Shown here in pieces: positions 1 to 64,000 of a DNA stretch of 64,000 nucleotides. Numbering within the stretch: the first letter of the stretch is position 1; each line of letters starts with the position of its first letter. The DNA lies in contig JAXGQE010000010.1 in assembly GCA_040766585.1 (NCBI GenBank), positions 63,117 to 127,116 on the forward strand. The letters run 5' to 3'. Source of the stretch: Candidatus Sumerlaeota bacterium. GTDB taxonomy: Bacteria; Bacillota; SLNR01. The notes under the pieces are model-generated. The model was not told the origin of the DNA. It did no database searches and saw only the letters and a program-made list of their open reading frames with translations. The translations under genes were made by a program, and so were the position numbers.

Positions 1-2
1 TG

Positions 3-161
3 ACCCAGGCTGCCACCAGCGGAGACCGAGTTTGCGGGTACCTGATTACCGGTAAGAACCGGGATGAGGTGGCATCCAAAGAAAGGACGGTTCGCGGAAT
101 TCTCCATATACTCGACCCACAGGGATTGGACCTGTTTCGGAGGGATCTGCTTCCGAACTGA
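3..161 (+). CDS. 3' end of an upstream gene truncated by the window edge; function not recognisable
   Basis: Only frame open from the window edge (52 sense codons, stop TGA 159-161); ends 72 nt before the RBS of the next gene. Too short for a family call. Confidence 0.3.
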   Translation, partial: TQAATSGDRVCGYLITGKNRDEVASKERTVRGILHILDPQGLDLFRRDLLPN

Positions 162-233
162 TCCATCGAGAATGATCCGACTCCAGAATGACCCGACTGG
201 ACTGCAAGGTCCGAGTTGGCAGGGAGGTGCAAC

Positions 234-1346
234 ATGAAAAAAAACATACCGGTTACCCGCAGCTGGATGCCCCCGTTTGACGACTACTGCCGGGAGATTG
301 AAGACCTGTGGGACAGCCGCTGGCTGACCAACATGGGGGATAAACACCGGCGGCTGGAAGAGGCTTTGGCTGAGTATCTGGATGTGCCGTATGTGGCTCT
401 GTTTACCAACGGCCATTTGGCTCTGGAAACGGCGCTTCAGGCTTTGGAGCTTCAGGGGGAAGTGTTGACTACACCCTTTACCTTCGCCTCCACCACCCAC
501 GCCATTGTCCGATGCGGCCTGACTCCAGTGTTTGTGGATATTCGATCGGATGATTATACCCTGGATGCCAAAAAACTGGAAGAGTGCATTACGGACAAAA
601 CCTGCGCCATTGTGCCGGTCCATGTCTACGGACATCTCTGCAATTATGAAGCCATTGCCGATGTGGCCCATCGCTATGGACTGAAAGTGATTTACGATGC
701 CGCCCATACTTTCGGCATGAAAGTTAACGGGAAGGGCGTCGGGCAGCTGGGGGATGTGTCCATGTTCAGTTTTCATGCCACCAAGGTCTTCCACACCATC
801 GAAGGAGGCGCCCTGACCATGAAAGATCCGGATCTGTACCAGAAGGTGGTGCGGTGGCGAAACTTTGGTCTGGGGGGCCCCGAGGAAATTGTGAATCCCG
901 GCGGAAATGGCAAGATGAGTGAGTTTCAGGCCGTTATGGGGCTGTGCTTGCTGCCCCGAGTGGATGACGAGATCGCCCGGCGCAGGGCATTGGTGGATGA
1001 ATACAGAAAGCAGCTGGCATCGGTTCCCGGTGTCCAGCTGAGTCCGGATAGAACCCATGTGGATGCCAACGGGGCCTATTTTCCCATTGTGCTTCGGGAA
1101 TATCCTGTCAGCCGGGATGAGCTGGCCCATATACTGCTATCCGAGGGCATTGTCGCCCGAAAATATTTTTACCCACTGACCAGCGATGCAGTCTGGCATG
1201 GGAAGAGCCTGTTCAAGGATACACCGGTAGCCCGTTCAGTGGCGGACCGGGTGCTCTGTCTGCCTCTGTTCGGGGAGATGGACATGGAAGATGTGGAAAG
1301 GATTGTATCCATTGTTCGCACTCACGGAAGGAGGCATGATGGATGA
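234..1346 (+). CDS. DegT/DnrJ/EryC1/StrS-family PLP-dependent sugar aminotransferase (likely dTDP-4-keto-6-deoxyhexose 4-aminotransferase)
   Basis: ORF 216-1346; start moved to ATG 234 (MKKNIPV) behind AGGGAGG at 221-227. Family-typical N-terminal region and a conserved-looking SxFSFHATK lysine region; stop overlaps rfbA start (ATGA). Confidence 0.85.
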
Positions 1347-2212
1347 AAGGAATTGTGCTGGCTGGCGGACGGGGGACCCGACTGTACCCCATAACCAAGG
1401 CGGTATCCAAACAACTGCTCCCGATCTACGACAAACCATTGATCTATTATCCTCTATCTGTACTGATGTTGGCGGGGATTCGGGAGATTCTGATTATTTC
1501 GACACCGGAAGATCTGTCATCCTACCGTCGACTGCTGGGCGACGGGACTCAATTGGGACTGACTCTTTCCTATACGGTCCAGGATTCTCCCCGGGGGTTG
1601 GCCGATGCATTCATCATCGGTGAAGATTTCATCGCTGGGGATCCGGTCTGCCTGATTTTGGGGGACAATCTGTTTTACGGGCAGAATTTGACTCGGGTGC
1701 TAATGAAAGCCCAAGAAGTACTGGACGGCGCCGTCATTTTCGGGTATCCTGTAAAAGATCCTCGTTCATTCGGGGTGGTGGAATTGGATGAAGACCATCG
1801 GGTGCTTTCCATTGAAGAAAAGCCGGAGAAGCCCCGGTCTCATTACGCAGTGCCCGGGCTGTACTTTTATGATCACTGGGTGGTGGAAAGGGCCAAGTCA
1901 TTGGCTCCGTCTTCCCGAGGTGAACTGGAAATCACGGCTCTGAACAATCTGTATCTGGATGAGAAACGGCTGCAGGTGATGCTTCTGGGTCGCGGCATGG
2001 CCTGGTTGGATACCGGAACCCCGGAAGGGCTGCTGAAAGCGGCCGAGTATGTGGAGGCTATCCAGTCCCGGCAGGGTTTCTATATCTCCTGTCTGGAAGA
2101 AATCGCCTGGCGCCGCGGCTTCATTGACAAGCAGCAGCTGCAGGCCATTGGAGAAAGTTTGGAAATGACGGATTACGGGCAGTATCTGCTGTCTTTGGTG
2201 AATGAACCGTAA
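1343..2212 (+). CDS. rfbA: glucose-1-phosphate thymidylyltransferase
   Basis: N-terminus [32 protein letters not shown] is the RmlA signature; RBS GGAAGGAGG 8 nt upstream; 289 aa. Confidence 0.92.
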
Positions 2213-2223
2213 GGAAAGGATGA

Positions 2224-3291
2224 ATGGCACGCATGAAAAAAGTACTGGTGACCGGCGGAGCCGGTTTCATCGGAAGCAATTTTATTCATTATTGTCTAGA
2301 CCGGCGTCCGGATCTTTCCATCATCAATCTGGATGCCCTAACCTATGCGGGAAATATGGAAAATCTGTCACTGTGCAGCTGCGACCGCCGCTACCGGTTT
2401 ATTCACGGAGACATTCGGGATCGAGAATTGGTGCAGTCGGTTTTTGCGGAATACGACCCGGATGCGGTGATCCATTTTGCGGCGGAGACCCATGTGGACC
2501 GCAGCATCGAGGATCCGGATGTATTTGTCACCACCAATGTGCTGGGGACCCAGATCCTTCTGGATGCAGCCAAGACAGCCTGGAAGAAACACCCCAAAGA
2601 TCACCGCTGCCGCCAGTATCGGAAAGGGGTGCGCTTTATCCACATCTCTACGGATGAGGTCTATGGATCCCTGGACGGGGAGGGGACATTTTCCGAGGAG
2701 TCGCCGCTTCTGCCCAACAGTCCCTACGCGGCATCCAAAGCCGGCGCCGATCTTTTGGTCCGGTCCTATTTCCGTACCTTTGGATTTCCAGCTGTCATTA
2801 CCCGCTGCAGCAACAATTATGGACCGTACCAGTTCCCGGAAAAACTGATCCCCCTGATGGTACGCAATGCCCAGCAGGATCTACCGCTTCCTGTGTACGG
2901 AGACGGGATGCAGGTACGGGACTGGCTCCATGTCAGCGACCACTGTGAGGCGGTGATGGCTGTCTGGGAGAACGGGCGGCTGGGTGAAGTATACAACATC
3001 GGCGGCGGTTTCGAGAAAACCAACCTGGAAATCGTGCAGATCATTTTGGATACTCTGGGAAAACCGGCATCGCTGATCCGCCACATTGCGGACCGGCCGG
3101 GCCACGACCGGCGCTATGCCATGGATTATGGGAAAATATCCAAAGAACTGGGCTGGCAGCCCGCCCACACTGTAGAAGACGGACTCAAGGAGACGGTCCT
3201 CTGGTATGTGGACAATCCCGACTGGCTGGAGCGGGTGGTTTCCGGACAGTACCGCAGCTACTACGCTCGGATGTACCGGGGCATGGAATAA
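2224..3291 (+). CDS. rfbB: dTDP-glucose 4,6-dehydratase
   Basis: Rossmann motif VLVTGGAGFIGSNF, short-chain dehydratase architecture, 355 aa, immediately after rfbA. Start could be ATG 2224 or 2233. Confidence 0.92.
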   Translation: MARMKKVLVTGGAGFIGSNFIHYCLDRRPDLSIINLDALTYAGNMENLSLCSCDRRYRFIHGDIRDRELVQSVFAEYDPDAVIHFAAETHVDRSIEDPDVFVTTNVLGTQILLDAAKTAWKKHPKDHRCRQYRKGVRFIHISTDEVYGSLDGEGTFSEESPLLPNSPYAASKAGADLLVRSYFRTFGFPAVITRCSNNYGPYQFPEKLIPLMVRNAQQDLPLPVYGDGMQVRDWLHVSDHCEAVMAVWENGRLGEVYNIGGGFEKTNLEIVQIILDTLGKPASLIRHIADRPGHDRRYAMDYGKISKELGWQPAHTVEDGLKETVLWYVDNPDWLERVVSGQYRSYYARMYRGME

Positions 3292-3324
3292 CATACAGAC
3301 ACAACAGAAAGCGCAGGAGATAGC

Positions 3325-3813
3325 ATGCTGGAAGGTATGATGGAGTGGATTCAGATTTTTAAAACAGAATTATCGATATTTCTCATGGCCGCGGTTCCTG
3401 TCATTGAACTGCGGGGAGCGATTCCAGCCGGGATCGCCCTGGGAATGTCTCCGTGGCATGCCGCCCTGGTCAGCTACCTGGGCAGCCTGGCGCCGGCACC
3501 CTTGATTCTTAAGTATGTGCGACCGGTCTTTGAGCGACTGCGGAAGACCAAATATCTGAGGGGATGGGCGGATCGCATGGAGGCTCGATCAGTCAAGCGA
3601 GGCAGTCACAATCTCCAGCGCTTCGGCGCTTGGGGTCTGATTCTGTTTGTGGCCATTCCCCTACCGGGAACCGGTGTCTGGACGGGAAGCATGATTGCCG
3701 GATTCCTGGATATTCGCTTTCGCTGGGCCATACCGGCCATTGCCCTGGGCAACCTTTTGGCTGCGCTGGCAGTCCTGATTCTCAGCGGCGGATTTGTGCG
3801 GGTGATTGGGTAG
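3325..3813 (+). CDS. small polytopic membrane protein, 'putative small multidrug export protein' family-like
   Basis: 162 aa, hydrophobic segments, motif VPVIELRGAIPAGIALG; RBS GCAGGAGAT upstream. Family recalled from memory, not searched. Confidence 0.55.
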   Translation: MLEGMMEWIQIFKTELSIFLMAAVPVIELRGAIPAGIALGMSPWHAALVSYLGSLAPAPLILKYVRPVFERLRKTKYLRGWADRMEARSVKRGSHNLQRFGAWGLILFVAIPLPGTGVWTGSMIAGFLDIRFRWAIPAIALGNLLAALAVLILSGGFVRVIG

Positions 3814-4026
3814 GAGAAGTAAACAGTTAGTTGAACACGAAACCGGATGGGGCCAAAAACGGCTTCACTGGTTTTTTCCTGCCCGGGAATTGACAATTTG
3901 TTGAAAGCATCCATGCCATGAACGTCGACCCCTTACAATGGATGTGTGGGCTGTCGGCCAGGGGGCAGGATTCAACGCTGATTTTGTCGAAAGAGAAGAC
4001 CATTACGAAGGAGCCGGGAGGCTGCT

Positions 4027-7000
4027 ATGAATAAATATTCCGATGAGTCGAATTGGGATCATTTGAATAGGGAACCGGAACAGAAACTGGTTCTTCCGGT
4101 CACAGAAGACGGTCTGATGCTGCGGGTCTCGCCGCAGGCGGCAGAGTGTCTGCATTTGAATGTGGCCCCGGGAGAGCTGTTTTCATTTTTTGATCTGTTG
4201 ACTCCTCAGGAGGCGGAAAAATGCCGCTGGCTGATGGATCAGGTGCGCCGGATCCGCCAGGCCGTGCGGACCGACTGCCGCCTGCAACTGGGCCATGGGT
4301 ATCAGCAGGTAAAAATGGTCATTGCCCCGGATGATGCCGGACTGGGGCTGGAACTTCGTCTCTTTTTGCCGGCCCAAACCATCCATGAGGCGGAAACGGA
4401 TGATGACTGCTGCGAGGCTGCGGCCATGCTGGAGTCGCAGCGGATGCTGGCAGATGCCGCCTTTGAAGGGCTGATGCTGGTTTGGGGAACCGAAACCTAC
4501 TGGACCATTACCAGCGCCAACCCGGCAGCCTGCCGATTGACCGGGTACACCGAAGAGGAACTGAGCCGGATGAATCCGGAATCTTTGGTATCGCCGGAAT
4601 ACCGGGGACGCATCCGGCAGATCCTGAAAAGAAAGCCTCTGGATCCAGAGCATTCCTGCGAACTGCAGCTGGTGACCCGCACCGGGGATCGTCTGTGGGT
4701 GGAAATCCGGGGAGCCGATTTAGAAACCCAGACGGGATCGTATCGAGTTTGTGCCTTCCGCGATATATCGGCTCTGGTGGAAAGTCGTGAAAAACTGCAG
4801 GTGAGGGAGAAAGAATTCCGGGCTTTGGCGGAGCATTCTCCGGACATCATTGTGAGATACGACCGGAATTACCAGAGAATATATGTCAATCCTGCGTTTG
4901 AACACCAATTCGGCCAATCGGCCGAGGAAGTTTTGGGTAAAAGCGTGAAGGAAACCGGGGTTCTTTCCCGGCAGACAGACCGATTCGTCGCGCTGCTGGA
5001 TGAGGTCTTTGCCAGCGGTGAGCCGCGGGAATGGGTCTTTGGGGCAGAGCCGGGTGAGCCGGTGCAGGGATATTTCCATACCCGCCTGGTACCGGAAACG
5101 GATGCCGATGGGCAGATTGGATCGATACTTGGCGTGTCTCGTGAGATTACTGAACAAAAAAACACGGAAAAGGCTCTTCGGGAACAAAAAGAACAGTATC
5201 ATCGATTTATGGACAATTTCCACGGAATTGCTTTTATGGGAGACGGAGGGTTTAAACCCCTGTTCATATCCGGTGCGGTGGAAGCCATAACCGGTTACTC
5301 GGATGAAGATTTGCTGTCGGGGCGGCTGACCTGGGAAGATCTGATCCATCCGGATGATTTTCCGGATCTGCTAGAAGCCATTGCCAACGACCGATTGGAT
5401 CAGAACATGCATACCCACCGCTACCGGATGATCCGCAAAGACGGGAAAGTCCGCTGGGTGGAACAGCACATTCGATATTTTCCCGGGCAGGACGGTGATT
5501 CCATGCGAACCCACGGCACCTTGTACGACATTACCGAACGGGTGACCATGGAAAATGCCCTGGAAGTCAGTGAAGCCCGCTACCGGATGCTTCTGGAGAA
5601 CATTTCGGATGTGGTGTATGTTCTGGATAAGCAAGGAAGGATCATCTACATCAGTCCATCGGTGGAAGGGCTCTGCGGCTATGCACCGGATGAGATGGTG
5701 GGGACATTGGTTTTGGATTGGATCTGGCCGGATGATCGAGAAATGGCCCGAAAGAATATGGAACGCAAATTCAACAGGGATATGGTCACCAGCGAACACC
5801 GGATTCGCACCAAAGACGGCGGGTACCGCTATATCCGGGCCTCCAGCCAGCCGCTGCGGGATGAGAACCTCTACGGTCCGGGCCTTTTTGGAATCATGTC
5901 CGATATTCATCTGGAGCGGCAGGCTGCTGAAGAACTGAAAGCCAGCGAAACCCGCTTTCGGACCATTATCAACAATATTCCGGGACTCTTTTACCGGGTG
6001 GACCTGGCATCCCGCACCATTACCTACGCATCCGACAGCAGCGAATCTCTGCTGGGCCTGGAGGCGAAAGATCTGGTGGGAAGGTCATTGGATGAATTTT
6101 CCAATGAACTGGTGCATCCGTCGTTCCATGGTGCTTTGACGGATGTTTTCCAAAAAGCGGTGGAGTCTGTGGGTCCGTACGAAATCGATTGCCGGCTGCA
6201 GCCGCAGAAGGGCCGACCCCTGTGGGTCAATATCCAGGGACAGGCATATCGGGAAGACGGAGTTCCTCTCTACATGGACAGCATCATGAGCGACATTACC
6301 CACCATAAGATGCTGGAAGAAGAACTGCGGAGCCGGGAAGAAGAGTTTCGCTCTTTGGCGGACAATGTCCCGGGAGCGGTCTACAAAATGGATCCGCAGA
6401 CCAATGAATTTGTGTATCTCAGCGACGAATTTGAAACCATTACCGGCTATGCTCCCCCGTTGTTTCTGGGGGATAACCGCCGTACCTATGAAGAAATTAT
6501 TTACGAAAAGGATCGGGAAAAGACGATCGCCAGTTATGATCAGGCCATATCGGAGGAACGGGTATTCAGCAGTGAGTACCGGATTGTTCGGGCGGATGGT
6601 TCACTGCGCTGGGTTCAGGGCCGGGCACAGGGCCGTTTTCAAGATGGCCAATTGCAGTGGGTAGTGGGAATTATCACCGATATCCAAGAACGCAAAGAAG
6701 CAGAAGCCCAGGTGGAATATCTTACGTTCCATGACCGGATGACGGGACTGTACAACCGGAACTTCTTCGATGTGGAACTGAAACGTCTGGATGTGGAGCG
6801 GATGCTGCCCTTAAGCATCATTATTGGAGATGTCAACGGCCTGAAGCTGGTGAATGACTCTCTGGGCCATCACAATGGAGATGAAATGCTGATTCTGGTG
6901 GCCCGTACCATCGCCGACGCCTGCCGGCAGGAAGATATCCTCTGCCGTTGGGGTGGAGACGAATTTGCCATTTTACTGCCGGAGACCTGGCTGCGGGATG

Positions 7001-7743
7001 CCATGGTGATCGTGGATCGAATCAATGAGCGGTGTGCGGAGATTAAAGATTTTCCAGTGCCGGTCAGTGTATCTTTGGGGGCCGCCTCCAAAACCGAACC
7101 GGAACAGCTTATGAATGAAGTGATTGATGAAGCAGAAGCCATGATGTACCGGACCAAATACACCGAAGGCAAGGATTTTCATGCCCGGGTGGTATATGCC
7201 CTGCAAAAGCATTTGCAGCAGCGGTCCGATGAAACACCGGAGCACTCCTTGCGGTTAAAGAGTTACTGCCAGAAACTGGGGACTCATCTGAAACTGAGTC
7301 CGGAAGAGATGCGTCGATTGGATTTGATCTGCGATCTCCACGATGTGGGCAAACTGGTGGTACCGGAAGAGATTCTGATTCGACCGGGTCCCCTGACTTC
7401 TGAAGAACGGGATCTGGTGGAGGCTCACTGCGAGCATGGGGTCAAGATCATTCAGTCCGCCGCCAGTCTGGTGGCGGTGGCCGATGAAATCCTGGCTCAC
7501 CATGAGTGGTATGACGGCAGCGGGTATCCGCGCGGCTTGAAGGGGGAAGAGATTCCTCTGCTTTCTCGAATTTTTGCTATTGTGGACGCTTTCGATGTGA
7601 TGACTCAGGGGCGGGCATACCGCAGAGCGCTGCCTTGCACGGAAGCTTTATCGGAATTGAGAGACTGCAAGGGGATCCAATTTGATCCTGTTTTAGTGGA
7701 CGCATTCATTGCCCTCATGAAGGAGGATCCAGAACGCCAATAA
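4027..7743 (+). CDS. multi-PAS sensor protein with GGDEF (diguanylate cyclase) and HD-GYP (c-di-GMP phosphodiesterase) domains
   Basis: 1238 aa; several PAS/PAC-like repeats; RQEDILCRWGGDEF (GGDEF A-site with RxxD I-site); C-terminal LHDVGK ... HHEWYDGSGYP (HD-GYP). RBS GGGAGG 6-7 nt upstream. Confidence 0.88.
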   Translation: MNKYSDESNWDHLNREPEQKLVLPVTEDGLMLRVSPQAAECLHLNVAPGELFSFFDLLTPQEAEKCRWLMDQVRRIRQAVRTDCRLQLGHGYQQVKMVIAPDDAGLGLELRLFLPAQTIHEAETDDDCCEAAAMLESQRMLADAAFEGLMLVWGTETYWTITSANPAACRLTGYTEEELSRMNPESLVSPEYRGRIRQILKRKPLDPEHSCELQLVTRTGDRLWVEIRGADLETQTGSYRVCAFRDISALVESREKLQVREKEFRALAEHSPDIIVRYDRNYQRIYVNPAFEHQFGQSAEEVLGKSVKETGVLSRQTDRFVALLDEVFASGEPREWVFGAEPGEPVQGYFHTRLVPETDADGQIGSILGVSREITEQKNTEKALREQKEQYHRFMDNFHGIAFMGDGGFKPLFISGAVEAITGYSDEDLLSGRLTWEDLIHPDDFPDLLEAIANDRLDQNMHTHRYRMIRKDGKVRWVEQHIRYFPGQDGDSMRTHGTLYDITERVTMENALEVSEARYRMLLENISDVVYVLDKQGRIIYISPSVEGLCGYAPDEMVGTLVLDWIWPDDREMARKNMERKFNRDMVTSEHRIRTKDGGYRYIRASSQPLRDENLYGPGLFGIMSDIHLERQAAEELKASETRFRTIINNIPGLFYRVDLASRTITYASDSSESLLGLEAKDLVGRSLDEFSNELVHPSFHGALTDVFQKAVESVGPYEIDCRLQPQKGRPLWVNIQGQAYREDGVPLYMDSIMSDITHHKMLEEELRSREEEFRSLADNVPGAVYKMDPQTNEFVYLSDEFETITGYAPPLFLGDNRRTYEEIIYEKDREKTIASYDQAISEERVFSSEYRIVRADGSLRWVQGRAQGRFQDGQLQWVVGIITDIQERKEAEAQVEYLTFHDRMTGLYNRNFFDVELKRLDVERMLPLSIIIGDVNGLKLVNDSLGHHNGDEMLILVARTIADACRQEDILCRWGGDEFAILLPETWLRDAMVIVDRINERCAEIKDFPVPVSVSLGAASKTEPEQLMNEVIDEAEAMMYRTKYTEGKDFHARVVYALQKHLQQRSDETPEHSLRLKSYCQKLGTHLKLSPEEMRRLDLICDLHDVGKLVVPEEILIRPGPLTSEERDLVEAHCEHGVKIIQSAASLVAVADEILAHHEWYDGSGYPRGLKGEEIPLLSRIFAIVDAFDVMTQGRAYRRALPCTEALSELRDCKGIQFDPVLVDAFIALMKEDPERQ

Positions 7744-7861
7744 AGGCACATACATGGACGATGATTCGAAAAACGGCGAATGCCGTTTTTTTCTTGGGCA
7801 GGGTTTTCCGGAAAAAAAACGAATAGGTACGGACAGGGACCTGAAAGTTGAGGTGAGCAGG

Positions 7862-8161
7862 ATGACCCGGTACAACACGTTTCTGCTCTATGCATTTGTC
7901 ATTCTTGTACTGGCCCGATTGATCCTGACGTATGCCCTGGTATTCTCTCGTTCCAGCCAGATACAACCCTGGGCGGAACTGGACGGGCATCGCGTGCTCC
8001 GGGGAAAAGGGGTCACACTATTGGTGAATGACCGCTGGGTGATGGGAGCGGTCTACGGGCATCTGGAAACCGGCGCCATAGTCATCCGCACCGAGGATGG
8101 CGCTTTTATTGAGATTCAGCCGGATGATATTCAGACAACGCGTATTTACGATCTGTCGTGA
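7862..8161 (+). CDS. hypothetical small membrane protein
   Basis: Taken from ORF 7754-8161 with start at ATG 7862 (MTRYNTF...) behind GAGGTGA; N-terminal hydrophobic helix; ends 21 nt before the CapA-like gene. Confidence 0.45.
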   Translation: MTRYNTFLLYAFVILVLARLILTYALVFSRSSQIQPWAELDGHRVLRGKGVTLLVNDRWVMGAVYGHLETGAIVIRTEDGAFIEIQPDDIQTTRIYDLS

Positions 8162-8181
8162 CGACAGAAGGAGGAATAGGG

Positions 8182-9360
8182 ATGAAGGTGGGTAAATGGT
8201 TGACGGTTCTGGCGCTCAGCGCGGCATTGGTAGTGGGGGCAGCCTCTGTGGTGCAGACGCCCACGGACCTTCCGGCCGATGACATGGAACCACGGCCGCC
8301 GGCGGTGCGGCAGGCTCGTCTGGCATCGGTGGGGGATATTATGATGCACAACACCCAGCTCACCGACGGCTACTCGGAGGGCGGGTACAACTTCGATCAT
8401 TTCTTCGCGGATATTTCACCCTACTGGAGCGACTGCGACCTGGTGGTGGGCAATCTGGAAACCACCATGGCCGGAAGCGATCGGGGATACACCGGATACC
8501 CGCGTTTCAACAGCCCGGATGAGCTGGCCGATGCCATACGAAAAGCCGGTTTTGACCTGGTCAGCACCGCCAACAACCATGCCATGGATAAAGGCGAGTC
8601 TGGGGTTCGAAGAACTCTGGATATGCTGGACAGCCAGAATATCCTGAACACCGGAACCGCGCGATCGCCAGAGGAGCGTAGCCAGTGGCCCATGGTGGAT
8701 GTCAACGGGATCCAAATGGCTTTTCTGGCCTACACATACAGCACCAACGGAATCCCTGTTCCGTCGGGAAAGGAGTACCTGGTCAACATGATTGATGAAA
8801 AGCAGATGGCCGAGGACATCGCCCGGGCCCGGGAACAGGGAGCGGATCTGGTGGTGGTATCGCCCCACTACGGCGCGGAATACCGCTGGTCGCCCAACGA
8901 CTACCAGCTGGAAACCGTGGATGCGCTGGTGAGGGCAGGAGCTGATTTGATTCTGGGGAGCCATCCTCATGTGCTTCAGCCGTTTGAAATGGTGTCGGTG
9001 ACCTTAGACGACGGAAGCGTCCGCCAGGCCGGGGTGCTGTACTCTCAGGGGAATTTCATTTCTGCCCAAAAAGGGCTGGACCGGGAAACGGCTGCCGTGT
9101 TCTTTATTGACATTGAAAAGGACCTGTGGGAAGGGACCACCCGGGTTACCGGGATCGAAGCCCTGCCCATTTATACCCATAAATACAGAGAGGGAGGAAA
9201 ACTGCGCTACCGGGTGGTGGCTGTGGAGCCATCCATTCAGCGCTATGAAAACGGCGATGCGGGCCGCTTTACCTCCCAGGACATTTCAATTCTTCGTTCG
9301 GCCTGGGATCATGCGGTGAACATTCTGGGGGACGATCGTCTGGTCAGAATACAACCGTAG
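8182..9360 (+). CDS. CapA/PGA_cap-family metallophosphatase-like protein (secreted or membrane-anchored)
   Basis: ORF 8158-9360, start at ATG 8182 behind GGAGGA; signal/TM segment LTVLALSAALVVGAAS; motifs VGDIMMH, DLVVGNLET, STANNHAMD typical of the CapA family. Confidence 0.8.
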   Translation: MKVGKWLTVLALSAALVVGAASVVQTPTDLPADDMEPRPPAVRQARLASVGDIMMHNTQLTDGYSEGGYNFDHFFADISPYWSDCDLVVGNLETTMAGSDRGYTGYPRFNSPDELADAIRKAGFDLVSTANNHAMDKGESGVRRTLDMLDSQNILNTGTARSPEERSQWPMVDVNGIQMAFLAYTYSTNGIPVPSGKEYLVNMIDEKQMAEDIARAREQGADLVVVSPHYGAEYRWSPNDYQLETVDALVRAGADLILGSHPHVLQPFEMVSVTLDDGSVRQAGVLYSQGNFISAQKGLDRETAAVFFIDIEKDLWEGTTRVTGIEALPIYTHKYREGGKLRYRVVAVEPSIQRYENGDAGRFTSQDISILRSAWDHAVNILGDDRLVRIQP

Positions 9361-9400
9361 AGCCTACAACGAACCAATCGAGGATGCAGGAGGGGAAAGA

Positions 9401-9988
9401 ATGATACCTGAAATTGTGGACATGATTCAAAAATCAGCAGCCATTGCCGTCGGTCTGGCGCTGCTGAATGTGGTGACCGCCTTTTTGATGAGGATGTATC
9501 TGACCTGGGCAGTGATTCGGAAAAAGCAGGTGGACCTGCATGTCAGACCCACCCAGAAGCAGTGGGTGAACTATGTGGCTCCTCTTCAGGATGTGGAATT
9601 CAAAGGACTTGTGGTCATGATCGTGGTGATTGTCCTGATCGCATACTTTATTAAGCAAATTCCAGCCGCCTCCGGGCTGATTGTGATTCTGGTGGGGCTG
9701 TCCTTTTTCACGTTTACACTGGGGCTGGCCCGTCCCTCGTATTATCTGACGCCCGAGGGTCTGGTGGTGTTAAACTGGTACCCGCCCTATATGAATCGGA
9801 ATATGGGGTTTTTCCGCTGGAGCCTTTTTGAGAAGTATGCCGCCACCGATGACGGTGTTGTGGTAGGCAGCCCGAAGCGAATCATTCCCATCATCTGCGA
9901 ACAGAAGGATCTGGATGCAGTACGCCGCTATGTGCGGCGGATGATGAACCGCCTGAGGGCAGAGGCCGGTCTGGAAACACTGGATTAA
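9401..9988 (+). CDS. hypothetical integral membrane protein
   Basis: 195 aa with several hydrophobic helices; RBS AGGAGGGGA upstream; followed by a bidirectional terminator. Confidence 0.6.
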   Translation: MIPEIVDMIQKSAAIAVGLALLNVVTAFLMRMYLTWAVIRKKQVDLHVRPTQKQWVNYVAPLQDVEFKGLVVMIVVIVLIAYFIKQIPAASGLIVILVGLSFFTFTLGLARPSYYLTPEGLVVLNWYPPYMNRNMGFFRWSLFEKYAATDDGVVVGSPKRIIPIICEQKDLDAVRRYVRRMMNRLRAEAGLETLD

Positions 9989-10018
9989 AAAAAGCCCGGT
10001 GAAGACCGGGCTTTTGGC
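9985..10018. terminator. bidirectional intrinsic terminator between convergent genes
   Basis: Perfect 10-bp stem AAAGCCCGGT/ACCGGGCTTT with GAAG loop (9991-10014), A-run on one side and T-run on the other. Confidence 0.7.
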
Positions 10019-10024
10019 AGTGCC

Positions 10025-11104
10025 TTATTGAGGGGGCTGCAGGCGAATGGCTTTGGTGGGGCATTTTTCCTGACAGCAAAAGCAGACAATACACTTTTCT
10101 GAATCCACTCGGGGGTAGCCGTCCATGGTGATGGCACCGGCCGGGCATTCTGCCGCACAGGTACCGCACATGGTGCAGAGATCCTCATCCACCTGGGGAC
10201 GCTGGGCACGGATCCGGGCCCAGAAATCTCCAGAACCGCCGCGTTCCGGTTTCAGATAGCCCTCCGGATGCTTGTAGTCTTGGATGATCGTCAAAGTACC
10301 GTCAACATGGATTTTATCCAGATCTTTTTCACCGAATCCCCGGGCATGGCCCAGTTCGGTGGATCGGATCATGCCGGGGGCGAAGTTCATCATGGCTCCA
10401 ATGACAGCATCCACGGCCACCATGTCGGTACCGGCCAGGATCAGACCCAGGGAGCGTATATCTTCGGAGAAGGGACCGTTCCCTTCCATGGCCAGGATTC
10501 CATCCACAATGGCCAGGTCCGGCGGTCGGATGGAGAATACATCCAGCAAAGCAGCCGGAAAGTCGTACGGGTTTCCGGCGGTAAAATGCAGATTGGCTTT
10601 CTGGGCGCCGGGCAAATACCCGTAGCAGTTTTTGATAGCACCGGACAGGCCGGTAAGGCCATGGGTTTTGAATTTGGGTAAATTGATCACATAATCGGCT
10701 TCCAGAATGGCTTCGGATACTGCCGGATGCGGCAGATACTGAGAATCCAATGTCAGTTCTCGTACCCGGGTACCGAAGTTTTCGTAGTACTCTCCGGCGG
10801 CTTCCAGCAGTCCGGTTTCGGCAAACGATCCCCTATTGGCTCCGTAACTGGATGCTCCGGGGTTATCACCCACGATGATGGAGGCCGGGTGACGGGCTTC
10901 AACCGCTCGCAGTACTGCGGATAAAACGGCCGGGTGGGTTGTAACACCCTCATGGGGTTTGGATCCTCGCAGGACATTGGGCTTTAAGACCACTTTTTTA
11001 CCAGCTAATGGTGGATCGAAACGAGCAAAGATTTCATCCACCACTGCCTGGCAGTTATCGTATTGTGCTGAACGGATCATGACAGTGGGTTTCAACGGTT
11101 TCAT
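10025..11104 (-). CDS. DUF362 domain protein fused to a C-terminal 2x[4Fe-4S] ferredoxin domain
   Basis: ORF 10025-11152; C-terminus CTMCGTCAAECP ... CIVCFCCQEKCP (two CxxCxxCxxxCP motifs). Start ambiguous (ATG 11152, 11104 or 11080; none has an ideal SD). Confidence 0.75.
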   Translation of the reverse strand: MKPLKPTVMIRSAQYDNCQAVVDEIFARFDPPLAGKKVVLKPNVLRGSKPHEGVTTHPAVLSAVLRAVEARHPASIIVGDNPGASSYGANRGSFAETGLLEAAGEYYENFGTRVRELTLDSQYLPHPAVSEAILEADYVINLPKFKTHGLTGLSGAIKNCYGYLPGAQKANLHFTAGNPYDFPAALLDVFSIRPPDLAIVDGILAMEGNGPFSEDIRSLGLILAGTDMVAVDAVIGAMMNFAPGMIRSTELGHARGFGEKDLDKIHVDGTLTIIQDYKHPEGYLKPERGGSGDFWARIRAQRPQVDEDLCTMCGTCAAECPAGAITMDGYPRVDSEKCIVCFCCQEKCPTKAIRLQPPQ

Positions 11105-11188
11105 CCTCTCTCTATGAATTGGTGATATATCATTTCGCGGTGGGAACACCATTTCCTTTTTCAGCCGCTAAGCGGAAGGGGTTGTCGG

Positions 11189-12475
11189 ATGAGCGTATTT
11201 CAAAGCAAGGCACTGCCCAACGGGACCGTGCTGCACGTGTACCCGACCGAACAGTTTAAAGAAACACGGATGGATTTGTTTTTGCACCACAATCTGGGAC
11301 CGGATACGACCCGGACAGCCCTGCTTTCCCAGGTGCTGATGCGGGGATCGGCCGCATTTCCCACCATGAAGGCCATAGAAAAAGAACTGGCAGCCCTTTT
11401 TGGCGCTTCGGTGGGAAGCCGCATGCAAAAAAAAGGCGAGCGCCATCTGCTGGGCATTTCGGTAAGCGGTGTGGGTGAGAAGTATCTGGACGAGGCCATA
11501 CCCGTTTTGGAACGCAGCATCGTTTTGGCTTCGGATCTTCTGCTGCATCCGGTGCTGGAAAACCAGGTATTCCGGACCGATTATGTGCAGCAGGAGAAAA
11601 AATCACTGCGGGAAGCCATTGAAAGCATTTACAACGACAAACGTTCGTATGCGTACAAACGCTGCGTGGAAATCATGTGTGCCGGGGAAGAATACCGCCG
11701 GCATCCATATGGAAATGTGGAGGATCTGGATGCCATCGAAAGCGGCGATCTGTACGCATTCTACCGCAGACTGCTGACAGAAAACCCACTGGAACTGTAT
11801 GTGGTGGGCCGGGTGGACCCGGAAAGACTCTACGATCACTGCGCCCGATATTTTTCCCACCCGAGAACCGGTACCGCTGTAATGAGGGCGACGGAACGGG
11901 TTGCACCGCCTGCGGCGCCCCGCCGTGTGGTGGAAGAAGAACCCGTGCAGCAGGGAAAGCTGGTGGTGGGTTACCGCACAACCTACGGGGTGGAGGATCC
12001 GGAATACTATGCCATGCTTATGTACAATCAGATTCTGGGCGGCAGCGGGAACTCCAAACTGTTTATGAATGTGCGGGAGAAAGCCAGCCTGGCCTATTAT
12101 GTGTCGTCCAACATAGAAGGAGCCAAAGGGGTGATGTTTATCCAGGCGGGAATTGAACCGGATACCCTGGATCAGACCCTGGAGATCATAGACCGGCAGC
12201 TGGAAGATATGAACCAGGGACAGATCAGCGATACTGAATGGCTCCAGAGCCGGGAAACCCTTTTGGAATCCATGCAAAAACTCAGCGATTCTCCGGGCGC
12301 TCTGATTCAACTGGGGCTGTCGGGACGCTTGTACAACCGGACCCAGTCGGCGGCGGAAATCATGGAACGGATCCGGGCGGTGAGCCTGGATGATGTGGTG
12401 CGGGTTGCAGGTTCCATGGTGCAGGATACCGTCTACTTCCTGACCGGAAAGAAAGGAGGGTCCAGTCCATCATGA
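11189..12475 (+). CDS. M16 (pitrilysin)-family peptidase-like protein, probably the non-catalytic partner subunit
   Basis: 428 aa with M16 fold-like sequence but no HxxEH motif seen; stop overlaps the start of the next M16 gene. RBS GGAAGGGG upstream. Confidence 0.75.
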   Translation: MSVFQSKALPNGTVLHVYPTEQFKETRMDLFLHHNLGPDTTRTALLSQVLMRGSAAFPTMKAIEKELAALFGASVGSRMQKKGERHLLGISVSGVGEKYLDEAIPVLERSIVLASDLLLHPVLENQVFRTDYVQQEKKSLREAIESIYNDKRSYAYKRCVEIMCAGEEYRRHPYGNVEDLDAIESGDLYAFYRRLLTENPLELYVVGRVDPERLYDHCARYFSHPRTGTAVMRATERVAPPAAPRRVVEEEPVQQGKLVVGYRTTYGVEDPEYYAMLMYNQILGGSGNSKLFMNVREKASLAYYVSSNIEGAKGVMFIQAGIEPDTLDQTLEIIDRQLEDMNQGQISDTEWLQSRETLLESMQKLSDSPGALIQLGLSGRLYNRTQSAAEIMERIRAVSLDDVVRVAGSMVQDTVYFLTGKKGGSSPS

Positions 12476-13752
12476 ACATCCACCATCACGGTCGTCTGCA
12501 GGAAATGGTCATCAGTGAAAAGCTGGACTGCGGTTTGGAAGTCCATGTGATTCCCAAGAAAGGATTCTCCGAGAAATATGCGGTGCTTACCACCCGATTC
12601 GGTTCGGTGGATCATTCGTTTGTTCACCCGGAGACCGGCACGGTACAAACCGTTCCGGACGGGATCGCTCATTTTCTGGAGCATACTCTGTTTGAAAAAG
12701 AAGACGGGAACATTTCCGACCGGTTTTCCAATCGGGGCGCATACCACAACGCCTATACCAGTTTCACTTCAACTTCGTATCTGTTTTCCTGTGCCCGCGA
12801 CTTTTCGGAAAACCTGACTACCCTGATGGATCTGGCCTACCACCCATATTTCACAGAAGCATCTGTGGAAAAGGAAAAGGGCATCATCGAGCAGGAAATC
12901 ATCATGTACGATGATCTGCCCCACTGGAAAGTGTACCAGAACCTGCTGGAGGCCATGTATCAGGTCCATCCGGTGCGGATCAACATTGCCGGAAGCGTGC
13001 CATCCATCCGTTCCATTACCGCCGAAACGCTGGCTGACTGTCACCGGATTTTTTATCATCCCCAGAATATGGCGCTGTACTGCGCAGGGGATCTGGATGC
13101 CGAGCAGGTTATTCGATCGGCGTCCGGATACATGGAACGAATTCAGCTGCCTCCCTTTGATCCCGTGAAGCGGCAGATCCCGGATGAACCGGCGGCTGTG
13201 GCTCATTCAGAGGTGGTGGAAAAGGGTGCGGTACTGAGGCCGCTGGTGATGATGGGCTGGAAAGAGGCGGATCCATCTGCCGATGCCCGCACGGCACTGA
13301 TGCGGGAACTGGAAAATGAGATCATTATGGAAGCTCTGTTCGGCAAAGGATCGGATCTGTTCAACGATCTCTATGAATCCGGGGTACTGTCCAGCCAACT
13401 GGATCTTGATTACAGCAATGCACCCCATTACGGGTATGCCCTGATCGGAACCGAAACGGAAAAACCGGATGTGCTGATTGAACAAATCGGGAAAACGCTG
13501 CAGCGGGTTCGAAAAAACGGGCTGGATCCCCGTTTGTTTGAAGAATCCAGACGGCGAATCGCCGGAAGCTTTATTCAGACTTTTGATCATATGGAACGGT
13601 TGGTCAATGCCTTTGTGTCCACATACCATCGGGGATTTCTCTTTTTCGATTACGACACAGCCCTGCGAGAAGTGTCCTTATCCGGTGTGCGGGAACGCCT
13701 CAGTGAATTCTGGATTCCGGATGAATGCAGTGTGTCCATCGTCCAGCCGTAA
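12472..13752 (+). CDS. M16-family zinc peptidase (catalytic subunit)
   Basis: Inverted zinc-binding motif HFLEH (HxxEH) near the N-terminus; 426 aa; translationally coupled to the preceding M16-like gene. Confidence 0.8.
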   Translation: MNIHHHGRLQEMVISEKLDCGLEVHVIPKKGFSEKYAVLTTRFGSVDHSFVHPETGTVQTVPDGIAHFLEHTLFEKEDGNISDRFSNRGAYHNAYTSFTSTSYLFSCARDFSENLTTLMDLAYHPYFTEASVEKEKGIIEQEIIMYDDLPHWKVYQNLLEAMYQVHPVRINIAGSVPSIRSITAETLADCHRIFYHPQNMALYCAGDLDAEQVIRSASGYMERIQLPPFDPVKRQIPDEPAAVAHSEVVEKGAVLRPLVMMGWKEADPSADARTALMRELENEIIMEALFGKGSDLFNDLYESGVLSSQLDLDYSNAPHYGYALIGTETEKPDVLIEQIGKTLQRVRKNGLDPRLFEESRRRIAGSFIQTFDHMERLVNAFVSTYHRGFLFFDYDTALREVSLSGVRERLSEFWIPDECSVSIVQP

Positions 13753-13780
13753 CTTATATCCGTAGAATGTTTGAGTATCA

Positions 13781-13811
13781 AACAGCTGTCCCATAGGGGC
13801 AGCTGATTTTT
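13781..13811 (+). terminator. probable intrinsic terminator after the M16 gene pair
   Basis: Imperfect hairpin CAGCTGTCCC/GGGGCAGCTG followed by ATTTTTAT. Confidence 0.5.
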
Positions 13812-14033
13812 ATGAAAATCTACGTGTGCTGCCATCGGTGTTTTCCACGGTCAGAACTGCCGGATAAGTACGGGACTTGTCAGATAATCCATCCGTGGGG
13901 TTTACGATTTCCGGTCAGTTTCGGATGATTCCTGAGAATGTTTTCTGATGAGAAATTATCCGGATACCATGCAGGAATTCCAGAAGATTTATCTAATCAT
14001 TCAGGAATTCTTTCTTTCAGGGGAGTGACAATC

Positions 14034-14888
14034 ATGATGATTCAGATACTGGGCACAGCCCAGGACGGAGGTGTACCGCAAGTGGCATGTCAATGTCCGA
14101 CCTGCACCGATGCTCGACGCCATCCCGAACGGATGCGCAAGGGGCCGTCCATCGGCATCTACGATGAAGTGAACGGGCATGCATATATCGTGGATGCATC
14201 CCCCCATTTTGACATTCAGCTGGAGATGCTGTGGCAGGCGGTTCGCCAGGTTCGCATACCCGGACCGTTTCCGCTGGATGCTCTGTTTTTGACCCACGGT
14301 CATTTTGGCCATTACTGGGGATTGGGCTATCTGGGAAAAGAGGCCTGCAGCAGCCGGGAACTGCCGGTCTACTGTACCCGGGATATGCTGGACTTTCTGA
14401 GTGCAAACAGGCCCTTCGCCGATCTGATCCAGAGGAAAAACATTGTGTTCCATCCCATCGAGGATGGGCTGGAAATTCCGGTTCATCCCGACTTAACGGT
14501 GATTCCTTATGCCGTGGAACACCGCCGGGATGTTACCGATACTGTGGGCTATATCCTGAAAGGAAAGATGAAAACCGCTTTGTATATCCCGGATATGGAC
14601 GATGTCACAGAAGGGATTGTGGGAAAAATTGCTCAGGCGGATATCGCCCTCATTGACGGATGCTTCTACTCCGGAGCGGAGCTGCCGGGAAGGGATATGC
14701 GGGAGGTACCGCACCCGCTGATTCCCGATGCCATGGATCGGCTGCAGGAATTGGCAGCCTCTACCGACATCGTTTTTACTCATTTCAACCACACCAATTT
14801 AGCCATTCGACCGGACAGCGAGGAGAGCCGCAGAGTAATTGACCGGGGCTTTTCCCTGGCCCGGGACGGAGACGAATGGGCGATTTAG
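14034..14888 (+). CDS. PqqB-like metallo-beta-lactamase-fold protein
   Basis: ORF 13938-14888, start at ATG 14034 behind GGGGAG (8-nt spacing); N-terminus MMIQILGTAQDGGVPQVACQCPTC resembles PqqB; HxHxDH-like LTHGHFGHY. Confidence 0.7.
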   Translation: MMIQILGTAQDGGVPQVACQCPTCTDARRHPERMRKGPSIGIYDEVNGHAYIVDASPHFDIQLEMLWQAVRQVRIPGPFPLDALFLTHGHFGHYWGLGYLGKEACSSRELPVYCTRDMLDFLSANRPFADLIQRKNIVFHPIEDGLEIPVHPDLTVIPYAVEHRRDVTDTVGYILKGKMKTALYIPDMDDVTEGIVGKIAQADIALIDGCFYSGAELPGRDMREVPHPLIPDAMDRLQELAASTDIVFTHFNHTNLAIRPDSEESRRVIDRGFSLARDGDEWAI

Positions 14889-14903
14889 AAGCGGCATCGA
14901 AAC

Positions 14904-14937
14904 GAGCAATCTGCTGAGCAGGTTGCTTTTTTTTTTG
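14904..14937 (+). terminator. intrinsic terminator
   Basis: Hairpin GCAATCTGC/GCAGGTTGC followed by a 10-T run (14927-14936). Confidence 0.8.
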
Positions 14938-14962
14938 ATGAAATCATAAAATCTTGAAAACG

Positions 14963-14976
14963 GTAACAATTGTTAC
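14963..14976. promoter_or_regulatory. perfect 14-bp palindrome GTAACAATTGTTAC centred about 41.5 bp upstream of the predicted cupin-hcp transcription start; candidate CRP/FNR-family operator
   Basis: Seen directly; extended -10 TGtTATACT at 14997-15004 puts the start near 15011, so the palindrome centre (14969/14970) sits at about -41.5. Confidence 0.45.
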
Positions 14977-15050
14977 GAACATTTCAGGAGTACGGGTGTA
15001 TACTGAGGGTGAGATCCATAAGATGAACGGGATAGAAGGGAGGCTCTGCA

Positions 15051-15377
15051 ATGATTGAAACGATCTTTCAGTGGGTACAAAAAGATGGCAAACAGGTGGA
15101 CAAGGTGATCCAGGATGAGAATGTCCACTACATTCACATGGTATTTCCTCAAGGGGAAGGATTGCCCCAGCATGTATCGAATTCCAACGTATACATGACT
15201 GTCCTGAGAGGTACACTGTCCATTGGACTGAGTGAACAAGATACCCATGAATACGCACCGGGAAATGTCCTGAAGATCCCCCAGGGAGTAGTAATGAATG
15301 TAGGGAACAAGCATCCGGAAACACTGGAACTGATTGTGGTCAAAGCCCCGGCGCCCAAAAGCTCTGGACAGGCATAA
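15051..15377 (+). CDS. cupin-domain protein
   Basis: 108 aa, small beta-barrel-like sequence; RBS GGGAGG 7 nt upstream; immediately precedes hcp. Confidence 0.6.
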   Translation: MIETIFQWVQKDGKQVDKVIQDENVHYIHMVFPQGEGLPQHVSNSNVYMTVLRGTLSIGLSEQDTHEYAPGNVLKIPQGVVMNVGNKHPETLELIVVKAPAPKSSGQA

Positions 15378-15398
15378 AAATATGAGGAGGTATGATCC

Positions 15399-17027
15399 AT
15401 GAGTATGTTTTGTTTTCAATGCCAGGAGACAGCCAACAATACCGGCTGCACCATTCGCGGTGTGTGCGGCAAGAAAGAAGAAGTAGCCAAACTCCAGGAT
15501 CTGTTGGTATACACAACCAAAGGATTAGCTGATATCGTAGTAAAAGGGAAAATGGACGCCAAAGATATTCCCCAGGTTAACTATCAGATGTTCAACAGTC
15601 TCTTTATGACCATTACCAACGCCAACTTCGACGATGGATCCCTGGAAAAACAGATTATGAAGATGATGGGGGTTCGGGATGAAATGAGAGCCAAGGTCAG
15701 CGGTGTGGACCTTCATGATGCCGCTACATTCACCGTGGATACCCGGGACAGCATGCTGGAGAAAGCGTCCCAGGTGGGAGTGCTCTCTGAAGAAAACGAA
15801 GATATTCGATCTTTGAAAGAAACCGTAACCTATGGACTGAAAGGGATGGCGGCCTATACGGAGCATGCGGTGAATATTGGTATGGATGCATCGGAAATTG
15901 CTGATTTCATGTACGATACTCTGGCCAAACTGCTGACACCCATGGGTGCCGATGAGCTGGTGGCTCTGGTACTGAAAACCGGCGAATACGGTGTCAAGTC
16001 CATGGCTCTGCTGGATGAAGCCAACACCTCCCGCTACGGGCATCCGGAAATCACCCAGGTGGATATCGGAGTTCGAAACAATCCGGCCATCCTGATTACC
16101 GGGCATGACCTGGTGGATCTGGAACAGCTGTTGGAACAGACCCGAGGAACCGGCGTGGATGTCTACACCCATGGAGAAATGCTTCCGGCCCAGTACTATC
16201 CATTCTTTAAGAAGTATGATCATTTTGCCGGCAACTACGGGAATTCCTGGTGGAAACAGCTGGAAGAGTTTGTCACCTTCAAGGGACCGATTCTTTTCAC
16301 CACCAACTGCATAGTTCCGCCGAAAAGCGAAGAAGTACGGCAGAGGATTTTCACAACCGGTTCCACCGGATATCCGGGCTGCACCCATATTGTGCCGGAT
16401 GAAAACGGCAAGAAAGATTTCAGTGCGGTCATCGAAATGGCTAAAAAACTTCCGGCTCCGGAAGCCATTGAACACGGTTCCATCGTGGGGGGCTTTGCCC
16501 GCAACCAGGTGCTGGCTCTGGCTGACAAGGTCATTGACGCCGTCAAATCCGGCGCCATCAAGAAATTCTTTGTCATGGCCGGCTGCGACGGTCGGATGAA
16601 ATCCCGGGAGTACTACACGGAATTTGCCGCTAAACTGCCCAAAGATACCGTAATCCTGACGGCAGGCTGCGCCAAGTACCGCTACAATAAACTGGATCTG
16701 GGCGATATCGGCGGGATTCCCCGAGTGCTGGATGCCGGTCAGTGCAACGACTGCTATTCTTTGGCTGTGATTGCCATGAAACTGAAGGAAGCATTCGCTC
16801 TGGATGATATCAATGATCTCCCCATTGCCTATAATATCTCCTGGTACGAACAGAAAGCCGTCATTGTGTTGCTGGCGCTGCTGTACCTGGGAGTGAAGAA
16901 CATTCATTTGGGACCCACACTGCCGGGCTTTTTGTCCCCCAATGTAGCCAAGGTGCTGGTGGACAATTTCAATATCGGCGGGATCACTACTGTGGACCAA
17001 GACATGGCCATGTTTTTGGCAGAATAG
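15399..17027 (+). CDS. hcp: hydroxylamine reductase (hybrid-cluster protein)
   Basis: N-terminus [25 protein letters not shown] is the Hcp cysteine motif; 542 aa; RBS GAGGAGG 8 nt upstream. Confidence 0.93.
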
Positions 17028-17060
17028 AGGAGAAGTAGACAACTTTATGAGAGAAGGCAA

Positions 17061-17097
17061 AAAACACCCGGAAGCGTGAGCTTCCGGGTGTTTTTCT
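17061..17097. terminator. bidirectional intrinsic terminator between hcp and the convergent amidohydrolase gene
   Basis: Stem CACCCGGAAGC/GCTTCCGGGTG with GTGA loop, flanked by an A-run and a T-run. Confidence 0.75.
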
Positions 17098-17110
17098 GCG
17101 GTTGGCTGGA

Positions 17111-18367
17111 TTAAGCCAGCCAGGGTTTGCTTCTCAGTTCTTCCGGTGGATGCGGGTTGGGCACAAAATCGCTGGTGTCCACATCATGTTTCATAACATG
17201 AAGGGTATAGGCGATGGTGGCCATCACTCCCAGAGGAAGCACTTCCTCGTCCACTTCGAAATGGGGATTGTGGTGAGCAGCACCGGTTCCTTTTTCTTCA
17301 TTGGCTATGCCGACGAAGGCAAAGACGCCGGGAGCATACTTCAGGTAAAAAGCCATGGATTCCGAAGCCATCCAGGTGGGTTCGTTCATCAGGTATTCTC
17401 CGCCCATGGCCGTACGGATGGCATCTTCTGCAGCCTTGGACAGCCCAGGGTGATTCATGACAATCATACCGCTGGGATTCAGTCCGGATTTTACATCATA
17501 GGTGCAGTGATGCAGGGCGCAGCAGTGATCCAGGATCTCTTTGGTCCGGGCAGCAGACTTCTTGGATTCTTCCAGATCGGTAACTCGGAAGGACCCGGCA
17601 AATGTCAGTGTTTCCGGAATGATATTGGGAGCGCTGCCGGCGTTGATTTTCCCTACGCTCATGGTGGTGGCTTTAAAGGGATCCAGTGTGGTCATCCGCA
17701 TGGCGTTCATGTTCTGATAGACATCCACGAAGCAGTCTAGGGGGCTATGGGAAAGATCCGGCCGGGATCCGTGGCCGCCCTGGCCTTTGATTTCCACTTC
17801 GAAGAATACACCGGCGGCCATACGGGGACCGGGGTCGACAGAAATCTTTCCGGAAGGCATTCCGGCGTACAGATGGATTCCCCAAATGGCATCCGGCTTT
17901 TCTTCCAGGACCATATTGGAGATCGCCAACGCGCCGTAGCCCATTTCTTCGCCCTGTTCAAACATCAGGACCACTTCGCCATCCAGTTCATCCGCATGTT
18001 CCTTCATGATTTTGGCAGCGGTCAAGAGCATGGATGTGTGGCCATCGTGACCGCAGGCGTGCATGGCGGCATCGGTTTTGGAGCAATATTTTCGCGGGCC
18101 TTTCAGGTTGTCTTCGGCTTCTTTCATGGGCAGTGCGTCGATGTCTGCCCGCAGTCCGATTTTTTTGCCCTTTTTGCCTTTGTTGATCCAGCCGATAATT
18201 CCGCCATCGCGGTCTTCCGCTTCGATGCCCATTTTTTTAAGTTCTTCCATCACCACTTTTTTGGTGTTGGTTTCCTTGCCGCCCACTTCCGGATTTTCAT
18301 GGAAGTAGACATACATCTTCTGCAGGTATTCGGCTTCCTGCTGTACTGCTTTTTTCAGATCCAGCAT
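17111..18367 (-). CDS. M20-family amidohydrolase (N-acyl-amino-acid amidohydrolase / hippurate hydrolase type)
   Basis: 418 aa; metal-binding region MHACGHDGHTSMLL typical of M20D; RBS AAAGGAGGT 7 nt upstream. Confidence 0.88.
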   Translation of the reverse strand: MLDLKKAVQQEAEYLQKMYVYFHENPEVGGKETNTKKVVMEELKKMGIEAEDRDGGIIGWINKGKKGKKIGLRADIDALPMKEAEDNLKGPRKYCSKTDAAMHACGHDGHTSMLLTAAKIMKEHADELDGEVVLMFEQGEEMGYGALAISNMVLEEKPDAIWGIHLYAGMPSGKISVDPGPRMAAGVFFEVEIKGQGGHGSRPDLSHSPLDCFVDVYQNMNAMRMTTLDPFKATTMSVGKINAGSAPNIIPETLTFAGSFRVTDLEESKKSAARTKEILDHCCALHHCTYDVKSGLNPSGMIVMNHPGLSKAAEDAIRTAMGGEYLMNEPTWMASESMAFYLKYAPGVFAFVGIANEEKGTGAAHHNPHFEVDEEVLPLGVMATIAYTLHVMKHDVDTSDFVPNPHPPEELRSKPWLA

Positions 18368-18442
18368 AGAATAACCTCCTTTTGACTTAGCCTGATGCCA
18401 GACCGTGCGCCCGCAGCCCGGGACGCATGTCGTTCATTCAGG

Positions 18443-19855
18443 TTAATAACCGATCCAGTTGATGCTGAAGAGGACATAGATCCAGACAAAGGACAGCAGA
18501 ATCATCCCCACCACAATGGGGAGAGCCCACTTGAACCATTTGTCGAAGGGAACCCCTGCCGCTGCACAAGATCCTACTGTCCAGCCCAGAGCCGGGGAAA
18601 TGATGTTGGTGAAACCGTCGCCGAACTGGAACGCCTGGACCGCCAGCTGAGGATTCATGCCCAATACTTCGGTAATGGGTTTGATGATGGGCATAAGAAT
18701 GGCTGCTTTGCTGGAGGCCGATGGGATGATGGGGTTGATGATGGCGATGATCCCTGTCAGACCAATGGCGGCAATGCCCTGGTCCAGACCCCGCAGCGGG
18801 AGTGTCAGAACGTACACGATGGTATGAGTAATGTTCCCTTCGTTCATGACCAGGGAAACAACACGGGCCATCCCGATGATGAAGCCGACAAATGCCATTC
18901 CGCCCAGTCCTTTGGCGTAGGCATCCCCGATTTCATCGGCCGACAATCCGGCGATGACGCCGCAGAGGACGGCATTGACGGTGGTAACCGCGGTCAGGAA
19001 GTTATATACGCTGCCGCCTTGTCGGGCATAGGTCAGAGAATACCAGACAATCAGCCCGTACTGGCCGAAGAAAAGCAGCAGGATAACGATGTCCCGCCAT
19101 GAAATGTGGGCTTCATGGATGGCACTTTCGCCGCTGTCATCAATGACCTTCAGCCAATCCGTATTGCCCATGGCCGATTTGCTGGGATCTTTCAGAATCC
19201 GGTTGGCGTACCAGAGAACATAGAGGATGGCGATGATTCCGAAGAAGAACATGATGACCATACGCATGCCGAACCCGGAATAGATGGGTACTTCCATCAT
19301 GGACTGGGGAATCAGCAGTTTGTTGGGCCCGGTGCCGAACCCCACCAATGTGGCAAAAGTGGTAACGGCAATGGCCATAATGGGATCCAGCCTCAGTTTT
19401 CTGGCAAAGACCAGACCCACCGGGACCAGTGCAATCAGGTAGTCGCCGCCTCCGAAAGCGCTGAGGATGATCAGCATGCTCATCAGAAGAACGATCAATG
19501 TGTTGGGTCCTTTATCCTTGAGCTTGAAGGTGGCCCAGCTCAAGAAGTTGTCGATGGCCTTGGTGGCCAAAATGACCCCGATGGAGGCTCCTCCGACCAG
19601 TACCACCATGATGATGAATGCAGACTGGACCAAGCCGTCCTGGAACAGGTAAATGGCCCGGAACGGGCTGACCGGTGTCTGTTCATCCCGATAAATGAAG
19701 TTGGATCCATCCACCACTCCATTTTCGTCCACTGCGAAATTTCCTGCGGGGATCACATAGGTCAGCGCGCTCATGATGAGGATCAAACCGATCAGGATCC
19801 ACATCAGATGAGGCATTTTAAAGCCTTTCTTTTTTTCCTTCTTTTCGTCGGCCAT
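18443..19855 (-). CDS. YfcC/DcuC-family membrane transporter
   Basis: ORF 18443-19999, start at ATG 19855 (MADEKKEKKKGF...) behind AGGAGGAGG; many TM helices; 75 nt upstream of the M20 gene on the same strand. Confidence 0.8.
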   Translation of the reverse strand: MADEKKEKKKGFKMPHLMWILIGLILIMSALTYVIPAGNFAVDENGVVDGSNFIYRDEQTPVSPFRAIYLFQDGLVQSAFIIMVVLVGGASIGVILATKAIDNFLSWATFKLKDKGPNTLIVLLMSMLIILSAFGGGDYLIALVPVGLVFARKLRLDPIMAIAVTTFATLVGFGTGPNKLLIPQSMMEVPIYSGFGMRMVIMFFFGIIAILYVLWYANRILKDPSKSAMGNTDWLKVIDDSGESAIHEAHISWRDIVILLLFFGQYGLIVWYSLTYARQGGSVYNFLTAVTTVNAVLCGVIAGLSADEIGDAYAKGLGGMAFVGFIIGMARVVSLVMNEGNITHTIVYVLTLPLRGLDQGIAAIGLTGIIAIINPIIPSASSKAAILMPIIKPITEVLGMNPQLAVQAFQFGDGFTNIISPALGWTVGSCAAAGVPFDKWFKWALPIVVGMILLSFVWIYVLFSINWIGY

Positions 19856-20162
19856 ACTGAGAGACCTCCTCCTTGTATAATGATTGCTGAGTGTCCAGAC
19901 AGCATACAGTGCGCATGCTGTACCGATCCAGCCTGTCTGTTGGCTGCGGACCGTTTGACTGTGGCTGCAAGTCGTGCATCCCCTGATTCCCTTTGTCAAT
20001 ATACGAACGAAAAGACCTTTGTGGGATTAAAGGATTACAGCGGATATTCACGAATCTAACATAAACACGGCAAAGGTCTGAACAGACAGATATTGATACT
20101 TTCATTATATCCAAAGTGTTGTGAAAAAGTGCATATTCATGCAATATGGCAATGCCAACCTC

Positions 20163-20183
20163 ATTGTCACAAAACGTGACAAT
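20163..20183. promoter_or_regulatory. perfect inverted repeat ATTGTCAC-N5-GTGACAAT (core TGTCA-N7-TGACA) just upstream of the HTH gene RBS; candidate operator
   Basis: Seen directly; core fits the TGTNA-N7-TNACA shape of GlnR/TnrA boxes; possible promoter TTGTGA(20119-20124)-17-CAATAT(20142-20147) lies just upstream. Confidence 0.45.
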
Positions 20184-20200
20184 CGGACGGGGGTGCAAAG

Positions 20201-21697
20201 ATGGTCTTTGCACAGAAATTAGATCTTTTAATGACCATTACCCGGACTACCAACCGGGAGCTGGGAGAATACCTGGTCATCGACCCTTCCCAGGTCAGCC
20301 GAGTCCGCAACGGACGCAGAAGACCCGGCGGCTGTTTTCTGGAAGGATTGAAACTCTGCTTATTCTTTGCGGAGCGCCTGAAGGATGACTATCAGAAAAA
20401 GGCCGTTCAGAATGCGCTGGGGCTTCCGTATGTCCTGCCTGATGACCTGGAAGAGGCGGCTTCCATTCTAGCGGGAGTGATGCGCCTGCGGGATTTTTCT
20501 GAGCCAGTGATCCCTGAGCCCATCCCTGAACACCCTCATGCCACCGTTGGAACGAGCCGTTTTGGCGTCGAAATTCCGGTCCAGGTGTATACCGGTACCG
20601 AAGGGAACAATGCGGCCAAAGTGCATTTCCTGGAGGAAGTTCTCAAAGAAAGTATCCCCCGGACCATTTGCCTGTTCAACAACGATGATATGGTCTGGAT
20701 GAAGGACGACACTCCTTTTGCCCATACGATTAATCGCTTAGCCAGAGAAATGTACGCCCGGGGGCACCGGCATATCGCCATATTTACTCCGGAACGCAAT
20801 TTTTCTCAGCTCAGCTCCATGGTGGATGAATGGATGCCGCAGATTCTCAGCCAGTCTTTGAAAGTATTCTATTATCCCGGAAAGGTAGACGGTATTTTCC
20901 GACGCCATATCAGCATCATGAGCGGCGGTCTGGCTTTGACCACTTCTGCGGTGGGGGACATGAGCGAAGACAAAATGACCATGATTACCCGGGACAAGCA
21001 GATAATCCGTTCTCTGCAAAAAGAGTTTGACCAGCTGCTGTATCTGTCCAAGCCGCTGTTTAATGTGTACCAGTCCAGCAATGAAAAGCAGATGCTGCAG
21101 GATATTACCAATATATCCAAAGATGAAGCTCCCACATTCCGTTATGCCGACCCGCTTCCGGGGAACACCATGCCGGAGTCGGTTTTTAATTCGGCCTATG
21201 AACGGATGGAATACCGCTTTAAAGAAAGGGTAGCCCGCCATTATCACGAAATCTACCGCTACAACGAATGGAATCTCAACCGCGTTCCCACCATGGAAAT
21301 GATCCACCTGCCGGATCCGGCCGATGTAAAAACCGGGCGCATCCCGGTGGAGCAATCCCTCTATTTCCCCATGGAGACCATCTACTATACGCCGCAGGAG
21401 TATGCCGACCATTTGCGTCATATCCTTTTCCTGCTGGAAAAACACCCCTTTTACCACCTGGCTTTGACAGAACGTGAAGGCCCCGAGAACCATTTGCTGC
21501 TGATCAAAAAAGGCACCCATGTGCTGGTGTCCAACAAGAATTACCCGCCGGTTATACTGACTAGCCGGGAACCTCTGATCGTGGATATATTTTGGCATCA
21601 TTATGTGGAAAAATCCGGACTGGACAAAATCACCACCGTACAGAAACGCCGGGTGATGAATATTCTGGAACAGTATCTGGCCGATCTGACACGATAA
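20201..21697 (+). CDS. hypothetical protein with N-terminal XRE-like helix-turn-helix; putative transcriptional regulator
   Basis: 498 aa; N-terminal TNRELGEYLVIDPSQVSRVRNGRR resembles an HTH; divergent from the yfcC-M20 operon; large C-terminal domain not recognised. Confidence 0.6.
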   Translation: MVFAQKLDLLMTITRTTNRELGEYLVIDPSQVSRVRNGRRRPGGCFLEGLKLCLFFAERLKDDYQKKAVQNALGLPYVLPDDLEEAASILAGVMRLRDFSEPVIPEPIPEHPHATVGTSRFGVEIPVQVYTGTEGNNAAKVHFLEEVLKESIPRTICLFNNDDMVWMKDDTPFAHTINRLAREMYARGHRHIAIFTPERNFSQLSSMVDEWMPQILSQSLKVFYYPGKVDGIFRRHISIMSGGLALTTSAVGDMSEDKMTMITRDKQIIRSLQKEFDQLLYLSKPLFNVYQSSNEKQMLQDITNISKDEAPTFRYADPLPGNTMPESVFNSAYERMEYRFKERVARHYHEIYRYNEWNLNRVPTMEMIHLPDPADVKTGRIPVEQSLYFPMETIYYTPQEYADHLRHILFLLEKHPFYHLALTEREGPENHLLLIKKGTHVLVSNKNYPPVILTSREPLIVDIFWHHYVEKSGLDKITTVQKRRVMNILEQYLADLTR

Positions 21698-21728
21698 GGG
21701 GATGGGAGTTTCACTGTAAGCTCGCTTG

Positions 21729-21757
21729 TTGACACGGCAGGGAGTTCATGGTATACT
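21729..21757 (+). promoter_or_regulatory. sigma-A-type promoter of copA-copZ
   Basis: TTGACA (21729-21734), 17-nt spacer, TATACT (21752-21757). Confidence 0.7.
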
Positions 21758-21761
21758 TAAT

Positions 21762-21778
21762 ATACCCCCATAGGGTAT
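21762..21778. promoter_or_regulatory. CsoR-type operator (GC-rich pseudo-palindrome ATACCCCCATAGGGTAT) over the copA transcription start
   Basis: Arms ATACCC/GGGTAT seen directly; closely resembles the Bacillus subtilis copZA CsoR box as I recall it; sits between the -10 and the copA RBS. Confidence 0.65.
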
Positions 21779-21795
21779 AAGTGAGGAGGGTAACC

Positions 21796-24204
21796 ATGAC
21801 AAAGCAAAATCAGTCATCCAATCATAAAGCAACCATCGGCATTACCGGAATGACTTGTGCCGCCTGTTCCGCCCGTGTGGAACGGGGATTGAAAGACACT
21901 CCCGGAGTAACGGATGCAGCCGTCAATCTGGCAACAGAGAAAGCCGTGGTGTCTTACGATCCTGAGGCCGTTTCACTGTCTGATTTGGTGCAGCGGGTGG
22001 AAGACATCGGGTACGGAGTCGTCCGGGATCGGATTTCTCTGGCAGTGGGCGGTATGACTTGTGCGGCCTGTTCCGCCCGAATTGGCACCCAGCTGGAGAA
22101 GGTTCCCGGTGTCCTGTCATCCCATGTGAATCTGGCTACAGAAAAAGCCGTAGTGGAATATCTTCCCGATATGGCCTCTGTATCCGATTTTCGGCGTGTC
22201 ATCCGCGATCTGGGATACACCATCATTGAAAGCGGTCCAGGGCGCGACGCTTCCGATGCGGAACGGGAAGCCCGTGAAGCGGAGATTCGCAAATTGAAAA
22301 ACCGATTCATATTTTCAGCGGTCCTGACACTGCCGCTGGTCAGCATGATGCTCCATGACCTGGGCATTCACATGCCGGCCTGGCTTATGGATATGCGTCT
22401 TCATTTTGTCCTGGCTACCATGGTGCAGATTGTAGCCGGTTCCACCTTTTACCGGGGAGCCTACCACAGTCTGAGAAGCGGTGCAGCCAATATGGATGTC
22501 CTGGTATCCATTGGAACAACGGCAGCCTACCTGTACAGCGTAGCGTCTACCTTTTTCATCGACGGCTTCATCTATTACGAAGCGGCGGCTGTAATCCTTA
22601 CTCTGGTGCTTTTGGGTAAATTGCTGGAGGCCAATGCCAAAGGTCGTACCTCAGAAGCCATCAAGAAGCTGATGGGTCTCCAGCCCAAAACAGCCCATGT
22701 GATAAAAAATGGAGAAGAAGTGGTGGTCCCCATTGAAGAACTGGAAGTGGGGGATCGGATTGTAGTTCGGCCGGGTGAGAAGATCCCGGTGGATGGGCAT
22801 ATGCTGGAAGGATTCAGTTCAGTGGATGAATCCATGCTCACCGGAGAAAGCATCCCGGTGGATAAGCACCCTGGAGATGAAGTCGTGGGTGCAACCATCA
22901 ATCTGCAGGGAATGATCCAGATGGAAGCCACCCGGGTGGGTCGAGATACGGCGTTGGCCCAGATTATCCGGATGGTGGAAGAAGCCCAGGGATCCAAAGC
23001 TCCGATTCAGCGACTGGCCGACCGGGTGGCTGGAGTCTTTGTACCCGTGGTCTTACTGATTGCATTGGGAACTTTTGCTGGATGGATGCTGGTATCGGGC
23101 AGTTTCACAGATGCCCTGATCCATGCCACGGCGGTCCTGGTCATCGCCTGTCCCTGCAGCCTGGGGTTGGCCACCCCCACAGCCATCATGGTGGGAACCG
23201 GACGGGGAGCTGAATCCGGTATACTGATCAAGGGCGGAGAATATCTGGAAAAAGCCCACAGTGTGAATGTGGTGGTCCTGGATAAAACCGGTACATTAAC
23301 CCGCGGTCAGCCGGAACTGACGGGAGTGTGGCCACTTTCGGGAGATGAAAATGAACTGCTGCGGATCGCGGCATCCGCCGAACAGGGATCCGAACATCCC
23401 CTGGGACAGGCCATTGTGGCCGGGGCCCGGGCGCGGGAACTGAAACTGGATACCCCGCAACAGTTTGCCGCTGTTGCCGGGCATGGAATTGAAGCCCAGA
23501 TCAACGGCCGGGCAGTCCTTTTGGGCAACCGGAAGATGATGACAGAGAAAAACATTGAATATCTGCCTGGAGAAGGGCTTTTGACAGAAGCAGAAAACCG
23601 CGGGGAGACGGCCATGTTGGCGGCCATCGACGGAAAACTGGCCGGGGTAATCTCGGTTGCGGATACGGTCAAGGATACCTCCCGGCAGGCGGTGGCCGAA
23701 CTGAAAAAGATGGGCATGGATGTGGTTATGATCACCGGAGACAACCGCCGTACTGCTCAAGCCATCGGGGATCTGGTGGGAATCAGCCATATACTGGCAG
23801 AAGTCCTGCCGCAGGATAAAGCCAAGGAAGTGGAGAAACTGAAAGGAGAAGGGAAAGTGGTGGCTATGGTGGGGGACGGAATCAACGATGCTCCCGCCCT
23901 GGCGACAGCAGACCTGGGCCTGGCGATTGGCACAGGAACCGATGTAGCCATTGAAACCGCCGGCATTACCCTGATGAGCGGAGACCTGATGGGAGTAGTG
24001 TCCGCCATCCGACTGAGCCGACGGACCATGCGCACCATCCGCCAGAATCTTTTTTGGGCCTTCTTCTACAATATCCTGGGAATACCATTGGCGGCGGCCG
24101 GGTACCTGAATCCCATGATTGCCGGAGCAGCCATGGCATTTAGTTCAGTATCCGTGGTAACCAACTCACTGCTGCTGAAGCGATACAATCCCCGCAGCAA
24201 CTGA
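21796..24204 (+). CDS. copA: copper-translocating P1B-type ATPase
   Basis: ORF 21781-24204, start at ATG 21796 behind GAGGAGGG; two N-terminal HMA domains ([10 protein letters not shown] twice), CPC, DKTGTLT and GDGINDAP motifs. Confidence 0.93.
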
Positions 24205-24231
24205 TTTCAATATAAGGGAGGTGAATATCCA

Positions 24232-24459
24232 ATGGCAGAAGATAAAAAGTCCATGAAATTTGATTTGAATGTAGAAGGAATGACTTGCGGGCACTGTGTT
24301 TCCACCATAGAAAAGGCGGTGGGAAATGTGTCCGGTGTGGAATCAGTTAGCGTGGATTTGGCAAAAAAACTAGTGTCTGTTGTTTGTGAGAATGATCCTC
24401 TGACTCATGAAGCCATAAAGCGGGCTGTCACCAGCGCCGGCTATCAGCTAGCCGATTGA
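24232..24459 (+). CDS. copZ: copper chaperone (HMA domain)
   Basis: 75 aa with GMTCGHC metal-binding motif; RBS GGGAGGTG 9 nt upstream; directly after copA. Confidence 0.88.
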   Translation: MAEDKKSMKFDLNVEGMTCGHCVSTIEKAVGNVSGVESVSVDLAKKLVSVVCENDPLTHEAIKRAVTSAGYQLAD

Positions 24460-24510
24460 CGAGGCAGGAAATGTGTAAACGGCATTGGGGAATTCATCGT
24501 CGATGTCAGT

Positions 24511-24546
24511 CAGGGCAGCCGGGATCCGGATTTCGGCTGCCCTGGT
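24511..24546 (+). terminator. stem-loop after copZ (possible terminator or attenuator)
   Basis: Perfect 11-bp stem CAGGGCAGCCG/CGGCTGCCCTG with 12-nt loop, followed by GTTCTTTCT (weak T-tract). Confidence 0.4.
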
Positions 24547-24580
24547 TCTTTCTGGCAACCTATGGAAAAGGAGGGATCCT

Positions 24581-25363
24581 ATGCTGAGCGATCGGGAACG
24601 AATGCGCTATTCTCGCCAGATTCTTCTGGATGAGGTGGGTGAAAGCGGGCAGTTGAAATTGAAAGAAGCCAGTGTACTGATCGTGGGCTGCGGAGGCTTG
24701 GGATCGCCTGTCGCCATGTATCTGGCGGCAGCCGGAGTCGGCACCATCGCGGTTTTGGATAAAGATGTGGTGGAACTGTCCAATCTTCAGCGCCAGATCA
24801 TGCACAGCATGGACCGTTTGGGTGTACCCAAAGCGATGTCAGCCCGGATGACCTTGGAATCCATGAATCCTGAAATACAAATCCGGGAGTATATCCGGGA
24901 ACTGGTGCCTGAAAATGTTCAGGAATTCATTCGAGACTTTGATGTTGTCATTAACGGTGTCGACAATTTTGAGACCCGTTTTCTTCTGAATGATGCCTGT
25001 TATCTGGAAAAGAAGCCGCTGATCGAGGCTGGGGTACTGCGGTACGATGGATTGGTGATGACCATCCTTCCGGACCAGGGACCCTGTTATCGCTGTCTTT
25101 TTCCGCATATACCTGAGGAAGGAACCGTATCCTCCACTCAAACACTGGGTCTGTTGGCCACCATTCCCGGAATTGCCGGGACAATCCAGGCAACTGAAGC
25201 ACTGAAGGTAATCCTGGGAATCGGCAAACCCTTGACCGGGAGGGTTTTGGCATTCAACGCACTGGAGGGGCATTATGATGTGATTGACTGGCCTCGGGAT
25301 CCCCACTGCCCTCTGTGCGGAGAGCATCCCACCATCCACACTCCGGGAGAAGATTTTGAGTAA
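24581..25363 (+). CDS. ThiF/MoeB/HesA-family E1-like adenylyltransferase
   Basis: ORF 24485-25363, start at ATG 24581 behind AAAGGAGGG; nucleotide-binding GCGGLGSP; C-terminal CxxC...CxxC (CYRC...CPLC). Confidence 0.85.
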   Translation: MLSDRERMRYSRQILLDEVGESGQLKLKEASVLIVGCGGLGSPVAMYLAAAGVGTIAVLDKDVVELSNLQRQIMHSMDRLGVPKAMSARMTLESMNPEIQIREYIRELVPENVQEFIRDFDVVINGVDNFETRFLLNDACYLEKKPLIEAGVLRYDGLVMTILPDQGPCYRCLFPHIPEEGTVSSTQTLGLLATIPGIAGTIQATEALKVILGIGKPLTGRVLAFNALEGHYDVIDWPRDPHCPLCGEHPTIHTPGEDFE

Positions 25364-25374
25364 GAAAGAGTAAT

Positions 25375-25399
25375 CAAAAAACCTCCTAGGAGGTTTTTT
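25375..25399. terminator. bidirectional intrinsic terminator
   Basis: AAAAAACCTCC-TA-GGAGGTTTTTT: perfect palindromic hairpin flanked by A- and T-runs. Confidence 0.75.
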
Positions 25400-25456
25400 G
25401 ATTTCTGGCTAAAAATCTCAGGGAATCCGGAGGAGTTTCCTTTTGTGTGTCGGTGG

Positions 25457-25792
25457 CTATTTCCCCAGCCACTGGATGAAGAAGAGAAATACAGCCAGTA
25501 TGAACAGCACAGACAGAATCAGAACCGCCAGTCCCAAATTCATACCCAGGGTGGCTTCCCGGAATCCGGGAGAAGACGGTCCCTCCATCTGGCGCCGAAC
25601 CGATCGGGCTGAAAGATAGGCCAAAATGGCCAGGGGGATCACCAGTGGAAGCAGCAGTCCGTTGATCCCGATTGAATCCACGGTGATGCCCAAAAAGATA
25701 GAAAGAACGAAGGCTGCAGCTGATGCCTGTCCCAGCCGAAGGGCTGTCCAGGCGCTGCGGGGAATGGGATCGGATGAGTCTGGATGGGCCAT
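25457..25792 (-). CDS. hypothetical small membrane protein
   Basis: 111 aa, hydrophobic; strong RBS AGAGGAGGGA 6 nt upstream; last gene of a minus-strand operon with the AI-2E transporter. Confidence 0.55.
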   Translation of the reverse strand: MAHPDSSDPIPRSAWTALRLGQASAAAFVLSIFLGITVDSIGINGLLLPLVIPLAILAYLSARSVRRQMEGPSSPGFREATLGMNLGLAVLILSVLFILAVFLFFIQWLGK

Positions 25793-25823
25793 TAAAATCC
25801 CTCCTCTGCGAAGTAGTCTTCCT

Positions 25824-26876
25824 TTAGAAGAACTGCAGGTACTCGGGTTTCATGTAGTGGTGGATCAAAACGCGGATCGTACCGGCCAGGGGTATAGCAA
25901 AAACGACTCCGGCAAAGCCGAAAAAGCGAGCACCGATCAATACAGCCAGGATAATGATCAGAGGGTGCAGATTAATACTTTCTGCCCCAATGATCCAGGG
26001 GCGTATGACATAAGCTTCGAACATCTTCACGACAAATACCAGGAATATGACGACATAGACCAGTTCCCGAGCCTGAAATGATGCAATGATCATGGGAAGC
26101 AGCATACCCAGCAGCGGTCCCAGGTACGGCACAATGTTTGCAAAGCCGGCGAAAATACCCAAAACCAGAGCATAGCGAATGCCTACGAATGCAAAAAAAG
26201 CGGTGTACATGATCGAGACAATGATTATGATCAGAAACTGACCTCGGAAAAACTGGCGCATGATGGTGTTCAAATCGGTCATGACCGGCCGGGTTCGAGT
26301 GCGGCCTTCTTCGGTGAACAGATTATAGAATGTATCGGAAACCAGAGAAATATCTTTTAAGAGATAGAAAGTGAATATGGGGGCTATGAGAAAATTGATC
26401 ACATGACGGTAGATACCAAAGAAATTCTCAATAATGCTGTTGACCGTGGTGATAATGCCAACCTCAAATTGACGGATTTGCTGGTCAATGACAACCCGCA
26501 TGCTTTGAGGCAGTGATATTTGCTCATAGCTGGATTCCATCAACGCAATGAAGCTTTGAATCTGGGCGTTGTATTCCGGGAGGGCTTCGACAAAACGGTA
26601 AATCTGGCTGATGGCAATGGGGATCAGAAAAGCCAGACTAATACCGAGTGTGCCAAACACCAGCAAAAAGATGATCAGAATCGCCATCGATCGCCCGACT
26701 TTCAACCGCTCCAGACGGTTGACCAGGGGCAGGATCATGAATGCGAATATCGCCGACAAAACAAACGGGAAGAGCATGTTGCGAATCTGGTAGAAAACGA
26801 CAGCCACAACAATCCCCATGACAGCGCGAACGACGGGTATACGGTAGGAACCAATGGTAATATACAACGAATTCAC
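25824..26876 (-). CDS. AI-2E-family (PerM/UPF0118) membrane transporter
   Basis: 350 aa, about 8 TM helices, AI-2E-like sequence; annotated start is GTG 26876, alternative starts downstream possible. Confidence 0.82.
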   Translation of the reverse strand: MNSLYITIGSYRIPVVRAVMGIVVAVVFYQIRNMLFPFVLSAIFAFMILPLVNRLERLKVGRSMAILIIFLLVFGTLGISLAFLIPIAISQIYRFVEALPEYNAQIQSFIALMESSYEQISLPQSMRVVIDQQIRQFEVGIITTVNSIIENFFGIYRHVINFLIAPIFTFYLLKDISLVSDTFYNLFTEEGRTRTRPVMTDLNTIMRQFFRGQFLIIIIVSIMYTAFFAFVGIRYALVLGIFAGFANIVPYLGPLLGMLLPMIIASFQARELVYVVIFLVFVVKMFEAYVIRPWIIGAESINLHPLIIILAVLIGARFFGFAGVVFAIPLAGTIRVLIHHYMKPEYLQFF

Positions 26877-26879
26877 TCC

Positions 26880-27083
26880 CTAGATAGAGTATCGCTGCAA
26901 GCGAATTTCTTCGCGGGTGTCAGCGGGAATCTCGAACATTGTGTAGAATTCTTCGGGCGTGTAGTGGAATTTGCGCCCTTTTTCCTCATCGAAGTACCGG
27001 AAACCGTAAGGATAGAGGTTTTCTTTGTTTAAGGCGGCCAGGAAAATAAAAATCTGAACGGTAACCGTTCGTCCGGTGGCCAT
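26880..27083 (-). CDS. hypothetical small protein (start uncertain; could extend to 27323)
   Basis: C-terminal part of ORF 26880-27722; the N-terminal part overlaps the divergent MFS gene. Stop lies 3 nt before the AI-2E start; no convincing SD at either ATG. Confidence 0.3.
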   Translation of the reverse strand: MATGRTVTVQIFIFLAALNKENLYPYGFRYFDEEKGRKFHYTPEEFYTMFEIPADTREEIRLQRYSI

Positions 27084-27398
27084 CTCGACGGCATCGGTTT
27101 CAAATGATTTGCCGCCGTGGGAATACTTGAAATTGCGCAGCACAGAATCACCTTCTATATGGAATTCGACTGAAATTGGGAAATCACAGATGATTTCGGT
27201 TTTCTTGTCATTTCTCCTTCTTTTCCCGCCATGCTGGAAAAGAATCTGCAGGAGATTTGCTGCTGAATCGGGAATCGATTGCGGAGTTTGCACACAAAAG
27301 AAAACAATGGCTGGTCCCGCCATGAAGCGGGGGAAAAAGAGTCCGCTGTGTCTGAAGCTGGCTTTTGATGGGACAGCTATTGAAAAGGGGAGAATCCG

Positions 27399-28622
27399 TT
27401 GTCTGAGCGATCCTACATTTTCCGAACGGTGGTGCTTTTCAGTTTGGGGTGGGCGATTTTGTATGCCGACCGGACAGTGCTCTATCCAATGCTTTCCATC
27501 ATTGCTGATGATTTTCAGCTCAGCGGGGCTGAGACCGGTCTGATTACCAGCGCATATTTTTCTTTGTATGTTCTGATGCAGATTCCCACAGGCATTCTGG
27601 GGGATCGTCTGGGGTTGAAAAGGATCCTGGTGGTCTCCTATTTTCTGGCCGGGCTGGGGATGCTGGCGGTGGGTTTGTTTGCTACGGAGTATCGCCTGCT
27701 TCTGCTTCTGGTGGGACTGCACGGACTGGGAGCCGGCTCGTTTTACCCAGCAGTGTATGGAATGACCATGGCAACCGTGCCAGCCGCCATGAGAGGGATC
27801 AGTTCAGCACTGGTCAACTGCGGTATGTCTCTGGGCCTGGCATTGGGTCTGGTGATTAGTGGACCGCTCTACCTGGCTGCTCAAAACTGGCGCATTCCGT
27901 TTTTGGTATTGGCTGTGCCGACTCTGCTGATGCCGATACTGTTTGCCCGGTATCTGCGAGATACACGCCCTGTTGTCTCACTGACGCCGGTGGCTTTTCG
28001 CGCCATTCTCAAGGATGCACGCCTGATGCGGATCAATGCGGCCTTGTTTTGTTCTATGTACGGGTTTTGGGTGGTGGTAACCTGGGGTCCTACCTTTTTC
28101 CAAACTGAACGGGGACTGGGACTGACCTTGTCCGGTCTGTATCTGGGAGTGGTGGCTGTTTCTGCAATCCCTGCCGCCCTTTATCTTGGAAGACTCTCGG
28201 ATCGTATCGGGCGGCGAAAGATCAGCACCATCCTTCTGCCACTGTCTGCACTGACAGTGCTCATGCTGGCAGGAGTGCGTTCCCAGCCGCTTCTGGTGGG
28301 ACTGCTGATCATCTACGGACTAGTAGGGAAACTGGCTTGGGATCCGGTGGTGGTGGCCTGGACCGGTGATTATGCACTGCGCGACTATCCCGACAGCCTG
28401 GGAACAGTCATCGGTATCTACAATTTCAGCGGGATGCTTTCTGCTGTGGTGGCACCCCTGATCAGCGGTCTCATCCGTGACTATACCGGATCGCTGTTGG
28501 CAGCCTTTTACATGGGGGCGGTGCTCATTTTTATCGGTTTTTTGCTGATTCGTACGGTTCCGGAGGCCGCTGCAGCCCGCACGGGGCAAGAAAACCTTCT
28601 GTCCAAGGTCCATAGCGACTGA
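27399..28622 (+). CDS. MFS-family transporter
   Basis: 407 aa, about 12 TM helices, MFS-like loop GDRLGLKR; TTG start with RBS AAAAGGGGAG 6 nt upstream. Confidence 0.82.
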   Translation: MSERSYIFRTVVLFSLGWAILYADRTVLYPMLSIIADDFQLSGAETGLITSAYFSLYVLMQIPTGILGDRLGLKRILVVSYFLAGLGMLAVGLFATEYRLLLLLVGLHGLGAGSFYPAVYGMTMATVPAAMRGISSALVNCGMSLGLALGLVISGPLYLAAQNWRIPFLVLAVPTLLMPILFARYLRDTRPVVSLTPVAFRAILKDARLMRINAALFCSMYGFWVVVTWGPTFFQTERGLGLTLSGLYLGVVAVSAIPAALYLGRLSDRIGRRKISTILLPLSALTVLMLAGVRSQPLLVGLLIIYGLVGKLAWDPVVVAWTGDYALRDYPDSLGTVIGIYNFSGMLSAVVAPLISGLIRDYTGSLLAAFYMGAVLIFIGFLLIRTVPEAAAARTGQENLLSKVHSD

Positions 28623-28730
28623 GAATATTTCCAAGGAAGTGGAGACATCGGGTAGGGAATTGACTGTCGCAGGCGAATATGAATAGGAATAGACCAGCCG
28701 GTTCGAACCGGCAAAGAGGAGTGATCCGGT

Positions 28731-29063
28731 ATGATGCTGTTGACGGTGTCGTTTGACAGCCGACAGGTTCAGGAAGAGGAGATTGCCCGCATAGAAGAGC
28801 GGATCTGGAATACGCTGAAGCTTTCCGGAGAATACAATCGTACCCTGGAGGACAATCTGTGGGTAATCCATTATGTGATTGAAAAGAAAATCCGGGAAGA
28901 TTCTCTGCAAAAGGTGGTCGGTCTGGAAAAGGCAAAAGAAGTGAGTTTACGTGAATATACAGAAGATGACCGCCGTTCTCGCAGGAAAAAAGGCCGTGAT
29001 ACCCAGGACAATGACGAAGATGACGACGGAATGGACCTGGATGATGACGAGGACGATGAATAG
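28731..29063 (+). CDS. hypothetical protein with highly acidic C-terminal tail
   Basis: 110 aa; RBS AAAGAGGAG upstream; basic RRSRRKKGR patch followed by DEDDDGMDLDDDEDDE tail. Confidence 0.5.
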   Translation: MMLLTVSFDSRQVQEEEIARIEERIWNTLKLSGEYNRTLEDNLWVIHYVIEKKIREDSLQKVVGLEKAKEVSLREYTEDDRRSRRKKGRDTQDNDEDDDGMDLDDDEDDE

Positions 29064-29074
29064 GAGGCGGACCG

Positions 29075-29263
29075 ATGGAATACGATGATCAGTACCCTTC
29101 GAAACTGAAAGCGTTGGAAAACCATCAATTGGCCAAAGAGTACGAGCAGGTCAAAAATACCTTGTACAAGGGTTATCGCTATGGTCTTTGGGATATTCCG
29201 GAAAGGACGCTCTTTTCGATGATTGAAGCCATTGAAGCAGAGCTGGCCAGTCGTAAAGAATAG
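29075..29263 (+). CDS. hypothetical small protein
   Basis: 62 aa; RBS TAGGAGG 6 nt upstream; 11 nt after the preceding small gene. Confidence 0.45.
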   Translation: MEYDDQYPSKLKALENHQLAKEYEQVKNTLYKGYRYGLWDIPERTLFSMIEAIEAELASRKE

Positions 29264-29306
29264 AATCTTCTGAGCAATAAATGGAATGAAAGGGGGACAG
29301 ATACAC

Positions 29307-29435
29307 ATGGCACAGTGGGTATGTGAAAAGTGCGGACACAGCCAAGAAGGGCGCTGCAAACCGAAAAAGTGTCCGGCGTGCGGTGAAAGCGGCACTTTTG
29401 TTAAAGATGCAGCTGCCGAAGAGAAGAAGAAATAG
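29307..29435 (+). CDS. rubredoxin-like zinc-ribbon mini-protein (RCKP-type)
   Basis: 42-aa ORF below the track cutoff: MAQWVCEKCGHSQEGRCKPKKCPACGESG... with CxxC-x12-CxxC; RBS AAAGGGGGA 9 nt upstream; ends 16 nt before the aldo/keto reductase start. Confidence 0.55.
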   Translation: MAQWVCEKCGHSQEGRCKPKKCPACGESGTFVKDAAAEEKKK

Positions 29436-29451
29436 CGGGGGAGGGATCCAT

Positions 29452-30411
29452 ATGGAAATGAGAAAGCTGGGCAACAGCGGTCTGGAAGTGACGGAGCTTT
29501 GCTTTGGCGTACTGCCTATGGGGCCTCTGCAGGCGGATATTTCCCGAGAGGAAGCCGTGTCCCTCCTGGTAGAAGGGATGAAAAAAGGGATAACTTTTTT
29601 TGATACAGCCGAAAGCTACCGGACCCAGGAATACCTGGGTGAGGCGATTCGAAAGGCTGGTCTCAGCGAAGAATCCCTGGTGGTAGCCACAAAATCAGCT
29701 GCCGTCAGCTACGAAGAGATGGAAATCAGCATTCAAAAATCTTTGAAAGAACTGGGACTGCCCTACATCCATATTTATCATCTGCATGCTGCCCGGGTTA
29801 CCGCTGCTGTGTTTGAAGAACGAGCAGGGGCTCTGCAGTGTCTGAAAGACTACCAGGCAAAAGGGTTGATTAAGGCAGTGGGAATTTCAACTCATGCTGT
29901 GGATGTGGTTGAAAAAGCAGCTACCCATCCTGACATTGATGTAATCTTTCCATTGATCAACCGGACCGGAATGGGCATCCTGGCTGGAACCAAAGAAGAT
30001 ATGATCGCCGCCATCAGCAAAGCGGCCGATGCCGGGAAAGGGATATATGCCATGAAAGCGCTGTCTGGAGGCCATCTGATTGATGATCTAAAAGGCGCTT
30101 TCGGCTATGTGCGGGACTTAAAGGGGGTCGAGGCTGTAGCGGTGGGGATGGTCCATCCCAATGAACTGGAAGTTAACTTCAAAATTTTTGACGATCCCTC
30201 CTATGAACCGGGACCGGATGCAGTATCTCACCGCAAGAAAAAGAGACTGATGGTCATGGGTTTTTGCATCGGCTGTGGCCGCTGTGTGGAAGCCTGCCCC
30301 AATCACGCGCTGCACCTGGAGAACAAAAAAGCGATGGTGGATCATGAAAAATGCATACTTTGCGGCTACTGCAGCGGAGTATGTCCCATGTTTGCCCTGC
30401 GTCTGATTTAA
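29452..30411 (+). CDS. aldo/keto reductase fused to a C-terminal 2x[4Fe-4S] ferredoxin domain
   Basis: ORF 29323-30411 reads through the preceding mini-gene in another frame; start reset to ATG 29452 behind GGGAGGG. C-terminus CIGCGRCVEACP ... CILCGYCSGVCP. Confidence 0.85.
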   Translation: MEMRKLGNSGLEVTELCFGVLPMGPLQADISREEAVSLLVEGMKKGITFFDTAESYRTQEYLGEAIRKAGLSEESLVVATKSAAVSYEEMEISIQKSLKELGLPYIHIYHLHAARVTAAVFEERAGALQCLKDYQAKGLIKAVGISTHAVDVVEKAATHPDIDVIFPLINRTGMGILAGTKEDMIAAISKAADAGKGIYAMKALSGGHLIDDLKGAFGYVRDLKGVEAVAVGMVHPNELEVNFKIFDDPSYEPGPDAVSHRKKKRLMVMGFCIGCGRCVEACPNHALHLENKKAMVDHEKCILCGYCSGVCPMFALRLI

Positions 30412-30491
30412 TCTGGAATTTCGCGGCGGGATCTTTGCCGTATGAATCTGTGATCGGATACGACCCATTACAAATATAGGAGGAGATGTGG

Positions 30492-30989
30492 ATGAAAACC
30501 AAAGAGAATCTGATGGCTGCTTTTGGCGGAGAGTCCCAGGCCAACCGCAAATACCTGGCTTTTTCAAAAAAAGCAGAAAAAGAAGGCTACAAGAATGTGT
30601 CCAGGATCTTTGCGGCCATTGCGGAAGCTGAAACAATCCATGCTTTGAAACATTTCGAAATCGCTGGCAAAGTCGGAAGTACACTGGAGAATCTGAAAGC
30701 TGCCTCCGAGGGTGAAGAGTATGAATTCACGGAAATGTATCCAGAGTTTATCGAAACGGCCAAAGCCGAAGACGACAAAAAGGCGCTCCAAACATTGGAA
30801 TATGCCAATGCAGCGGAGAAAGTTCACGGAGGTATATTTGCCGACCTGGAAAAACAGGTGGCTGGTGGAAGCGACGCAGAAGCAGGAGAAGTCCATCTTT
30901 GCCCGGTATGCGGATGGGTAGGTTTTGAACCGATTCCGGAACGGTGCCCCATATGCAATACAGTCAAGTCAGTATTTCGGATCTTCTAA
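30492..30989 (+). CDS. rubrerythrin
   Basis: Start at ATG 30492 behind AGGAGGAG (7-nt spacing); di-iron ExxH motifs (AEAETIHALKH, AEKVHGG) and C-terminal rubredoxin motif CPVCG...CPICN. Confidence 0.88.
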   Translation: MKTKENLMAAFGGESQANRKYLAFSKKAEKEGYKNVSRIFAAIAEAETIHALKHFEIAGKVGSTLENLKAASEGEEYEFTEMYPEFIETAKAEDDKKALQTLEYANAAEKVHGGIFADLEKQVAGGSDAEAGEVHLCPVCGWVGFEPIPERCPICNTVKSVFRIF

Positions 30990-31110
30990 GACACATAAAT
31001 TGAATACACGGCATGGTTTCTTGAGCCAATGGCAGGATTCAGATCAATTTTGCTGAGCCGGCTGGTGAAACCAAAGGACATCTTTGCCGCGGTTTTCATC
31101 GGACGCAATA

Positions 31111-31139
31111 TTGACATCCGAATGAGAATTCGATACAAT
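31111..31139 (+). promoter_or_regulatory. sigma-A-type promoter driving the riboswitch-ATPase transcript
   Basis: TTGACA (31111-31116), 17-nt spacer, TACAAT (31134-31139). Confidence 0.7.
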
Positions 31140-31147
31140 AATTTTGT

Positions 31148-31290
31148 CGAAATGAAGGGGAGTAGCTCACAGTAGTCACTGTCCGTCAGGGCGTCAATCC
31201 GGCGAAAGCCCGCTCTGCCGGCCAAGAAGTTTTGGCGAGCAAGACCTTTGTTCCGGTTCCAAAGAACCGGAATAGGGGTCTTTTTTTTGA
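31148..31290 (+). promoter_or_regulatory. candidate yybP-ykoY (Mn2+-sensing) riboswitch with terminator-type expression platform
   Basis: Contains GGGGAGTAGC (31157-31166), GGGCGTCAA, CCGGCGAAAGCCCG and GCAAGACC, which I recognise as yybP-ykoY core segments; ends in a hairpin plus T8 (31252-31288), 39 nt before the ATPase start. Confidence 0.65.
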
Positions 31291-31326
31291 GCAAAGACCC
31301 TGCACTACTATCCGGGAGGTCTTACC

Positions 31327-34089
31327 ATGGAAAGTGAAAAATGCTGGTCGTTAGAGGAATCGGAAGCAGTATGTCATCGTCTGCAGACCAATCTGGAATC
31401 AGGATTAACTTCGGAAGCCGTGCAGCGGAAGATCAAAGAATACGGAATGAATGAGCTGGAGGAAAGGGAGAAAATATCACCCTGGGCCATTTTTGCTGCC
31501 CAGTTCAAGGATTTTATGGTACTGGTCCTTCTGGGAGCGGCGCTGTTGTCCGGCGTACTGGGGGAACTGGTGGACACTTTTGCGATTGCTGCCATCATTC
31601 TGATCAATGCAGTTTTGGGATTCGTTCAGGAATATCGGGCGGAGCAGTCCATGGCGGCTTTGAGGGAAATGTCAGCCCCCACAGCGCAGGTGGTGAGAGA
31701 AGGCCGGATCCAGGTGATTCCTGCCCGCCAGCTGGTACCCGGGGATCTGGTGGTCCTGGAATCCGGCGATAAAGTACCGGCAGATGGACGACTGGTGGAG
31801 GTCAGTAATTTGCGCATTGATGAGTCCATGCTGACGGGGGAATCCAAACCATCCAAAAAAATCGCTGTTCCTCTGGAACAGGAGGCGGCTGGCCCTGCCG
31901 ATAAGAAGAACATGTCGTTTATGGGAACCATCGTCACGGATGGGCGGGGGCACATGATTGTTACAGAAACCGGCATGAAAACAGAAATGGGCCGTATAGC
32001 CCATATGATCCAGTCCGTACAAGAGGAACAAACACCCCTGCAGAAGAAACTGGATCATCTGGGGAAGCTTCTGGTGGTGGGGTGTCTGCTGATTTGTGTA
32101 GTTGTAGCAGTTACAGGGATTCTTCGCGGTGAAGATCCACTGATGATGCTAATGGTGGGAATCAGTCTTGCCGTGGCGGCGATTCCGGAAGGACTGCCGG
32201 CCATTGTAACTGTATCTTTGGCCATTGGTGTTCAGAAAATGATAAAGCGCCACGCTTTGATCCGCAGCCTGCCGGCCGTTGAGACACTGGGATGCACCAA
32301 TTTCATCTGTTCGGATAAAACCGGTACACTGACAGAAAACAAGATGACCCTTAGAAAGATATATACCAACGGCCAGATCTTTGATATTACCGGAGTCGGT
32401 TACAGTCCAGTGGGTGAGTTCCGCCATCAGGAGCGACCGGTTACTGAAGAGGAATTTGAACAGCTGCGTCGGCTGCTGCAAATCGGAACGCTGGCATCCA
32501 ATGCCAACCTGATCGAAGCAGGAACGCATCTGGATGAAGCCACCACCGATACCGGAAATGGAGACTGGACCATCAGCGGAGACCCCACCGAAGGGGCCAT
32601 TGTTGTGGCAGCTGCCAAAGCCGGTGTCTGGAAGGAGCAGTTGAAAACCGAATGCACCCGGGTACTGGAACTTCCCTTTGATTCAGACCGCAAGCGAATG
32701 TCCACGGTCTGCCACACTCCCGCGGACAATGGCATTGTCAGCGTCAAAGGGGCTGCAGAATCGCTTTTGGATTTGTGCGACGGAATTTGGGAAGCGGGAT
32801 ATATTAAGAAAATGACACCGGAAGATCGGGTCCGGGTGACTCGCATGAACGAGGAAATGGCATCCATGGCCCTGCGAGTCCTGGGGATAGCTTACAAAGA
32901 TGTGGGCAGCCCTGGGGAGGTGACTCCGGAAACGGCCGAGTCCGGCCTGATATTTGCCGGGCTGGTGGGCATGATTGATCCGCCCCGGGAAGAAGCCCGG
33001 GCAGCCATTGCCCGTTGTGACCGGGCAGGCATCAAGACAGTCATGATCACCGGAGATCATCGCCTGACGGCTGAGGCTATCGGCAAAGAGCTGGAAATAC
33101 TCAAAGACGGAGACTCCATTTTAACTGGGGAAGACTTGAACCGAATGTCCGTGGAAGAGCTGTCTCACAATGCAGAGAAAGTGTCCGTTTACGCTCGGGT
33201 GGCACCGCATCACAAACTGAATATTGTCAAAGCACTGGAAGAAAGAGGCCATATCGTGGCCATGACCGGAGACGGGGTCAACGATGCTCCGGCCGTAAAA
33301 GAAGCGGGTATCGGGGTGGCCATGGGAATCACCGGGACCGATGTGACCAAGGAAGCTTCATCGATGATTTTGATGGATGACAACTTTGCTACCATCGTAG
33401 CTGCGGTGGAAGAAGGAAGAGCCATCTATGACAATATTCGAAAATTTATCCGGTATCTGCTGTCCTGCAATGTGGGTGAAGTATTAACGATGTTTATTGC
33501 ATCCCTCATGGGGATGCCACTGCCGCTGCTGCCCATCCAGATTCTTTGGGTGAATCTGGCTACTGACGGTCTGCCGGCCATTGCTCTGGGGCTGGATCCT
33601 TCAGATTCCGGCATTATGGAACGGGCTCCTCGAGGATCCAACGAAACGGTCTTTTCCAGAGGATTGAGTCGGATCATCATTTTGAGGGGTGTGGTCATCA
33701 GTGTCATCACTTTGCTGGCTTTTGCCCTATCCCTGGAGCAGTTTCCCGGGAATCTGACGCTGGCCCGGACAACGGCATTTTCCGTTCTGGTTATATCTCA
33801 GCTGATGCATGTGTTTGAGTGCCGGTCAGAAACAAAGAACATCTGGGAAATCGGATTTTTTACGAATCTGTACCTGGTGGGGGCCGTATGCATATCCCTG
33901 TTGATGCTGCTGCTGGTTATTTATGTGCCGGCTATGCAGCCGGTTTTCAGAACCATACCGCTGGATACAGGACATTGGCTGTTTGCTTTGGGGCTGGGAG
34001 CGGCCGGATCATTGTTGATGAGGGTTCTGCTGTGGGCCGCCGGATACATTTTAGGACCGGTATCTCTGCCCGATGTAAAGAAGGTGTAA
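31327..34089 (+). CDS. P2-type (SERCA/PMCA-like) cation-transporting ATPase; probably a Mn2+/Ca2+ efflux pump
   Basis: 920 aa; DKTGTLT phosphorylation motif, [10 protein letters not shown], 10-TM architecture; RBS GGGAGG 6 nt upstream; riboswitch-like leader. Confidence 0.92.
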
Positions 34090-34092
34090 GGA

Positions 34093-34121
34093 TTGCCAGG
34101 GCATTTAATATTGGTTATAAT
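34093..34121 (+). promoter_or_regulatory. sigma-A-type promoter of csoR
   Basis: TTGCCA (34093-34098), 17-nt spacer, TATAAT (34116-34121); about 150-nt leader to csoR. Confidence 0.6.
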
Positions 34122-34275
34122 AATGAAAAGGATACTGTAAATGGTCCATATTTCCCCTTCCGGATGATGGGGAACAGAAATGGGTATTCTTCAGCCGGAG
34201 TCTGACAAGAGCAGTCCGAAAAAATGGAAGTCAGCCTTCATTCCGTGGCAATGATGCATGAAGGGGGCGTCGAAC

Positions 34276-34563
34276 ATGAAAAAGCCGGATCAGCCGCAGA
34301 ACAGTTTCGATAAAAAGAAACTGCAGGCACGATTGCGCAGGATTGAAGGACAAATACGCGGTCTGCAGAAGATGATTGACGAGGATCGGTATTGTGTGGA
34401 TGTACTGGTGCAGATTGCCGCTGCCCGGGCAGCATTAAACCGGGTTGGCATGGCTGTGCTGGAAAAACACACTCGAGGGTGTGTGGTAAATGCCATTGCT
34501 CACGATCGGGGTGACGAAGCGGTGGATGAGCTGATGGATGTATTGATGCGGTTTATTCAATAA
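34276..34563 (+). CDS. csoR: CsoR/RcnR-family metal-sensing transcriptional repressor (copper-sensing CsoR type)
   Basis: ORF 34258-34563, start at ATG 34276; RLRRIEGQIRGLQKMIDEDRYCVDVLVQIAAARAAL with the family's Cys/His positions. Confidence 0.85.
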   Translation: MKKPDQPQNSFDKKKLQARLRRIEGQIRGLQKMIDEDRYCVDVLVQIAAARAALNRVGMAVLEKHTRGCVVNAIAHDRGDEAVDELMDVLMRFIQ

Positions 34564-34564
34564 A

Positions 34565-34597
34565 AACAAAGTCCCGGTGATATTTCACCGGGACTTT
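34565..34597. terminator. bidirectional intrinsic terminator
   Basis: Perfect 9-bp stem GTCCCGGTG/CACCGGGAC with ATATTT loop, flanked by A-rich and T-rich tracts. Confidence 0.75.
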
Positions 34598-34639
34598 GAT
34601 ATAAGCTGACTATCTCGATAGATGCAGAGCGGCTCTTTC

Positions 34640-34942
34640 TTAGAGGATGCCGCCTCCCTTGACATAATCGATTCCTGTTTCACCAATCATGCTTTCCGAC
34701 TCACGGATCAGCTGAGACATGTTCAAATCGGCATAGGTGCCGTATTGGGCCAAGAGTGCTTCCATTTCGTCCAGCACGTTCTCCTCGGCTGTTGCATCGA
34801 CGCGAATGCAGTATTTCCCGATCCGTCTGTAGAGGCCTACGGTGTTGCAGAATGATCCGTACTTTTCATCCAGGGCAAGAACGGCTTCTTTGAGAGTCTC
34901 GAATTCTTTCATCTGATAGACCATTATACGCTGTTTGGCCAT
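34640..34942 (-). CDS. hypothetical protein
   Basis: ORF 34640-34957, start at ATG 34942 (MAKQRIMVYQ...) behind GGGGGGAA; 100 aa; no family recognised. Confidence 0.45.
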   Translation of the reverse strand: MAKQRIMVYQMKEFETLKEAVLALDEKYGSFCNTVGLYRRIGKYCIRVDATAEENVLDEMEALLAQYGTYADLNMSQLIRESESMIGETGIDYVKGGGIL

Positions 34943-35033
34943 GTACATTCCCCCCAAAAAGATTTTCTGGGCATATTATATCATATTGGAGCGGCATCTG
35001 TCATAAAAAGACTGTTTGAGAGGGGTAGTTTGT

Positions 35034-35768
35034 ATGCGGAATCGACTCTATACTGATTTGGCAAACCTGTTTCCCGTCATTACACCCCGAGAGCATTATC
35101 GGGAAGAAGCAAAGTTTTGGTCGAGTATTCTCCGTTCAGCTTTGGGTGCAGGGGCCCACCGGATCCTGGAGATGGGAGTGGGGGGAGGGCACCTGCTTTC
35201 ATACCTGAGAGACGATTTTTCTGCTACTGCAGTTGATCTTTCGGCCACCATGCTGGCTTTGTCGAAAAAGCTGAATCCCACCGTACGCCATATTCAGGGG
35301 GATATGCGCTCTTTGGACCTGGACGAGAAGTTCGATGCAGTTTTAATCCACGATGCTGTCAGTTATCTGCTCTCGGAGAACGATATCCGAGCGACAGCTC
35401 AAACAGCCCTTACCCATCTGCGAGCCGGAGGATTGCTGGTGATGGCACCGGACTACTTCAAAGAGACTTTCATTCCGGATCGCATTTCTTCATTTACGAA
35501 TATCCTGGATGATCAGACAGTTACATTTATTGAGCATACCTGGGATCCGAATCCCGATGATACGGAAATTGAAGTCAACATGTTCTTCCTGATCAAGAAA
35601 AACGGGAAGATGATCATCGAAGAGGATATTCATCATCTGGGATTGTTTCAGCGTGATGTCTGGGAAAGAATCCTGCAGGAAACCGGGTTTTCTGTGAAAT
35701 GGATTCCCAGTCCCCACAAAGAACCTGGGACTGGCGGATATCTGATCTCGGCCTATGCTGATACTTGA
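35034..35768 (+). CDS. class I SAM-dependent methyltransferase
   Basis: SAM-binding motif ILEMGVGGGHLLSYL and downstream acidic residue typical of Rossmann-fold methyltransferases; start at ATG 35034. Confidence 0.75.
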   Translation: MRNRLYTDLANLFPVITPREHYREEAKFWSSILRSALGAGAHRILEMGVGGGHLLSYLRDDFSATAVDLSATMLALSKKLNPTVRHIQGDMRSLDLDEKFDAVLIHDAVSYLLSENDIRATAQTALTHLRAGGLLVMAPDYFKETFIPDRISSFTNILDDQTVTFIEHTWDPNPDDTEIEVNMFFLIKKNGKMIIEEDIHHLGLFQRDVWERILQETGFSVKWIPSPHKEPGTGGYLISAYADT

Positions 35769-35842
35769 AGTCAAGGACGCAATCATGTATAATGAATGAC
35801 AGATTCATATCGAATTGAAAGGTCTTAAAGGAGGTAGATTGC

Positions 35843-36322
35843 GTGAGGCCAAGTTTTCTAATGAACAGGACCCCCACAAAGTTCGGTCCTCCTCCGAAAG
35901 AGGAGTTGGAAGGCGGTTTGAAGGACTTGCTGGAAGCGAGTCTGGAGGAAGGGGAAAAGGTGTTGGTCTGCACTCCGGGCGGTATGGGTGAGGCGTTGGT
36001 GGGCACAGACAACCGTGTCATGGCGCTGAAATGTGGTTTCATGGCTGGAGCCTACAAAGAACCGATTTGCTTTTCATTCCCCTATGAGGAGATCTATCTG
36101 TTTGAGTGGGGTCGTAAGCGCCGCATTTTGGAGATTATTCCCTACGACGATATCAAGAAGAAAAAAGCAGTCATTACGTTCTTGCCTTTCCATGACAAAG
36201 CATTCGGGAATGCTGTGAATTTCATGGCAAAGAAAGTAGTGGAAACCCGCAAAAAGAACCCGGAAATAGCCGATAAAGCATTGCGTCAGGCTCAGGAAGA
36301 AGCCAAGAAAATGCGCTGGTAA
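35843..36322 (+). CDS. hypothetical protein
   Basis: 159 aa; GTG start behind AAAGGAGGT (7-nt spacing); followed by a terminator. Confidence 0.5.
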   Translation: MRPSFLMNRTPTKFGPPPKEELEGGLKDLLEASLEEGEKVLVCTPGGMGEALVGTDNRVMALKCGFMAGAYKEPICFSFPYEEIYLFEWGRKRRILEIIPYDDIKKKKAVITFLPFHDKAFGNAVNFMAKKVVETRKKNPEIADKALRQAQEEAKKMRW

Positions 36323-36335
36323 GTTCGATTTTTAC

Positions 36336-36360
36336 TGCCCGACTGCTGTCGGGTTTTTTA
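36336..36360 (+). terminator. intrinsic terminator
   Basis: Hairpin CCCGAC-TGCT-GTCGGG followed by TTTTTT. Confidence 0.7.
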
Positions 36361-36489
36361 CTGTAAGGGAAAATTTTACAGCAGAAGGAAAGCGGAGATA
36401 AAATCGCGAATCTTTACAGGAAAGGTTTTTAATAAACCGGCTGCTGATACAGCTGCATGCCGGACATTATACACAAGGAGCGTGACAGT

Positions 36490-37242
36490 ATGAAACCGTT
36501 AATTGGGATTACTGGGAATGTAATGTTTTCTATGGACCTGGGGATCGATCCCCGTATGGCACATATAGTGCCTGAGTTTAATTCGTCACCGCGGGATTAT
36601 ACCGAAGCAGTCAAGGCTGCCGGTGGGATTCCGGTGGTTATTCCGCTGTGCACTGATGAGGATCTGTTGAAAGAAACTCTGGATAAGCTGGATGGAGTCC
36701 TGTTGACCGGTGGAGAAGATGTAGATCCGCTTAATTATGGTGAGGATTACAATCATCGAATTGAACTGGTCAGCCCGATTCGGGACAAATTTGATATGAC
36801 CGTGGCCAGGCTGGCAATGGATCGAGATATGCCGATTCTCGGGATCTGCCGCGGATGCCAGATTATCAATGTCACGGAAGGTGGGACATTGTATCAGGAT
36901 ATCAGTTCGCAGGTGAAAGACTCACTGCGTCATCCTTTGGTAGGTATTACCCCCAAATGGCACAAATCCCATCTGGTTACCCTGGATCCCGAATCCAAAC
37001 TGGCAGGCATCTACGGGACCCGTGAAATGTGGACCAACGGTTTCCATCATCAGGCAGTCAAAGATGTGGCAGAGACCATGAAAGCCGTGGGGCATACCAA
37101 AGACGGCATGGTGGAAGCCATTGAAAGCAAAAAGCATACGTTCGTTGTCGGTGTTCAATGGCATCCGGAAATGATGCTGGAAAAACACCAGGATGTACTG
37201 CCTTTGTTTGAATCATTCGTGAAAGCGGCTCAAAGCAAATAG
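36490..37242 (+). CDS. class I glutamine amidotransferase-like / peptidase C26 hydrolase (gamma-glutamyl-GABA hydrolase PuuD-like)
   Basis: ORF 36457-37242, start at ATG 36490 behind AAGGAG; catalytic-Cys region ILGICRGCQ and HPE near the C-terminus. Confidence 0.82.
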   Translation: MKPLIGITGNVMFSMDLGIDPRMAHIVPEFNSSPRDYTEAVKAAGGIPVVIPLCTDEDLLKETLDKLDGVLLTGGEDVDPLNYGEDYNHRIELVSPIRDKFDMTVARLAMDRDMPILGICRGCQIINVTEGGTLYQDISSQVKDSLRHPLVGITPKWHKSHLVTLDPESKLAGIYGTREMWTNGFHHQAVKDVAETMKAVGHTKDGMVEAIESKKHTFVVGVQWHPEMMLEKHQDVLPLFESFVKAAQSK

Positions 37243-37264
37243 CAAATAAACGGGAGGTATGTTC

Positions 37265-38599
37265 ATGAGTAAAGGTGGAATCGAGATTAAGACTTCAATT
37301 CCGGGACCCCGATCCACATCTTTGCAGGAACGACGGCAAAAAGTAGTCCCTCGCGGCGCAGCCAGTGCAACCCCTTTGGTAGTTGAAAAAGGACGAGGCG
37401 CCCTTCTGGAAGATGTGGATGGAAACAAGTATCTGGATTTTGCCGGTGGTATCGGTGTGCTGAATGTAGGCTACAGTCATCCGAAGGTAGTGGCCGCGGT
37501 GAAAGACCAGGCGGAAAAGATGTTCCATACCTGTTCGGCTGTTAGCATGTACGAACCGTATATCGATCTGGCTGAAAAACTCACAGCACTGATCCCCGGG
37601 GATTATCCCAAGAAAACGGTTTTCCTCAACAGCGGAGCAGAAGCTGTAGAGAATGCTGTGAAGATTGCCCGCAGCTATAGCAAACGGCCTGCCATCGTTG
37701 TATTCGAAAATGCATTCCACGGACGGACTTTGCTGACCATGTCCATGACAGCAAAGATTGTACCATACAAAGCCAACTTCGGACCTTTTGCTCCTGAAAT
37801 ATATCGTCTGCCTTACCCATATTGCTATCGCTGCCCGTTCGGACTGGAATACGGCAGCTGTGGCATGCGCTGTCTGGAATATATTGAAGAAAGTTTTACC
37901 ACCCATATTGCTCCCGAAGATGTGGCAGCCCTGGTTATCGAAACGGTAGTTGGAGAAGGCGGCTTCCTGGTACCACCTAAAGAATTCCTGCCCGGACTGC
38001 GCAAAATCTGTGAAAAGTACAACATCCTCTTTGTCGCAGACGAGATCCAGTGCGGATACGGACGAACCGGCAAGATGTTTGCCTTTGAACATTATGGAAT
38101 CGTACCGGACCTGGTTACCGTGGCCAAATCCCTGGCAGCCGGACTGCCACTCAGTGCCGTGGTAGGAAAGGCCGATGTGATGGATACAACAGTGATCGGC
38201 GGGCTGGGAGGCACATACAGCGGGAATCCGGTGGCCTTGGCGGCAGGGAATGCGGTCCTGGATGTCATGGAGGAAGAAAAACTGCTGGAAAAAGCCAAAG
38301 TGTTGGGCGATCTGATGATGAAACGATTCAAAGAGATGCAGGAGCGCTATCCGGTTATCGGCGATGTTCGCGGACTGGGAGCCATGGTGGCCATCGAGTT
38401 GGTGGAAGATCGGGAAAGTAAAAAGCCGGCTGCGGATGCAACCAAAAAAATCATGAAATACTGTTACGAACACGGCTTAATCCTGGTAAAAGCTGGGATG
38501 TTTGATAATGTTGTCAGGATGCTTCCTCCTCTGGTAACCACTCCGGAGCAGATGGAGATCGGTCTCGATCTGATTGAAGAAGCACTGAAAACTCTGTAA
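37265..38599 (+). CDS. gabT: 4-aminobutyrate (omega-amino acid) aminotransferase, class III
   Basis: Strong resemblance to E. coli GabT as I recall it (LDFAGGIGVLNVGYSHPKVVAAV, GAEAVENAVKIAR, GDVRGLGAMVAIEL); start at ATG 37265 (7 nt after GGGAGG). Confidence 0.88.
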   Translation: MSKGGIEIKTSIPGPRSTSLQERRQKVVPRGAASATPLVVEKGRGALLEDVDGNKYLDFAGGIGVLNVGYSHPKVVAAVKDQAEKMFHTCSAVSMYEPYIDLAEKLTALIPGDYPKKTVFLNSGAEAVENAVKIARSYSKRPAIVVFENAFHGRTLLTMSMTAKIVPYKANFGPFAPEIYRLPYPYCYRCPFGLEYGSCGMRCLEYIEESFTTHIAPEDVAALVIETVVGEGGFLVPPKEFLPGLRKICEKYNILFVADEIQCGYGRTGKMFAFEHYGIVPDLVTVAKSLAAGLPLSAVVGKADVMDTTVIGGLGGTYSGNPVALAAGNAVLDVMEEEKLLEKAKVLGDLMMKRFKEMQERYPVIGDVRGLGAMVAIELVEDRESKKPAADATKKIMKYCYEHGLILVKAGMFDNVVRMLPPLVTTPEQMEIGLDLIEEALKTL

Positions 38600-38671
38600 T
38601 ACAAAGGACTGCATAAAGACAGATAGGGACGCAGGTCCCTATCTGTTTGACTCTGAAGGCGGGGTGATTGC

Positions 38672-40513
38672 ATGATGAAAGGATACATGGGAAAAATTCT
38701 CCATGTGGATTTGACCACTGAAACAATCCATACAGATTTTTATGATGAAGCCCACTTACGCAAATACATCGGCGGCAGCGGGCTGGGGGCCCGTATTCTC
38801 TATGACGAAACGGATGAATCCACCGATCCGCTGGGGCCTGATAATGTGCTGATCTTTATGACCGGTCCTCTCGTCGGGACAAAAATTCCTATGACCGGAC
38901 GGCATGCCGTGGTGGCAAAATCACCATTGACAGGCATTTGGGGTGAATCCGATTCGGGGGGGCACTGGGGATACATGCTCAAACGAGCTGGATTCGACGG
39001 CATAGTGTTTCGAGGTGCAGCGTCGAAACCGGTATATTTGTGGATTCACGAAGGAGAAGTGGAAATTCGCCCAGCCGATTCGATTTGGGGGCAGGACTCA
39101 TTTGTCACCGAAGAGATGATTCAAAAAGAAACCCATTCAAAAGCCGCCGTTGCCTGCATTGGCCCGGCTGGTGAGAATCTGGTCCGCATGGCTGCCATTA
39201 TGAATGACGGGAAAGACAGTCGTGCGGCAGGACGCTGCGGATTGGGCGCTGTCATGGGTTCCAAAATGCTTAAAGCAGTGGCTGTGTTTGGCGCAGAAGA
39301 GACACCGGTGGCAGACCCAGAAAAACTGGCTCAGATGGGGCGTACCATCGCCAAGCAAATAGCGGAGCGGACAAAAAGCTTCAGTGCTTTCGGAACATCC
39401 GGTGGACTGCAGACGGCAGAAAAAGTGGGCGATTTACCCATTCAGAACTGGCGAACCGGAACCTGGGAAAGCGGTGCTGCGAAAATATCAGGCCAAGCTA
39501 TGGCCGATTCCATATTGACCGGTAAATTTTTCTGTCAGGGTTGTGTAATTGGATGCGGACGAGTGGTTAAGCAGTATTATCAACCGTTTGCCGGCCTTGC
39601 CGGTGGCGGACCGGAATATGAAACGTTGGGTATGATTGGCAGCAACGCGCTGGTGGACGACCTGGAGACCATTGCTCGGGCCAATGAGTTGTGCAACCGC
39701 TACGGTGTTGATACTATTTCATGCGGTTCTGCAGCTGCCTTTGCTATAGAATGCTTCGAGCGCGGGTTAATCACCAAAGATGATACGAATGGCCTGGAAT
39801 TGGCCTGGGGTGATGGGAAAACACTGTTGGCACTCATTGAGATGATTGTTAAAAAGGAAGGGATCGGCGAGATTCTCAGTCAGGGAACTCGACGGGCAGC
39901 CGAAGCAATCGGAGGCATAGCATCCGAATTTGCGATTCATGTCAAAGGACTGGAACTTCCGGCTCATGACCCACGCGCCTACATCAGTCTGGGTGTAGGG
40001 TATGCAACCTCCAATCGGGGGGCATGCCATCTGCAGGGCTACAGCTATGCATTCGAACGAGGATTAACCTCCCCGGATATGGGATTTCCTGAGGTTTTGG
40101 ATCGTTTCTCTATGGACCGGAAAGGAGAACTGGCCGCAAAAACCCAGAATCTGATGAGCATGTTTGATTCCCTGAAAGTATGCAAGTTTATCCTCAGCGG
40201 GGGCGTGGATGTGCATAATCTGGTGGAATGGCTCAATGCTTCCACCGGCTGGGATATGACCGATGAGGAGTTTATGCGGACCGGAGAACGTTTATATAAT
40301 CTGAAACGAATGTACAATGTCCGCTGCGGGATCAGTCGAAAAGACGATGTCTTGCCCATGCGTATTCTGACGCAGCCCCGACGGGAAGGCGGTGCCGGAT
40401 ACAATCTGCCGCCTCTGGGGCCGATGCTGCACGAATACTATGCAATACGGGGTTGGTCCGATGAAGGGATTCCCCGTCCAGAAAAACTCAGCGAGCTGGA
40501 ATTACACATCTAA
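38672..40513 (+). CDS. aldehyde:ferredoxin oxidoreductase (tungsten/molybdopterin AOR family)
   Basis: 613 aa; N-terminal AOR domain (KILHVDLTT...YIGGSGLGARIL) and AOR-family length and architecture. Confidence 0.9.
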   Translation: MMKGYMGKILHVDLTTETIHTDFYDEAHLRKYIGGSGLGARILYDETDESTDPLGPDNVLIFMTGPLVGTKIPMTGRHAVVAKSPLTGIWGESDSGGHWGYMLKRAGFDGIVFRGAASKPVYLWIHEGEVEIRPADSIWGQDSFVTEEMIQKETHSKAAVACIGPAGENLVRMAAIMNDGKDSRAAGRCGLGAVMGSKMLKAVAVFGAEETPVADPEKLAQMGRTIAKQIAERTKSFSAFGTSGGLQTAEKVGDLPIQNWRTGTWESGAAKISGQAMADSILTGKFFCQGCVIGCGRVVKQYYQPFAGLAGGGPEYETLGMIGSNALVDDLETIARANELCNRYGVDTISCGSAAAFAIECFERGLITKDDTNGLELAWGDGKTLLALIEMIVKKEGIGEILSQGTRRAAEAIGGIASEFAIHVKGLELPAHDPRAYISLGVGYATSNRGACHLQGYSYAFERGLTSPDMGFPEVLDRFSMDRKGELAAKTQNLMSMFDSLKVCKFILSGGVDVHNLVEWLNASTGWDMTDEEFMRTGERLYNLKRMYNVRCGISRKDDVLPMRILTQPRREGGAGYNLPPLGPMLHEYYAIRGWSDEGIPRPEKLSELELHI

Positions 40514-40527
40514 CAGGGAGTGAGTAT

Positions 40528-42045
40528 ATGTCATTGGAACGGATCCGTCATGCAGGGCTGCGGGAGAAGGTTGTCTCTGCGAAAGATGCTGCTGCTTTGA
40601 TTCAGGATGGCATGAATATTGCCATCAGTGGATTTGCTCTTGCCGGAAATCCCAAGGAAGTACTGCCGGCCATGGTCAAAGAGATACAGAACAGCGGAAT
40701 CAGAAAAAAAATCAATCTGTGGACAGGTGCTTCCACGGGTTTTGAGGTAGACGGCCTGCTGGCTGAAAACGATGTTGTGATGAGACGATTCCCGTATCAG
40801 AGCAGCAAAGAAATGCGGCAGAGGATCAATCAGGGGGATGTTCAATATACAGATATGCATTTGAGCATGTCGCCCCAGTCTGTCCGGTATGGCTGGTGGG
40901 GTCATCTGGATTTGGCCATAATTGAGGCGGCTGCCATTACAGAAGAAGGGGAAATCGTTCTGACGACTGCGGTGGGAAACAGCCCGACTTTTGTGGAAGT
41001 TGCGGATCGGGTAATCATTGAAATCAATGAAACATTTCCGGAGAACCTGGAGGGAATTCACGACATTTTCCAGATAGCTGATCCTCCCGAAAGGATGTCG
41101 ATTCCGCTAACCCATCCAGATCAGCGTATCGGTTCACCGTTCCTTCATGTGCCTTTGGAAAAAGTGAAGGCCATTGTGTTTTCCAATGTACCGGAGAAGG
41201 GGCCTGTGTTTTCACCGGTGGAGGATGTTCACCAGAAGATTGCAGGGCATCTTATCGACTTTTTGGAGGGAGAGGTGGCCATCGGGCGAATGCCGCCTAA
41301 CCTGCTCCCTCTGCAGTCCGGTGTTGGCAATGTCGCCAATGCAGTACTGGCTGGTCTGGCCGATTCCAAGTTCAGTCATCTGCGTGTCTATTCTGAAGTG
41401 CTGCAGGATTCGATACTGACTCTTTTGGAAAGCGGTAAACTGGATTTTGCCTCCGGGTGTGCCATTAACCTGTCCCGAGATGCCATGCAAAAACTGTATT
41501 CCAATCTGGACTGGTACAAAGGAAAATTGATGCTCAGGCCTCTGGAAATCAGCAACCATCCGGAAGTGATCCGCCGCCTGGGGTTAATATCCATGAACAC
41601 GGCATTGGAAGCGGATATTTACGGCAATGTCAATTCAACTCATGTTCTGGGCAGCAAAATCATGAATGGTATTGGCGGTTCCGGTGACTTCACTCGAAAT
41701 GCCTTCCTATCATTTTTCTTTACTGAATCGATTGCAAAGCAAGGTAGTGTTTCATCCATTGTGCCGTATGTATCGCATACTGACCATACAGAACACGATG
41801 TAGATGTGATTATTACGGAACAGGGAGCGGCTGATTTGCGGGGATTATCTCCCCGGGAAAGAGCGCTGCGGATTATTCATCAATGTGCTCATCCGGATTA
41901 CCGTGATGCGCTGCAGGACTATTTTGATCGGGCCTGCCGCATGTCAGGAGGGCAAACACCGCATATTCTGGATCAGTGTTTCTCCTGGCACACCCGTTTC
42001 CAGAAAACGGGCAGCATGAAAGAGAATGAGAGTGATGCATTATGA
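40528..42045 (+). CDS. acetyl-CoA hydrolase/transferase-family CoA-transferase (succinate or 4-hydroxybutyrate CoA-transferase-like)
   Basis: 505 aa with family-typical N- and C-terminal domains (GNPKEVL..., GIGGSGDF); RBS CAGGGAG 7 nt upstream. Confidence 0.88.
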   Translation: MSLERIRHAGLREKVVSAKDAAALIQDGMNIAISGFALAGNPKEVLPAMVKEIQNSGIRKKINLWTGASTGFEVDGLLAENDVVMRRFPYQSSKEMRQRINQGDVQYTDMHLSMSPQSVRYGWWGHLDLAIIEAAAITEEGEIVLTTAVGNSPTFVEVADRVIIEINETFPENLEGIHDIFQIADPPERMSIPLTHPDQRIGSPFLHVPLEKVKAIVFSNVPEKGPVFSPVEDVHQKIAGHLIDFLEGEVAIGRMPPNLLPLQSGVGNVANAVLAGLADSKFSHLRVYSEVLQDSILTLLESGKLDFASGCAINLSRDAMQKLYSNLDWYKGKLMLRPLEISNHPEVIRRLGLISMNTALEADIYGNVNSTHVLGSKIMNGIGGSGDFTRNAFLSFFFTESIAKQGSVSSIVPYVSHTDHTEHDVDVIITEQGAADLRGLSPRERALRIIHQCAHPDYRDALQDYFDRACRMSGGQTPHILDQCFSWHTRFQKTGSMKENESDAL

Positions 42046-43271
42046 TCCGTCATCTTGAAAAAGGAGTGGGATTCCGCCAAAGTATCGCCGGGATCCCTTC
42101 CAGGATTCATGCGGATAATGTCAGTGCCGGCATTGTTGCCGGCATTTTCAATATTGGCACTCTGCTTTTAATCACAAAAATTCTTCAGGATGCTGGGCTG
42201 CCCCAACCGGTTATTCTGTCCTGGATTCTGGTCGTATTCACGGGCGGGGGTTTCCTATCTCTGATCATGTCGCTGTATTACCAAAAGCCCATTGCCGGCG
42301 CATGGAGCATTGCTGGGCTGGTTCTGGTCAGCGGCTCCCTGCCGTATTATTCTCTGCCCCAGCTTACGGGTGGTTTTTTTATGGCGGGTGCAATTGTTGC
42401 CTTGTTGGGTTTTACCGGCGTCATCAGCCGCATCGTCCGATGGCTGCCACGGCCGGTCATGATGGCCATGATTGCAGGAATTTTGCTGCGCTTTGGGGTG
42501 GGCATTATTGTGGCTCTGGAACAGGATCCGCTTTTAGCCGGAATTCCCCTTATTCTTTTTATGGTCTCCCAGCGGCTTTTCCCCCGATTTCCAGCGGTAC
42601 TGTCTGCTCTGGTGGGCGGTGGCCTGATGGTTTTTTTCAGCCACACCATCACCTGGAGCCCGATTGTACTGGGAGTGGCACGGCCGGTTTTTGTGGTCCC
42701 GGAATTTACTCTTCCTGCATTGGTGGGAATCAGTTTGCCATTGGCTCTGACCATCATCGGGGCTGAAAATATGCAGGCTATGGGTATTCTGATGGCGGAA
42801 GGGTACGATCAGCATCCTCCGGGGACTACGGTACCGATGAATGCCATGACAGCAGCCTCCGGGCTGGGCATCATGATTGTTTCTTTCTTTGCCGGCCACA
42901 GCCTTACCATGGCCGGGGTGCTGACGGCAATTTGCAGTGGTGAAAGTGCTGGAGAAGATCGTGATGGACGGTATATAGCCGCTCTGGTTGCTGGGCTTAT
43001 TACCATGATGTTTGGGATTTTGGGGGCTACGCTGGTTCATGTACTGGAATCCATGCCAGAGTCTTTGATTAATGCTGTCGCAGGCCTGGCCATGGCGGGA
43101 GCGTTGATTGCTTCATTCCGCAGTGCATTTTCAGGCCGATTTAGTTACGGGGCCTTTTTTGCATTTGTCACTGCTGTATCCGGAATTCGTGTTCTCGGTA
43201 TCGGGGCTCCATTTTGGGCGCTTCTTCTGGGACTTGCGGCTGCAGCGATGCTGGATGGGAAGGATTGGTAA
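42042..43271 (+). CDS. BenE-family (benzoate/organic-acid:H+ symporter-like) membrane transporter
   Basis: 409 aa polytopic membrane protein; start overlaps the CoA-transferase stop (ATGA), indicating translational coupling. Confidence 0.78.
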   Translation: MIRHLEKGVGFRQSIAGIPSRIHADNVSAGIVAGIFNIGTLLLITKILQDAGLPQPVILSWILVVFTGGGFLSLIMSLYYQKPIAGAWSIAGLVLVSGSLPYYSLPQLTGGFFMAGAIVALLGFTGVISRIVRWLPRPVMMAMIAGILLRFGVGIIVALEQDPLLAGIPLILFMVSQRLFPRFPAVLSALVGGGLMVFFSHTITWSPIVLGVARPVFVVPEFTLPALVGISLPLALTIIGAENMQAMGILMAEGYDQHPPGTTVPMNAMTAASGLGIMIVSFFAGHSLTMAGVLTAICSGESAGEDRDGRYIAALVAGLITMMFGILGATLVHVLESMPESLINAVAGLAMAGALIASFRSAFSGRFSYGAFFAFVTAVSGIRVLGIGAPFWALLLGLAAAAMLDGKDW

Positions 43272-43391
43272 TATCCGAAAAATTACTTACATTTAATCAT
43301 TGCGATGAATAAATGTTCGGGTAATTTTTCTTTTTAAGGGGAGAAATCAGAAAAAATGCTCGTTTAGTTTGTGTTTATTATCACTAAAGCC

Positions 43392-43420
43392 CTTGACAAC
43401 TTGCAGTGACAATGCTACTA
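43392..43420 (+). promoter_or_regulatory. sigma-A-type promoter of glnA (leader about 300 nt)
   Basis: TTGACA (43392-43397), 17-nt spacer, TACTAT (43415-43420). Confidence 0.6.
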
Positions 43421-43724
43421 TAACGACATTATAGATTGCATCCGAACCAGTTGGATGTGGTGGACGGATACAGAAGGAGGTGGAAGATGGGTAAGGGAAG
43501 AGATCCGATCGGGAACACGGCATGGAGTCTTCTCGGTTGTCAAAGCGCCAGAACTTGACTTCGGTCAAGTTGACGAGGGAGAGGTTAATCGAATCTTCGG
43601 CGGGTGCCTCTCGGTGCAGTCACCATCGTAGAAATGCTACAAATCCCGGAAGTGATTTCGGTGACAAAAGGCATTGCAGTGACAATTGTAGTTTGATATA
43701 TGAATATTGGGGGAGGAATCGTTT

Positions 43725-45071
43725 ATGTCGGCTTCTTTTAGGCCTGACTATACAAAGGAAGACGTCCTGGCTAAGGCAAAGGAAGAGGGCGTTGAATTCG
43801 TTCGGCTTCAGTTTTCTGATATCCTTGGCATCGCAAAGAATGTAGCCATTCCGGTTAGAGAACTGGGACATGCACTGGACGGCAAGGTTATGTTTGACGG
43901 CTCATCCATTTCCGGATTTGTCCGGATTGAGGAATCAGATATGTACCTGCGTCCAGATCCAGGTAGTTTCGAAGTGTATCCCTGGACACGGGGAGAGGGA
44001 ACCAGTGCTCGACTGATCTGCGATGTGTATAACCCGGATGGGACTCCGTTTGCCGGATGCCCTCGCGGTATTTTGAAACGGGTTATGCAGGAAGCAAAAG
44101 ATCTTGGATACACTTTCTACACAGGCACGGAGGCGGAATTTTTCCTCTTCCCAAAAGATGGGAATGGTCATATAATTGCGACCACTCATGACAATGGAGG
44201 GTATTTTGATTTTCCACCCACGGATTTGGGTGAAAATGCCCGACGGGACATGATCGTAGCCCTGGAAAAGATGGGATTTGAAGTGGAAGCTTCTCATCAC
44301 GAGACTGCCCATGGCCAGCATGAGATTGATTTTCGCTATGCGGATGCGCTCCTGACTTCAGATAATGTACTAACCTTTAAACTGGTGGTCAAGACCATCG
44401 CTATGCAGCATGGACTGCATGCTACATTTATGCCGAAACCGGTTTGCGGTATCAACGGTTCAGGTATGCATACTCACCAGTCGCTGTACAAAAACGGCAG
44501 GAACGCTTTCGAAGACCCGAGCAAACCCCACGGATTGAGTGACGAGGCAATGCATTACATGGGAGGATTGCTCAAGCATGCCCGTAGTTTTGCAGCCATT
44601 ACCAATCCATTGGTCAATTCGTACAAACGATTGGTTCCGGGGTATGAAGCACCGGTGTACATCGCCTGGTCTGAACGGAACCGGAGTCCGCTGATTCGGA
44701 TTCCCGCGATGCGGGGTGCCGGGACGCGTATTGAACTGCGTTTTCCGGATCCCACATGCAATCCATATCTGGCGATGGCTGTTATGCTGAAGTCAGGTCT
44801 GGATGGGATTAAAAATAAGATTGATCCCGGAGAACCAACCAATATCAATATCTATAAGATGACTGAAGAGGAAAAGGATTCAATGGGCATTATCAGTTTG
44901 CCAGGCAGCCTGGAAGAGGCGCTGGATGAATTGGAAGCCAGTGAACTGATGCGGGAGGCTCTGGGAGATCATACTTATGAACACTTCCTGGCGGCAAAAC
45001 GCAGAGAATGGGATTCGTACCGCATTCAGGTTCATCAGTGGGAAATTGATAAGTATATGAGCACATTTTAA
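43725..45071 (+). CDS. glnA: glutamine synthetase, type I (Bacillus-like)
   Basis: ORF 43707-45071, start at ATG 43725 behind GGGGGAGG; near-identical blocks to B. subtilis GlnA as I recall it ([20 protein letters not shown], KPxxGxNGSGMH, [13 protein letters not shown]). Confidence 0.93.
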
Positions 45072-45078
45072 TAAGTAC

Positions 45079-45107
45079 AGGCTGCATTTCGGTGCAGCCT
45101 TTTTTTT
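45079..45107 (+). terminator. intrinsic terminator after glnA
   Basis: Perfect 8-bp stem AGGCTGCA/TGCAGCCT with TTTCGG loop followed by T7. Confidence 0.85.
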
Positions 45108-45324
45108 GTGTACACGATTCAGTTTAGAACATGGGTAGGACTTCGTATGGAGTTGAAGTTTGTTCTTTGCTTTAATCAAAAGAGGAAATTGCAGTTTGAA
45201 GGAAATATACAATATTTAGATAATCTAATCAATATTGAATCGACCTGTTCAGGTAGGCAGCTTCAAAAGAGATCGTATGAACCATTTCTGATTTTGTTTT
45301 CTGCAGATTGAAAGGGGAATGGGT

Positions 45325-46272
45325 ATGGGCGTATCGTACCGAAATATGAATGATGATGATCTGCGGCAAGTGCAAAAGCTGATTCCCATCGTGTTTGCCG
45401 ATCTTTTTACCAAAGAGACCGGACGGCCTCATTATCTTCCGCAGCGAACAAAAGAAGAAATGACCAGCTACCTGGAGAAGGACCCGGATGGGGCTTTTGT
45501 AGCCGTTACGGAAAGAAAAAAAATCATTGGCTGTGTTTTCTGCCACCGGTGGGGTGATACTGGCTGGCTGGGACCACTGGTTGTGTTGTCATCCTATCAG
45601 GGCAGAGGAATTGGAAGCAGCCTCTTGAAGTTGGCAACGGAGCATCTGGTAAAAGCACAGTGCAAAGTAATCGGACTGGAGACTATGCCGCAGACAACGG
45701 CCAATGTGGGCTTGTATCTGAGGCACGGATACTTTCCTGAAAATCTTCGAATCCGATTGGGGAAGGAGATTGGGTTTGAACCGGAATCCATCGATGATCG
45801 CTTGATTGACTGCCTGGACAGGAGCGATGTGATTCCTTTCCTTCCGGAAGCAGCCCGGATCAGCCGCTCTGTAGATCCGTGCATTGATTATGCCCGGGAG
45901 ATCGAGGCAACATACCGGTTCAACCTGGGGCGCTGTTTATTCTGGAAAAACCAAAGCCGAATTTCTGGGTTCATGCTGGTGCACTGGATTCCAGCCAGTA
46001 CCCGGGTCATGGTGAAGGCTATGGTTGGGGATCCTGAACAGAATGCTCTGGAACATTTTCACGATTTCTTGTCCGCCTGCGAACAGGTACTGGCGCAAGA
46101 AGGTATGAGGCAGCTGATTGTGCCGGTCTATGGAGGCCATCATCGTGTACTGGAGATCCTGACTCACTCCGGCTATCGCGTGCAGCATGTCGGTGTCCGT
46201 ATGCTTTACCGTAAAGATAAGTCGCCTGTAAGTGTTGAAAACCTGGTTCATCTGGCTCAGTGGTCCGGTTAG
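45325..46272 (+). CDS. GNAT-family N-acetyltransferase (two-domain)
   Basis: GNAT acetyl-CoA-binding motif QGRGIGSSLL; start at ATG 45325 (second of two ATGs after AAAGGGGAA). Confidence 0.7.
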   Translation: MGVSYRNMNDDDLRQVQKLIPIVFADLFTKETGRPHYLPQRTKEEMTSYLEKDPDGAFVAVTERKKIIGCVFCHRWGDTGWLGPLVVLSSYQGRGIGSSLLKLATEHLVKAQCKVIGLETMPQTTANVGLYLRHGYFPENLRIRLGKEIGFEPESIDDRLIDCLDRSDVIPFLPEAARISRSVDPCIDYAREIEATYRFNLGRCLFWKNQSRISGFMLVHWIPASTRVMVKAMVGDPEQNALEHFHDFLSACEQVLAQEGMRQLIVPVYGGHHRVLEILTHSGYRVQHVGVRMLYRKDKSPVSVENLVHLAQWSG

Positions 46273-46293
46273 CGTAAAAATATAGAAATGGAA

Positions 46294-46319
46294 AAAGAGT
46301 GGATATCCACTCTTTTTTT
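46294..46319 (+). terminator. intrinsic terminator
   Basis: AAAAGAGTGGATATCCACTCTTTTTTT: palindromic hairpin plus T-run. Confidence 0.8.
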
Positions 46320-46437
46320 ATTTTGCCCGGGAGTCTGTGAGTCTGAACAGGCGGGCATTTAAAAAAAGTTGAAAAATTTTGAAAAAAAATTGAAAAGCCA
46401 GCAGGAATCCTCGTACAGTACGAGAATAACTACCCTC

Positions 46438-46466
46438 AAGTGGGTGATTGTGGAGGAAAGTGGTAG
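46438..46466 (+). promoter_or_regulatory. MraZ-box-like direct repeats (three GTGG units at 10-bp phasing) upstream of mraZ
   Basis: GTGGGT at 46440, GTGGAG at 46450, GTGGTA at 46460 (AAGTGG / AAAGTGG contexts), about 30 nt upstream of the mraZ start. Confidence 0.55.
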
Positions 46467-46494
46467 ATTATACACAGACGGTGGGGGAAATATC

Positions 46495-46926
46495 ATGTTT
46501 ATGGGTGAATACAGACACTCAATTGATGGGAAAAACCGCATGATAATTCCGGCAAAATTCCGGGACGACCTGGGTGATCACTTTGTGATGACCAAGGGGT
46601 TGGACGGCTGTCTGTTTTTATATCCCCTGTCTGAGTGGTCCATTCTGGAAGATAAGCTCAAATCCCTGCCGTTTACCAAGTCCGATGCGCGATCTTTTGT
46701 CAGGTTCTTCTTCTCCGGGGCTACAGAGTGTGAAGTGGACAAGCAGGGAAGGATTCTGCTTCCTCAGAATCTGAAGGATTTCTGCAAAATATCCAAAGAT
46801 GTGGTAATTATCGGCGTATCGACACGAGTAGAAATCTGGGCGGAGGAAGTCTGGACAACCTACAGCCAGGAAGCTGAAGAAACATACGAGGAAATTGCGG
46901 AGAACATGGTGGATCTGGGAATATAG
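46495..46926 (+). CDS. mraZ: transcriptional regulator MraZ
   Basis: ORF 46369-46926, start at ATG 46495 ([15 protein letters not shown]...) behind GGTGGGGGAAA; two DXXXR-type MraZ repeats. Confidence 0.9.
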
Positions 46927-46934
46927 CATAACAG

Positions 46935-47888
46935 ATGCAGGCGGTGGTAACCTTGGATTTTCAACATATTCCGGTTCTACTGAAAGAAATCATGCAAGGT
47001 CTGAAACCGGATCCGGGGGATATCATTGTCGACGGGACTGTGGGTGGAGCGGGTCATGCCCACGCAATTATCCCTCATATCCTGCCGGGTGGACGATATA
47101 TCGGGATTGATAAAGATCCGGCGGCCATTGCTGCAGCCACACATATTCTTTCCGAATTTGGTTCTTCGGTTACATTGGTACGAAGCAGCTATGCGCTGGT
47201 GCCGGAAGTGCTGGCCGATTTGGGAATTGAAAGGATCGATGGGATCCTTTTTGATCTAGGGGTTTCTTCCCACCAGCTGGATCAGCCGGAACGTGGTTTC
47301 AGCTACATGGCGGATGCACCTTTGGATATGCGTATGGATCCGGATGGATCGCTGACTGCGAAAGACATTGTCAATCAGTACAGTCATGAGGAACTGACCC
47401 GTATTCTTCGCACTTACGGAGAAGAACGATGGGCCAGCCGCATTGCATCATACATAGTTCAGGAGCGGGAACGTTCGGTTATTTCAACGACGGAACAATT
47501 GGTGGCTGTGATCAAAAAAGCAATTCCAGCATCTGCACGCAGAACCGGGCCTCATCCTGCCCGAAGAACATTCCAGGCATTGAGAATCGCCGTGAACGAC
47601 GAACTAACGGAACTGGAAAATACTCTGCAGCGGGTCATTCCTCTACTGAATGATAAGGGTCGAATCTGTGTCATTTCGTTTCATTCTCTGGAAGATAGAA
47701 TTGTAAAGCAAGCATTCCAGGAATTTGCCAAAGGATGTATTTGTCCACCGGAATTGCCAGTCTGTGTCTGCAGCAGGAAGCCGCAGATTCGAATCATTAC
47801 AAGAAGGCCGATTGAAGCAAGTCAACAGGAACTGGAAGTGAATTTGCGAGCACGGAGTGCGAAACTGCGCATCGCAGAAAAAATATGA
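46935..47888 (+). CDS. rsmH: 16S rRNA (cytosine1402-N4)-methyltransferase
   Basis: HIPVLL, DGTVGGAGH and DLGVSSHQLD motifs typical of RsmH/MraW; 317 aa. Confidence 0.93.
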   Translation: MQAVVTLDFQHIPVLLKEIMQGLKPDPGDIIVDGTVGGAGHAHAIIPHILPGGRYIGIDKDPAAIAAATHILSEFGSSVTLVRSSYALVPEVLADLGIERIDGILFDLGVSSHQLDQPERGFSYMADAPLDMRMDPDGSLTAKDIVNQYSHEELTRILRTYGEERWASRIASYIVQERERSVISTTEQLVAVIKKAIPASARRTGPHPARRTFQALRIAVNDELTELENTLQRVIPLLNDKGRICVISFHSLEDRIVKQAFQEFAKGCICPPELPVCVCSRKPQIRIITRRPIEASQQELEVNLRARSAKLRIAEKI

Positions 47889-47903
47889 AGCGAGGTGACA
47901 AGA

Positions 47904-48416
47904 ATGGGACTTCAACAGCGGGCGTATGACTATGACTATGAATATCCTGTGCATCATCGGACCCGGCACGCTGTTGAGGCGCAGCCGGTACGGCGTGAAA
48001 AAAAGCGTATTAAGGCTGAAAAGCATTCTGTTCCAGCATCCCGATATGTTATAATAATTGTGGCTGTAGTACTGATTAATGTCCTTTTGGTTTGCCGGCA
48101 GAATATTGTTTTGCAGAGGGGATATGAATTATCTCACCTGAACAACGAATTAACGGCTTTGCAAGAAGAGAATCAGCGATTAACTCTAGCTGTGGGAAAG
48201 CTGGAGTCATTGGATCGCATCGAAAATATTGCATTATCCCGTCTGGGTATGGTCCACAGTGATCAGATCAGGCTGGTATCATTCCAACCGACAGAACCTT
48301 TGGAAGGGGATTCGGTGACCATTGCCGGAAGTACCCAAGAATCCTGGTTTGGCAGAATTGCAGCTGCCATTCGCGGTGATTCAGCCCGTGCTGAGGCCAG
48401 CGGTACACAGCCGTAA
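47904..48416 (+). CDS. ftsL: cell division protein FtsL-like (septum formation initiator)
   Basis: ORF 47895-48416, start at ATG 47904; single TM helix followed by a leucine-zipper-like coiled coil; conserved position between rsmH and the PBP gene. Confidence 0.65.
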   Translation: MGLQQRAYDYDYEYPVHHRTRHAVEAQPVRREKKRIKAEKHSVPASRYVIIIVAVVLINVLLVCRQNIVLQRGYELSHLNNELTALQEENQRLTLAVGKLESLDRIENIALSRLGMVHSDQIRLVSFQPTEPLEGDSVTIAGSTQESWFGRIAAAIRGDSARAEASGTQP

Positions 48417-48446
48417 GTCAATTGTTTTCTGAGAGGAGAATGGCAT

Positions 48447-50528
48447 GTGGCTGGTTCACGATCCGCTGACAGCAAACATCGAATAGTGGTGCTTTTTTTC
48501 ATTATTCTCTTTCTGTTTGCCCTATTGGGAGTCCGGCTGGTCTGGATACAGGTTGTCCGGGGGTCTTACTATGCTGAACTGGCGGTGGGAACCCGCACCC
48601 GGGGAGTGGAAATTGAAGCTAAACGAGGAGATATTGTGGACCGAAACGGCAAAGTGCTGGCAGTCAGCATTGTGACCGATTCGGTCTATGCTATTCCGGG
48701 AGAAATTGAAGACAGCGAAACGACAGCCGCTGTATTGAGCGATATTTTGGGTGTGCCCAAAGGAGATGTACTAAAAAGCATTACCCGGCAGCAGTTTCAT
48801 GTTTATGTCAAACACAAGATTACGAAAGAACAGTCGGATAAAATCCGTGAAGCTCGTCTGACGGGCATTGGTCTTGAGCCCCGCAGCCAGCGCTTCTACC
48901 CTCTGGATAACCGGGCTTCTCATGTTCTGGGTTTTGCCGGAACAGACAACCAGGGGCTCTATGGTTTGGAAGTGGCCTATGAAGATGAACTCGTAGGAGA
49001 GAACGGCAGCATTACAGCCGAGTATGATGCCCGTCACCAGGAAATACCTGGCGGCACCCACGTTTATACGGCACCAAAAGACGGGCATACTTTGCACCTG
49101 ACCTTGGATGAAACGATTCAATACATGGTGGAACGAGAATTGCAGGATGCAGTGAAAGAACACAAAGTGAAACAAGGAACAGCGATTGTGATGGACATTC
49201 AGACCGGCGGGATTCTTGCTATGGCCAGCTATCCGGATTTCAATCCCAACACTCCCTTCGAAGTACCCGTGGAGCGTTGGAGAAATCCCGCTGTATCCGA
49301 TATGTTTGAACCGGGTTCGATCTTCAAAATCGTGACCCTTTCAGCTGCACTGGCGGAAGATGCGGTGTCCATGTCGGAAACATTCACCTGTACCGGATCT
49401 CTGACCATACCGGGTGCAACCATCGGGTGTACCCGAACTCATGGCAAGCAGACCTTGCAGGAGGGGGTCAACAACTCCTGCAACGCGGTTTTCATTACAT
49501 TGAGCCAGCGCTTGGGCATGGAAACTATGTATCAATATATCCGGGCTTTTTCCTTCGGCCAGAAAACCGGGATTGATTATCCCGGTGAAGCAACCGGACT
49601 GGTGATCGATGAATCCCGGCTGCGGCAGGTGGATTTGGCCAGGGTATCTTTTGGCCAGGCAATTTCAGTTACCCCGCTGCAGATGGTATCCGCAGCGGCT
49701 ACCATCGCCAACGGAGGGCTTTTCCAGACACCGCATTTCGTAGACCATGTGACGGACAGCAGTGGGAATCTGATTGATAATTGGAAAAACCACAGCGAAT
49801 TTCGCCAAATCATCAGCGGTGAGGATTCGGAACGTATCCGGGATATGCTGGAAAAAGTAGTCTCGGAAGGTACGGGCCGCAATGCCTATATTCCCGGATA
49901 TAAGGTTGCAGGGAAAACCGGGACTGCTCAAAAGGTTGTGGACGGCGTGTACGCAGAAGGAAAGTATGTAGCTTCTTTCCTTGGATTTGCGCCGGCTGAT
50001 AATCCGCGGTTGGCCATGATTGTGGTGATGGATGAGCCTTCAGGAAAAGTATATTACGGAGGTCAGGTGGCAGCTCCCGTATTCAAAAATGTTATTCATG
50101 AGGCGCTGCAGTACCTGGAAATCATGCCCAATACTGCAGATGGAGAAGATGCAGAAAATGCAAATCAGAATGGAATCACCGTGCCTGACCTGGCGGGGCG
50201 CACAATAGAAAGTGCTGAGGCCAAACTGACGAAAGCGGAATTGAGAGTCAGTGTTCAGGGGACCGGTTCCCAAGTGCTGCGCCAATTTCCTGAAGCTGGA
50301 GTAAAAGTATCGGTGAATAGTGCAGTCAGGATTTTCACCGGTTCTGCCGGGTCCGATCGGATTGTGGTGCCGGATATCCGTGGAATGACCATGCGCGGAT
50401 GTGCTGAAATCCTGGAAATGTATGGACTTTGCATGACCACCGGCGGTTCGGGGACAGCTGTGTCCCAGAATCCGGCTCCTGGAACGGAAGTTGACAAAAA
50501 TTCATCGGTTCATGTACAATTCCAATAA
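48447..50528 (+). CDS. class B penicillin-binding protein (FtsI/SpoVD/PBP2B type) with C-terminal PASTA domains
   Basis: 693 aa; N-terminal TM anchor, dimerisation and transpeptidase domains, two C-terminal PASTA-like repeats; GTG start behind GAGAGGAGAA. Confidence 0.9.
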   Translation: MAGSRSADSKHRIVVLFFIILFLFALLGVRLVWIQVVRGSYYAELAVGTRTRGVEIEAKRGDIVDRNGKVLAVSIVTDSVYAIPGEIEDSETTAAVLSDILGVPKGDVLKSITRQQFHVYVKHKITKEQSDKIREARLTGIGLEPRSQRFYPLDNRASHVLGFAGTDNQGLYGLEVAYEDELVGENGSITAEYDARHQEIPGGTHVYTAPKDGHTLHLTLDETIQYMVERELQDAVKEHKVKQGTAIVMDIQTGGILAMASYPDFNPNTPFEVPVERWRNPAVSDMFEPGSIFKIVTLSAALAEDAVSMSETFTCTGSLTIPGATIGCTRTHGKQTLQEGVNNSCNAVFITLSQRLGMETMYQYIRAFSFGQKTGIDYPGEATGLVIDESRLRQVDLARVSFGQAISVTPLQMVSAAATIANGGLFQTPHFVDHVTDSSGNLIDNWKNHSEFRQIISGEDSERIRDMLEKVVSEGTGRNAYIPGYKVAGKTGTAQKVVDGVYAEGKYVASFLGFAPADNPRLAMIVVMDEPSGKVYYGGQVAAPVFKNVIHEALQYLEIMPNTADGEDAENANQNGITVPDLAGRTIESAEAKLTKAELRVSVQGTGSQVLRQFPEAGVKVSVNSAVRIFTGSAGSDRIVVPDIRGMTMRGCAEILEMYGLCMTTGGSGTAVSQNPAPGTEVDKNSSVHVQFQ

Positions 50529-50548
50529 ATTAGAAAAGAGTGGGGAAA

Positions 50549-52045
50549 ATGTCGGACACGAAAACGCTGCTGGATCTGGCTGCATCCATTAATATTCTGA
50601 ATCGGGATCGTTTGCTGGACAATCCGGTTATCCATGGAATCCAATACGATTCCAGAAAGATCGAACCCGGGGATCTGTTTGTATGCATTCAAGGTGAAAA
50701 AACAGACGGGCATATGTATATTGACCAAGCAGTGGAAAAGGGGGCGGCAGCCCTCATTACTCAGCACGAAGTCGAAACCGGCATTCCTTTTGCCATTGTG
50801 GATGACTCTAGGGAAGCAGCCGGATTGCTGGCGGACGTGTTTTACGATCATCCAACCCAGAAGTTACGAGCCATTGGGGTTACAGGTACCAATGGGAAAA
50901 CAACAACGACCTATCTTCTGGAAAGCATTTTGAACAGTGCGGGACGGCCGGTGGGACTGACCGGAACCAATCGTACCCGTATTGGCGGCATGGATTATCC
51001 AGTGGAACGGACGACCCCTGAGGGGATTGATTTGCAGAAAATGGCGTACCAGATGGTACAGGCTCATGATCAATATCTGGTGATGGAGGTATCTTCACAT
51101 GCCCTGGCTCTTCATAGGGTGGCAGGATGTGAATTTGACATTGGGGTATTTACCAACCTGACAAGGGATCATCTTGATTTTCATAAAACAGAAGAAGAGT
51201 ATCTGAATGCAAAGATTAAACTCTTTACTGGACTGGGTATGTACGAGAAAAAGAATTCTTTGAAAGCAAACAAATATGCCATCATCAATGTGGATGATCC
51301 GGCAGCATCCAGAATTATTGAGAAGACGGAAGTGCCGGTAATAACCTATGGTTGCAGCGAAAAAGCTGATGTGCGGGCCGTGAACATTCGTATTCACAGC
51401 AAGGGAACCGCTTATGACTTGCTGCTGGAGGGACAGCGACATGAAATGGATATGCGCATCACGGGGTTATTCAATGTCTACAACAGCCTGGCTGCGATTG
51501 CCGCATCTCGGGCTGAAGGGCTGTCCATCGAGGCGATTGGAAAAGCTTTATCTGTATTTCCGGGAGTACCGGGGCGATTTCAACTGGTAGAGGCTGGGCA
51601 GCCGTTTGCAGTAATCGTTGACTATGCCCACACTCCGGATGGACTGGAGAATATTCTGAAAGCGGCCAGGGCGATTACCAAAGGACGGGTGATAACTGTT
51701 TTTGGATGCGGCGGTGATCGGGATCGGACCAAACGCCCGATTATGGGAGAGATTGCGGGCAGACTCAGTGATCTGGCTGTGATTACCTCGGACAATCCCC
51801 GCAGCGAAGATCCCGAAGAGATCATTACGGCGGTGGAAGCGGGCGTACGTTCGGCTACATCGCTCTACAAGAAGTTTACAGACCGCAGGGAAGCGATTCG
51901 TTATGCCATATCACAGGCACAGCCGGAAGATGCTGTGATTATCGCAGGCAAAGGACATGAGACTTACCAGATTTTAAAAGACAAGACCATTCATTTTGAT
52001 GATACGGAAGAAGCCATGAAAGCCATTGGGGGTGAGAAGCGTTGA
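50549..52045 (+). CDS. murE: UDP-N-acetylmuramoyl-L-alanyl-D-glutamate--2,6-diaminopimelate ligase
   Basis: ATP-binding GVTGTNGKTTTTYLL; DNPR motif (meso-DAP type); start taken at ATG 50549 (ORF opens at GTG 50540). Confidence 0.93.
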   Translation: MSDTKTLLDLAASINILNRDRLLDNPVIHGIQYDSRKIEPGDLFVCIQGEKTDGHMYIDQAVEKGAAALITQHEVETGIPFAIVDDSREAAGLLADVFYDHPTQKLRAIGVTGTNGKTTTTYLLESILNSAGRPVGLTGTNRTRIGGMDYPVERTTPEGIDLQKMAYQMVQAHDQYLVMEVSSHALALHRVAGCEFDIGVFTNLTRDHLDFHKTEEEYLNAKIKLFTGLGMYEKKNSLKANKYAIINVDDPAASRIIEKTEVPVITYGCSEKADVRAVNIRIHSKGTAYDLLLEGQRHEMDMRITGLFNVYNSLAAIAASRAEGLSIEAIGKALSVFPGVPGRFQLVEAGQPFAVIVDYAHTPDGLENILKAARAITKGRVITVFGCGGDRDRTKRPIMGEIAGRLSDLAVITSDNPRSEDPEEIITAVEAGVRSATSLYKKFTDRREAIRYAISQAQPEDAVIIAGKGHETYQILKDKTIHFDDTEEAMKAIGGEKR

Positions 52046-53454
52046 AACCGATGACACTGCAGGAAATGGCTCAATACACGGGAGCCGATTACTGGAAGGG
52101 CAGTATCGATACAGCGATTCGTGGAGTTGCAGTCGATTCACGTGCCGTCTTACCCGGCGATGTTTTCTTTGCTATGGTGGGAGCGGAAATGGACGGCCAT
52201 ACTTTCATTCCTCATGCTTTGAACAAGGGAGCAGCGGCTGTGGTAGTCAGCCGGCCGCCGGATGATTTGCATATACCGCCCGATGTGCCGGTGATTGTTG
52301 TTCAAAATACCCTGTATGCTCTTTGGAATCTGGCCAGAAATTACAGGCGGCTGATGGGCCCCACAGTGGTGGGGATCACAGGAAGTGTGGGCAAGACCAC
52401 CACCAAAGACATGACAGCAGCTGTTTTGGAGAAGGCCTTTTCTGTCTTGAAAAACGAAGGCAATCTGAATACAGAAGTCGGTCTGCCCATGACCATCTTG
52501 AAACTGGAAGACCACCATCGAATAGCGGTGCTGGAGATGGGTATGCGCGGAATGGGGCAAATTGCCGAATTGGCTGCAGTAGCAGAACCGACTGTGGGGA
52601 TTATCACCAACATTGGAGAAACCCATATCGAGCTGCTGGGTTCCATCGAGAACATAGCCAAAGCCAAAGGTGAGCTTCTGGAGGCACTTCCTGACGATGG
52701 TGTAGCCATTCTAAACGGAGATGACCCTTGGTGCCGACGCCTGGCTGAGAACCTGAACTGCAAAATATACTTTTTCAGTGCCCGCGGAGAAGGGGACGTG
52801 AATGCCAGCAATGTGCGCAATGACAAGGATCAGGGCTTTACTTTTACTGTCGCTGCCGAAGAGCGCCATTTTGATGTACACGTGCAGTTGCCCGGATTGC
52901 ACAATCTGGATAATGCCCTGGCTGCAGTCACTACCGGACTGGTCTTTGGGGTTGAGCCTGAAGCCATAGCCGATGGTCTGGCAGCGTTTAAACCCAGCAA
53001 AATGAGGATGGATATCATTCGGCGAAATGACTTTACAATCATCAATGATACATATAATGCCAGCCCCCGGTCCTTGGCTGCCGCCCTGGATGTACTGGTG
53101 GACATGAAAAACCAAGGACGTATGGTCGCGGTACTGGGAGATATGCTGGAGTTAGGCATTCTGGAAGAATCCGGTCATCGTGAAGTAGGGGGTAAAGTGG
53201 CTGCAGCAGGTGTGGATTTCCTGCTGACGGTTGGCAAACGGGCCGCTGTCATTGCAGCTGCAGCGGAAGAAGCGGGTATGGATCCGGAAAAAATTATGAC
53301 CTGCACGGATAATGGAGAGGCAGAACGGCTTTTACGACAGAAAATCCTCCCGGGTGATACCGTTTTGGTGAAAGGATCGCGGGGAATGAAGATGGAGGAA
53401 ATCGTCTCCGTGTTGACGAATATACCTCCTTTGGTTAACGAAGGGGGAGAATAA
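52042..53454 (+). CDS. murF: UDP-N-acetylmuramoyl-tripeptide--D-alanyl-D-alanine ligase
   Basis: ATP-binding GITGSVGKTTTKD; 470 aa; TTG 52042 overlaps the murE stop (ATG 52051 is the alternative start). Confidence 0.92.
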   Translation: MKPMTLQEMAQYTGADYWKGSIDTAIRGVAVDSRAVLPGDVFFAMVGAEMDGHTFIPHALNKGAAAVVVSRPPDDLHIPPDVPVIVVQNTLYALWNLARNYRRLMGPTVVGITGSVGKTTTKDMTAAVLEKAFSVLKNEGNLNTEVGLPMTILKLEDHHRIAVLEMGMRGMGQIAELAAVAEPTVGIITNIGETHIELLGSIENIAKAKGELLEALPDDGVAILNGDDPWCRRLAENLNCKIYFFSARGEGDVNASNVRNDKDQGFTFTVAAEERHFDVHVQLPGLHNLDNALAAVTTGLVFGVEPEAIADGLAAFKPSKMRMDIIRRNDFTIINDTYNASPRSLAAALDVLVDMKNQGRMVAVLGDMLELGILEESGHREVGGKVAAAGVDFLLTVGKRAAVIAAAAEEAGMDPEKIMTCTDNGEAERLLRQKILPGDTVLVKGSRGMKMEEIVSVLTNIPPLVNEGGE

Positions 53455-54414
53455 ATGGCCGGAGGATGGATGGCTTTGATCCTGGCCTTTGCGGGTGTAT
53501 GGATCACCGGGCCGCTGGTAATACCCTTGCTGCACAAGCTGAAGTTTGGGCAGCAGGTGCGTGATGACGGGCCCCAGAACCATCTGAAAAAGATGGGGAC
53601 TCCTACTATGGGAGGCATACTGATTATCGGGGCGGTGGTTCTGGCATCACTGCTGACAGGATCCCGTACCCTTTTTTTAACCGTAGCACTCATGGCCGTG
53701 GTCGGATTCAGCAGTATTGGCTTTGCAGATGATTATCTGAAAGTGGTGTTGAAAAGACCCTTGGGTCTGAAAGCCCGAGCAAAACTGGCTGCCCAGATAG
53801 CCGGAGGATTTCTGCTGGTCTATGCAACATCCTTCCTGCTGCAATTGGGTACCGATGTCCAGATTCCATTTGCAGAAATTTCGATGGATCTGGGCTGGCT
53901 GTATGTACCGTTTGGTCTGGTGTTGGTTTTGGGTGCTGTCAATGGGGTCAATCTGTCTGATGGCCTGGATGGACTGGCGGCAGGGACCATGATTTTCCCT
54001 CTGGCACTGCTGGGGTGGATTGGGATGGTTCAAAGCCAGCCGGATGTGGTTGTGCTCGCCTTATCCGGCGTGGGAGCCTGTGTCGGGTTTCTTGTGTACA
54101 ATATCCATCCCGCTCGGATTTTCATGGGAGATACCGGTTCTTTTGCTTTGGGGGCTCTGTTGGCCGCTTTGGTGCTGATGACAAAAACTGAGCTTCTGCT
54201 TCCCATTCTGGGTGGAGTGTATGTGATTGAATCGATTTCGGTGATTCTGCAGGTAGTGTATCTGCGCCTGACCGGCCGCCGTGTATTTAAGATGGCACCG
54301 CTGCATCACCATTATGAATTATCCGGTTGGAGCGAACAGAAGGTCGTCCAATTATTCTGGTCGCTATCAGCGCTGTGTTCGATTCTGGCCTACCTGGTGT
54401 ACCGGTTCATGTAA
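53455..54414 (+). CDS. mraY: phospho-N-acetylmuramoyl-pentapeptide transferase
   Basis: 319 aa polytopic membrane protein with MraY-typical sequence; RBS AAGGGGGAG upstream; directly after murF. Confidence 0.93.
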   Translation: MAGGWMALILAFAGVWITGPLVIPLLHKLKFGQQVRDDGPQNHLKKMGTPTMGGILIIGAVVLASLLTGSRTLFLTVALMAVVGFSSIGFADDYLKVVLKRPLGLKARAKLAAQIAGGFLLVYATSFLLQLGTDVQIPFAEISMDLGWLYVPFGLVLVLGAVNGVNLSDGLDGLAAGTMIFPLALLGWIGMVQSQPDVVVLALSGVGACVGFLVYNIHPARIFMGDTGSFALGALLAALVLMTKTELLLPILGGVYVIESISVILQVVYLRLTGRRVFKMAPLHHHYELSGWSEQKVVQLFWSLSALCSILAYLVYRFM

Positions 54415-54434
54415 TGGGCCTTGGAGGGAATACT

Positions 54435-55550
54435 ATGGCAAAGCGACCCAATCAAAGAACTATGGATATTTTTTTGGTAATTGCAGTCTTGGCTTTGCTG
54501 GGGATTGGGCTGGTTATGGTGCATAGCGCCAGCTCGGTGGCCACATTGACTGATTATGGCGATAGTTTCTTTTATCTGAAAAGACAAAGCATGTGGGCTG
54601 CTTTCGGTTTGATTGGGCTGCTCATTGCCAGTCGTATTGATTATCACCGCTGGAATGAATACGCAGTTATTCTAATGGGGATCAGCATTCTGATTTTGCT
54701 GGCTGTTCTTCATCCAAGCATAGGGGTTGTTGTAAATGGAGCTCGACGCTGGATAGAGATTGCAGGACAACGATTTCAACCATCTGAGTTTGCCAAGCTG
54801 GGCCTTATTTTCTTTACTGCATCGGGATTGGCCTACAATCAGAATCGAATTAAGCGTCTGGTTACTGCAGCACCGTATGTGGTGATTGCTGCTGCAGTGT
54901 GCGGGCTGGTGCTTCTGCAGCCGGACCTGGGTACTGCTGTAGCCATTGGGGGAACAGCATTCATTATGTGGTTTGCAGCTGGATTCCACTGGTTTCACTT
55001 AACCTTCCTGGTGGCAATAGCAGCACCGGCCACATGGAAAGCCATAATGATGGAAGAATACCGACGGGACCGGTTCATGGCGTTTTTAAATCCATGGGCG
55101 GATCCCCTTGGGGATGGGTATCACATCATTCAGTCTCTGTTGGCTTTGGGTTCAGGAGGGCTGTTTGGTTTGGGACTGGGAAACAGCCGCCAGAAACTCT
55201 TCTATCTGCCGGAGCGGCATACCGATTTTATTTTTGCCATTATCGGTGAGGAGTTGGGCCTCATAGGTGCACTTTTGGTGATTGGTTTGTTTGGAATGCT
55301 TGCCTACCGGGGATTTCGAATTGCGCTTCATGCCCCCGATACGTTTGGGCGTCTGCTGGCAGCAGGGATTACCAGCATGATTATTTTACAGGCACTGATC
55401 AATATCGGTGTGGTGACCGGATCCCTTCCGGTAACGGGAATTACGCTGCCGCTGATCAGTTCCGGAGGTTCATCTTTGATCCCAACTCTGGGATCCATAG
55501 GAATATTGCTGAATATTTCCCGCCATAGCAGTGAAAACCAGTCAGGATAA
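54435..55550 (+). CDS. ftsW: SEDS-family peptidoglycan polymerase FtsW/SpoVE
   Basis: ORF 54327-55550, start at ATG 54435 behind GGAGGGAA; about 10 TM helices, SEDS-like sequence. Confidence 0.9.
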   Translation: MAKRPNQRTMDIFLVIAVLALLGIGLVMVHSASSVATLTDYGDSFFYLKRQSMWAAFGLIGLLIASRIDYHRWNEYAVILMGISILILLAVLHPSIGVVVNGARRWIEIAGQRFQPSEFAKLGLIFFTASGLAYNQNRIKRLVTAAPYVVIAAAVCGLVLLQPDLGTAVAIGGTAFIMWFAAGFHWFHLTFLVAIAAPATWKAIMMEEYRRDRFMAFLNPWADPLGDGYHIIQSLLALGSGGLFGLGLGNSRQKLFYLPERHTDFIFAIIGEELGLIGALLVIGLFGMLAYRGFRIALHAPDTFGRLLAAGITSMIILQALINIGVVTGSLPVTGITLPLISSGGSSLIPTLGSIGILLNISRHSSENQSG

Positions 55551-55552
55551 AC

Positions 55553-56716
55553 ATGAATAAGGATGTGTGCGGATTGCGGATAATGATTGCAGGGGGCGGC
55601 ACCGGAGGCCATGTATACCCGGGAATTTCAGTTGCCAATGAATTCCGAGATCAGAATATGGATCATCGGATTTTGTTCGTGGGAACCGAACGGGGGATGG
55701 AAGCCAGCTTGATCCCTAAGGCCGGATATGAACTCAAGACCATTGTTGTGAGTGGGTTTCAAAGAAGAATATCGCTGGGTATCATCAAAAGTGCTTTGGA
55801 TGCAGTACGGGGATTCTTCCAGGCTGGAACACTCATCCGACGATTCCAACCTGATATAGTCATTGGAACTGGAGGGTATGTCTGCGGTCCTGTGGTAACA
55901 GTGGCTCGGCTGCGCAAAATTCCCACCATGATTTTGGAACAGAATGTGATACCGGGTGCGACCAATCGGATCTTGGGACGATTTGTGCAGGGTGTTGCCG
56001 TCACCTACGAAGCGTCGAAGAAATATTTTCCGGCTAAGCAGGACGTTAGAGTGACAGGCAATCCCATTCGCCGGGAGATAATGGCTGCGGATCCCATCCA
56101 GGGCAGGAAATCCCTGGAGATTGGCATGGATAAGAAAGTCATCATGAGTTTTGGAGGCAGCATCGGAGCGCAAACCATCAACCAAGCTATGGTTGATTTA
56201 GCCGAGCATTATATCAGTCGATCAGACATACACATACTGATTATCACTGGAAACAATAAGCTGGATGAGACTGTCCAAGCACTGCGAGAAAAAGGGATTC
56301 CACATAATGATGCAGGAAATGTCACGGTAAAACCGTATCTATACAATATTCAGGATGCTTACGCGGCGGCGGACATCATTGTCGGTCGTGCGGGAGGGAT
56401 TTCACTATCCGAGTTAACGGCGTTGGGGAAGGCAGCCATTGTTGTTCCCTATCCTCATGCCACCAACCAGCATCAGCTTCATAATGCGGAGGTGCTAGGT
56501 ACAGCCGGAGCAGCGGTGGTGATTGATGATCAGAGCCTGGATGGTGCAAGGCTGGTGGATGAAGTCAACAAGCTGCTGCTACAACCACAGAAGTTGATAG
56601 ATATGGCCAGAAACAGTAAACTGCTGGGCCGACCCAATGCAGCAGCCGATATTGTTGAATGGGCCGGGCAGTTGGTGTATAATTCGAAGCGGAGTCATAA
56701 CAAGGAGTTGAAATGA
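55553..56716 (+). CDS. murG: UDP-N-acetylglucosamine--N-acetylmuramyl-(pentapeptide) pyrophosphoryl-undecaprenol N-acetylglucosamine transferase
   Basis: N-terminal GGGTGGHVYP motif; 387 aa; conserved dcw position. Confidence 0.9.
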   Translation: MNKDVCGLRIMIAGGGTGGHVYPGISVANEFRDQNMDHRILFVGTERGMEASLIPKAGYELKTIVVSGFQRRISLGIIKSALDAVRGFFQAGTLIRRFQPDIVIGTGGYVCGPVVTVARLRKIPTMILEQNVIPGATNRILGRFVQGVAVTYEASKKYFPAKQDVRVTGNPIRREIMAADPIQGRKSLEIGMDKKVIMSFGGSIGAQTINQAMVDLAEHYISRSDIHILIITGNNKLDETVQALREKGIPHNDAGNVTVKPYLYNIQDAYAAADIIVGRAGGISLSELTALGKAAIVVPYPHATNQHQLHNAEVLGTAGAAVVIDDQSLDGARLVDEVNKLLLQPQKLIDMARNSKLLGRPNAAADIVEWAGQLVYNSKRSHNKELK

Positions 56717-58108
56717 ATGCTGGATGGGATTCGACATGTACATTTTATTGGTGTAGGCGGTGCCGGGATGAGCGGAATCGCCAGAGTTTTGTGTGAGTTG
56801 GGGTTTGAGGTCACCGGATCGGATCTGCAGAATTCCGAAACCGTTCGTCGTTTGCAGGATCTGGGGGCAGTGATTCATATTGGCCATAAATTCGGCCAAA
56901 TCGGAGATGCCCAGATTGTTGTGGTTTCTACCGCCATACCGGCAGATAATGAGGAATTGAGAGAAGCCATGGAAAGGGATGTGGAAATCTGGCCTCGGGC
57001 CAAGATGCTGGGGGCCATTATGGGTCGTCAAAAAGGTATCGCTGTGGCAGGAGCCCATGGGAAGACCACCACAACATCCATGATCTCCATGATTTTGGAG
57101 AGAACCGGCAAAGATCCGTCTGTGGTGGTGGGTGGAGAGCTGCACGCCATTGGCGGAAATGCTAAACTGGGCTACGGGGATTATCTGGTTGCTGAGGCGG
57201 ATGAAAGCGACGGGTCTTTTCTGCACCTGGATCCGCAGATTCTGGTGGTGACCAACATCGAAGATGATCATCTGGATTACTACGGCTCTATCGATAACAT
57301 TGTCACTGCTTTTCGCGACATGATTGATAAAGTTCCGGATGACGGTTTGGCCGTACTGTGTGCAGATGATGACCGCATACGGGGGATGCAAAATGAGTTT
57401 GACTGTCCGATTGCTACCTACGGACTGAATCCTGCAGCTGATTATCGGGCTGAAGAGATTCAGTGGCGGCCTTTGGGATCAACTTTTACTCTGATGCACC
57501 GGGATGAACGGGTTGGAACTGTGACACTTCATGTGCCGGGTTTGCACAATATTAAAAATGCACTGGCAGCCATTGCCGTATGCCTGCGAACCGGATTGGA
57601 ATTTGAACAGATTGCTGCTGCCATTGAACAGTTTCGGGGCGCGGGGCGTCGATTTCAGTTGGTGGGAGATGTACACGGAATTCGAATATTCGATGATTAT
57701 GCCCATCACCCATCGGAACTGAAAGCGACCCTGAGTGCGGCAAAATTGGAGCACCCAGGACGGTTGATCGCCATATTCCAGCCGCATCGGTATACCCGAA
57801 CCAAGTTTTTGCACAAAGAATTCGGAAGTGCATTTGCTGACGCGGACTATGTCATTTTAACCGATATATACAGTGCCGGAGAGACTCCGCTGGAAGGTGT
57901 TCATACAGAGTTGATCTTGAAGGAGCTGCTGAACACAGGTCATGACCATGTCGAATACATTGCAGAGATGAAGCAGATTGCTAGTAAATTGGTGAAAGAT
58001 CTGAGACCCGATGATCTGGTCCTGACTATGGGGGCCGGGAATATATGGCAAGTGGGTCCCGAACTGGTGGCAAAACTCAAGCAGGCAGCTGATGAATGTA
58101 TCAATTGA
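56717..58108 (+). CDS. murC: UDP-N-acetylmuramate--L-alanine ligase
   Basis: N-terminal HFIGVGGAGMSGIARVL and GAHGKTTTTSMI ATP-binding loop; RBS AAGGAG 9 nt upstream. Confidence 0.93.
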   Translation: MLDGIRHVHFIGVGGAGMSGIARVLCELGFEVTGSDLQNSETVRRLQDLGAVIHIGHKFGQIGDAQIVVVSTAIPADNEELREAMERDVEIWPRAKMLGAIMGRQKGIAVAGAHGKTTTTSMISMILERTGKDPSVVVGGELHAIGGNAKLGYGDYLVAEADESDGSFLHLDPQILVVTNIEDDHLDYYGSIDNIVTAFRDMIDKVPDDGLAVLCADDDRIRGMQNEFDCPIATYGLNPAADYRAEEIQWRPLGSTFTLMHRDERVGTVTLHVPGLHNIKNALAAIAVCLRTGLEFEQIAAAIEQFRGAGRRFQLVGDVHGIRIFDDYAHHPSELKATLSAAKLEHPGRLIAIFQPHRYTRTKFLHKEFGSAFADADYVILTDIYSAGETPLEGVHTELILKELLNTGHDHVEYIAEMKQIASKLVKDLRPDDLVLTMGAGNIWQVGPELVAKLKQAADECIN

Positions 58109-58194
58109 TCGGTTGCTCCGAATCCACAGTCACGGGCTGATGCAGTGGATTGATGCTGCGGGTTGCTCTGGATATGATATACTGAGTTGAGGTG

Positions 58195-58980
58195 ATGAAG
58201 GTGGATAAACCAAAAAAACGGCTGTCCCCGCGGCCGCCGGTTTTGCGGGATCCGCCGCGTGTCATCAAGAGCAAATGGAGGTTTTTCATCACCCTGATTT
58301 TGATTTTTGCTGCAGCTGGAAGCATTTATTGGTTTTTTCGCTCGGAATATTTTGCAGTAACGGAGATTGAGGTCCGGGGGCAAGAGCGTCTTTTAGGAGA
58401 GAGTATCGTGGACAGCACCGGTCTGGGCCTCGGGGTCAATATATGGCAGATCGACATTCTGCGAGTGGAGGAACATCTTCTGAACAATCCACGGATTCGA
58501 TCGGTGTATGTGCAGAAATATCTGCCCAACAAAATTGTCATCCAGGTTGATGAATACGGTCCCCTGGCCCTGATTCCCACAGAAAGCGGATTTGCCGAGA
58601 TCGATGAGAATTCCACTGTGATGTCCTTTACAGATACGATTGCTCAGATTGATCTGCCGATTGTTACCGGAATTACTTTGACAGAGCCGGTGTCGGGACT
58701 GAAAGCGGAGGGACTCTATTTAGATGAAGTACTAGAGTGCGTCATCGTCGCCCAGGAGCTGGACCATTTGGGACTGGTGGAATTCAATGTGGATGAGAAC
58801 GGCGGCATCACCCTGGTTACATTGGAAGGGATTCGTATTTTATTAGGGAGTTCTGATGAGGGATTTCAAAAGGCTTTTGATGTACTTCGGCCGATTCTGG
58901 TTGATATTCGTGAGACCCGGGCATCGGTTGCATACATTGATATGCGAGCACCGGACAAGCCGGTTGTTAAGCTGAAGTAG
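58195..58980 (+). CDS. ftsQ: cell division protein FtsQ/DivIB (POTRA domain)
   Basis: ORF 58192-58980; N-terminal TM helix, POTRA-like region (FAVTEIEVRGQERL), FtsQ-type length and position after murC. Confidence 0.8.
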   Translation: MKVDKPKKRLSPRPPVLRDPPRVIKSKWRFFITLILIFAAAGSIYWFFRSEYFAVTEIEVRGQERLLGESIVDSTGLGLGVNIWQIDILRVEEHLLNNPRIRSVYVQKYLPNKIVIQVDEYGPLALIPTESGFAEIDENSTVMSFTDTIAQIDLPIVTGITLTEPVSGLKAEGLYLDEVLECVIVAQELDHLGLVEFNVDENGGITLVTLEGIRILLGSSDEGFQKAFDVLRPILVDIRETRASVAYIDMRAPDKPVVKLK

Positions 58981-59012
58981 CGGGGTAAACGAAAGAACGT
59001 GGAGGGATTGGT

Positions 59013-59390
59013 ATGTGGCTTCCGATATTGGGTCTTTTAGCGGGAATATTTATTGGGTTGAATTTTCCCATCTTGCTGGCTCCCTTTTATGCCCGTTATC
59101 TTTCTGTGGCCATTTTAGCTGCTTTGGATTCTGTGTTCGGCGGTGTGAAAGCCGGACTGGAAGGTGTTTTTGACAACAGTGTATTTTTGACCGGTTTTTT
59201 TGGCAATATGCTCCTGGCTGCGGTTCTCACCTATATCGGAGACCGGTTGGGTGTGGAACTGTATATGGCTGCGCTGTTTGCATTTGGTGTCCGATTGTTT
59301 CAGAATCTGGGGATTATCCGAAGAATTATTCTGGGTCACTATATGCAGAATCTGGCAGCCAGGAAGCGAGCCAAAGAAGGGCAGGTTTAG
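59013..59390 (+). CDS. small basic membrane protein (Sbp-like)
   Basis: 125 aa, hydrophobic, between ftsQ and ftsA as sbp is in Bacillus; RBS GGAGGGA 7 nt upstream. Confidence 0.6.
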   Translation: MWLPILGLLAGIFIGLNFPILLAPFYARYLSVAILAALDSVFGGVKAGLEGVFDNSVFLTGFFGNMLLAAVLTYIGDRLGVELYMAALFAFGVRLFQNLGIIRRIILGHYMQNLAARKRAKEGQV

Positions 59391-59546
59391 TCCTCGAAGA
59401 GACAGCCTTGATGGAGGATTCATACCGAGGAATCCAATTGCCCCTGTACGATATGGAATTGAACTAGTGCTACCTGGAGGATCGTGGATGATCCTTTGAT
59501 ATTGCATTTCAATCTGCGCGGAACGCAGCGGGCAGGAGGTGCCGTG

Positions 59547-60104
59547 GTGAAAATCGGTTTTTTGTCGGATACGCATGGATATTATGAGCACACGAAAAGA
59601 GCGTTGGATATTCTGGAAGGGTGCGATGTAGTGTTGCATTTGGGAGACATTCTGGCTCCGGGTCCCAAAAACGGAATTCAACCGGGATATGACCCCATGG
59701 CATTGGCAGATCTTCTGGCCAATAGGGATACCATCATGATGGTGAAAGGGAACTGCGATGCCGATGTCGATGAAGATGTCATGCAGAAGAAGTTTTTATC
59801 GAATACAGAGCTATTCGTTGAAGCCGGTGAATTGAAAATCTTTGCCAGTCATGGTTACCGGGGAACGATCAGCCAACGGATTGAGAAGGCCAGAAGGCAG
59901 GGGGCCAATGCAGTAGCTGTCGGACACACCCATGTCAAGCAATGGGATCTTGTCGATGAGATGGTCTATCTGTGTCCGGGGAGCGCTGCGATCCCCAAGG
60001 ATGGAACGCGATCTTGCATTGTCTATGAAGATGGGGTTTTTAATTTTTACGATGTGGATACCCACGCGATCTTGAGAACTGTATCTTTGCCCAAAGGCTT
60101 CTGA
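59547..60104 (+). CDS. YfcE/MJ0936-type metallophosphoesterase
   Basis: ORF 59484-60104; probable GTG start behind GGAGGTG; calcineurin-like motifs GFLSDTHG, HLGDI, GNCD, GHTH. Confidence 0.75.
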   Translation: MKIGFLSDTHGYYEHTKRALDILEGCDVVLHLGDILAPGPKNGIQPGYDPMALADLLANRDTIMMVKGNCDADVDEDVMQKKFLSNTELFVEAGELKIFASHGYRGTISQRIEKARRQGANAVAVGHTHVKQWDLVDEMVYLCPGSAAIPKDGTRSCIVYEDGVFNFYDVDTHAILRTVSLPKGF

Positions 60105-60176
60105 CGGGTTCTCCCCTTATGAGCTGTGCAGATAATGGCATGTGACCTGAGGGATGGAGCAGACAGGAGGTTCGTC

Positions 60177-61418
60177 ATGTCAAAACACATGATAGGTGCG
60201 CTGGATTTGGGTACAGCCCACACCACGGCACTGATCGCCGAGATTTATGAGGATCATCAGGCAGTGATTACAGGGATGGGGATGACCAAAACCCAGGGAG
60301 TGGTACGAGGGGCTGTCAACGATCTGGATTTGGCAGCAGCTTCGGTTATTGCGGCTGTTCAGGAAGCAGAGCGGTCATCGGGAAGTACTTTCCCGGCCGC
60401 TTTTCTCAATATCTCCGGAGGGCATATCCGCTCTGAGGAGGGGTATGCTTCAGAGTCGATCTCCGGGGATCCTCCAGATATCAGGCCCAGCGATATTGAC
60501 CGGCTGATCCAGAGAATGAAAGAGATGCCGGTGGCACCGGAGGAAGATATGGTGCATCTGATTCCCAACGAGTTTGCTCTGGATGGAATCGGAGGGGTTC
60601 ACCATCCTGTGGGGATGGCGGCACGAAAAGTGGAAGTGAAAGCCTGCCGGATACTGGTGCAGCATGCACCCTTGCAGAATTTGCTTCGCAGCATGGATCG
60701 GGCCCAAGTCGATGTGGCCGGGTTGATGGTGCATCCTGTGGCTTCGGCAGAAGCTGTTCTGACCGATGAGGAGAAGCAGGAAGGAGTCCTGCTTTTGGAT
60801 TTTGGGGAGGGCACTACCGATCTGGCTTTTTATGCCCACGGTTCTGTTCAGCATGTTTCAGTTGTCCCTATCGGTGGATTCTATTTTACTCGCGACATTG
60901 CACTCGGTCTTCAAATCGGCTGGGATCAGGCAGAAGAGCTGAAGAAGGACAACGGAACATTGCTCCGCAGCATCACCGAAACTCCGCCGCCCATTATGAT
61001 TCCGGTGCTGGGAGGGAAAGAACTGCGTAAAGTCTCTGCAGCGACTGTCAGCGATATTCTGGAAGCCCGGATGCAGGAACTGTGCAGCCGCATCAAGAGG
61101 AACCTGACCCATGTGGATATGATCGATCTGTTTCCCCGGGGTATGGTGGTCAGCGGCGGCGGAGCGTCCATGAAGGGCCTTGCCGACTATCTTTCCAGAG
61201 AGTTCAGGCTGCCGGTGCGGCATGGTCTTCCTCTGAATCCAGACAACCTGCCGGAACGGCTGCAAAAAGATGCAGGAGCAGCTGCCGTGGGATTGATCCG
61301 CTTCGGGGCCCGGCAGCCTCACAGCATAGAAAAGGATGTGGCAGGGAGTGCAGGCAGAGCAAAAAATGTAAATATTTTGTCGGCAATTCGAAGAAGTTTG
61401 CAGGACTTTTTCCGATAG
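60177..61418 (+). CDS. ftsA: cell division protein FtsA
   Basis: ORF 60126-61418, start at ATG 60177 behind AGGAGG; actin-like ATPase motifs (GALDLGT, DFGEGTTD); directly upstream of ftsZ. Confidence 0.9.
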   Translation: MSKHMIGALDLGTAHTTALIAEIYEDHQAVITGMGMTKTQGVVRGAVNDLDLAAASVIAAVQEAERSSGSTFPAAFLNISGGHIRSEEGYASESISGDPPDIRPSDIDRLIQRMKEMPVAPEEDMVHLIPNEFALDGIGGVHHPVGMAARKVEVKACRILVQHAPLQNLLRSMDRAQVDVAGLMVHPVASAEAVLTDEEKQEGVLLLDFGEGTTDLAFYAHGSVQHVSVVPIGGFYFTRDIALGLQIGWDQAEELKKDNGTLLRSITETPPPIMIPVLGGKELRKVSAATVSDILEARMQELCSRIKRNLTHVDMIDLFPRGMVVSGGGASMKGLADYLSREFRLPVRHGLPLNPDNLPERLQKDAGAAAVGLIRFGARQPHSIEKDVAGSAGRAKNVNILSAIRRSLQDFFR

Positions 61419-61469
61419 ATACGAAATATGCTAGCAGGTTTGAAATGAGAATGCAGGATGAAGGAGGTC

Positions 61470-62531
61470 ATGATTTTGCTGGAACTGGATATCGATTCTG
61501 ATCAGTTCGCTCAGATTAAAGTGATCGGTGTAGGCGGCGGCGGCAGCAATGCTGTGAACCGCATGATTACAGCCGGCCTTCGCGGTGTTGAGTTTATTGC
61601 CATCAACACAGACGGCCAGGCACTGTTCCTGTCAGAGGCAGAACAGAAAATACAGATTGGCGAAAAACTGACCAAGGGTTTGGGAGCGGGTGCAGATCCC
61701 GATATCGGCCTGCGGGCGGCAGAAGAAAGTCGTGAAGAAATAAAGCAAGTGCTCAAAGGCGCCGATATGGTATTCATTACCGCCGGAATGGGTGGGGGTA
61801 CCGGAACAGGAGCGACTCCCATAGTCGCTGAAATCGCCAAAGAAATAGGGGCCTTAACGGTGGGGGTTGTCACAAAGCCCTTTTCATTTGAAGGACGAAA
61901 GAGAATGAGTCAGGCGGAAAAGGGAATCCAGAATTTGCGGGAGAAAGTGGATACGTTAATCACCATTCCCAATGACCGTCTTCTCCAGGTTGTGGAACGG
62001 AAAACATCCATTACCGAAGCATTCCGGGTGGCGGATGATGTTCTGAGACAGGGTGTTCAAGGCATATCAGATTTGATTGCGGTCCCTGGCCTGATCAACC
62101 TGGACTTTGCCGATGTAAAAACCATTATGGTGGGGACCGGTTCGGCCCTGATGGGAATTGGTGTCGGAAGCGGCGAAAACCGTGCGGCAGCAGCGGCAGA
62201 AGCAGCCATATCCAGTCCTCTGTTGGAAACATCCATTGAAGGGGCTCATGGTGTCCTCCTGAATATTACCGGGGGTGCTACCTTGGGTCTGTACGAAGTG
62301 AATGAAGCTGCCGAAATCATTGCCAAATCGGCCGATCCTGAAGCCAACATTATCTTCGGGGCTGTCATTGATGAAGAACTGGACGATGAAGTTCGCGTAA
62401 CGGTTATTGCCACCGGCTTCGGGGGACTGCCCTTTAAAGCAACCATAGACAGAGAAAAAGAAGATCCAATGAATGTGAAACCTTTCAGTGAAGAGGATTT
62501 GGATATCCCGGCATTCTTGCGCCGGAAATGA
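61470..62531 (+). CDS. ftsZ: cell division GTPase FtsZ
   Basis: Tubulin signature GGGTGTG and [14 protein letters not shown]; start at ATG 61470 behind GAAGGAGGT. Confidence 0.95.
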
Positions 62532-62603
62532 GGCAGATCCATAAGAGCGCTCCTGATAAGGGCGCTCTTGCTGTAACAGGTCGGAATTCGGGAGGTGTCC
62601 AAC

Positions 62604-63053
62604 TTGCGGTGCCCATATTGTAATTATCCCGAAAGCCGGGTTTTGGATTCAAGACCGGCCGAAGAAGGGACTGCGGTACGCCGTCGAAGGGAATGTGTGC
62701 AGTGCCTGAAGCGTTTTACCACTTATGAGAAGATCGAAGAGATACCGTTGGTTGTGGTAAAAAAAGACGGACGCAGAGAGCCGTTTAACCGAAATAAAAT
62801 GATCAACGGATTATTGAAAGCATGTGAAAAGAGACCTGTATCGGTGGATGTTCTGGAAAAAGCGGCAGACGATATCGAGCGGGATCTGCGAAATACCCTG
62901 GACCGGGAAGTGGACAGCAAAGTCATCGGAGAAATGGTGATGGAAAAACTGAAAACCATCGATGAAGTAGCCTATGTCCGCTTTGCCTCCGTGTACCGAC
63001 AATTTAAAGACATTAACCGGTTCATGGAGGAATTGGAAAAACTACTGAACTAG
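62604..63053 (+). CDS. nrdR: transcriptional repressor NrdR
   Basis: ORF 62595-63053; TTG start at 62604 ([17 protein letters not shown]..., zinc ribbon plus ATP-cone) behind GGGAGGTG. Confidence 0.9.
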
Positions 63054-63065
63054 CTGGGAGCTGCG

Positions 63066-63905
63066 ATGATCGAGAAAATGGATGATATTATCTGGTACAA
63101 ATCCGAAAATGGACTGACACTGATTCAGTTTGACCATTTTAACCGCACGGGATTGGTCGAGCATGGACTGACAACGCGTATTGGAGGATTCAGCAAAGGA
63201 TCCTGGACAGCGTTGAATGCAGGATACATGGCCGGGGATCAGGATGAGCATGTGAGAGAGAACCGGCGGATGATCAGTGAATCCATGGGGATGTCATTGA
63301 ATGACTGGATCAACGGGGGACAAAGACACACCGACTGCATTGAACAGGTGGGTGTATTGGACCGGGGACGAGGTGCCTATTCTGCCAAAACCTGTTTTCC
63401 AGCCACCGACGGATTGATGACCAATGAAGCGGGTGTTTTACTGGCTGTGTTTTACGCGGATTGTGTACCGCTGTTGTTTCTAGATCCCAAAAAGAGAGCC
63501 ATTGCGGCAGTCCATGCCGGTTGGAAAGGAACTGCAAAGCACATTGGCATGAAGACTGTGGATAAGATGAAAAATGCCTACGGGGCGGATCCCGGGGACA
63601 TTCTGGTGGGAATTGGCCCGGCTATCGGACCGTGTTGTTATGAAGTGGATGATCCGGTAATTCGCTCCTTTGAGGATGGTTTCTCCGGGCCGTGCCTCCA
63701 CCCTGCCCAGGATCCCGGTAAAGCATTTTTGGATTTGTGGGCTGCCAATTATCAACAGTTGGTTTGTGCCGGGGTATTGCCGGAGCATATTCAGACTGTC
63801 AGACTGTGTACTTCCTGTCATACCGAATGGTTTTACTCGCATCGAAAAGAAAAAGGCAGAACTGGAAGGCTGGCTGGCGTCATTGCATTGAAGAAAGAAG
63901 CATAG
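63066..63905 (+). CDS. pgeF: YfiH/PgeF (YlmD-like) laccase-domain protein / purine nucleoside phosphorylase
   Basis: 279 aa; conserved His/Cys region (ADCVPLLF, AVHAGWKGT); YlmD homologues follow the ftsZ region in Bacillus. Confidence 0.85.
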   Translation: MIEKMDDIIWYKSENGLTLIQFDHFNRTGLVEHGLTTRIGGFSKGSWTALNAGYMAGDQDEHVRENRRMISESMGMSLNDWINGGQRHTDCIEQVGVLDRGRGAYSAKTCFPATDGLMTNEAGVLLAVFYADCVPLLFLDPKKRAIAAVHAGWKGTAKHIGMKTVDKMKNAYGADPGDILVGIGPAIGPCCYEVDDPVIRSFEDGFSGPCLHPAQDPGKAFLDLWAANYQQLVCAGVLPEHIQTVRLCTSCHTEWFYSHRKEKGRTGRLAGVIALKKEA

Positions 63906-63949
63906 AAGATTGATATTCAAACGGAACCATACTATGGCTAGAAGGGAGG

Positions 63950-64000
63950 ATGAACCAAAAGAGTGATGGATCGTCTTCTAGGTCTGATGGCCATGAAGAT
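63950..64000 (+). CDS. possible 5' end of a downstream gene, truncated by the window edge
   Basis: ATG directly after GAAGGGAGG and open to the window edge (17 codons); start ambiguous (alternatives GTG 63963 / ATG 63966); no function inferable. Confidence 0.2.
   Translation, partial: MNQKSDGSSSRSDGHED

Follow-up and report, generated by a model that had tools for sequence, protein, structure and literature searches.

Our results indicate that the leader of a P-type ATPase gene, located in a 64-kb stretch of DNA (here termed the window), belongs to the yybP-ykoY (Mn2+) riboswitch class, an assignment that we hold with high confidence. It is also likely, though held a little less firmly, that this RNA controls an efflux pump for Mn2+ or Mn2+/Ca2+ through Mn2+-induced antitermination; which ligand is bound, which way the switch works in vivo and what the pump transports are points that we infer by homology. 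Both proposals had been made in an earlier note on this DNA. The class proposal agrees with the score of a covariance model built here (R1, 75.5 bits), with covariation, with the nucleotides of the metal pocket, with the expression platform and with the gene context. The proposal of a Mn2+-controlled pump is supported by the overlap of terminator and P1.1, by the context and by the precedent of the mgtA gene of Streptococcus pneumoniae.

The leader of about 180 nt lies between a promoter and the pump gene (Table 1). The promoter had been read in the earlier note as TTGACA-17-TACAAT, and this reading is confirmed, with 11 of 12 consensus positions matched at 31111-31139; both hexamers and their spacing are also kept in L002, an orthologous locus. 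All four core segments picked out in that note are found where it put them or no more than a few bases away. A three-part pattern of these cores occurs once in the 64-kb window and in none of 100 dinucleotide-preserving shuffles with three mismatches allowed.

Table 1. Coordinates of the leader, its elements and the neighbouring genes in the window.
Feature	Positions	Strand	Details
Upstream gene, aldo-keto-reductase-like, C-terminal 4Fe-4S ferredoxin domain	29323-30411	+	
Upstream gene, rubrerythrin-like	30486-30989	+	
Sigma-70-type promoter	31111-31139	+	-35 TTGACA 31111-31116; 17-nt spacer; -10 TACAAT 31134-31139
yybP-ykoY (Mn2+) aptamer, four-way junction	31148-31255	+	R1 model positions 1-121 of 121; constrained fold
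P1.1 5' strand	31153-31158	+	Partner 31245-31250; extendable to 31151 with 31252
Core GGGGAGTAGC	31157-31166		
L1 5' side GGAGUA	31159-31164	+	R1 alignment
P1.2 5' strand GCUC	31165-31168	+	Partner GAGC at 31237-31240
P2 hairpin	31169-31182	+	5 bp, loop AGUC; constrained fold
P3 arm	31184-31220	+	P3.1 = 31184-31193 with 31211-31220, one U-C mismatch
Core GGGCGTCAA	31189-31197		
L3 bulge UCAAUCC	31194-31200	+	7 nt; within P3 arm
Core CCGGCGAAAGCCCG	31199-31212		
P3.2 GGC/GCC	31201-31210	+	GAAA loop; within P3 arm
P4 hairpin	31221-31236	+	6 bp; constrained fold
Core GCAAGACC	31239-31246		
L1 3' side AAGA	31241-31244	+	Common to terminator 5' arm
Intrinsic terminator	31241-31288	+	19-bp stem 31241-31282; U8 run 31281-31288
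Shine-Dalgarno GGGAGG	31314-31319	+	7 nt 5' of ATG; read directly from sequence
Type IIA P-type ATPase gene (pump)	31327-34089	+	920 aa; phospho-Asp D330; site II E288/N743/D747
CsoR/RcnR/FrmR-family metal-sensing repressor gene	34258-34563	+	Directly 3' of pump; matched best by RicR at 84 bits, under the cutoff

The two genes upstream of the leader, one encoding an aldo-keto-reductase-like protein with a ferredoxin domain and the other a rubrerythrin-like protein (29323-30989), suggest that the host is an anaerobe; a different gene precedes the leader in L002. The CsoR-like gene that follows the pump has a near-consensus promoter-like site of its own at 34093-34121, and shows no similarity to the open reading frame (ORF) that follows the pump in L002. 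Three further candidate features of the leader were rejected. A seven-codon upstream ORF at 31152 has no ATG at the equivalent position in L002. A minus-strand ORF of 102 aa across the leader (30986-31294) has no counterpart of 80 aa or more in the L002 leader, and is regarded as noncoding because the substitutions between the two leaders are also stem-compensating. A second hairpin that might mask the ribosome-binding site, formed by AAGACC (31294-31299) with GGUCUU (31318-31323, overlapping the Shine-Dalgarno sequence), folds no better than shuffled sequence (z = -0.02), is absent from L002 and is taken as a chance pairing.

Members of the yybP-ykoY class are built on a four-helix junction, in which P1 goes with P2 and P3 with P4, and in which P2 and P4 are dispensable. 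At the level of secondary structure this junction is present in the window and is backed by covariation; stacking and docking of the helices are matters of three-dimensional structure. Pairing in the window agrees with the R1 model at 33 of 36 pairs, across P1.1, P1.2, P2, P3.1, P3.2 and P4, the unformed pairs being two loop-closing positions and a U-C mismatch in P3.1. All of the L1 and L3 core nucleotides are kept: the conserved L1 of the class, whose G-G-A belongs to GGGGAGUAG with AAGA opposite, is found as GGAGUA (31159-31164) and AAGA (31241-31244), and the conserved L3 bulge is found as UCAAUCC (31194-31200). Constrained folds show that nearly all elements among the matches listed, the window included, share the plan P1.1-L1-P1.2-(optional P2)-P3.1-7-nt L3-P3.2-P4, and P2 is described as optional in the class (PMC6649816). 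In the Lactococcus lactis structure, the metal pocket consists of L1 G8-G9-A10 and L3 C40-A41, with N7 of A41 contacting Mn2+ (PMC6649816). By the numbering of that study, G31159, G31160 and A31161 are the counterparts of G8-G9-A10, and C31195 and A31196 those of C40-A41. Among 100 relatives from the matches listed, UCAAU and the final C of L3 are invariant or nearly so. At position 6 of L3, 79 per 100 of these relatives have A, 17 have U and 4 have C, as does the window; the P3.1 pair adjoining L3 is U-G in 68, C-G in 28 and G-C in 3 per 100 and is G-C in the window. These two variants beside L3 are rare but tolerated, and are minor peculiarities.

The R1 model was built with Infernal from a seed of 46 metagenomic relatives with a four-way junction, leaving out the window, L002 and the Escherichia coli elements. 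A plain MAFFT alignment with RNAalifold resolved just P1, P2 and part of P3 and was replaced by individual constrained folds projected onto the alignment, giving 36 consensus pairs; only the L1 and L3 core nucleotides were forced unpaired in folding each element. R1 matches the window at 31148-31255 over its full length with 75.5 bits (E 2.3e-19), which is the sole match in 64 kb and a mid-range score for the family among the matches listed. It scores 66.8 bits on L002 and, across unrelated ATPase loci totalling 486 kb, finds no match at E<=1. The seeds were picked by a pattern that the window also matches and, hence, its 75.5-bit score is in part circular. No such circularity affects the two E. 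coli leaders, neither of which matches the selection pattern: R1 recovers mntP over its full length, the 3' GCGAGACC strand included (38.2 bits, E 8e-9), and alx likewise over its full length (35.4 bits, E 3.7e-9). Both mntP and alx are experimentally validated members of the class (PMC10197570), so that one model of sequence and structure together unites the window with validated members. Covariation in the stems, which were left unconstrained, is likewise not circular. It was assessed on the R1 alignment with 100 nonredundant elements from the matches listed, and although an alignment fitted to the model favours its structure, the margins are large: standard pairs fill 89.6% of cells, as against 64.2% in column shuffles and at most 47% with partners slid, and the covariation score is 0.534, as against 0.147 in shuffles (none of 500 reached 0.534) and at most 0.094 in slides. 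The pairing is not of the covariation-inconsistent kind that the earlier note had named as counting against its proposal, with 30 of the 36 pairs changing on both sides. All six helices covary among these 100 elements, with both-side changes at 4 of 6 pairs in P1.1, 9 of 10 in P3.1 and 4 of 4 in P3.2, and with covariation at all six model pairs of P2 and all six of P4.

The Rfam model for the class, RF00080, gave no match anywhere in the 64-kb window at its gathering score (45 bits), nor any match at E<=10 on a 351-base segment or on the bare 111-base aptamer; formally, this is the outcome that the earlier note had named as counting against its proposal. The model tested was that of Rfam 15 as served, and it was present in the library. 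No other Rfam family matches the leader at E<=10. In the Rfam scan, the sole family at its gathering score in the window was a glmS ribozyme (RF00234) at 43533-43687 on the plus strand (102.8 bits, E 6e-23), a separate observation. The positive controls fail with RF00080 too. Neither the validated E. coli mntP element, at 41.6 bits, nor L184, an L. lactis-like element with 38.7 bits, reaches the gathering score; these low-scoring controls sit at L001 5462-5558 and L184 8884-8978. At E<=1 the model misses 18 of 20 core-bearing metagenomic loci, L002 among them, and finds L184 and one other (L146, 48.0 bits). In the printed RF00080 consensus the 3' P1/L1 strand is missing and P4 is lengthened by about 70 inserted nt. 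The miss says little about the window, since the model is an operational measure that lacks sensitivity here, failing on mntP and on 18 of 20 relatives, and the miss is best read as a false negative. Pipelines that rely on RF00080 may therefore under-annotate Mn2+ riboswitches, and an absent match does not amount to an absent element.

A terminator hairpin had been placed in the earlier note at 31252-31288 with a T8 run 39 nt before the ATPase start. The hairpin, the T8 run and the ATG at 31327 are all there; the stem, however, is really one of 19 bp at 31241-31282, and the spacing from the T run to the ATG counts to 38 nt. Folded alone, the terminator has a free energy of -30.4 kcal/mol and a z of -6.6 relative to shuffles, and its stem shows compensated changes between the window and L002. 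Its 5' arm (31241-31259) takes in both the 3' part of L1 and the P1.1 3' strand, and because the closed aptamer uses the same nucleotides the two structures are mutually exclusive. Structure prediction, as the earlier note had recommended, thus finds both the four-way junction and a terminator that excludes it. The minimum-free-energy fold of the full leader contains the terminator and lacks P1, whereas the aptamer by itself forms P1; the terminator state is predicted at -63.2 kcal/mol and the aptamer-only state at -39.1 kcal/mol. As the terminator state is favoured, the default would be OFF, and readthrough would need a ligand-stabilised P1 formed during transcription. An arm able to re-pair with the conserved AAGACC strand (RGGTYTTTT) lies 3' of 52 of 100 relatives, and of 16 of the 20 that are linked to ATPase genes, among the matches listed. 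An expression platform competing with P1, which in the class is either a terminator or a helix that sequesters the ribosome-binding site, is therefore present in the window. The overlap is as expected for an ON switch working by metal-induced antitermination, with the direction of switching in vivo predicted by homology.

The pump has the catalytic motifs of P-type ATPases (DKTGT with D330, TGES at 170, TGDH at 575 and GDGVND at 648) and the Cation_ATPase_N/E1-E2 architecture, and it scores 342.5 bits against TIGR01494 (cutoff 62.3). Its scores against the PMR1-type model (767.5 bits) and the SERCA-type model (700.0 bits) both fall just under the NCBIfam equivalog cutoffs (798.3 and 703.4, respectively), and we therefore claim only type IIA for this protein. 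The nearest solved relatives are LMCA1 (669 bits, matched over residues 23-902), human SPCA1 (617 bits) and SERCA1a (557 bits). Site II (E288, N743 and D747) is conserved, with the same Glu/Asn/Asp as in the Ca2+ pump LMCA1 and the Ca2+/Mn2+ pumps SPCA1/PMR1. At site I, E718 and T746 are SERCA-like and Q825 occupies the position of SERCA Glu908. In LMCA1 the equivalents of E718 and Q825 are Ala691 and Arg795, the residues that disable its site I, so that unlike LMCA1 the window pump is not blocked there in this manner; the two pumps may therefore differ in how many ions each cycle moves. LMCA1 is not known to have a riboswitch. The site I Glu equivalent to E771 was considered as a marker of riboswitch linkage and proved uninformative, being present in 16 of 19 linked and 77 of 79 unlinked pumps. 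By homology the substrate is probably Mn2+ and/or Ca2+, selectivity being a property that cannot be read from sequence.

Searched against genome contigs, the pump yielded 80 loci. Nearest among them, with 70% protein identity, is L002, a locus in a Candidatus Sumerlaeota metagenome-assembled genome (MAG). L002 carries a promoter, aptamer cores, terminator and pump as in the window. Where the P3.1 pairs of the window are C-G, A-U and G-C, those of L002 are A-U, A-U and A-U; the retention of the aptamer with compensated substitutions at 70% protein identity points to purifying selection on its structure. The other 79 loci (L003-L081) come from Clostridia and relatives, with 48-56% identity. In the leaders of 79 of the 80 closest pump homologues no riboswitch was found, the motif being absent and R1 giving no match at E<=1, and covariation among orthologues is therefore confined to L002. 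A scan of metagenome contigs with the pattern GGGGAGTAGC-N(10-40)-CGTCAAT-N(25-55)-AGCAAGACC gave at least 120 loci. The first downstream ORFs of 95 relatives among the matches listed encode TerC proteins (41), type II P-type ATPases with a Cation_ATPase_N domain (20), M48 peptidases (9) and members of the Na/Ca-exchanger family (3). The literature on the class counts TerC proteins and P-type ATPases among its targets (PMC6649816, PMC10197570), and the type IIA ATPase of the window agrees with the usual location of these RNAs 5' of a gene of metal-exporter type. The window pump shares 40-48% identity with riboswitch-linked pumps among the matches listed and 49-56% with riboswitch-less clostridial pumps, a comparison that carries little weight as the two samples were chosen differently. 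These observations suggest that riboswitch control may be patchy in this pump family, by gain or loss. A full-text literature search for GGGGAGUAGC returned unrelated primer matches only.

The M48 (HtpX-like) genes found 3' of 9 of the 95 elements (e.g., L090, L099, L100, L116, L149, L165 and L172) form an observation in their own right. The RNAs linked to them are a coherent subgroup among the matches listed, with a GC-rich P2 of the form CCGGCC-GGAGACAU-GGCCGG. The yybP-ykoY class is not known to be associated with Peptidase_M48.

The closest functional precedent is the mgtA riboswitch of S. pneumoniae, where Mn2+ lets transcription read through into the gene of a PII-type Mn2+/Ca2+ ATPase and so switches it on (Martin et al. 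2019, PMC6649816). Both have a yybP-ykoY aptamer in the 5' untranslated region of a type II P-type ATPase gene, the same pocket nucleotides (L1 G-G-A and L3 C-A) and a platform in which a terminator lies just 5' of the ribosome-binding site, an ON switch in S. pneumoniae and a predicted one in the window. The pneumococcal element has a three-way junction without P2 (PMC6649816), whereas the window has P2 and a four-way junction. The hosts are also unrelated: the nearest relative of the window locus is that of the Candidatus Sumerlaeota MAG. A second case of a riboswitch with a P-type ATPase is YoaB of L. lactis (PMC6649816, PMC10197570). The yoaB (yaoB) element, the crystallised prototype, resembles the window in its four-way junction, 7-nt L3 (UCAAUNC), terminator and P-type ATPase on the 3' side, and the cores GGGGAGUAGC and AGCAAGACC are common to both; a near-identical metagenomic copy (L184/L147) is in the R1 family. 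The window differs in having C rather than U at position 6 of L3 and G-C rather than U-G at the pair adjoining L3, and the two pumps are about 41% identical to each other. The E. coli mntP and alx elements, recovered by R1, are of the same aptamer class and both control Mn2+ exporters. They act mainly on translation, whereas the window has a terminator, and in place of an ATPase they control MntP and proteins of the TerC family; alx responds to pH as well (PMC10197570). Their L3 and 3' cores, GUCAACAUAC and GCGAGACC, diverge from those of the window.

Whether the cores could be a chance resemblance in some unrelated structured leader is the most basic alternative, and its one piece of support is that RF00080 finds nothing in the bare aptamer, not even at E<=10. 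That model fails its own positive controls, however, and no other Rfam family matches. The core pattern is absent from 100 shuffles, R1 unites the element with the validated mntP and alx of E. coli, and six covarying helices agree with the gene context, so that we find chance resemblance scarcely credible. A constitutive attenuator or decayed aptamer, in which the terminator would only damp expression and nothing would be sensed, might be seen in the three unformed model pairs (of 36) and in the rare features beside L3 among the matches listed (the G-C pair closing P3.1 in 3 per 100 and the position-6 C in 4 per 100). Yet loop-closing positions account for two of the three unformed pairs, all of the invariant pocket nucleotides are kept, the R1 score falls in the middle of the family range and L002 retains the aptamer with compensated substitutions; decay is very improbable.

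A different question is raised by the signal. The RNA could belong to the same class and yet respond physiologically to Ca2+, or to Ca2+ with Mn2+, so that in effect a Ca2+ pump would be governed by a Ca2+ switch. The affinity of the S. pneumoniae mgtA aptamer for Ca2+ is about 50-fold that for Mn2+ (PMC6649816), the closest solved relative of the pump is the Listeria Ca2+-ATPase LMCA1, site II is intact and site I is not Arg-blocked, the closest homologues resemble ordinary riboswitch-less Ca2+-ATPases, and three RNA relatives among the matches listed precede genes of the Na/Ca-exchanger family. In S. pneumoniae, however, readthrough with Ca2+ was far below that with Mn2+ in vitro and did not occur in vivo (PMC6649816), and a response to Mn2+ is common to every validated member of the class (PMC6649816, PMC10197570). 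The adenine equivalent to A41, which gives preference for Mn2+, is also present in the window, and we regard a Ca2+ signal as improbable. Among the observations that stand against a Mn2+-induced Mn2+ efflux pump are the absence of the riboswitch from 79 of the 80 closest pump homologues, to which the pump is slightly closer than to riboswitch-linked pumps, and the nature of the nearest solved relative, a Ca2+ pump. In this lineage a Mn2+-class aptamer may have been recruited independently onto a member of an otherwise riboswitch-less clade of bacterial Ca2+-ATPases and, given also the rare G-C pair and the position-6 C of L3, its selectivity may have shifted, for example, towards Ca2+. This seems to us decidedly improbable; if true, such a shift would make the leader a natural Ca2+-responsive riboswitch.

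For the Mn2+-induced antitermination that we prefer, the following course of events would be predicted. Transcription from the promoter at 31111-31139 would yield a leader containing the Mn2+ aptamer (31148-31255). When metal is scarce, the 19-bp terminator and its U8 run would form by drawing on AAGA from L1 and on the P1.1 3' strand, and transcription would stop before the pump gene. As cytoplasmic Mn2+ rises, an ion would be bound between L1 (G31159, G31160 and A31161) and L3 (C31195 and A31196), docking the two helical stacks, locking P1.1 and withholding the 5' arm of the terminator. RNA polymerase would then read through into the pump gene (31327-34089), and the pump would export Mn2+ and probably Ca2+ too.

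Other bacteria are already known to pair this riboswitch with type II ATPases, and the leader described here is an ordinary further case. It extends a pairing known in Streptococcus and Lactococcus to a distant, probably uncultured lineage. For the organism, the annotation gained is a routine one, in which the pump acquires a probable role in the efflux of Mn2+ (or Mn2+/Ca2+) and its leader a known mechanism of control.

Follow-up and report, generated by a model that had tools for sequence, protein, structure and literature searches.

We propose that a five-gene operon in the window (the whole 64-kb stretch of DNA that was analysed) probably serves the catabolism of 4-aminobutyrate (GABA), in which a GabT-type aminotransferase would be followed by a tungsten-type aldehyde:ferredoxin oxidoreductase (AOR) and a CoA-transferase, the GABA itself possibly being derived from a gamma-glutamyl or other amide conjugate. 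As unrelated anaerobes also carry the aminotransferase-AOR pair, this seems to be a genuine and apparently undescribed low-potential variant of the pathway. A literature search found no paper linking GabT with AOR, and the nearest precedent for such a route is the proposed glutarate-semialdehyde role of the Pyrococcus FOR. The features of the locus are the following:

36337..36354, + strand: hairpin resembling a terminator, with a T-run, at the end of the upstream gene (35843-36322)
36375..36404, + strand: sigma-70-like promoter candidate (TTTACA-18-TAAAAT), a consensus match only
36490..37242, + strand: C26-family gamma-glutamyl-amide hydrolase, PuuD-like, 250 aa
37265..38599, + strand: GabT-type 4-aminobutyrate:2-oxoglutarate aminotransferase, from its probable start (reading frame open from 37259)
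38617..38648, + strand: intercistronic RNA hairpin with a 14-bp stem, followed by only UUUG
38672..40513, + strand: stand-alone AOR-family aldehyde:ferredoxin oxidoreductase, 613 aa, AFOR_N and AFOR_C
40528..42045, + strand: class I CoA-transferase of the AarC/Cat1/ScpC type, AcetylCoA_hydro and AcetylCoA_hyd_C
42042..43271, + strand: BenE-family secondary transporter (PF03594, 248 bits)

Organization of the operon

The window belongs to an uncultured, strictly anaerobic Bacillota lineage. The five ORFs between 36490 and 43271 are intact, all lie on the + strand and are closely packed (spacers of 16-22, 72, 14 and -4 nt), which bears out the co-directional, tightly spaced genes of the initial annotation. 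Its naming of the products (PuuD-like hydrolase, GabT, AOR, CoA-transferase and BenE) was also correct according to profile family assignments, and the BenE start (ATG) does overlap the CoA-transferase stop, as it had claimed; through this 4-nt overlap the transporter is predicted to be translationally coupled to the CoA-transferase. Both the terminator-like hairpin and the promoter-like site are located 5' of the first gene (36490). The hairpin delimits the unit on its 5' side, and its stem is kept in the alignment of L001, L002 and L004; the promoter candidate is poorly conserved among the aligned relatives. The complete five-gene order is kept in L001 and L002-L004 and, as MurE is only ~69-70% identical in relatives that keep it whole, the arrangement goes beyond chance.

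The hairpin in the GabT-AOR spacer has a folding energy of -23.8 kcal/mol (z = -5.8). It is also found in L001 and L002, and L007 carries a stem of differing sequence at the equivalent position. This element could serve as a partial terminator, as an attenuator or to stabilise the mRNA, and may modulate the co-transcription of the two genes.

The encoded proteins and the likely substrate

The GabT start is likely to be at 37265, as a GGGAGG site is located 7 nt upstream of it. The protein scored 557 against the GABA transaminase model TIGR00700 (cut-off 506.65) and far lower against putrescine-aminotransferase models; its top PDB matches are GABA transaminases without exception, and the E. coli GabT residues I50, R141, E211, Q242, K268, T297 and R398 are all kept. 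The CoA-transferase is of the succinyl-CoA:acetate/propionyl-CoA:succinate type, with scores of 742 against TIGR03458 (succinate CoA-transferase, cut-off 658.7) and 726 against NF053853 (ScpC, cut-off 500), a match of 505 bits to AarC (4eu3) versus ~90 bits to 4-hydroxybutyrate CoA-transferases, and the AarC residues S71, E294, N347, G388 and E435 kept.

The AOR can be assigned by its sequence to the AORs sensu stricto, with matches of 453-465 bits to 1aor and 9mqx versus 317 to FOR; its closest structures are 9mqx, 1aor and 9g7j. It keeps the Cys ligands 288/291/295/504 and the second-shell residues T242, Y316, E317 and H453, and has His432 in place of Pf Tyr427. We propose that it acts as a succinate-semialdehyde:ferredoxin oxidoreductase. 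Residue comparison found no convincing dicarboxylate-binding adaptation in this enzyme; Pf position 455 is an invariant Lys in lineage B (see below) and in L103 but Ala in the window AOR.

The C26 gene, whose start is served by an AAGGAG ribosome-binding site, encodes a protein for which a 250-aa record exists and which gave 218 bits to Peptidase_C26 (PF07722) in a profile search. It scored only 119 against the PuuD equivalog NF008471 (cut-off 266), shares 33% identity with E. coli PuuD, with the Cys114/His222/Glu224 triad kept, and has 3fij and 6vtv as its closest PDB entries. BenE scored 203.4 against TIGR00843, which is exactly the cut-off. Across the loci compared the BenE gene co-occurs with the C26 gene, which is seen only in the closest relatives, and BenE is missing from most GabT-AOR loci. 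These two genes are accessory to the GabT-AOR core.

The initial annotation had left the substrate as GABA or 5-aminovalerate; the CoA-transferase being of the AarC/Cat1/ScpC type, GABA is favoured and 5-aminovalerate less so. It is possible, though rather doubtful, that the same mechanism acts on 5-aminovalerate (through glutarate semialdehyde to glutarate), on beta-alanine, or on putrescine/cadaverine, in which case the pair would act twice, converting the diamine to an amino-aldehyde and an omega-amino acid, and this to a semialdehyde and a diacid. GabT-family enzymes often take several omega-amino acids, with 5-aminovalerate transaminase and 3-amino-2-methylpropionate transaminase among the names given in the sources. 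Furthermore, arginine/agmatine/ornithine-related genes (carbamoyltransferase, ArgE/DapE-like, arginase-family) are found at L010 and L174, L090 lies near a carboxyltransferase and an acyl-CoA dehydrogenase in a setting reminiscent of glutaryl-CoA metabolism, the C26 enzyme is similar to the polyamine-pathway hydrolase PuuD, AORs are broad-spectrum and Pf FOR has been proposed to act on glutarate semialdehyde (PMC12096430). However, the CoA-transferase exceeds both the TIGR03458 and ScpC cut-offs besides its strong AarC match, GabT exceeds the GABA-transaminase equivalog cut-off with the putrescine models far behind, and PuuA- or PuuB-type genes are absent, the neighbouring glutamine synthetase being a true GSI-alpha.

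Conservation and recurrence of the GabT-AOR pair

All relatives have GabT-AOR(-CoA-transferase) in common as the conserved core. The three genes are kept together in L001, L002-L004 and L007, and the GabT-AOR pair persists where the flanking genes differ; the CoA-transferase has decayed in L005/L006 and L008, which still retain GabT-AOR, and is thus dispensable. The five-gene synteny that the initial annotation had wanted to find in other anaerobes is, as a full order, limited to close relatives, but the GabT-AOR pair does recur in unrelated anaerobes. GabT homologues adjoin AOR genes at at least 15 non-redundant loci, with AORs of at least two (two or three) lineages that share only 33-36% identity; those of the independently recurring loci are only 33-43% identical to the window AOR. 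At L010 a GabT 54% identical to that of the window adjoins an AOR 58% identical; this pair is flanked by ArgE/DapE-like and ornithine/putrescine-carbamoyltransferase-like genes. An AFOR gene is beside or near GabT in four of the six sampled homologues of ~58% identity (L089, L090, L091 and L174), L091 being Thermodesulforhabdus norvegica, a cultured organism with the pairing. At the loci of the other AOR lineage, lineage B, the pair is accompanied by glutamate dehydrogenase, transporters, sigma-54/PAS activators and an AMP-forming acyl-CoA ligase; it is this ligase, not a CoA-transferase, that is found downstream of the AOR, and the logic from amine to aldehyde, acid and acyl-CoA is the same as in the window operon. 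A comparable arrangement is seen at L017, whose AOR gene is grouped with genes for PbfA, PhnW and an aminoethylphosphonate transporter.

AOR and aldehyde dehydrogenase (Aldedh) are mutually exclusive as neighbours of GabT. Among 80 GabT-family loci sampled from metagenomes, Aldedh was a neighbour in 27, an adjacent AOR was present in 5, and none had both; Aldedh was found in 0/15 AOR-linked loci compared with 27/75 of the others (Fisher p = 0.004). A GabD-like gene is absent from the whole window and from every AOR-linked locus.

It seems improbable that the AOR is a general aldehyde detoxifier merely co-located or co-expressed with GabT, a conventional dehydrogenase elsewhere handling succinate semialdehyde. 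AORs sensu stricto are broad-spectrum enzymes, and a review sees AORs as mostly detoxifying, with wide substrate ranges (PMC12096430); in the AOR subfamily to which the window enzyme belongs, most members (L009, L011-L016) have no GabT next to them, and the hairpin sets GabT and AOR apart in the window. However, GabT adjoins two or three AOR lineages at many unrelated loci, far above chance for a rare family, the pair is kept while its flanks decay or change, an acid-activating enzyme is directly downstream in both lineages, and the exclusion between AOR and Aldedh also argues against mere co-location. The conserved pair, its recurrence and this exclusivity support the earlier suggestion, in which the semialdehyde from GabT goes to the AOR for oxidation and the resulting acid to the CoA-transferase for activation.

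The proposed pathway

In the GABA pathway that we propose, the substrate would be imported by BenE and, in an accessory step, the C26 hydrolase would free GABA from a gamma-glutamyl-type amide. GabT, clear as to its family, would transfer the amino group of its presumed substrate to 2-oxoglutarate, yielding succinate semialdehyde. The stand-alone AOR would then oxidise this to succinate with reduction of ferredoxin, replacing the NAD(P)-dependent GabD/Sad, as suggested by gene context and by the mutually exclusive distribution. The CoA-transferase, whose AarC/Cat1/ScpC-type family is likewise clear, would convert succinate to succinyl-CoA with acetyl-CoA or propionyl-CoA as probable donor, and succinyl-CoA could go on to propionate, for example via the methylmalonyl-CoA route, for which the window has no genes. 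As the acid/aldehyde couple has a very low potential, the AOR step could reduce ferredoxin and so feed H2 formation or energy conservation, which fits life in methanogenic or sulfidogenic consortia.

The opposite direction, in which the AOR and reduced ferredoxin would convert succinyl-CoA/succinate to succinate semialdehyde for amination to GABA, as a biosynthetic or electron-sink route comparable to acid reduction by acetogen AORs, is very unlikely. AORs are able to reduce non-activated acids (PMC12096430) and the CoA-transferase reaction is reversible, but the hydrolase and the uptake-type transporter of the operon indicate catabolism, as do the glutamate dehydrogenase, uptake systems and acyl-CoA ligases of lineage B; moreover, reducing an acid with ferredoxin is thermodynamically unfavourable as long as the product is not strongly pulled away, and a GABA-consuming function is not evident. 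Hardly credible is the use of a primary amine that lacks a carboxylate, aromatic or otherwise (such as benzylamine or phenylethylamine), oxidised by omega-transaminase and AOR to an aromatic acid moved by BenE, since, although BenE is named after benzoate transport and the Aromatoleum aromaticum AOR can oxidise phenylacetaldehyde in phenylalanine degradation (PMC12096430), the two arginines that bind carboxylate (R141, R398) are present in GabT, which also scores above the GABA-transaminase cut-off, the CoA-transferase is succinate-type and not aryl-carboxylate type, and most GabT-AOR loci lack BenE.

Comparison with known systems

With the canonical GABA shunt of E. coli (gabDTP: GabT, NADP-dependent GabD and GabP), the proposed GABA route shares the GabT type with identical key residues, a transporter dedicated to the operon and succinate as product. 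It differs in that the aldehyde step is assigned to an AOR-family iron-sulfur/pterin enzyme and not to the Aldedh superfamily, GabD has no counterpart in the window, a CoA-transferase is appended, and the transporter is BenE-type whereas GabP is of the amino-acid-permease type. The E. coli Puu pathway (PuuA, PuuB, PuuC, PuuD, PuuE) likewise has a C26 hydrolase related to that of the window and a PuuE/GabT-type aminotransferase, but the window operon has no PuuB oxidase or PuuC dehydrogenase and its hydrolase falls below the PuuD equivalog cut-off. The glutamine synthetase downstream of the operon was considered as a PuuA-like member and rejected, since it belongs to the true GSI-alpha type and shares just 27% identity with PuuA; it is outside the pathway, and a PuuA-type ligase is therefore lacking.

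In clostridial GABA and succinate fermentations the semialdehyde is reduced to 4-hydroxybutyrate, C. aminobutyricum using the 4-hydroxybutyrate route and C. kluyveri Cat1-SucD-4HbD-Cat2. These share with the window operon an anaerobic setting, the succinate semialdehyde intermediate and a member of the Cat1-type succinate CoA-transferase family, but here the semialdehyde would be oxidised with ferredoxin to succinate, and the CoA-transferase is not of the AbfT/Cat2 type. No 4-hydroxybutyryl-CoA dehydratase or iron-type alcohol dehydrogenase was found among the scanned window ORFs.

Among AOR-family enzymes, glutaric semialdehyde is the proposed substrate of Pyrococcus furiosus FOR, whose crystal contains bound glutarate (PMC12096430). 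This tungsten enzyme of the AOR/WOR family resembles the window AOR in its proposed omega-semialdehyde oxidation, but its gene has not been described as sharing an operon with one for an aminotransferase, and its role is a proposal. Clostridium formicoaceticum AOR and other broad-spectrum AORs are also stand-alone catalytic subunits with four Cys for [4Fe-4S], the Thr/Glu/His second-shell residues are conserved in those sensu stricto, and the window AOR has in common with the C. formicoaceticum enzyme the reported replacement of Tyr427 by His (PMC12096430). Such AORs, often seen as detoxifying enzymes (PMC12096430), are viewed as detoxifiers or acid reductases without a pathway context, whereas the window AOR lies inside what is probably a substrate-specific catabolic operon. 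Finally, the AOR of Aromatoleum aromaticum oxidises an aldehyde arising in phenylalanine degradation (PMC12096430), so that in both cases the substrate would come from amino-acid catabolism; however, the Aromatoleum enzyme is an AorABC complex that uses NAD+ and backs up a dedicated dehydrogenase, whereas the window AOR is stand-alone, presumably ferredoxin-linked and the sole candidate for this step in the locus.

Organization of the operon

The initial annotation described five co-directional, tightly spaced genes, and we indeed found five intact forward-strand ORFs inside 36361-43271, for which profile searches bore out the family names assigned earlier.

Features of the operon and its leader
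36337-36354: hairpin and T-run, at the end of the upstream gene
36490-37242, forward strand: Peptidase_C26/class-I amidotransferase-like hydrolase (profile search)
37259/37265-38599, forward strand: class III aminotransferase (GabT), passing TIGR00700
38617-38648, forward strand: conserved 14-bp intercistronic hairpin in the GabT-AOR spacer (-23.8 kcal/mol, z = -5.8)
38672-40513, forward strand: aldehyde:ferredoxin oxidoreductase (AOR), with both AFOR domains
40528-42045, forward strand: acetyl-CoA hydrolase/transferase-family protein, passing TIGR03458 and NF053853
42042-43271, forward strand: BenE-family transporter (profile search)

The intergenic spacers are, in operon order, 16-22, 72, 14 and -4 nt. 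An AAGGAG site precedes the start of the first gene at 36490, and the GabT start is more likely to be at 37265, 7 nt past a GGGAGG. A promoter-like site follows the hairpin and T-run at 36337-36354, and an alignment of the upstream regions, inspected by eye, showed neither a conserved operator nor a promoter of the sigma-54 type. The hairpin in the GabT-AOR spacer is found in the window and in the related loci L001 and L002 with energies of about -24 to -28 kcal/mol; in L007 a stem of other sequence occupies this position, and L005 has no hairpin. Because only UUUG follows the stem, attenuation or transcript stabilisation is possible rather than full termination, and the hairpin could set the GabT:AOR expression ratio.

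The aminotransferase and the oxidoreductase

GabT scored 557.3 against the GABA transaminase equivalog model TIGR00700 (cut-off 506.65) and fell under the stricter cut-offs of two other GABA-transaminase models, NF005376 and NF004714. It shares 46% identity with E. coli GabT, from which the PLP lysine K268 and the carboxylate-binding and other residues R141, R398, E211, Q242, T297 and I50 are invariant, and its best PDB matches are GABA transaminases without exception. Residues 189-205 (about 37823-37873) hold a four-cysteine insertion, C-x2-C-x8-C-x3-C (PYCYRCPFGLEYGSCGMRC), which E. coli GabT does not have and which is invariant or nearly so in the subfamily of the window protein. This insertion, perhaps a site for a metal or an iron-sulfur cluster, was discarded as an AOR-specific trait: 13 of 15 AOR-linked GabTs carry it, yet so do 14 of 28 that are linked to genes of the aldehyde-dehydrogenase superfamily (Aldedh, which includes GabD).

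The AFOR_N (PF02730, 272 bits) and AFOR_C (PF01314, 453 bits) domains span the full length of the AOR, whose full-length matches to 9mqx, 1aor and 9g7j (447-465 bits) place it nearer to AOR sensu stricto than to FOR (formaldehyde:ferredoxin oxidoreductase) or WOR5. All four cysteine ligands of the [4Fe-4S] cluster (C288, C291, C295 and C494 in Pyrococcus furiosus numbering, Pf) are kept in it and in all the GabT-linked AORs examined. In the second shell Thr243, Glu313 and His448 are kept, and Tyr427 is replaced by His432, a change found throughout the window AOR subfamily. It is compatible with activity, since the active AOR of C. formicoaceticum has been reported to carry the same substitution (PMC12096430). 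No genes for AorA- or AorC-type partners flank the window AOR, which points to a stand-alone, ferredoxin-type enzyme.

Alignment of the AORs in search of specificity residues demonstrated no substrate-binding adaptation in the window enzyme, which has a 7-residue insertion following the active-site His/Tyr segment. Pf position 455 (window residue 460) lies immediately past the His448-Tyr452 segment; it is Ser in Pf AOR, varies among unlinked relatives and is Ala, accompanied by the insertion, in the window lineage. It is Lys in the separate GabT-linked enzyme of locus L103 and in all eight AORs of lineage B, a second and distant group of GabT-linked AORs, and it may contact a distal carboxylate in these enzymes.

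The CoA-transferase and the accessory proteins

The CoA-transferase passed the models for succinate CoA-transferase (TIGR03458, 742.6 against a cut-off of 658.7) and ScpC (NF053853, 726.6 against 500). It matched Acetobacter AarC (4eu3) with 505 bits and the AbfT/Cat2-type 4-hydroxybutyrate enzyme (3gk7) with only ~90, so we rejected the latter assignment. S71, E294, N347, G388 and E435 of AarC are kept, as are the YSEV, TEQG, SNxP and GIGGSGDF motifs, and Arg228 is replaced by Lys; we take Glu294 and Glu435 to be catalytic and Asn347 and Gly388 to be oxyanion elements.

The first protein of the operon has an intact Cys-His-Glu triad and its top PDB match is the uncharacterised Lin1909. Its score against the PuuD model NF008471 is 119.4, below the cut-off of 266, and it is 33% identical to PuuD; it is therefore better assigned to peptidase family C26, and the PuuD label should not be used. 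The transporter matches PF03594 over its full length (247.8 bits) and scores exactly at the cut-off of TIGR00843 (203.4).

Conservation of the operon among relatives

The same five-gene synteny, which had been put forward as something to look for in other anaerobes, was found in part of the clade. The full order C26-GabT-AOR-CoA-transferase-BenE, then the ribozyme and glutamine synthetase gene described below, is present in L001 (AOR 82% identical) and L002-L004 (76%), and it is incomplete in L007, L005/L006 and L008. L007 (AOR 68%) has kept GabT, AOR and CoA-transferase and has neither C26 nor BenE. In L005/L006 and L008 (AOR 69-70%) the CoA-transferase gene is fragmented or decayed (L005 11879-13719, L006 11030-12870, L008 11871-13272) and the upstream neighbourhood is another one, a chemotaxis cluster; despite this decay GabT and AOR are intact. 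As the GabT-AOR pair persists while the CoA-transferase decays and C26 and BenE vary, the pair is the core under selection. C26 and BenE are gained or lost together among the relatives and are accessory, perhaps serving the uptake of a GABA conjugate and the release of GABA from it.

Recurrence of the GabT-AOR pair and absence of aldehyde dehydrogenase neighbours

A search from the AOR side gave 80 species-representative loci with 38-58% identity among the matches listed. In L010, from another Bacillota MAG, a GabT gene (54% identity, TIGR00700 score 558) lies directly upstream of the AOR gene (58%), next to ArgE/DapE-like and ornithine/putrescine-carbamoyltransferase-like genes, and in L068 the AOR gene adjoins a class III aminotransferase gene.

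From the GabT side we found seven clade members with at least 71% identity and then a large group with 56-62%. Six of this group were sampled, and in four of them an AFOR-family gene is adjacent or within 3 kb (L089, L090, L174, and L091 from the cultured sulfate reducer Thermodesulforhabdus norvegica); the other two are accompanied by two Aldedh genes (L175) and by glutamine synthetase-like ligases (L176). A metagenome scan added relatives with 44-56% identity among the matches listed. In 80 such loci, an arbitrary sample of these matches whose frequencies are to be read as such, a GabD-like gene is present in 27 (usually adjacent) and an adjacent AOR in five, and no locus has both. Aldedh genes occur in the flanks of none of the 15 non-redundant AOR-linked loci and of 27 of the 75 others (Fisher p = 0.004, on an arbitrary sample). 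Furthermore, tblastn with E. coli GabD (E <= 1e-3) returned nothing in 18 GabT-AOR loci.

A canonical NAD-dependent semialdehyde dehydrogenase encoded elsewhere and accounting for the pathway would, according to the initial annotation, refute its reading. In the window the same kind of search (tblastn with E. coli GabD, E <= 1e-3) gave no match, and no Aldedh genes turned up when the flanking ORFs were scanned with Pfam. Both the family memberships of these enzymes and their conserved, recurrent, Aldedh-exclusive linkage are established by these data.

The GabT-linked AORs form three groups: the window lineage, in which Pf 427 is His; the L103 enzyme, with 40-43% identity to it; and lineage B, eight loci with 48-64% mutual identity, 31-38% identity to the window lineage and a conserved Tyr427. 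The recruitment of different AOR lineages to a place beside GabT, together with the exclusion of Aldedh, is the pattern that marks a non-orthologous displacement of succinate-semialdehyde dehydrogenase. Other genes in the lineage-B loci are those for glutamate dehydrogenase (L089, L090, L110), AMP-forming acyl-CoA ligases (L091, L110, L118), ABC, TRAP and MFS uptake systems, and sigma-54/PAS activators (L089, L090, L110, L147). Their gene content follows the scheme proposed for the window, from amine to aldehyde, acid and CoA ester.

In L017, a third locus of note from the AOR-side search, which belongs to a Methylomirabilota MAG, the stretch 1723-12963 encodes a LysR regulator, an AOR with 55% identity to that of the window, the ammonia-lyase PbfA, the aminotransferase PhnW and the aminoethylphosphonate transporter genes PhnS2/PhnT2. 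The AOR occupies the place expected for a phosphonoacetaldehyde dehydrogenase or hydrolase, and by gene order this locus is a second case in which an AOR follows the PLP-dependent removal of an amine. A 1106-aa ORF in L017 that looked like a fusion of AOR and aminotransferase was dismissed, because its two matches lie in different frames and correspond to adjacent genes.

A possible ferredoxin-dependent route for GABA

In guts, sediments and digesters, fermentation and decay commonly yield GABA and other omega-amino acids, among them those derived from putrescine. Schemes for the oxidation of these compounds by anaerobes usually show NAD(P)-dependent semialdehyde dehydrogenases or the clostridial 4-hydroxybutyrate route. 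The enzymes that handle succinate semialdehyde are NAD(P)-dependent in the clostridial 4-hydroxybutyrate routes as well as in the Puu pathway and the canonical gabDTP shunt. In the gabDTP shunt an Aldedh succinate-semialdehyde dehydrogenase is linked to GabT, whereas none was found in the 64-kb window.

We propose that GABA would be imported, perhaps via BenE, that the C26 hydrolase would perhaps also free it from an amide of the gamma-glutamyl type, and that GabT would transaminate it to succinate semialdehyde. The AOR would then reduce ferredoxin while oxidising this product to succinate, and the AarC/Cat1/ScpC-type transferase would convert succinate into succinyl-CoA. What the enzymes act on, which electron acceptor and metal are used, in which direction the route runs and what becomes of the succinyl-CoA are inferred here from gene content and sequence. 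The alternatives are that the same mechanism acts on 5-aminovalerate or diamines, that the AOR is a generic detoxifying enzyme, that the cluster operates reductively, or that it serves an aromatic-amine route. Evidence against all four, to varying degrees, comes from the comparative pattern, the succinate-type CoA-transferase, the accessory genes of catabolic type and the arginines with which GabT binds the carboxylate.

The proposed GABA route would be a ferredoxin-dependent variant of a known pathway and not a new kind of system. Its nearest precedent is Pyrococcus FOR, for which the oxidation of glutaric semialdehyde has been proposed as a possible physiological role (PMC12096430), although this role is a proposal and has no genetic link to an aminotransferase. 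In the full-text literature, with most subscription journals outside the coverage, we found no paper that links GabT or GABA catabolism functionally with an AOR. We consider the chances evenly balanced that strict anaerobes of the Bacillota, the Desulfobacterota and other groups have in GabT and an AOR-family enzyme a widespread, undescribed ferredoxin-dependent oxidation of GABA and related omega-amino acids.

If so, the route would have arisen at least twice, with different AOR lineages replacing the NAD(P)-dependent succinate-semialdehyde dehydrogenase. A ferredoxin-reducing step would alter the energetics, as the electrons of the acid/aldehyde couple are low enough in potential to drive H2 production or ion-pumping complexes, which is relevant to syntrophic and sulfate-reducing settings; electrons of low potential from amine catabolism would become available to form H2 or conserve energy. 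Moreover, the AOR family, usually viewed as broad detoxifiers, would gain a dedicated catabolic role, and two uncharacterised AOR lineages would gain a concrete physiological substrate in a family whose roles are called 'unclear' in current reviews. More generally, AORs would then fill in anaerobes the place that aldehyde dehydrogenases have after PLP-dependent deaminating enzymes, with AOR-PbfA-PhnW of L017 as a further example. Because the GabT-AOR pair is present in the cultured T. norvegica, the hypothesis is directly testable.

Genomic surroundings

A glmS ribozyme, a glutamine synthetase gene and a terminator lie downstream of the operon as a unit apart from it.

Features downstream of the operon
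43533-43687, forward strand: complete glmS (GlcN6P-activated) ribozyme (102.8 bits, intact AAAGCGCCAGAACU core)
43725-45071: glutamine synthetase, following the glmS ribozyme
45079-45100: strong terminator, after the glutamine synthetase gene

The ribozyme is thus in the 5' leader of a GSI-alpha glutamine synthetase gene and not of a glmS gene. This pairing is kept in three relatives (L001 14839-14994, L002 14801-14955, L007 13643-13798), and a literature search found no description of a natural glmS ribozyme paired with glutamine synthetase; such an arrangement would tie glutamine synthesis to amino-sugar status. The enzyme passed the GlnA model TIGR00653 (592, cut-off 429) and gave a Bacillus-type GSI-alpha match of 625 bits. 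Its assignment as a PuuA-like ligase was rejected (313 against the 650 required by the gamma-glutamylputrescine synthetase model; 27% identity to PuuA). As it is a genuine glutamine synthetase and not of the PuuA type, the genes here do not make up a Puu-type gamma-glutamylation pathway; neither a PuuA-type ligase, nor the oxidase, nor an Aldedh was found in the window. A GNAT gene and then the mraZ/dcw cluster lie beyond.

Upstream of the operon, and separated from it by a terminator, a forward-strand gene (35843-36322) encodes a 159-aa protein that has no Pfam or NCBIfam match and is kept in all relatives with 56-71% identity. In L007 and L008 a chemotaxis gene cluster is inserted between this gene and GabT. 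Further away, 17111-19999 on the reverse strand encodes a peptidase of the M20 family together with a transporter like DcuC/AbgT, a pair reminiscent of abg-type utilisation of aminoacyl or folate fragments; the long forward-strand ORFs over this stretch have no family match and are probably spurious.

Finally, the window MurE shares at most about 57% identity with those of cultured Desulfofundulus, Pelosinus and Thermincola, and judging by these matches the source organism is an uncultured Bacillota lineage. Close relatives come from metagenomes, among them that of a methanogenic toluene-degrading culture (L002).

Follow-up and report, generated by a model that had tools for sequence, protein, structure and literature searches.

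A glmS ribozyme and a conserved upstream start site in the leader of glnA in an uncultured Bacillota-like lineage

Background

Which signal controls the synthesis of glutamine synthetase at a locus where glnA follows an unusually long leader and no glnR gene stands beside it? This question is raised by a 64-kb stretch of DNA (hereafter the window, meaning the whole stretch at its full length) from an uncultured, Bacillota-like lineage that is known from MAG or metagenome contigs only. In the Bacillus glnRA system, glutamine synthetase is a feedback-inhibited enzyme. Glutamine is also consumed by GlmS, which makes GlcN6P from glutamine and fructose-6-phosphate. Strong Shine-Dalgarno (SD) elements and hairpins near the 5' end of an mRNA have a stabilising effect in Bacillus, as known from STAB-SD and aprE. 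Reviews present the glmS ribozyme class as a regulator of glmS (PMC5473149, PMC11477304). In B. subtilis, GlcN6P triggers cleavage near the 5' end of the glmS mRNA, and the product bearing a 5'-OH is degraded by RNase J1 (PMC3997798). On the hbs mRNA, ribosomes initiating at a strong SD are known to block RNase J1 (PMC5737220).

The original prediction for this locus reported an upstream open reading frame (uORF), hairpins and repeats in the leader, and suggested that glnA may be under leader-peptide or RNA-based control different from that of Bacillus glnRA. In this study, we show that the leader carries a glmS ribozyme directly in front of glnA, that both the ribozyme and the start site of the uORF are conserved in related lineages, and that the peptide encoded by the uORF is not. 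In the accessible literature we found no description of an association between the glmS ribozyme and glnA; an earlier mention is possible in surveys of the distribution of the class (McCown et al. 2011, 2012).

Methods

Rfam was run on the whole window and on the leader. The loci of close relatives came from a protein search. Invariant columns were determined in a four-way alignment of the window with the relatives L081, L083 and L086. A covariance model of our own was made from six ribozymes and run over 1.48 Mb of genomic and metagenomic sequence comprising 167 GlnA loci. SD elements were compared on a base of 12 leaders. The seven canonical, glmS-linked leaders were those of Anoxybacillus, Listeria, Lysinibacillus, B. 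thuringiensis, Acetoanaerobium and two Atribacterota.

Results and discussion

The leader of glnA contains a full-length glmS ribozyme

The sole Rfam match anywhere in the 64-kb window is the glmS ribozyme (RF00234), with 102.8 bits (gathering score 37) and an alignment over model positions 1-167 of 167 (Table 1). It lies on the same strand as glnA, and 37 nt with neither an intervening ORF nor a terminator separate its 3' end from the glnA start. When the leader was scanned at E<=1, again only the glmS ribozyme was returned, and no T-box or other known riboswitch. That the leader resembles no T-box, no clean GlnR box and no obvious attenuator of the terminator type had already been noted from the letters, and Rfam, box and terminator scans are all negative in this respect. 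The proposal of an RNA-based control of glnA outside the glnRA scheme gains support, although the element, a member of a known ribozyme family, had gone unrecognised.

The predicted self-cleavage site, placed by the Rfam alignment, falls between A43544 and G43545 in the motif A/GCGCC (the slash marking the site). The core segments A/GCGCC, GACGAGG, AUCGA and UCGGCGG.UG are all present and unchanged across the aligned ribozymes. Among six aligned ribozymes, from members of the clade and two Atribacterota, the canonical helices P1, P2, P2a, P3, P4 and P4.1 together with the P3.1 pseudoknot are paired in 94.6% of cells, and pairing falls to 32-50% in a control in which the partners were slid by 1-3 columns. 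Compensatory changes on both sides are found in 13 pairs. In P3.1 (helix 5), 90% of cells are paired, and one pair shows a compensatory change from U-A to C-G. The strands of the core pseudoknots P2.1 and P2.2, which lie outside this pair count, are invariant. The hairpin CTTGAC-TTCG-GTCAAG, originally listed as a motif of its own, does exist (43554-43569) and turns out to be helix P1 of the ribozyme.

Table 1. Features of the glnA unit and its leader (window coordinates)
Feature	Position	Strand	Description or basis
Promoter, sigma-70-type	43393-43421	+	TTGACA (43393-43398), 17-nt spacer, TG-extended TACTAT (43416-43421)
Repeat TTGCAGTGACAAT, copy 1	43401-43413	+	within promoter spacer; probably functionless
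Predicted 5'-proximal leader hairpin	43435-43461	+	MFE fold of the 117-nt 5' fragment
SD element AAGGAGGTGG of uORF	43474-43483	+	GGAGG 6 nt from ATG
uORF, 23 codons, encoding MGKGRDPIGNTAWSLLGCQSART	43487-43558	+	crosses cleavage site; UGA stop in 5' strand of P1
glmS ribozyme, RF00234	43533-43687	+	Rfam alignment
Ribozyme helix P1	43552-43559 paired with 43564-43571	+	loop UUCG; Rfam alignment
P3 loop GUCAC	43619-43623	+	5' strand of P3.1 pseudoknot; mapping and pair counts
Repeat TTGCAGTGACAAT, copy 2	43674-43686	+	last 4 nt of P4 3' strand (UUGC), A, GUGAC, AAU
P3.1 3' strand GUGAC	43679-43683	+	pairs with P3 loop GUCAC; Rfam alignment, mapping and pair counts
glnA SD core GGAGG	43712-43716	+	8 nt before ATG, 25 nt after ribozyme end
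glnA	43725-45071	+	type I (Bacillus-type) glutamine synthetase, 448 aa, ATG at 43725
Intrinsic terminator	45079-45107	+	9-bp stem followed by T run, directly 3' of glnA

The hallmark context of the family is the 5' UTR of glmS; here the downstream gene is glnA, and no glmS gene was found within the 64-kb window. We count this context as a feature of the setting and not of the ribozyme structure. An unusual downstream gene might nevertheless go along with a different effector, i.e. with a glmS ribozyme fold that has changed its ligand to another amine metabolite closer to nitrogen status, and a few variable positions of the window ribozyme indeed depart from the Rfam consensus (e.g. GACGAGG-G and CGG-G-UG). 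But the conserved segments forming the active site and the cofactor pocket match those of canonical ribozymes, and the bit scores lie in the range usual for canonical members. Moreover, the off-consensus positions of the clade also vary among the aligned ribozymes, the position after GACGAGG being the consensus A in L086 and in Atribacterota and U in B. thuringiensis. Because the core nucleotides match those of canonical ribozymes, a change of ligand appears unlikely, and we regard an explanation built on it as highly improbable.

The ribozyme is part of a monocistronic glnA unit

The promoter agrees with the consensus at 10 of 12 positions, and no better promoter-like site lies within 43200-45400. 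This promoter had been recognised correctly before, except that its first position is 43393 and not 43392. Judged from the position of the promoter, the transcript would start near 43428, which gives a leader of about 297 nt. No terminator-like site was detected on the + strand in 43200-45078. Because the leader is free of terminators and a strong terminator follows right after glnA, the unit is monocistronic and consists of its own promoter, the leader, the gene and the terminator. The motif TTGACA-N17-TAnnAT is kept in the relatives L081, L083, L086 and L177, and so is, in relatives, the spacer at the glnA SD.

The glnA product reaches 592 bits with TIGR00653 (cutoff 429) and 625 bits against solved glutamine synthetase structures, 4lnf and 4s0r among them; the gene is present in a single copy within the 64-kb window. 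GATase/Peptidase_C26 and GABA aminotransferase genes upstream had raised the idea of a PuuA-like gamma-glutamyl-amine synthetase. This was rejected, as the GGputSyn model reached 313 bits, short of its cutoff of 650, compared with the above score for GlnA. Rejected as well was an internal promoter-like site (GTGACA-18-AATATT, 43679-43708, 9 of 12 matches) which might have allowed transcripts to bypass the ribozyme: a translatable mRNA from this site is unlikely, since its start would fall within or after the glnA SD.

Ribozyme and promoter are conserved in a small clade

Among the best 120 protein matches, only four GlnA clusters, that of the window included, have an identity of at least 78%; identity then drops to 70%, and the closest named relatives, Neomoorella and Calderihabitans, stand at about 68%. 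Scans of genomes and metagenomes with GlnA gave nothing above 67% identity among the matches listed. The GlnA proteins of four syntenic relatives (L081, L083, L086, L177) are 78 to about 90% identical to that of the window. The syntenic contigs (L081-L087 and L177) present the order GABA aminotransferase, aldehyde:ferredoxin oxidoreductase, CoA-transferase, BenE, long intergenic region, glnA, with BenE missing in L086.

In every syntenic relative, the long intergenic region before glnA contains a full-length glmS ribozyme. Rfam scores among L081, L083 and L086 are 104.8, 101.3 and 106.3 bits; the ribozyme of L177 scores 156.5 bits with our own covariance model and adds more compensated pairs, located in P4 and P4.1. 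In the four-way alignment, 61% of the columns are invariant in the ribozyme and 48% in the promoter, compared to 8-13% in the remaining leader and the upstream intergenic DNA.

Over the 167 GlnA loci scanned, matches of our model were confined to the clade of the window and to two Atribacterota loci, and Rfam agreed with this result on the 14 closest genome loci. None of 160 more distant GlnA loci, Atribacterota excepted, has the ribozyme. A weak match of our model in L088 (17.5 bits) received no confirmation from Rfam and was discarded. The combination of ribozyme and glnA is rare: five lineages have it among the best 120 GlnA matches from 5.8 billion proteins.

In Atribacterota, the genes are arranged in the order glmM, ribozyme, glmS (TIGR01135, 824 bits), a gap of 95 nt and glnA, and no terminator was detected in this gap. 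This is an independent hint of a functional coupling between glmS and glnA, even though glnA may have its own promoter there. The same arrangement lends some substance to the view that the ribozyme of the window is the leftover of an ancestral ribozyme-glmS-glnA operon, or a constitutive processing site, without regulatory effect on glnA: loss of glmS would yield the layout seen in the window, and this layout is phylogenetically narrow. However, no other non-coding segment of these otherwise diverged leaders is as well conserved as the ribozyme, its helices are kept by compensatory changes and its core nucleotides have stayed the same, none of which would be expected of a decaying relic. Furthermore, a working ribozyme at this place must affect the glnA mRNA, whatever its origin. 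We consider a leftover without effect very unlikely. As far as can be judged from its sequence, the leader RNA is a structurally intact ribozyme under selection and no relic.

A glnR gene accompanies glnA in outgroups and not at the window locus

A tblastn search with the GlnR of an outgroup locus as query found no glnR within the 64-kb window, and the gene upstream of the glnA leader encodes a BenE-family transporter; both points confirm what had been stated about the gene neighbourhood. The window leader contains no GlnR/TnrA box (TGTNA-N7-TNACA) with at most one mismatch. The best GlnR/TnrA-like sites in leaders of the ribozyme type have two mismatches and are unconserved.

The next-closest GlnA genes (69-70% identity; outgroups L168-L171) sit in a glnR-glnA arrangement with the gene order hflX, ynbB-like, glnR (MerR family), glnA. 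A MerR-family gene is located directly upstream of, or near, glnA in L168 and L169, and upstream of glnR, L168 has a perfect TGTNA-N7-TNACA box and another that deviates at one position. Rfam detected no glmS ribozyme in the glnR-glnA loci of the outgroups. The simplest reading of this distribution would be that in a small clade glnA was relocated beside benE and the dcw cell-division cluster, the ribozyme replacing GlnR control.

The alternative that control is mainly transcriptional, exerted by a regulatory protein at GTTCG boxes or at the promoter and fine-tuned by the ribozyme, draws on the conservation of the promoter itself and of (A)TGTTCG boxes upstream of the -35 element, of which L081 and L083 have two in each leader, spaced by about 42 nt. 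Yet no motif of a known nitrogen regulator fits, a GlnR/TnrA box included, and transcriptional control would be compatible with control by the ribozyme, so that both could act together. As the main mode of control, we judge it very improbable.

The start site of the uORF is conserved and its peptide is not

The uORF and its strong SD with a spacing of 6 nt are present as first described. The pattern GG(A/G)GG-N6-ATG occurs in five of five lineages with the 6-nt spacing fixed, and in the four-way alignment the island from SD to ATG has 56% invariant columns versus 8-11% in the flanking leader. With an assumed Bacillota sequence as 16S tail, pairing of AAGGAGGTGG with the 3' end of 16S rRNA yields -17.3 kcal/mol, which was equalled in 4 of 1000 dinucleotide shuffles; values for the window, L081, L083 and L086 range from -14.0 to -17.3 kcal/mol and were equalled by 2-4 of 1000 shuffles each. 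The SD of glnA itself is weaker, with -11.2 kcal/mol in the window and -10.7 to -12.1 kcal/mol across leaders. Upstream of these elements, a hairpin of other sequence is predicted near the 5' end in L081 and L083 too, and L086 is predicted to fold more extensively.

The peptides of the five lineages, MGKGRDPIGNTAWSLLGCQSART, MIKGRAPHRNTAGSLLGCQSART, MIKGREPHRKKAGSLLGCQSART, MKSDETM and MENQAGRKKRQNLPAAVS, with lengths of 23, 23, 23, 7 and 18 codons, share no codon bias. With respect to the cleavage site, the uORFs are read in two different frames and their stops range from -6 to +31. A comparison of the window with L081 over the uORF portion that is not shared with the ribozyme shows five codons with amino-acid replacements and two with synonymous ones. 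Each of the four uORF stop codons inspected has C as its next nucleotide.

These data bear on leader-peptide attenuation, the other mechanism that had been offered for this locus, in which the 23-codon uORF would sense the supply of an amino acid (e.g. glutamine) as the primary control of glnA and the structures would be attenuator hairpins. The very strong and conserved SD-ATG and the overlap of the uORF with structured RNA would suit such a mechanism, as would the Gln codon just before the cleavage site in the window, L081 and L177 and the two Gln and two Asn codons in the uORF of L086. But MKSDETM of L083 contains neither Gln nor Asn, regulatory codons are not consistently enriched, and peptide sequence, length and frame vary, with amino-acid changes outnumbering synonymous ones between the window and L081. 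Besides, the leader has no terminator or antiterminator, and its structures are fully accounted for as helices of the ribozyme. Attenuation by a leader peptide is therefore hardly credible as the primary control. As the peptide is unconserved and no regulatory codon is common to the lineages, the sequence comparison indicates that the selected feature of the uORF is ribosome loading rather than the peptide.

A GGAGG-type element located 20-47 nt upstream of the cleavage site was also found in five of the seven canonical glmS leaders, those of B. thuringiensis and Acetoanaerobium being the two without a strong SD-like element. No start codon was seen after the SD-like element in any of the seven, as determined by an explicit scan in four and by reading of the printed sequence in three. 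By analogy with stabilising SD elements, the conserved SD-ATG points to a ribosome-binding 5' stabiliser that is removed by cleavage, or to a gating of cleavage by ribosomes. The two canonical leaders lacking such an element are a counterpoint to the stabiliser role, which is itself argued by analogy. Alternatively, the GGAGG-like element could pair with the CCUCUC strand of P2 and thereby compete with the 5' strand of P2.

A proposed model for the control of glnA by GlcN6P

We propose that a monocistronic glnA mRNA with a functional glmS ribozyme in its leader undergoes decay triggered by GlcN6P and carries a detachable SD stabiliser, an explanation to which, as a whole, we assign a probability of about 0.8. 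Upon build-up, GlcN6P would serve the ribozyme as cofactor, and the RNA would cleave itself at the predicted site, which would release about 117 nt from the 5' end and leave a ribozyme-glnA RNA with a 5'-OH. This end would be the entry for a 5' exonuclease of the RNase J type, so that the glnA mRNA would decay and synthesis of glutamine synthetase would fall. Because GlmS makes GlcN6P from glutamine, GlcN6P may report glutamine sufficiency and could be a proxy for glutamine supply as against the demand of the cell wall for amino sugars. In this way, an amino-sugar signal, and not the usual GlnR repressor, probably shuts down glutamine synthesis, and the ribozyme would hold the place that the repressor has in the nearest relatives. 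Control of the general glutamine supply by amino sugars would be physiologically odd if the cell had no glutamine synthetase besides GlnA.

Ribosomes are most likely loaded close to the 5' end by the SD and ATG of the fragment to be removed, and this would protect the uncleaved mRNA; in the clade of the window, the added ATG would turn a hairpin-plus-SD stabiliser into a translated uORF. Since the uORF runs over the cleavage site, translating ribosomes may also transiently block cleavage, and a terminating ribosome would cover A/GCGCC in all uORFs. We regard as rather doubtful the further-reaching version of the model, in which an uncultured Bacillota lineage swapped GlnR for a glmS ribozyme with GlcN6P as readout of glutamine, and in which ribosomes on the uORF both stabilise the mRNA and block folding of the ribozyme core. 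If it were true, a single RNA would integrate the state of translation with the amino-sugar pool, and the locus would represent the first natural glmS ribozyme with a target other than glmS and the first ribosome-gated ribozyme switch.

Relation to known systems

With the canonical glmS ribozyme of B. subtilis, Listeria and Anoxybacillus, the window ribozyme shares family, cleavage motif, helices, P3.1 and the position in a 5' UTR, and presumably GlcN6P as cofactor and the RNase J-dependent decay. The canonical ribozyme regulates glmS in an end-product feedback, whereas at the window glnA the signal would act one metabolic step upstream, on glutamine synthesis. A translated uORF with a conserved SD-ATG extending over the cleavage site is a trait of the window clade; the canonical leaders compared have at most the SD-like element. 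By its structure the RNA belongs to the glmS ribozyme family, and it is set apart by the regulated gene, glnA, and by the translated uORF.

The glnRA system of Bacillus has the same type of glutamine synthetase and serves the same purpose, namely less of this enzyme when nitrogen or glutamine suffices. It relies on transcriptional repression by GlnR/TnrA, whereas the window locus, which has neither an adjacent glnR nor operators, would use self-cleavage of the mRNA. The glutamine riboswitch of cyanobacteria (glnA RNA motif, RF01739) is another metabolite-sensing RNA that governs glutamine synthetase (cited in PMC11477304); it controls the glutamine synthetase-inactivating factor IF17, has an unrelated fold, senses glutamine directly and acts on translation of an inhibitor protein and not on the stability of glnA mRNA.

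The 5' stabilisers that act through ribosome binding, namely the STAB-SD of cryIIIA and the aprE and hbs leaders (PMC3997798, PMC5737220), resemble the window leader in that a strong 5' SD with extended complementarity to 16S rRNA follows a hairpin and the peptide is unimportant. They differ from it in that the candidate stabiliser of the window would be severed from the mRNA by a ribozyme responding to a metabolite. The GlmY/GlmZ/RapZ system of E. coli likewise senses GlcN6P and acts post-transcriptionally, but this system (PMC7073468) is based on a protein and sRNAs, targets glmS and has no sequence or structure in common with the window element.

A conserved natural case of glnA as target would show that the glmS ribozyme class can be re-targeted by evolution, and would link cell-wall amino-sugar pools to central nitrogen assimilation. 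It would also add a post-transcriptional alternative to the control of glnA by GlnR/TnrA in Gram-positive bacteria. For the class itself, the SD data suggest that cleavage may detach a ribosome-binding stabiliser besides making the 5'-OH entry site for RNase J. Such insight is of relevance to the use of glmS ribozymes as drug targets and synthetic-biology switches.

The 13-nt repeat

The leader repeats pointed out originally are real insofar as the 64-kb window contains exactly two copies of TTGCAGTGACAAT. The second copy had been located correctly; the first one begins at 43401 and ends at 43413, and not at 43400 and 43412. A role as regulatory motif was rejected: the second copy is part of the P4/P3.1 structure of the ribozyme, the first lies in the untranscribed spacer of the promoter, and the sequence is neither repeated nor conserved in L081, L083 and L086. 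The repeat is probably lineage-specific and coincidental.

SD-like element in canonical glmS ribozyme leaders

The uORF SD of the glnA-type leaders, which is followed by an ATG, has a counterpart in canonical glmS-linked ribozyme leaders, five of seven of which carry a strong SD-like GGAGG located 20-47 nt 5' of the cleavage site (Table). In none of these five is the element followed by a start codon. The two canonical leaders without a strong SD-like GGAGG are those of Bacillus thuringiensis (L174) and Acetoanaerobium (L176). The SD-like GGAGG of glmS leaders may be a general ribosome-binding stabiliser that would be detached through cleavage. Within the accessible literature, we found no description of an SD-like element in glmS ribozyme leaders.

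Further observations were made in canonical leaders. In the Atribacterota glmS leaders (L003, L009), the SD-like element and the ribozyme are immediately preceded by tandem units of approximately 10 nt (GACTGGTAGA, ACCGGAAGAC). The plasmid record of B. thuringiensis contains an annotated CDS for a 61-aa 'hypothetical protein' (2317-2502) between the glmS ribozyme (2168-2322) and glmS. This CDS shares a few bases with the 3' end of the ribozyme and possibly reflects misannotation of the leader.

The covariance model which we built from six ribozymes gave a weak match (17.5 bits, E 0.067) in L088 (8088-8239, minus strand), downstream of a soda-lake GlnA locus; this match was not confirmed by Rfam at gathering threshold.

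Positions of leader and neighbourhood features
Feature	Locus	Position	Remark
SD-like GGAGG	L172	2431-2442	approximate, relative to cleavage site
SD-like GGAGG	L173	2411-2422	approximate, relative to cleavage site
SD-like GGAGG	L175	2118-2129	approximate, relative to cleavage site
SD-like GGAGG	L003	3498-3509	approximate, relative to cleavage site
SD-like GGAGG	L009	3672-3683	approximate, relative to cleavage site
Tandem ~10-nt units	L009	about 3620-3690	
Tandem ~10-nt units	L003	about 3455-3500	
GTTCG-type boxes	window	43311-43319, 43362-43369	upstream of -35
GTTCG-type boxes	L081	5601, 5643	upstream of -35
GTTCG-type boxes	L083	5605, 5647	upstream of -35
GTTCG-type boxes	L086	5438, 5467	upstream of -35
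Stretch compared for Lys_export gene pair	L081	7410-8296	compared with window 45072-45318
Stretch compared for Lys_export gene pair	L177	11432-12315	compared with window 45072-45318
Stretch compared for Lys_export gene pair	L086	12375-13264	compared with window 45072-45318

Gene neighbourhood of glnA

The operon 5' of glnA (window 36457-43271) is syntenic in all relatives. It encodes a class I glutamine amidotransferase/Peptidase_C26-like protein with a weak match to gamma-glutamyl-GABA hydrolase, a GABA aminotransferase (TIGR00700, 557 bits), an aldehyde:ferredoxin oxidoreductase, a succinyl-CoA:acetate CoA-transferase and a BenE transporter. This gene set resembles a catabolic route for GABA or gamma-glutamyl amines that gives glutamate, and it immediately adjoins glnA. 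Downstream, glnA and a GNAT gene of 300-317 aa flank a split Lys_export (LysO-like) gene pair in the relatives; the pair is missing from the window upon comparison with L081, L177 and L086. In L086, a further insertion of approximately 5 kb (MCP, ArsD, TetR and others) separates glnA from the GNAT gene.

Sequences flanking the glnA ribozyme

Upstream of the -35 element, (A)TGTTCG/GTTCG boxes are kept across the glnA-ribozyme clade. Leaders of L081 and L083 contain two boxes each, spaced by approximately 42 nt, and the second box of the window reads ATGCTCG. These boxes could be a binding site for a transcription factor; their resemblance to a half site of the Cheo (LexA) box is loose.

Overlapping the 3' end of the ribozyme, a weak promoter-like site (GTGACA-18-AATATT, 9/12 matches) is present at window 43679-43708. 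A bypass promoter at this position appears unlikely, since its start site would fall within or after the glnA SD. GAATAT directly 5' of this SD is kept in four of the five lineages. L086, which diverges most among the relatives, has approximately 160 nt instead of 37 nt between ribozyme and glnA, and this spacer harbours AGTC(A/G)AAAGTC(G/T) repeats at 5843-5911, composed of a 28-nt unit and a 12-nt unit, each present twice.
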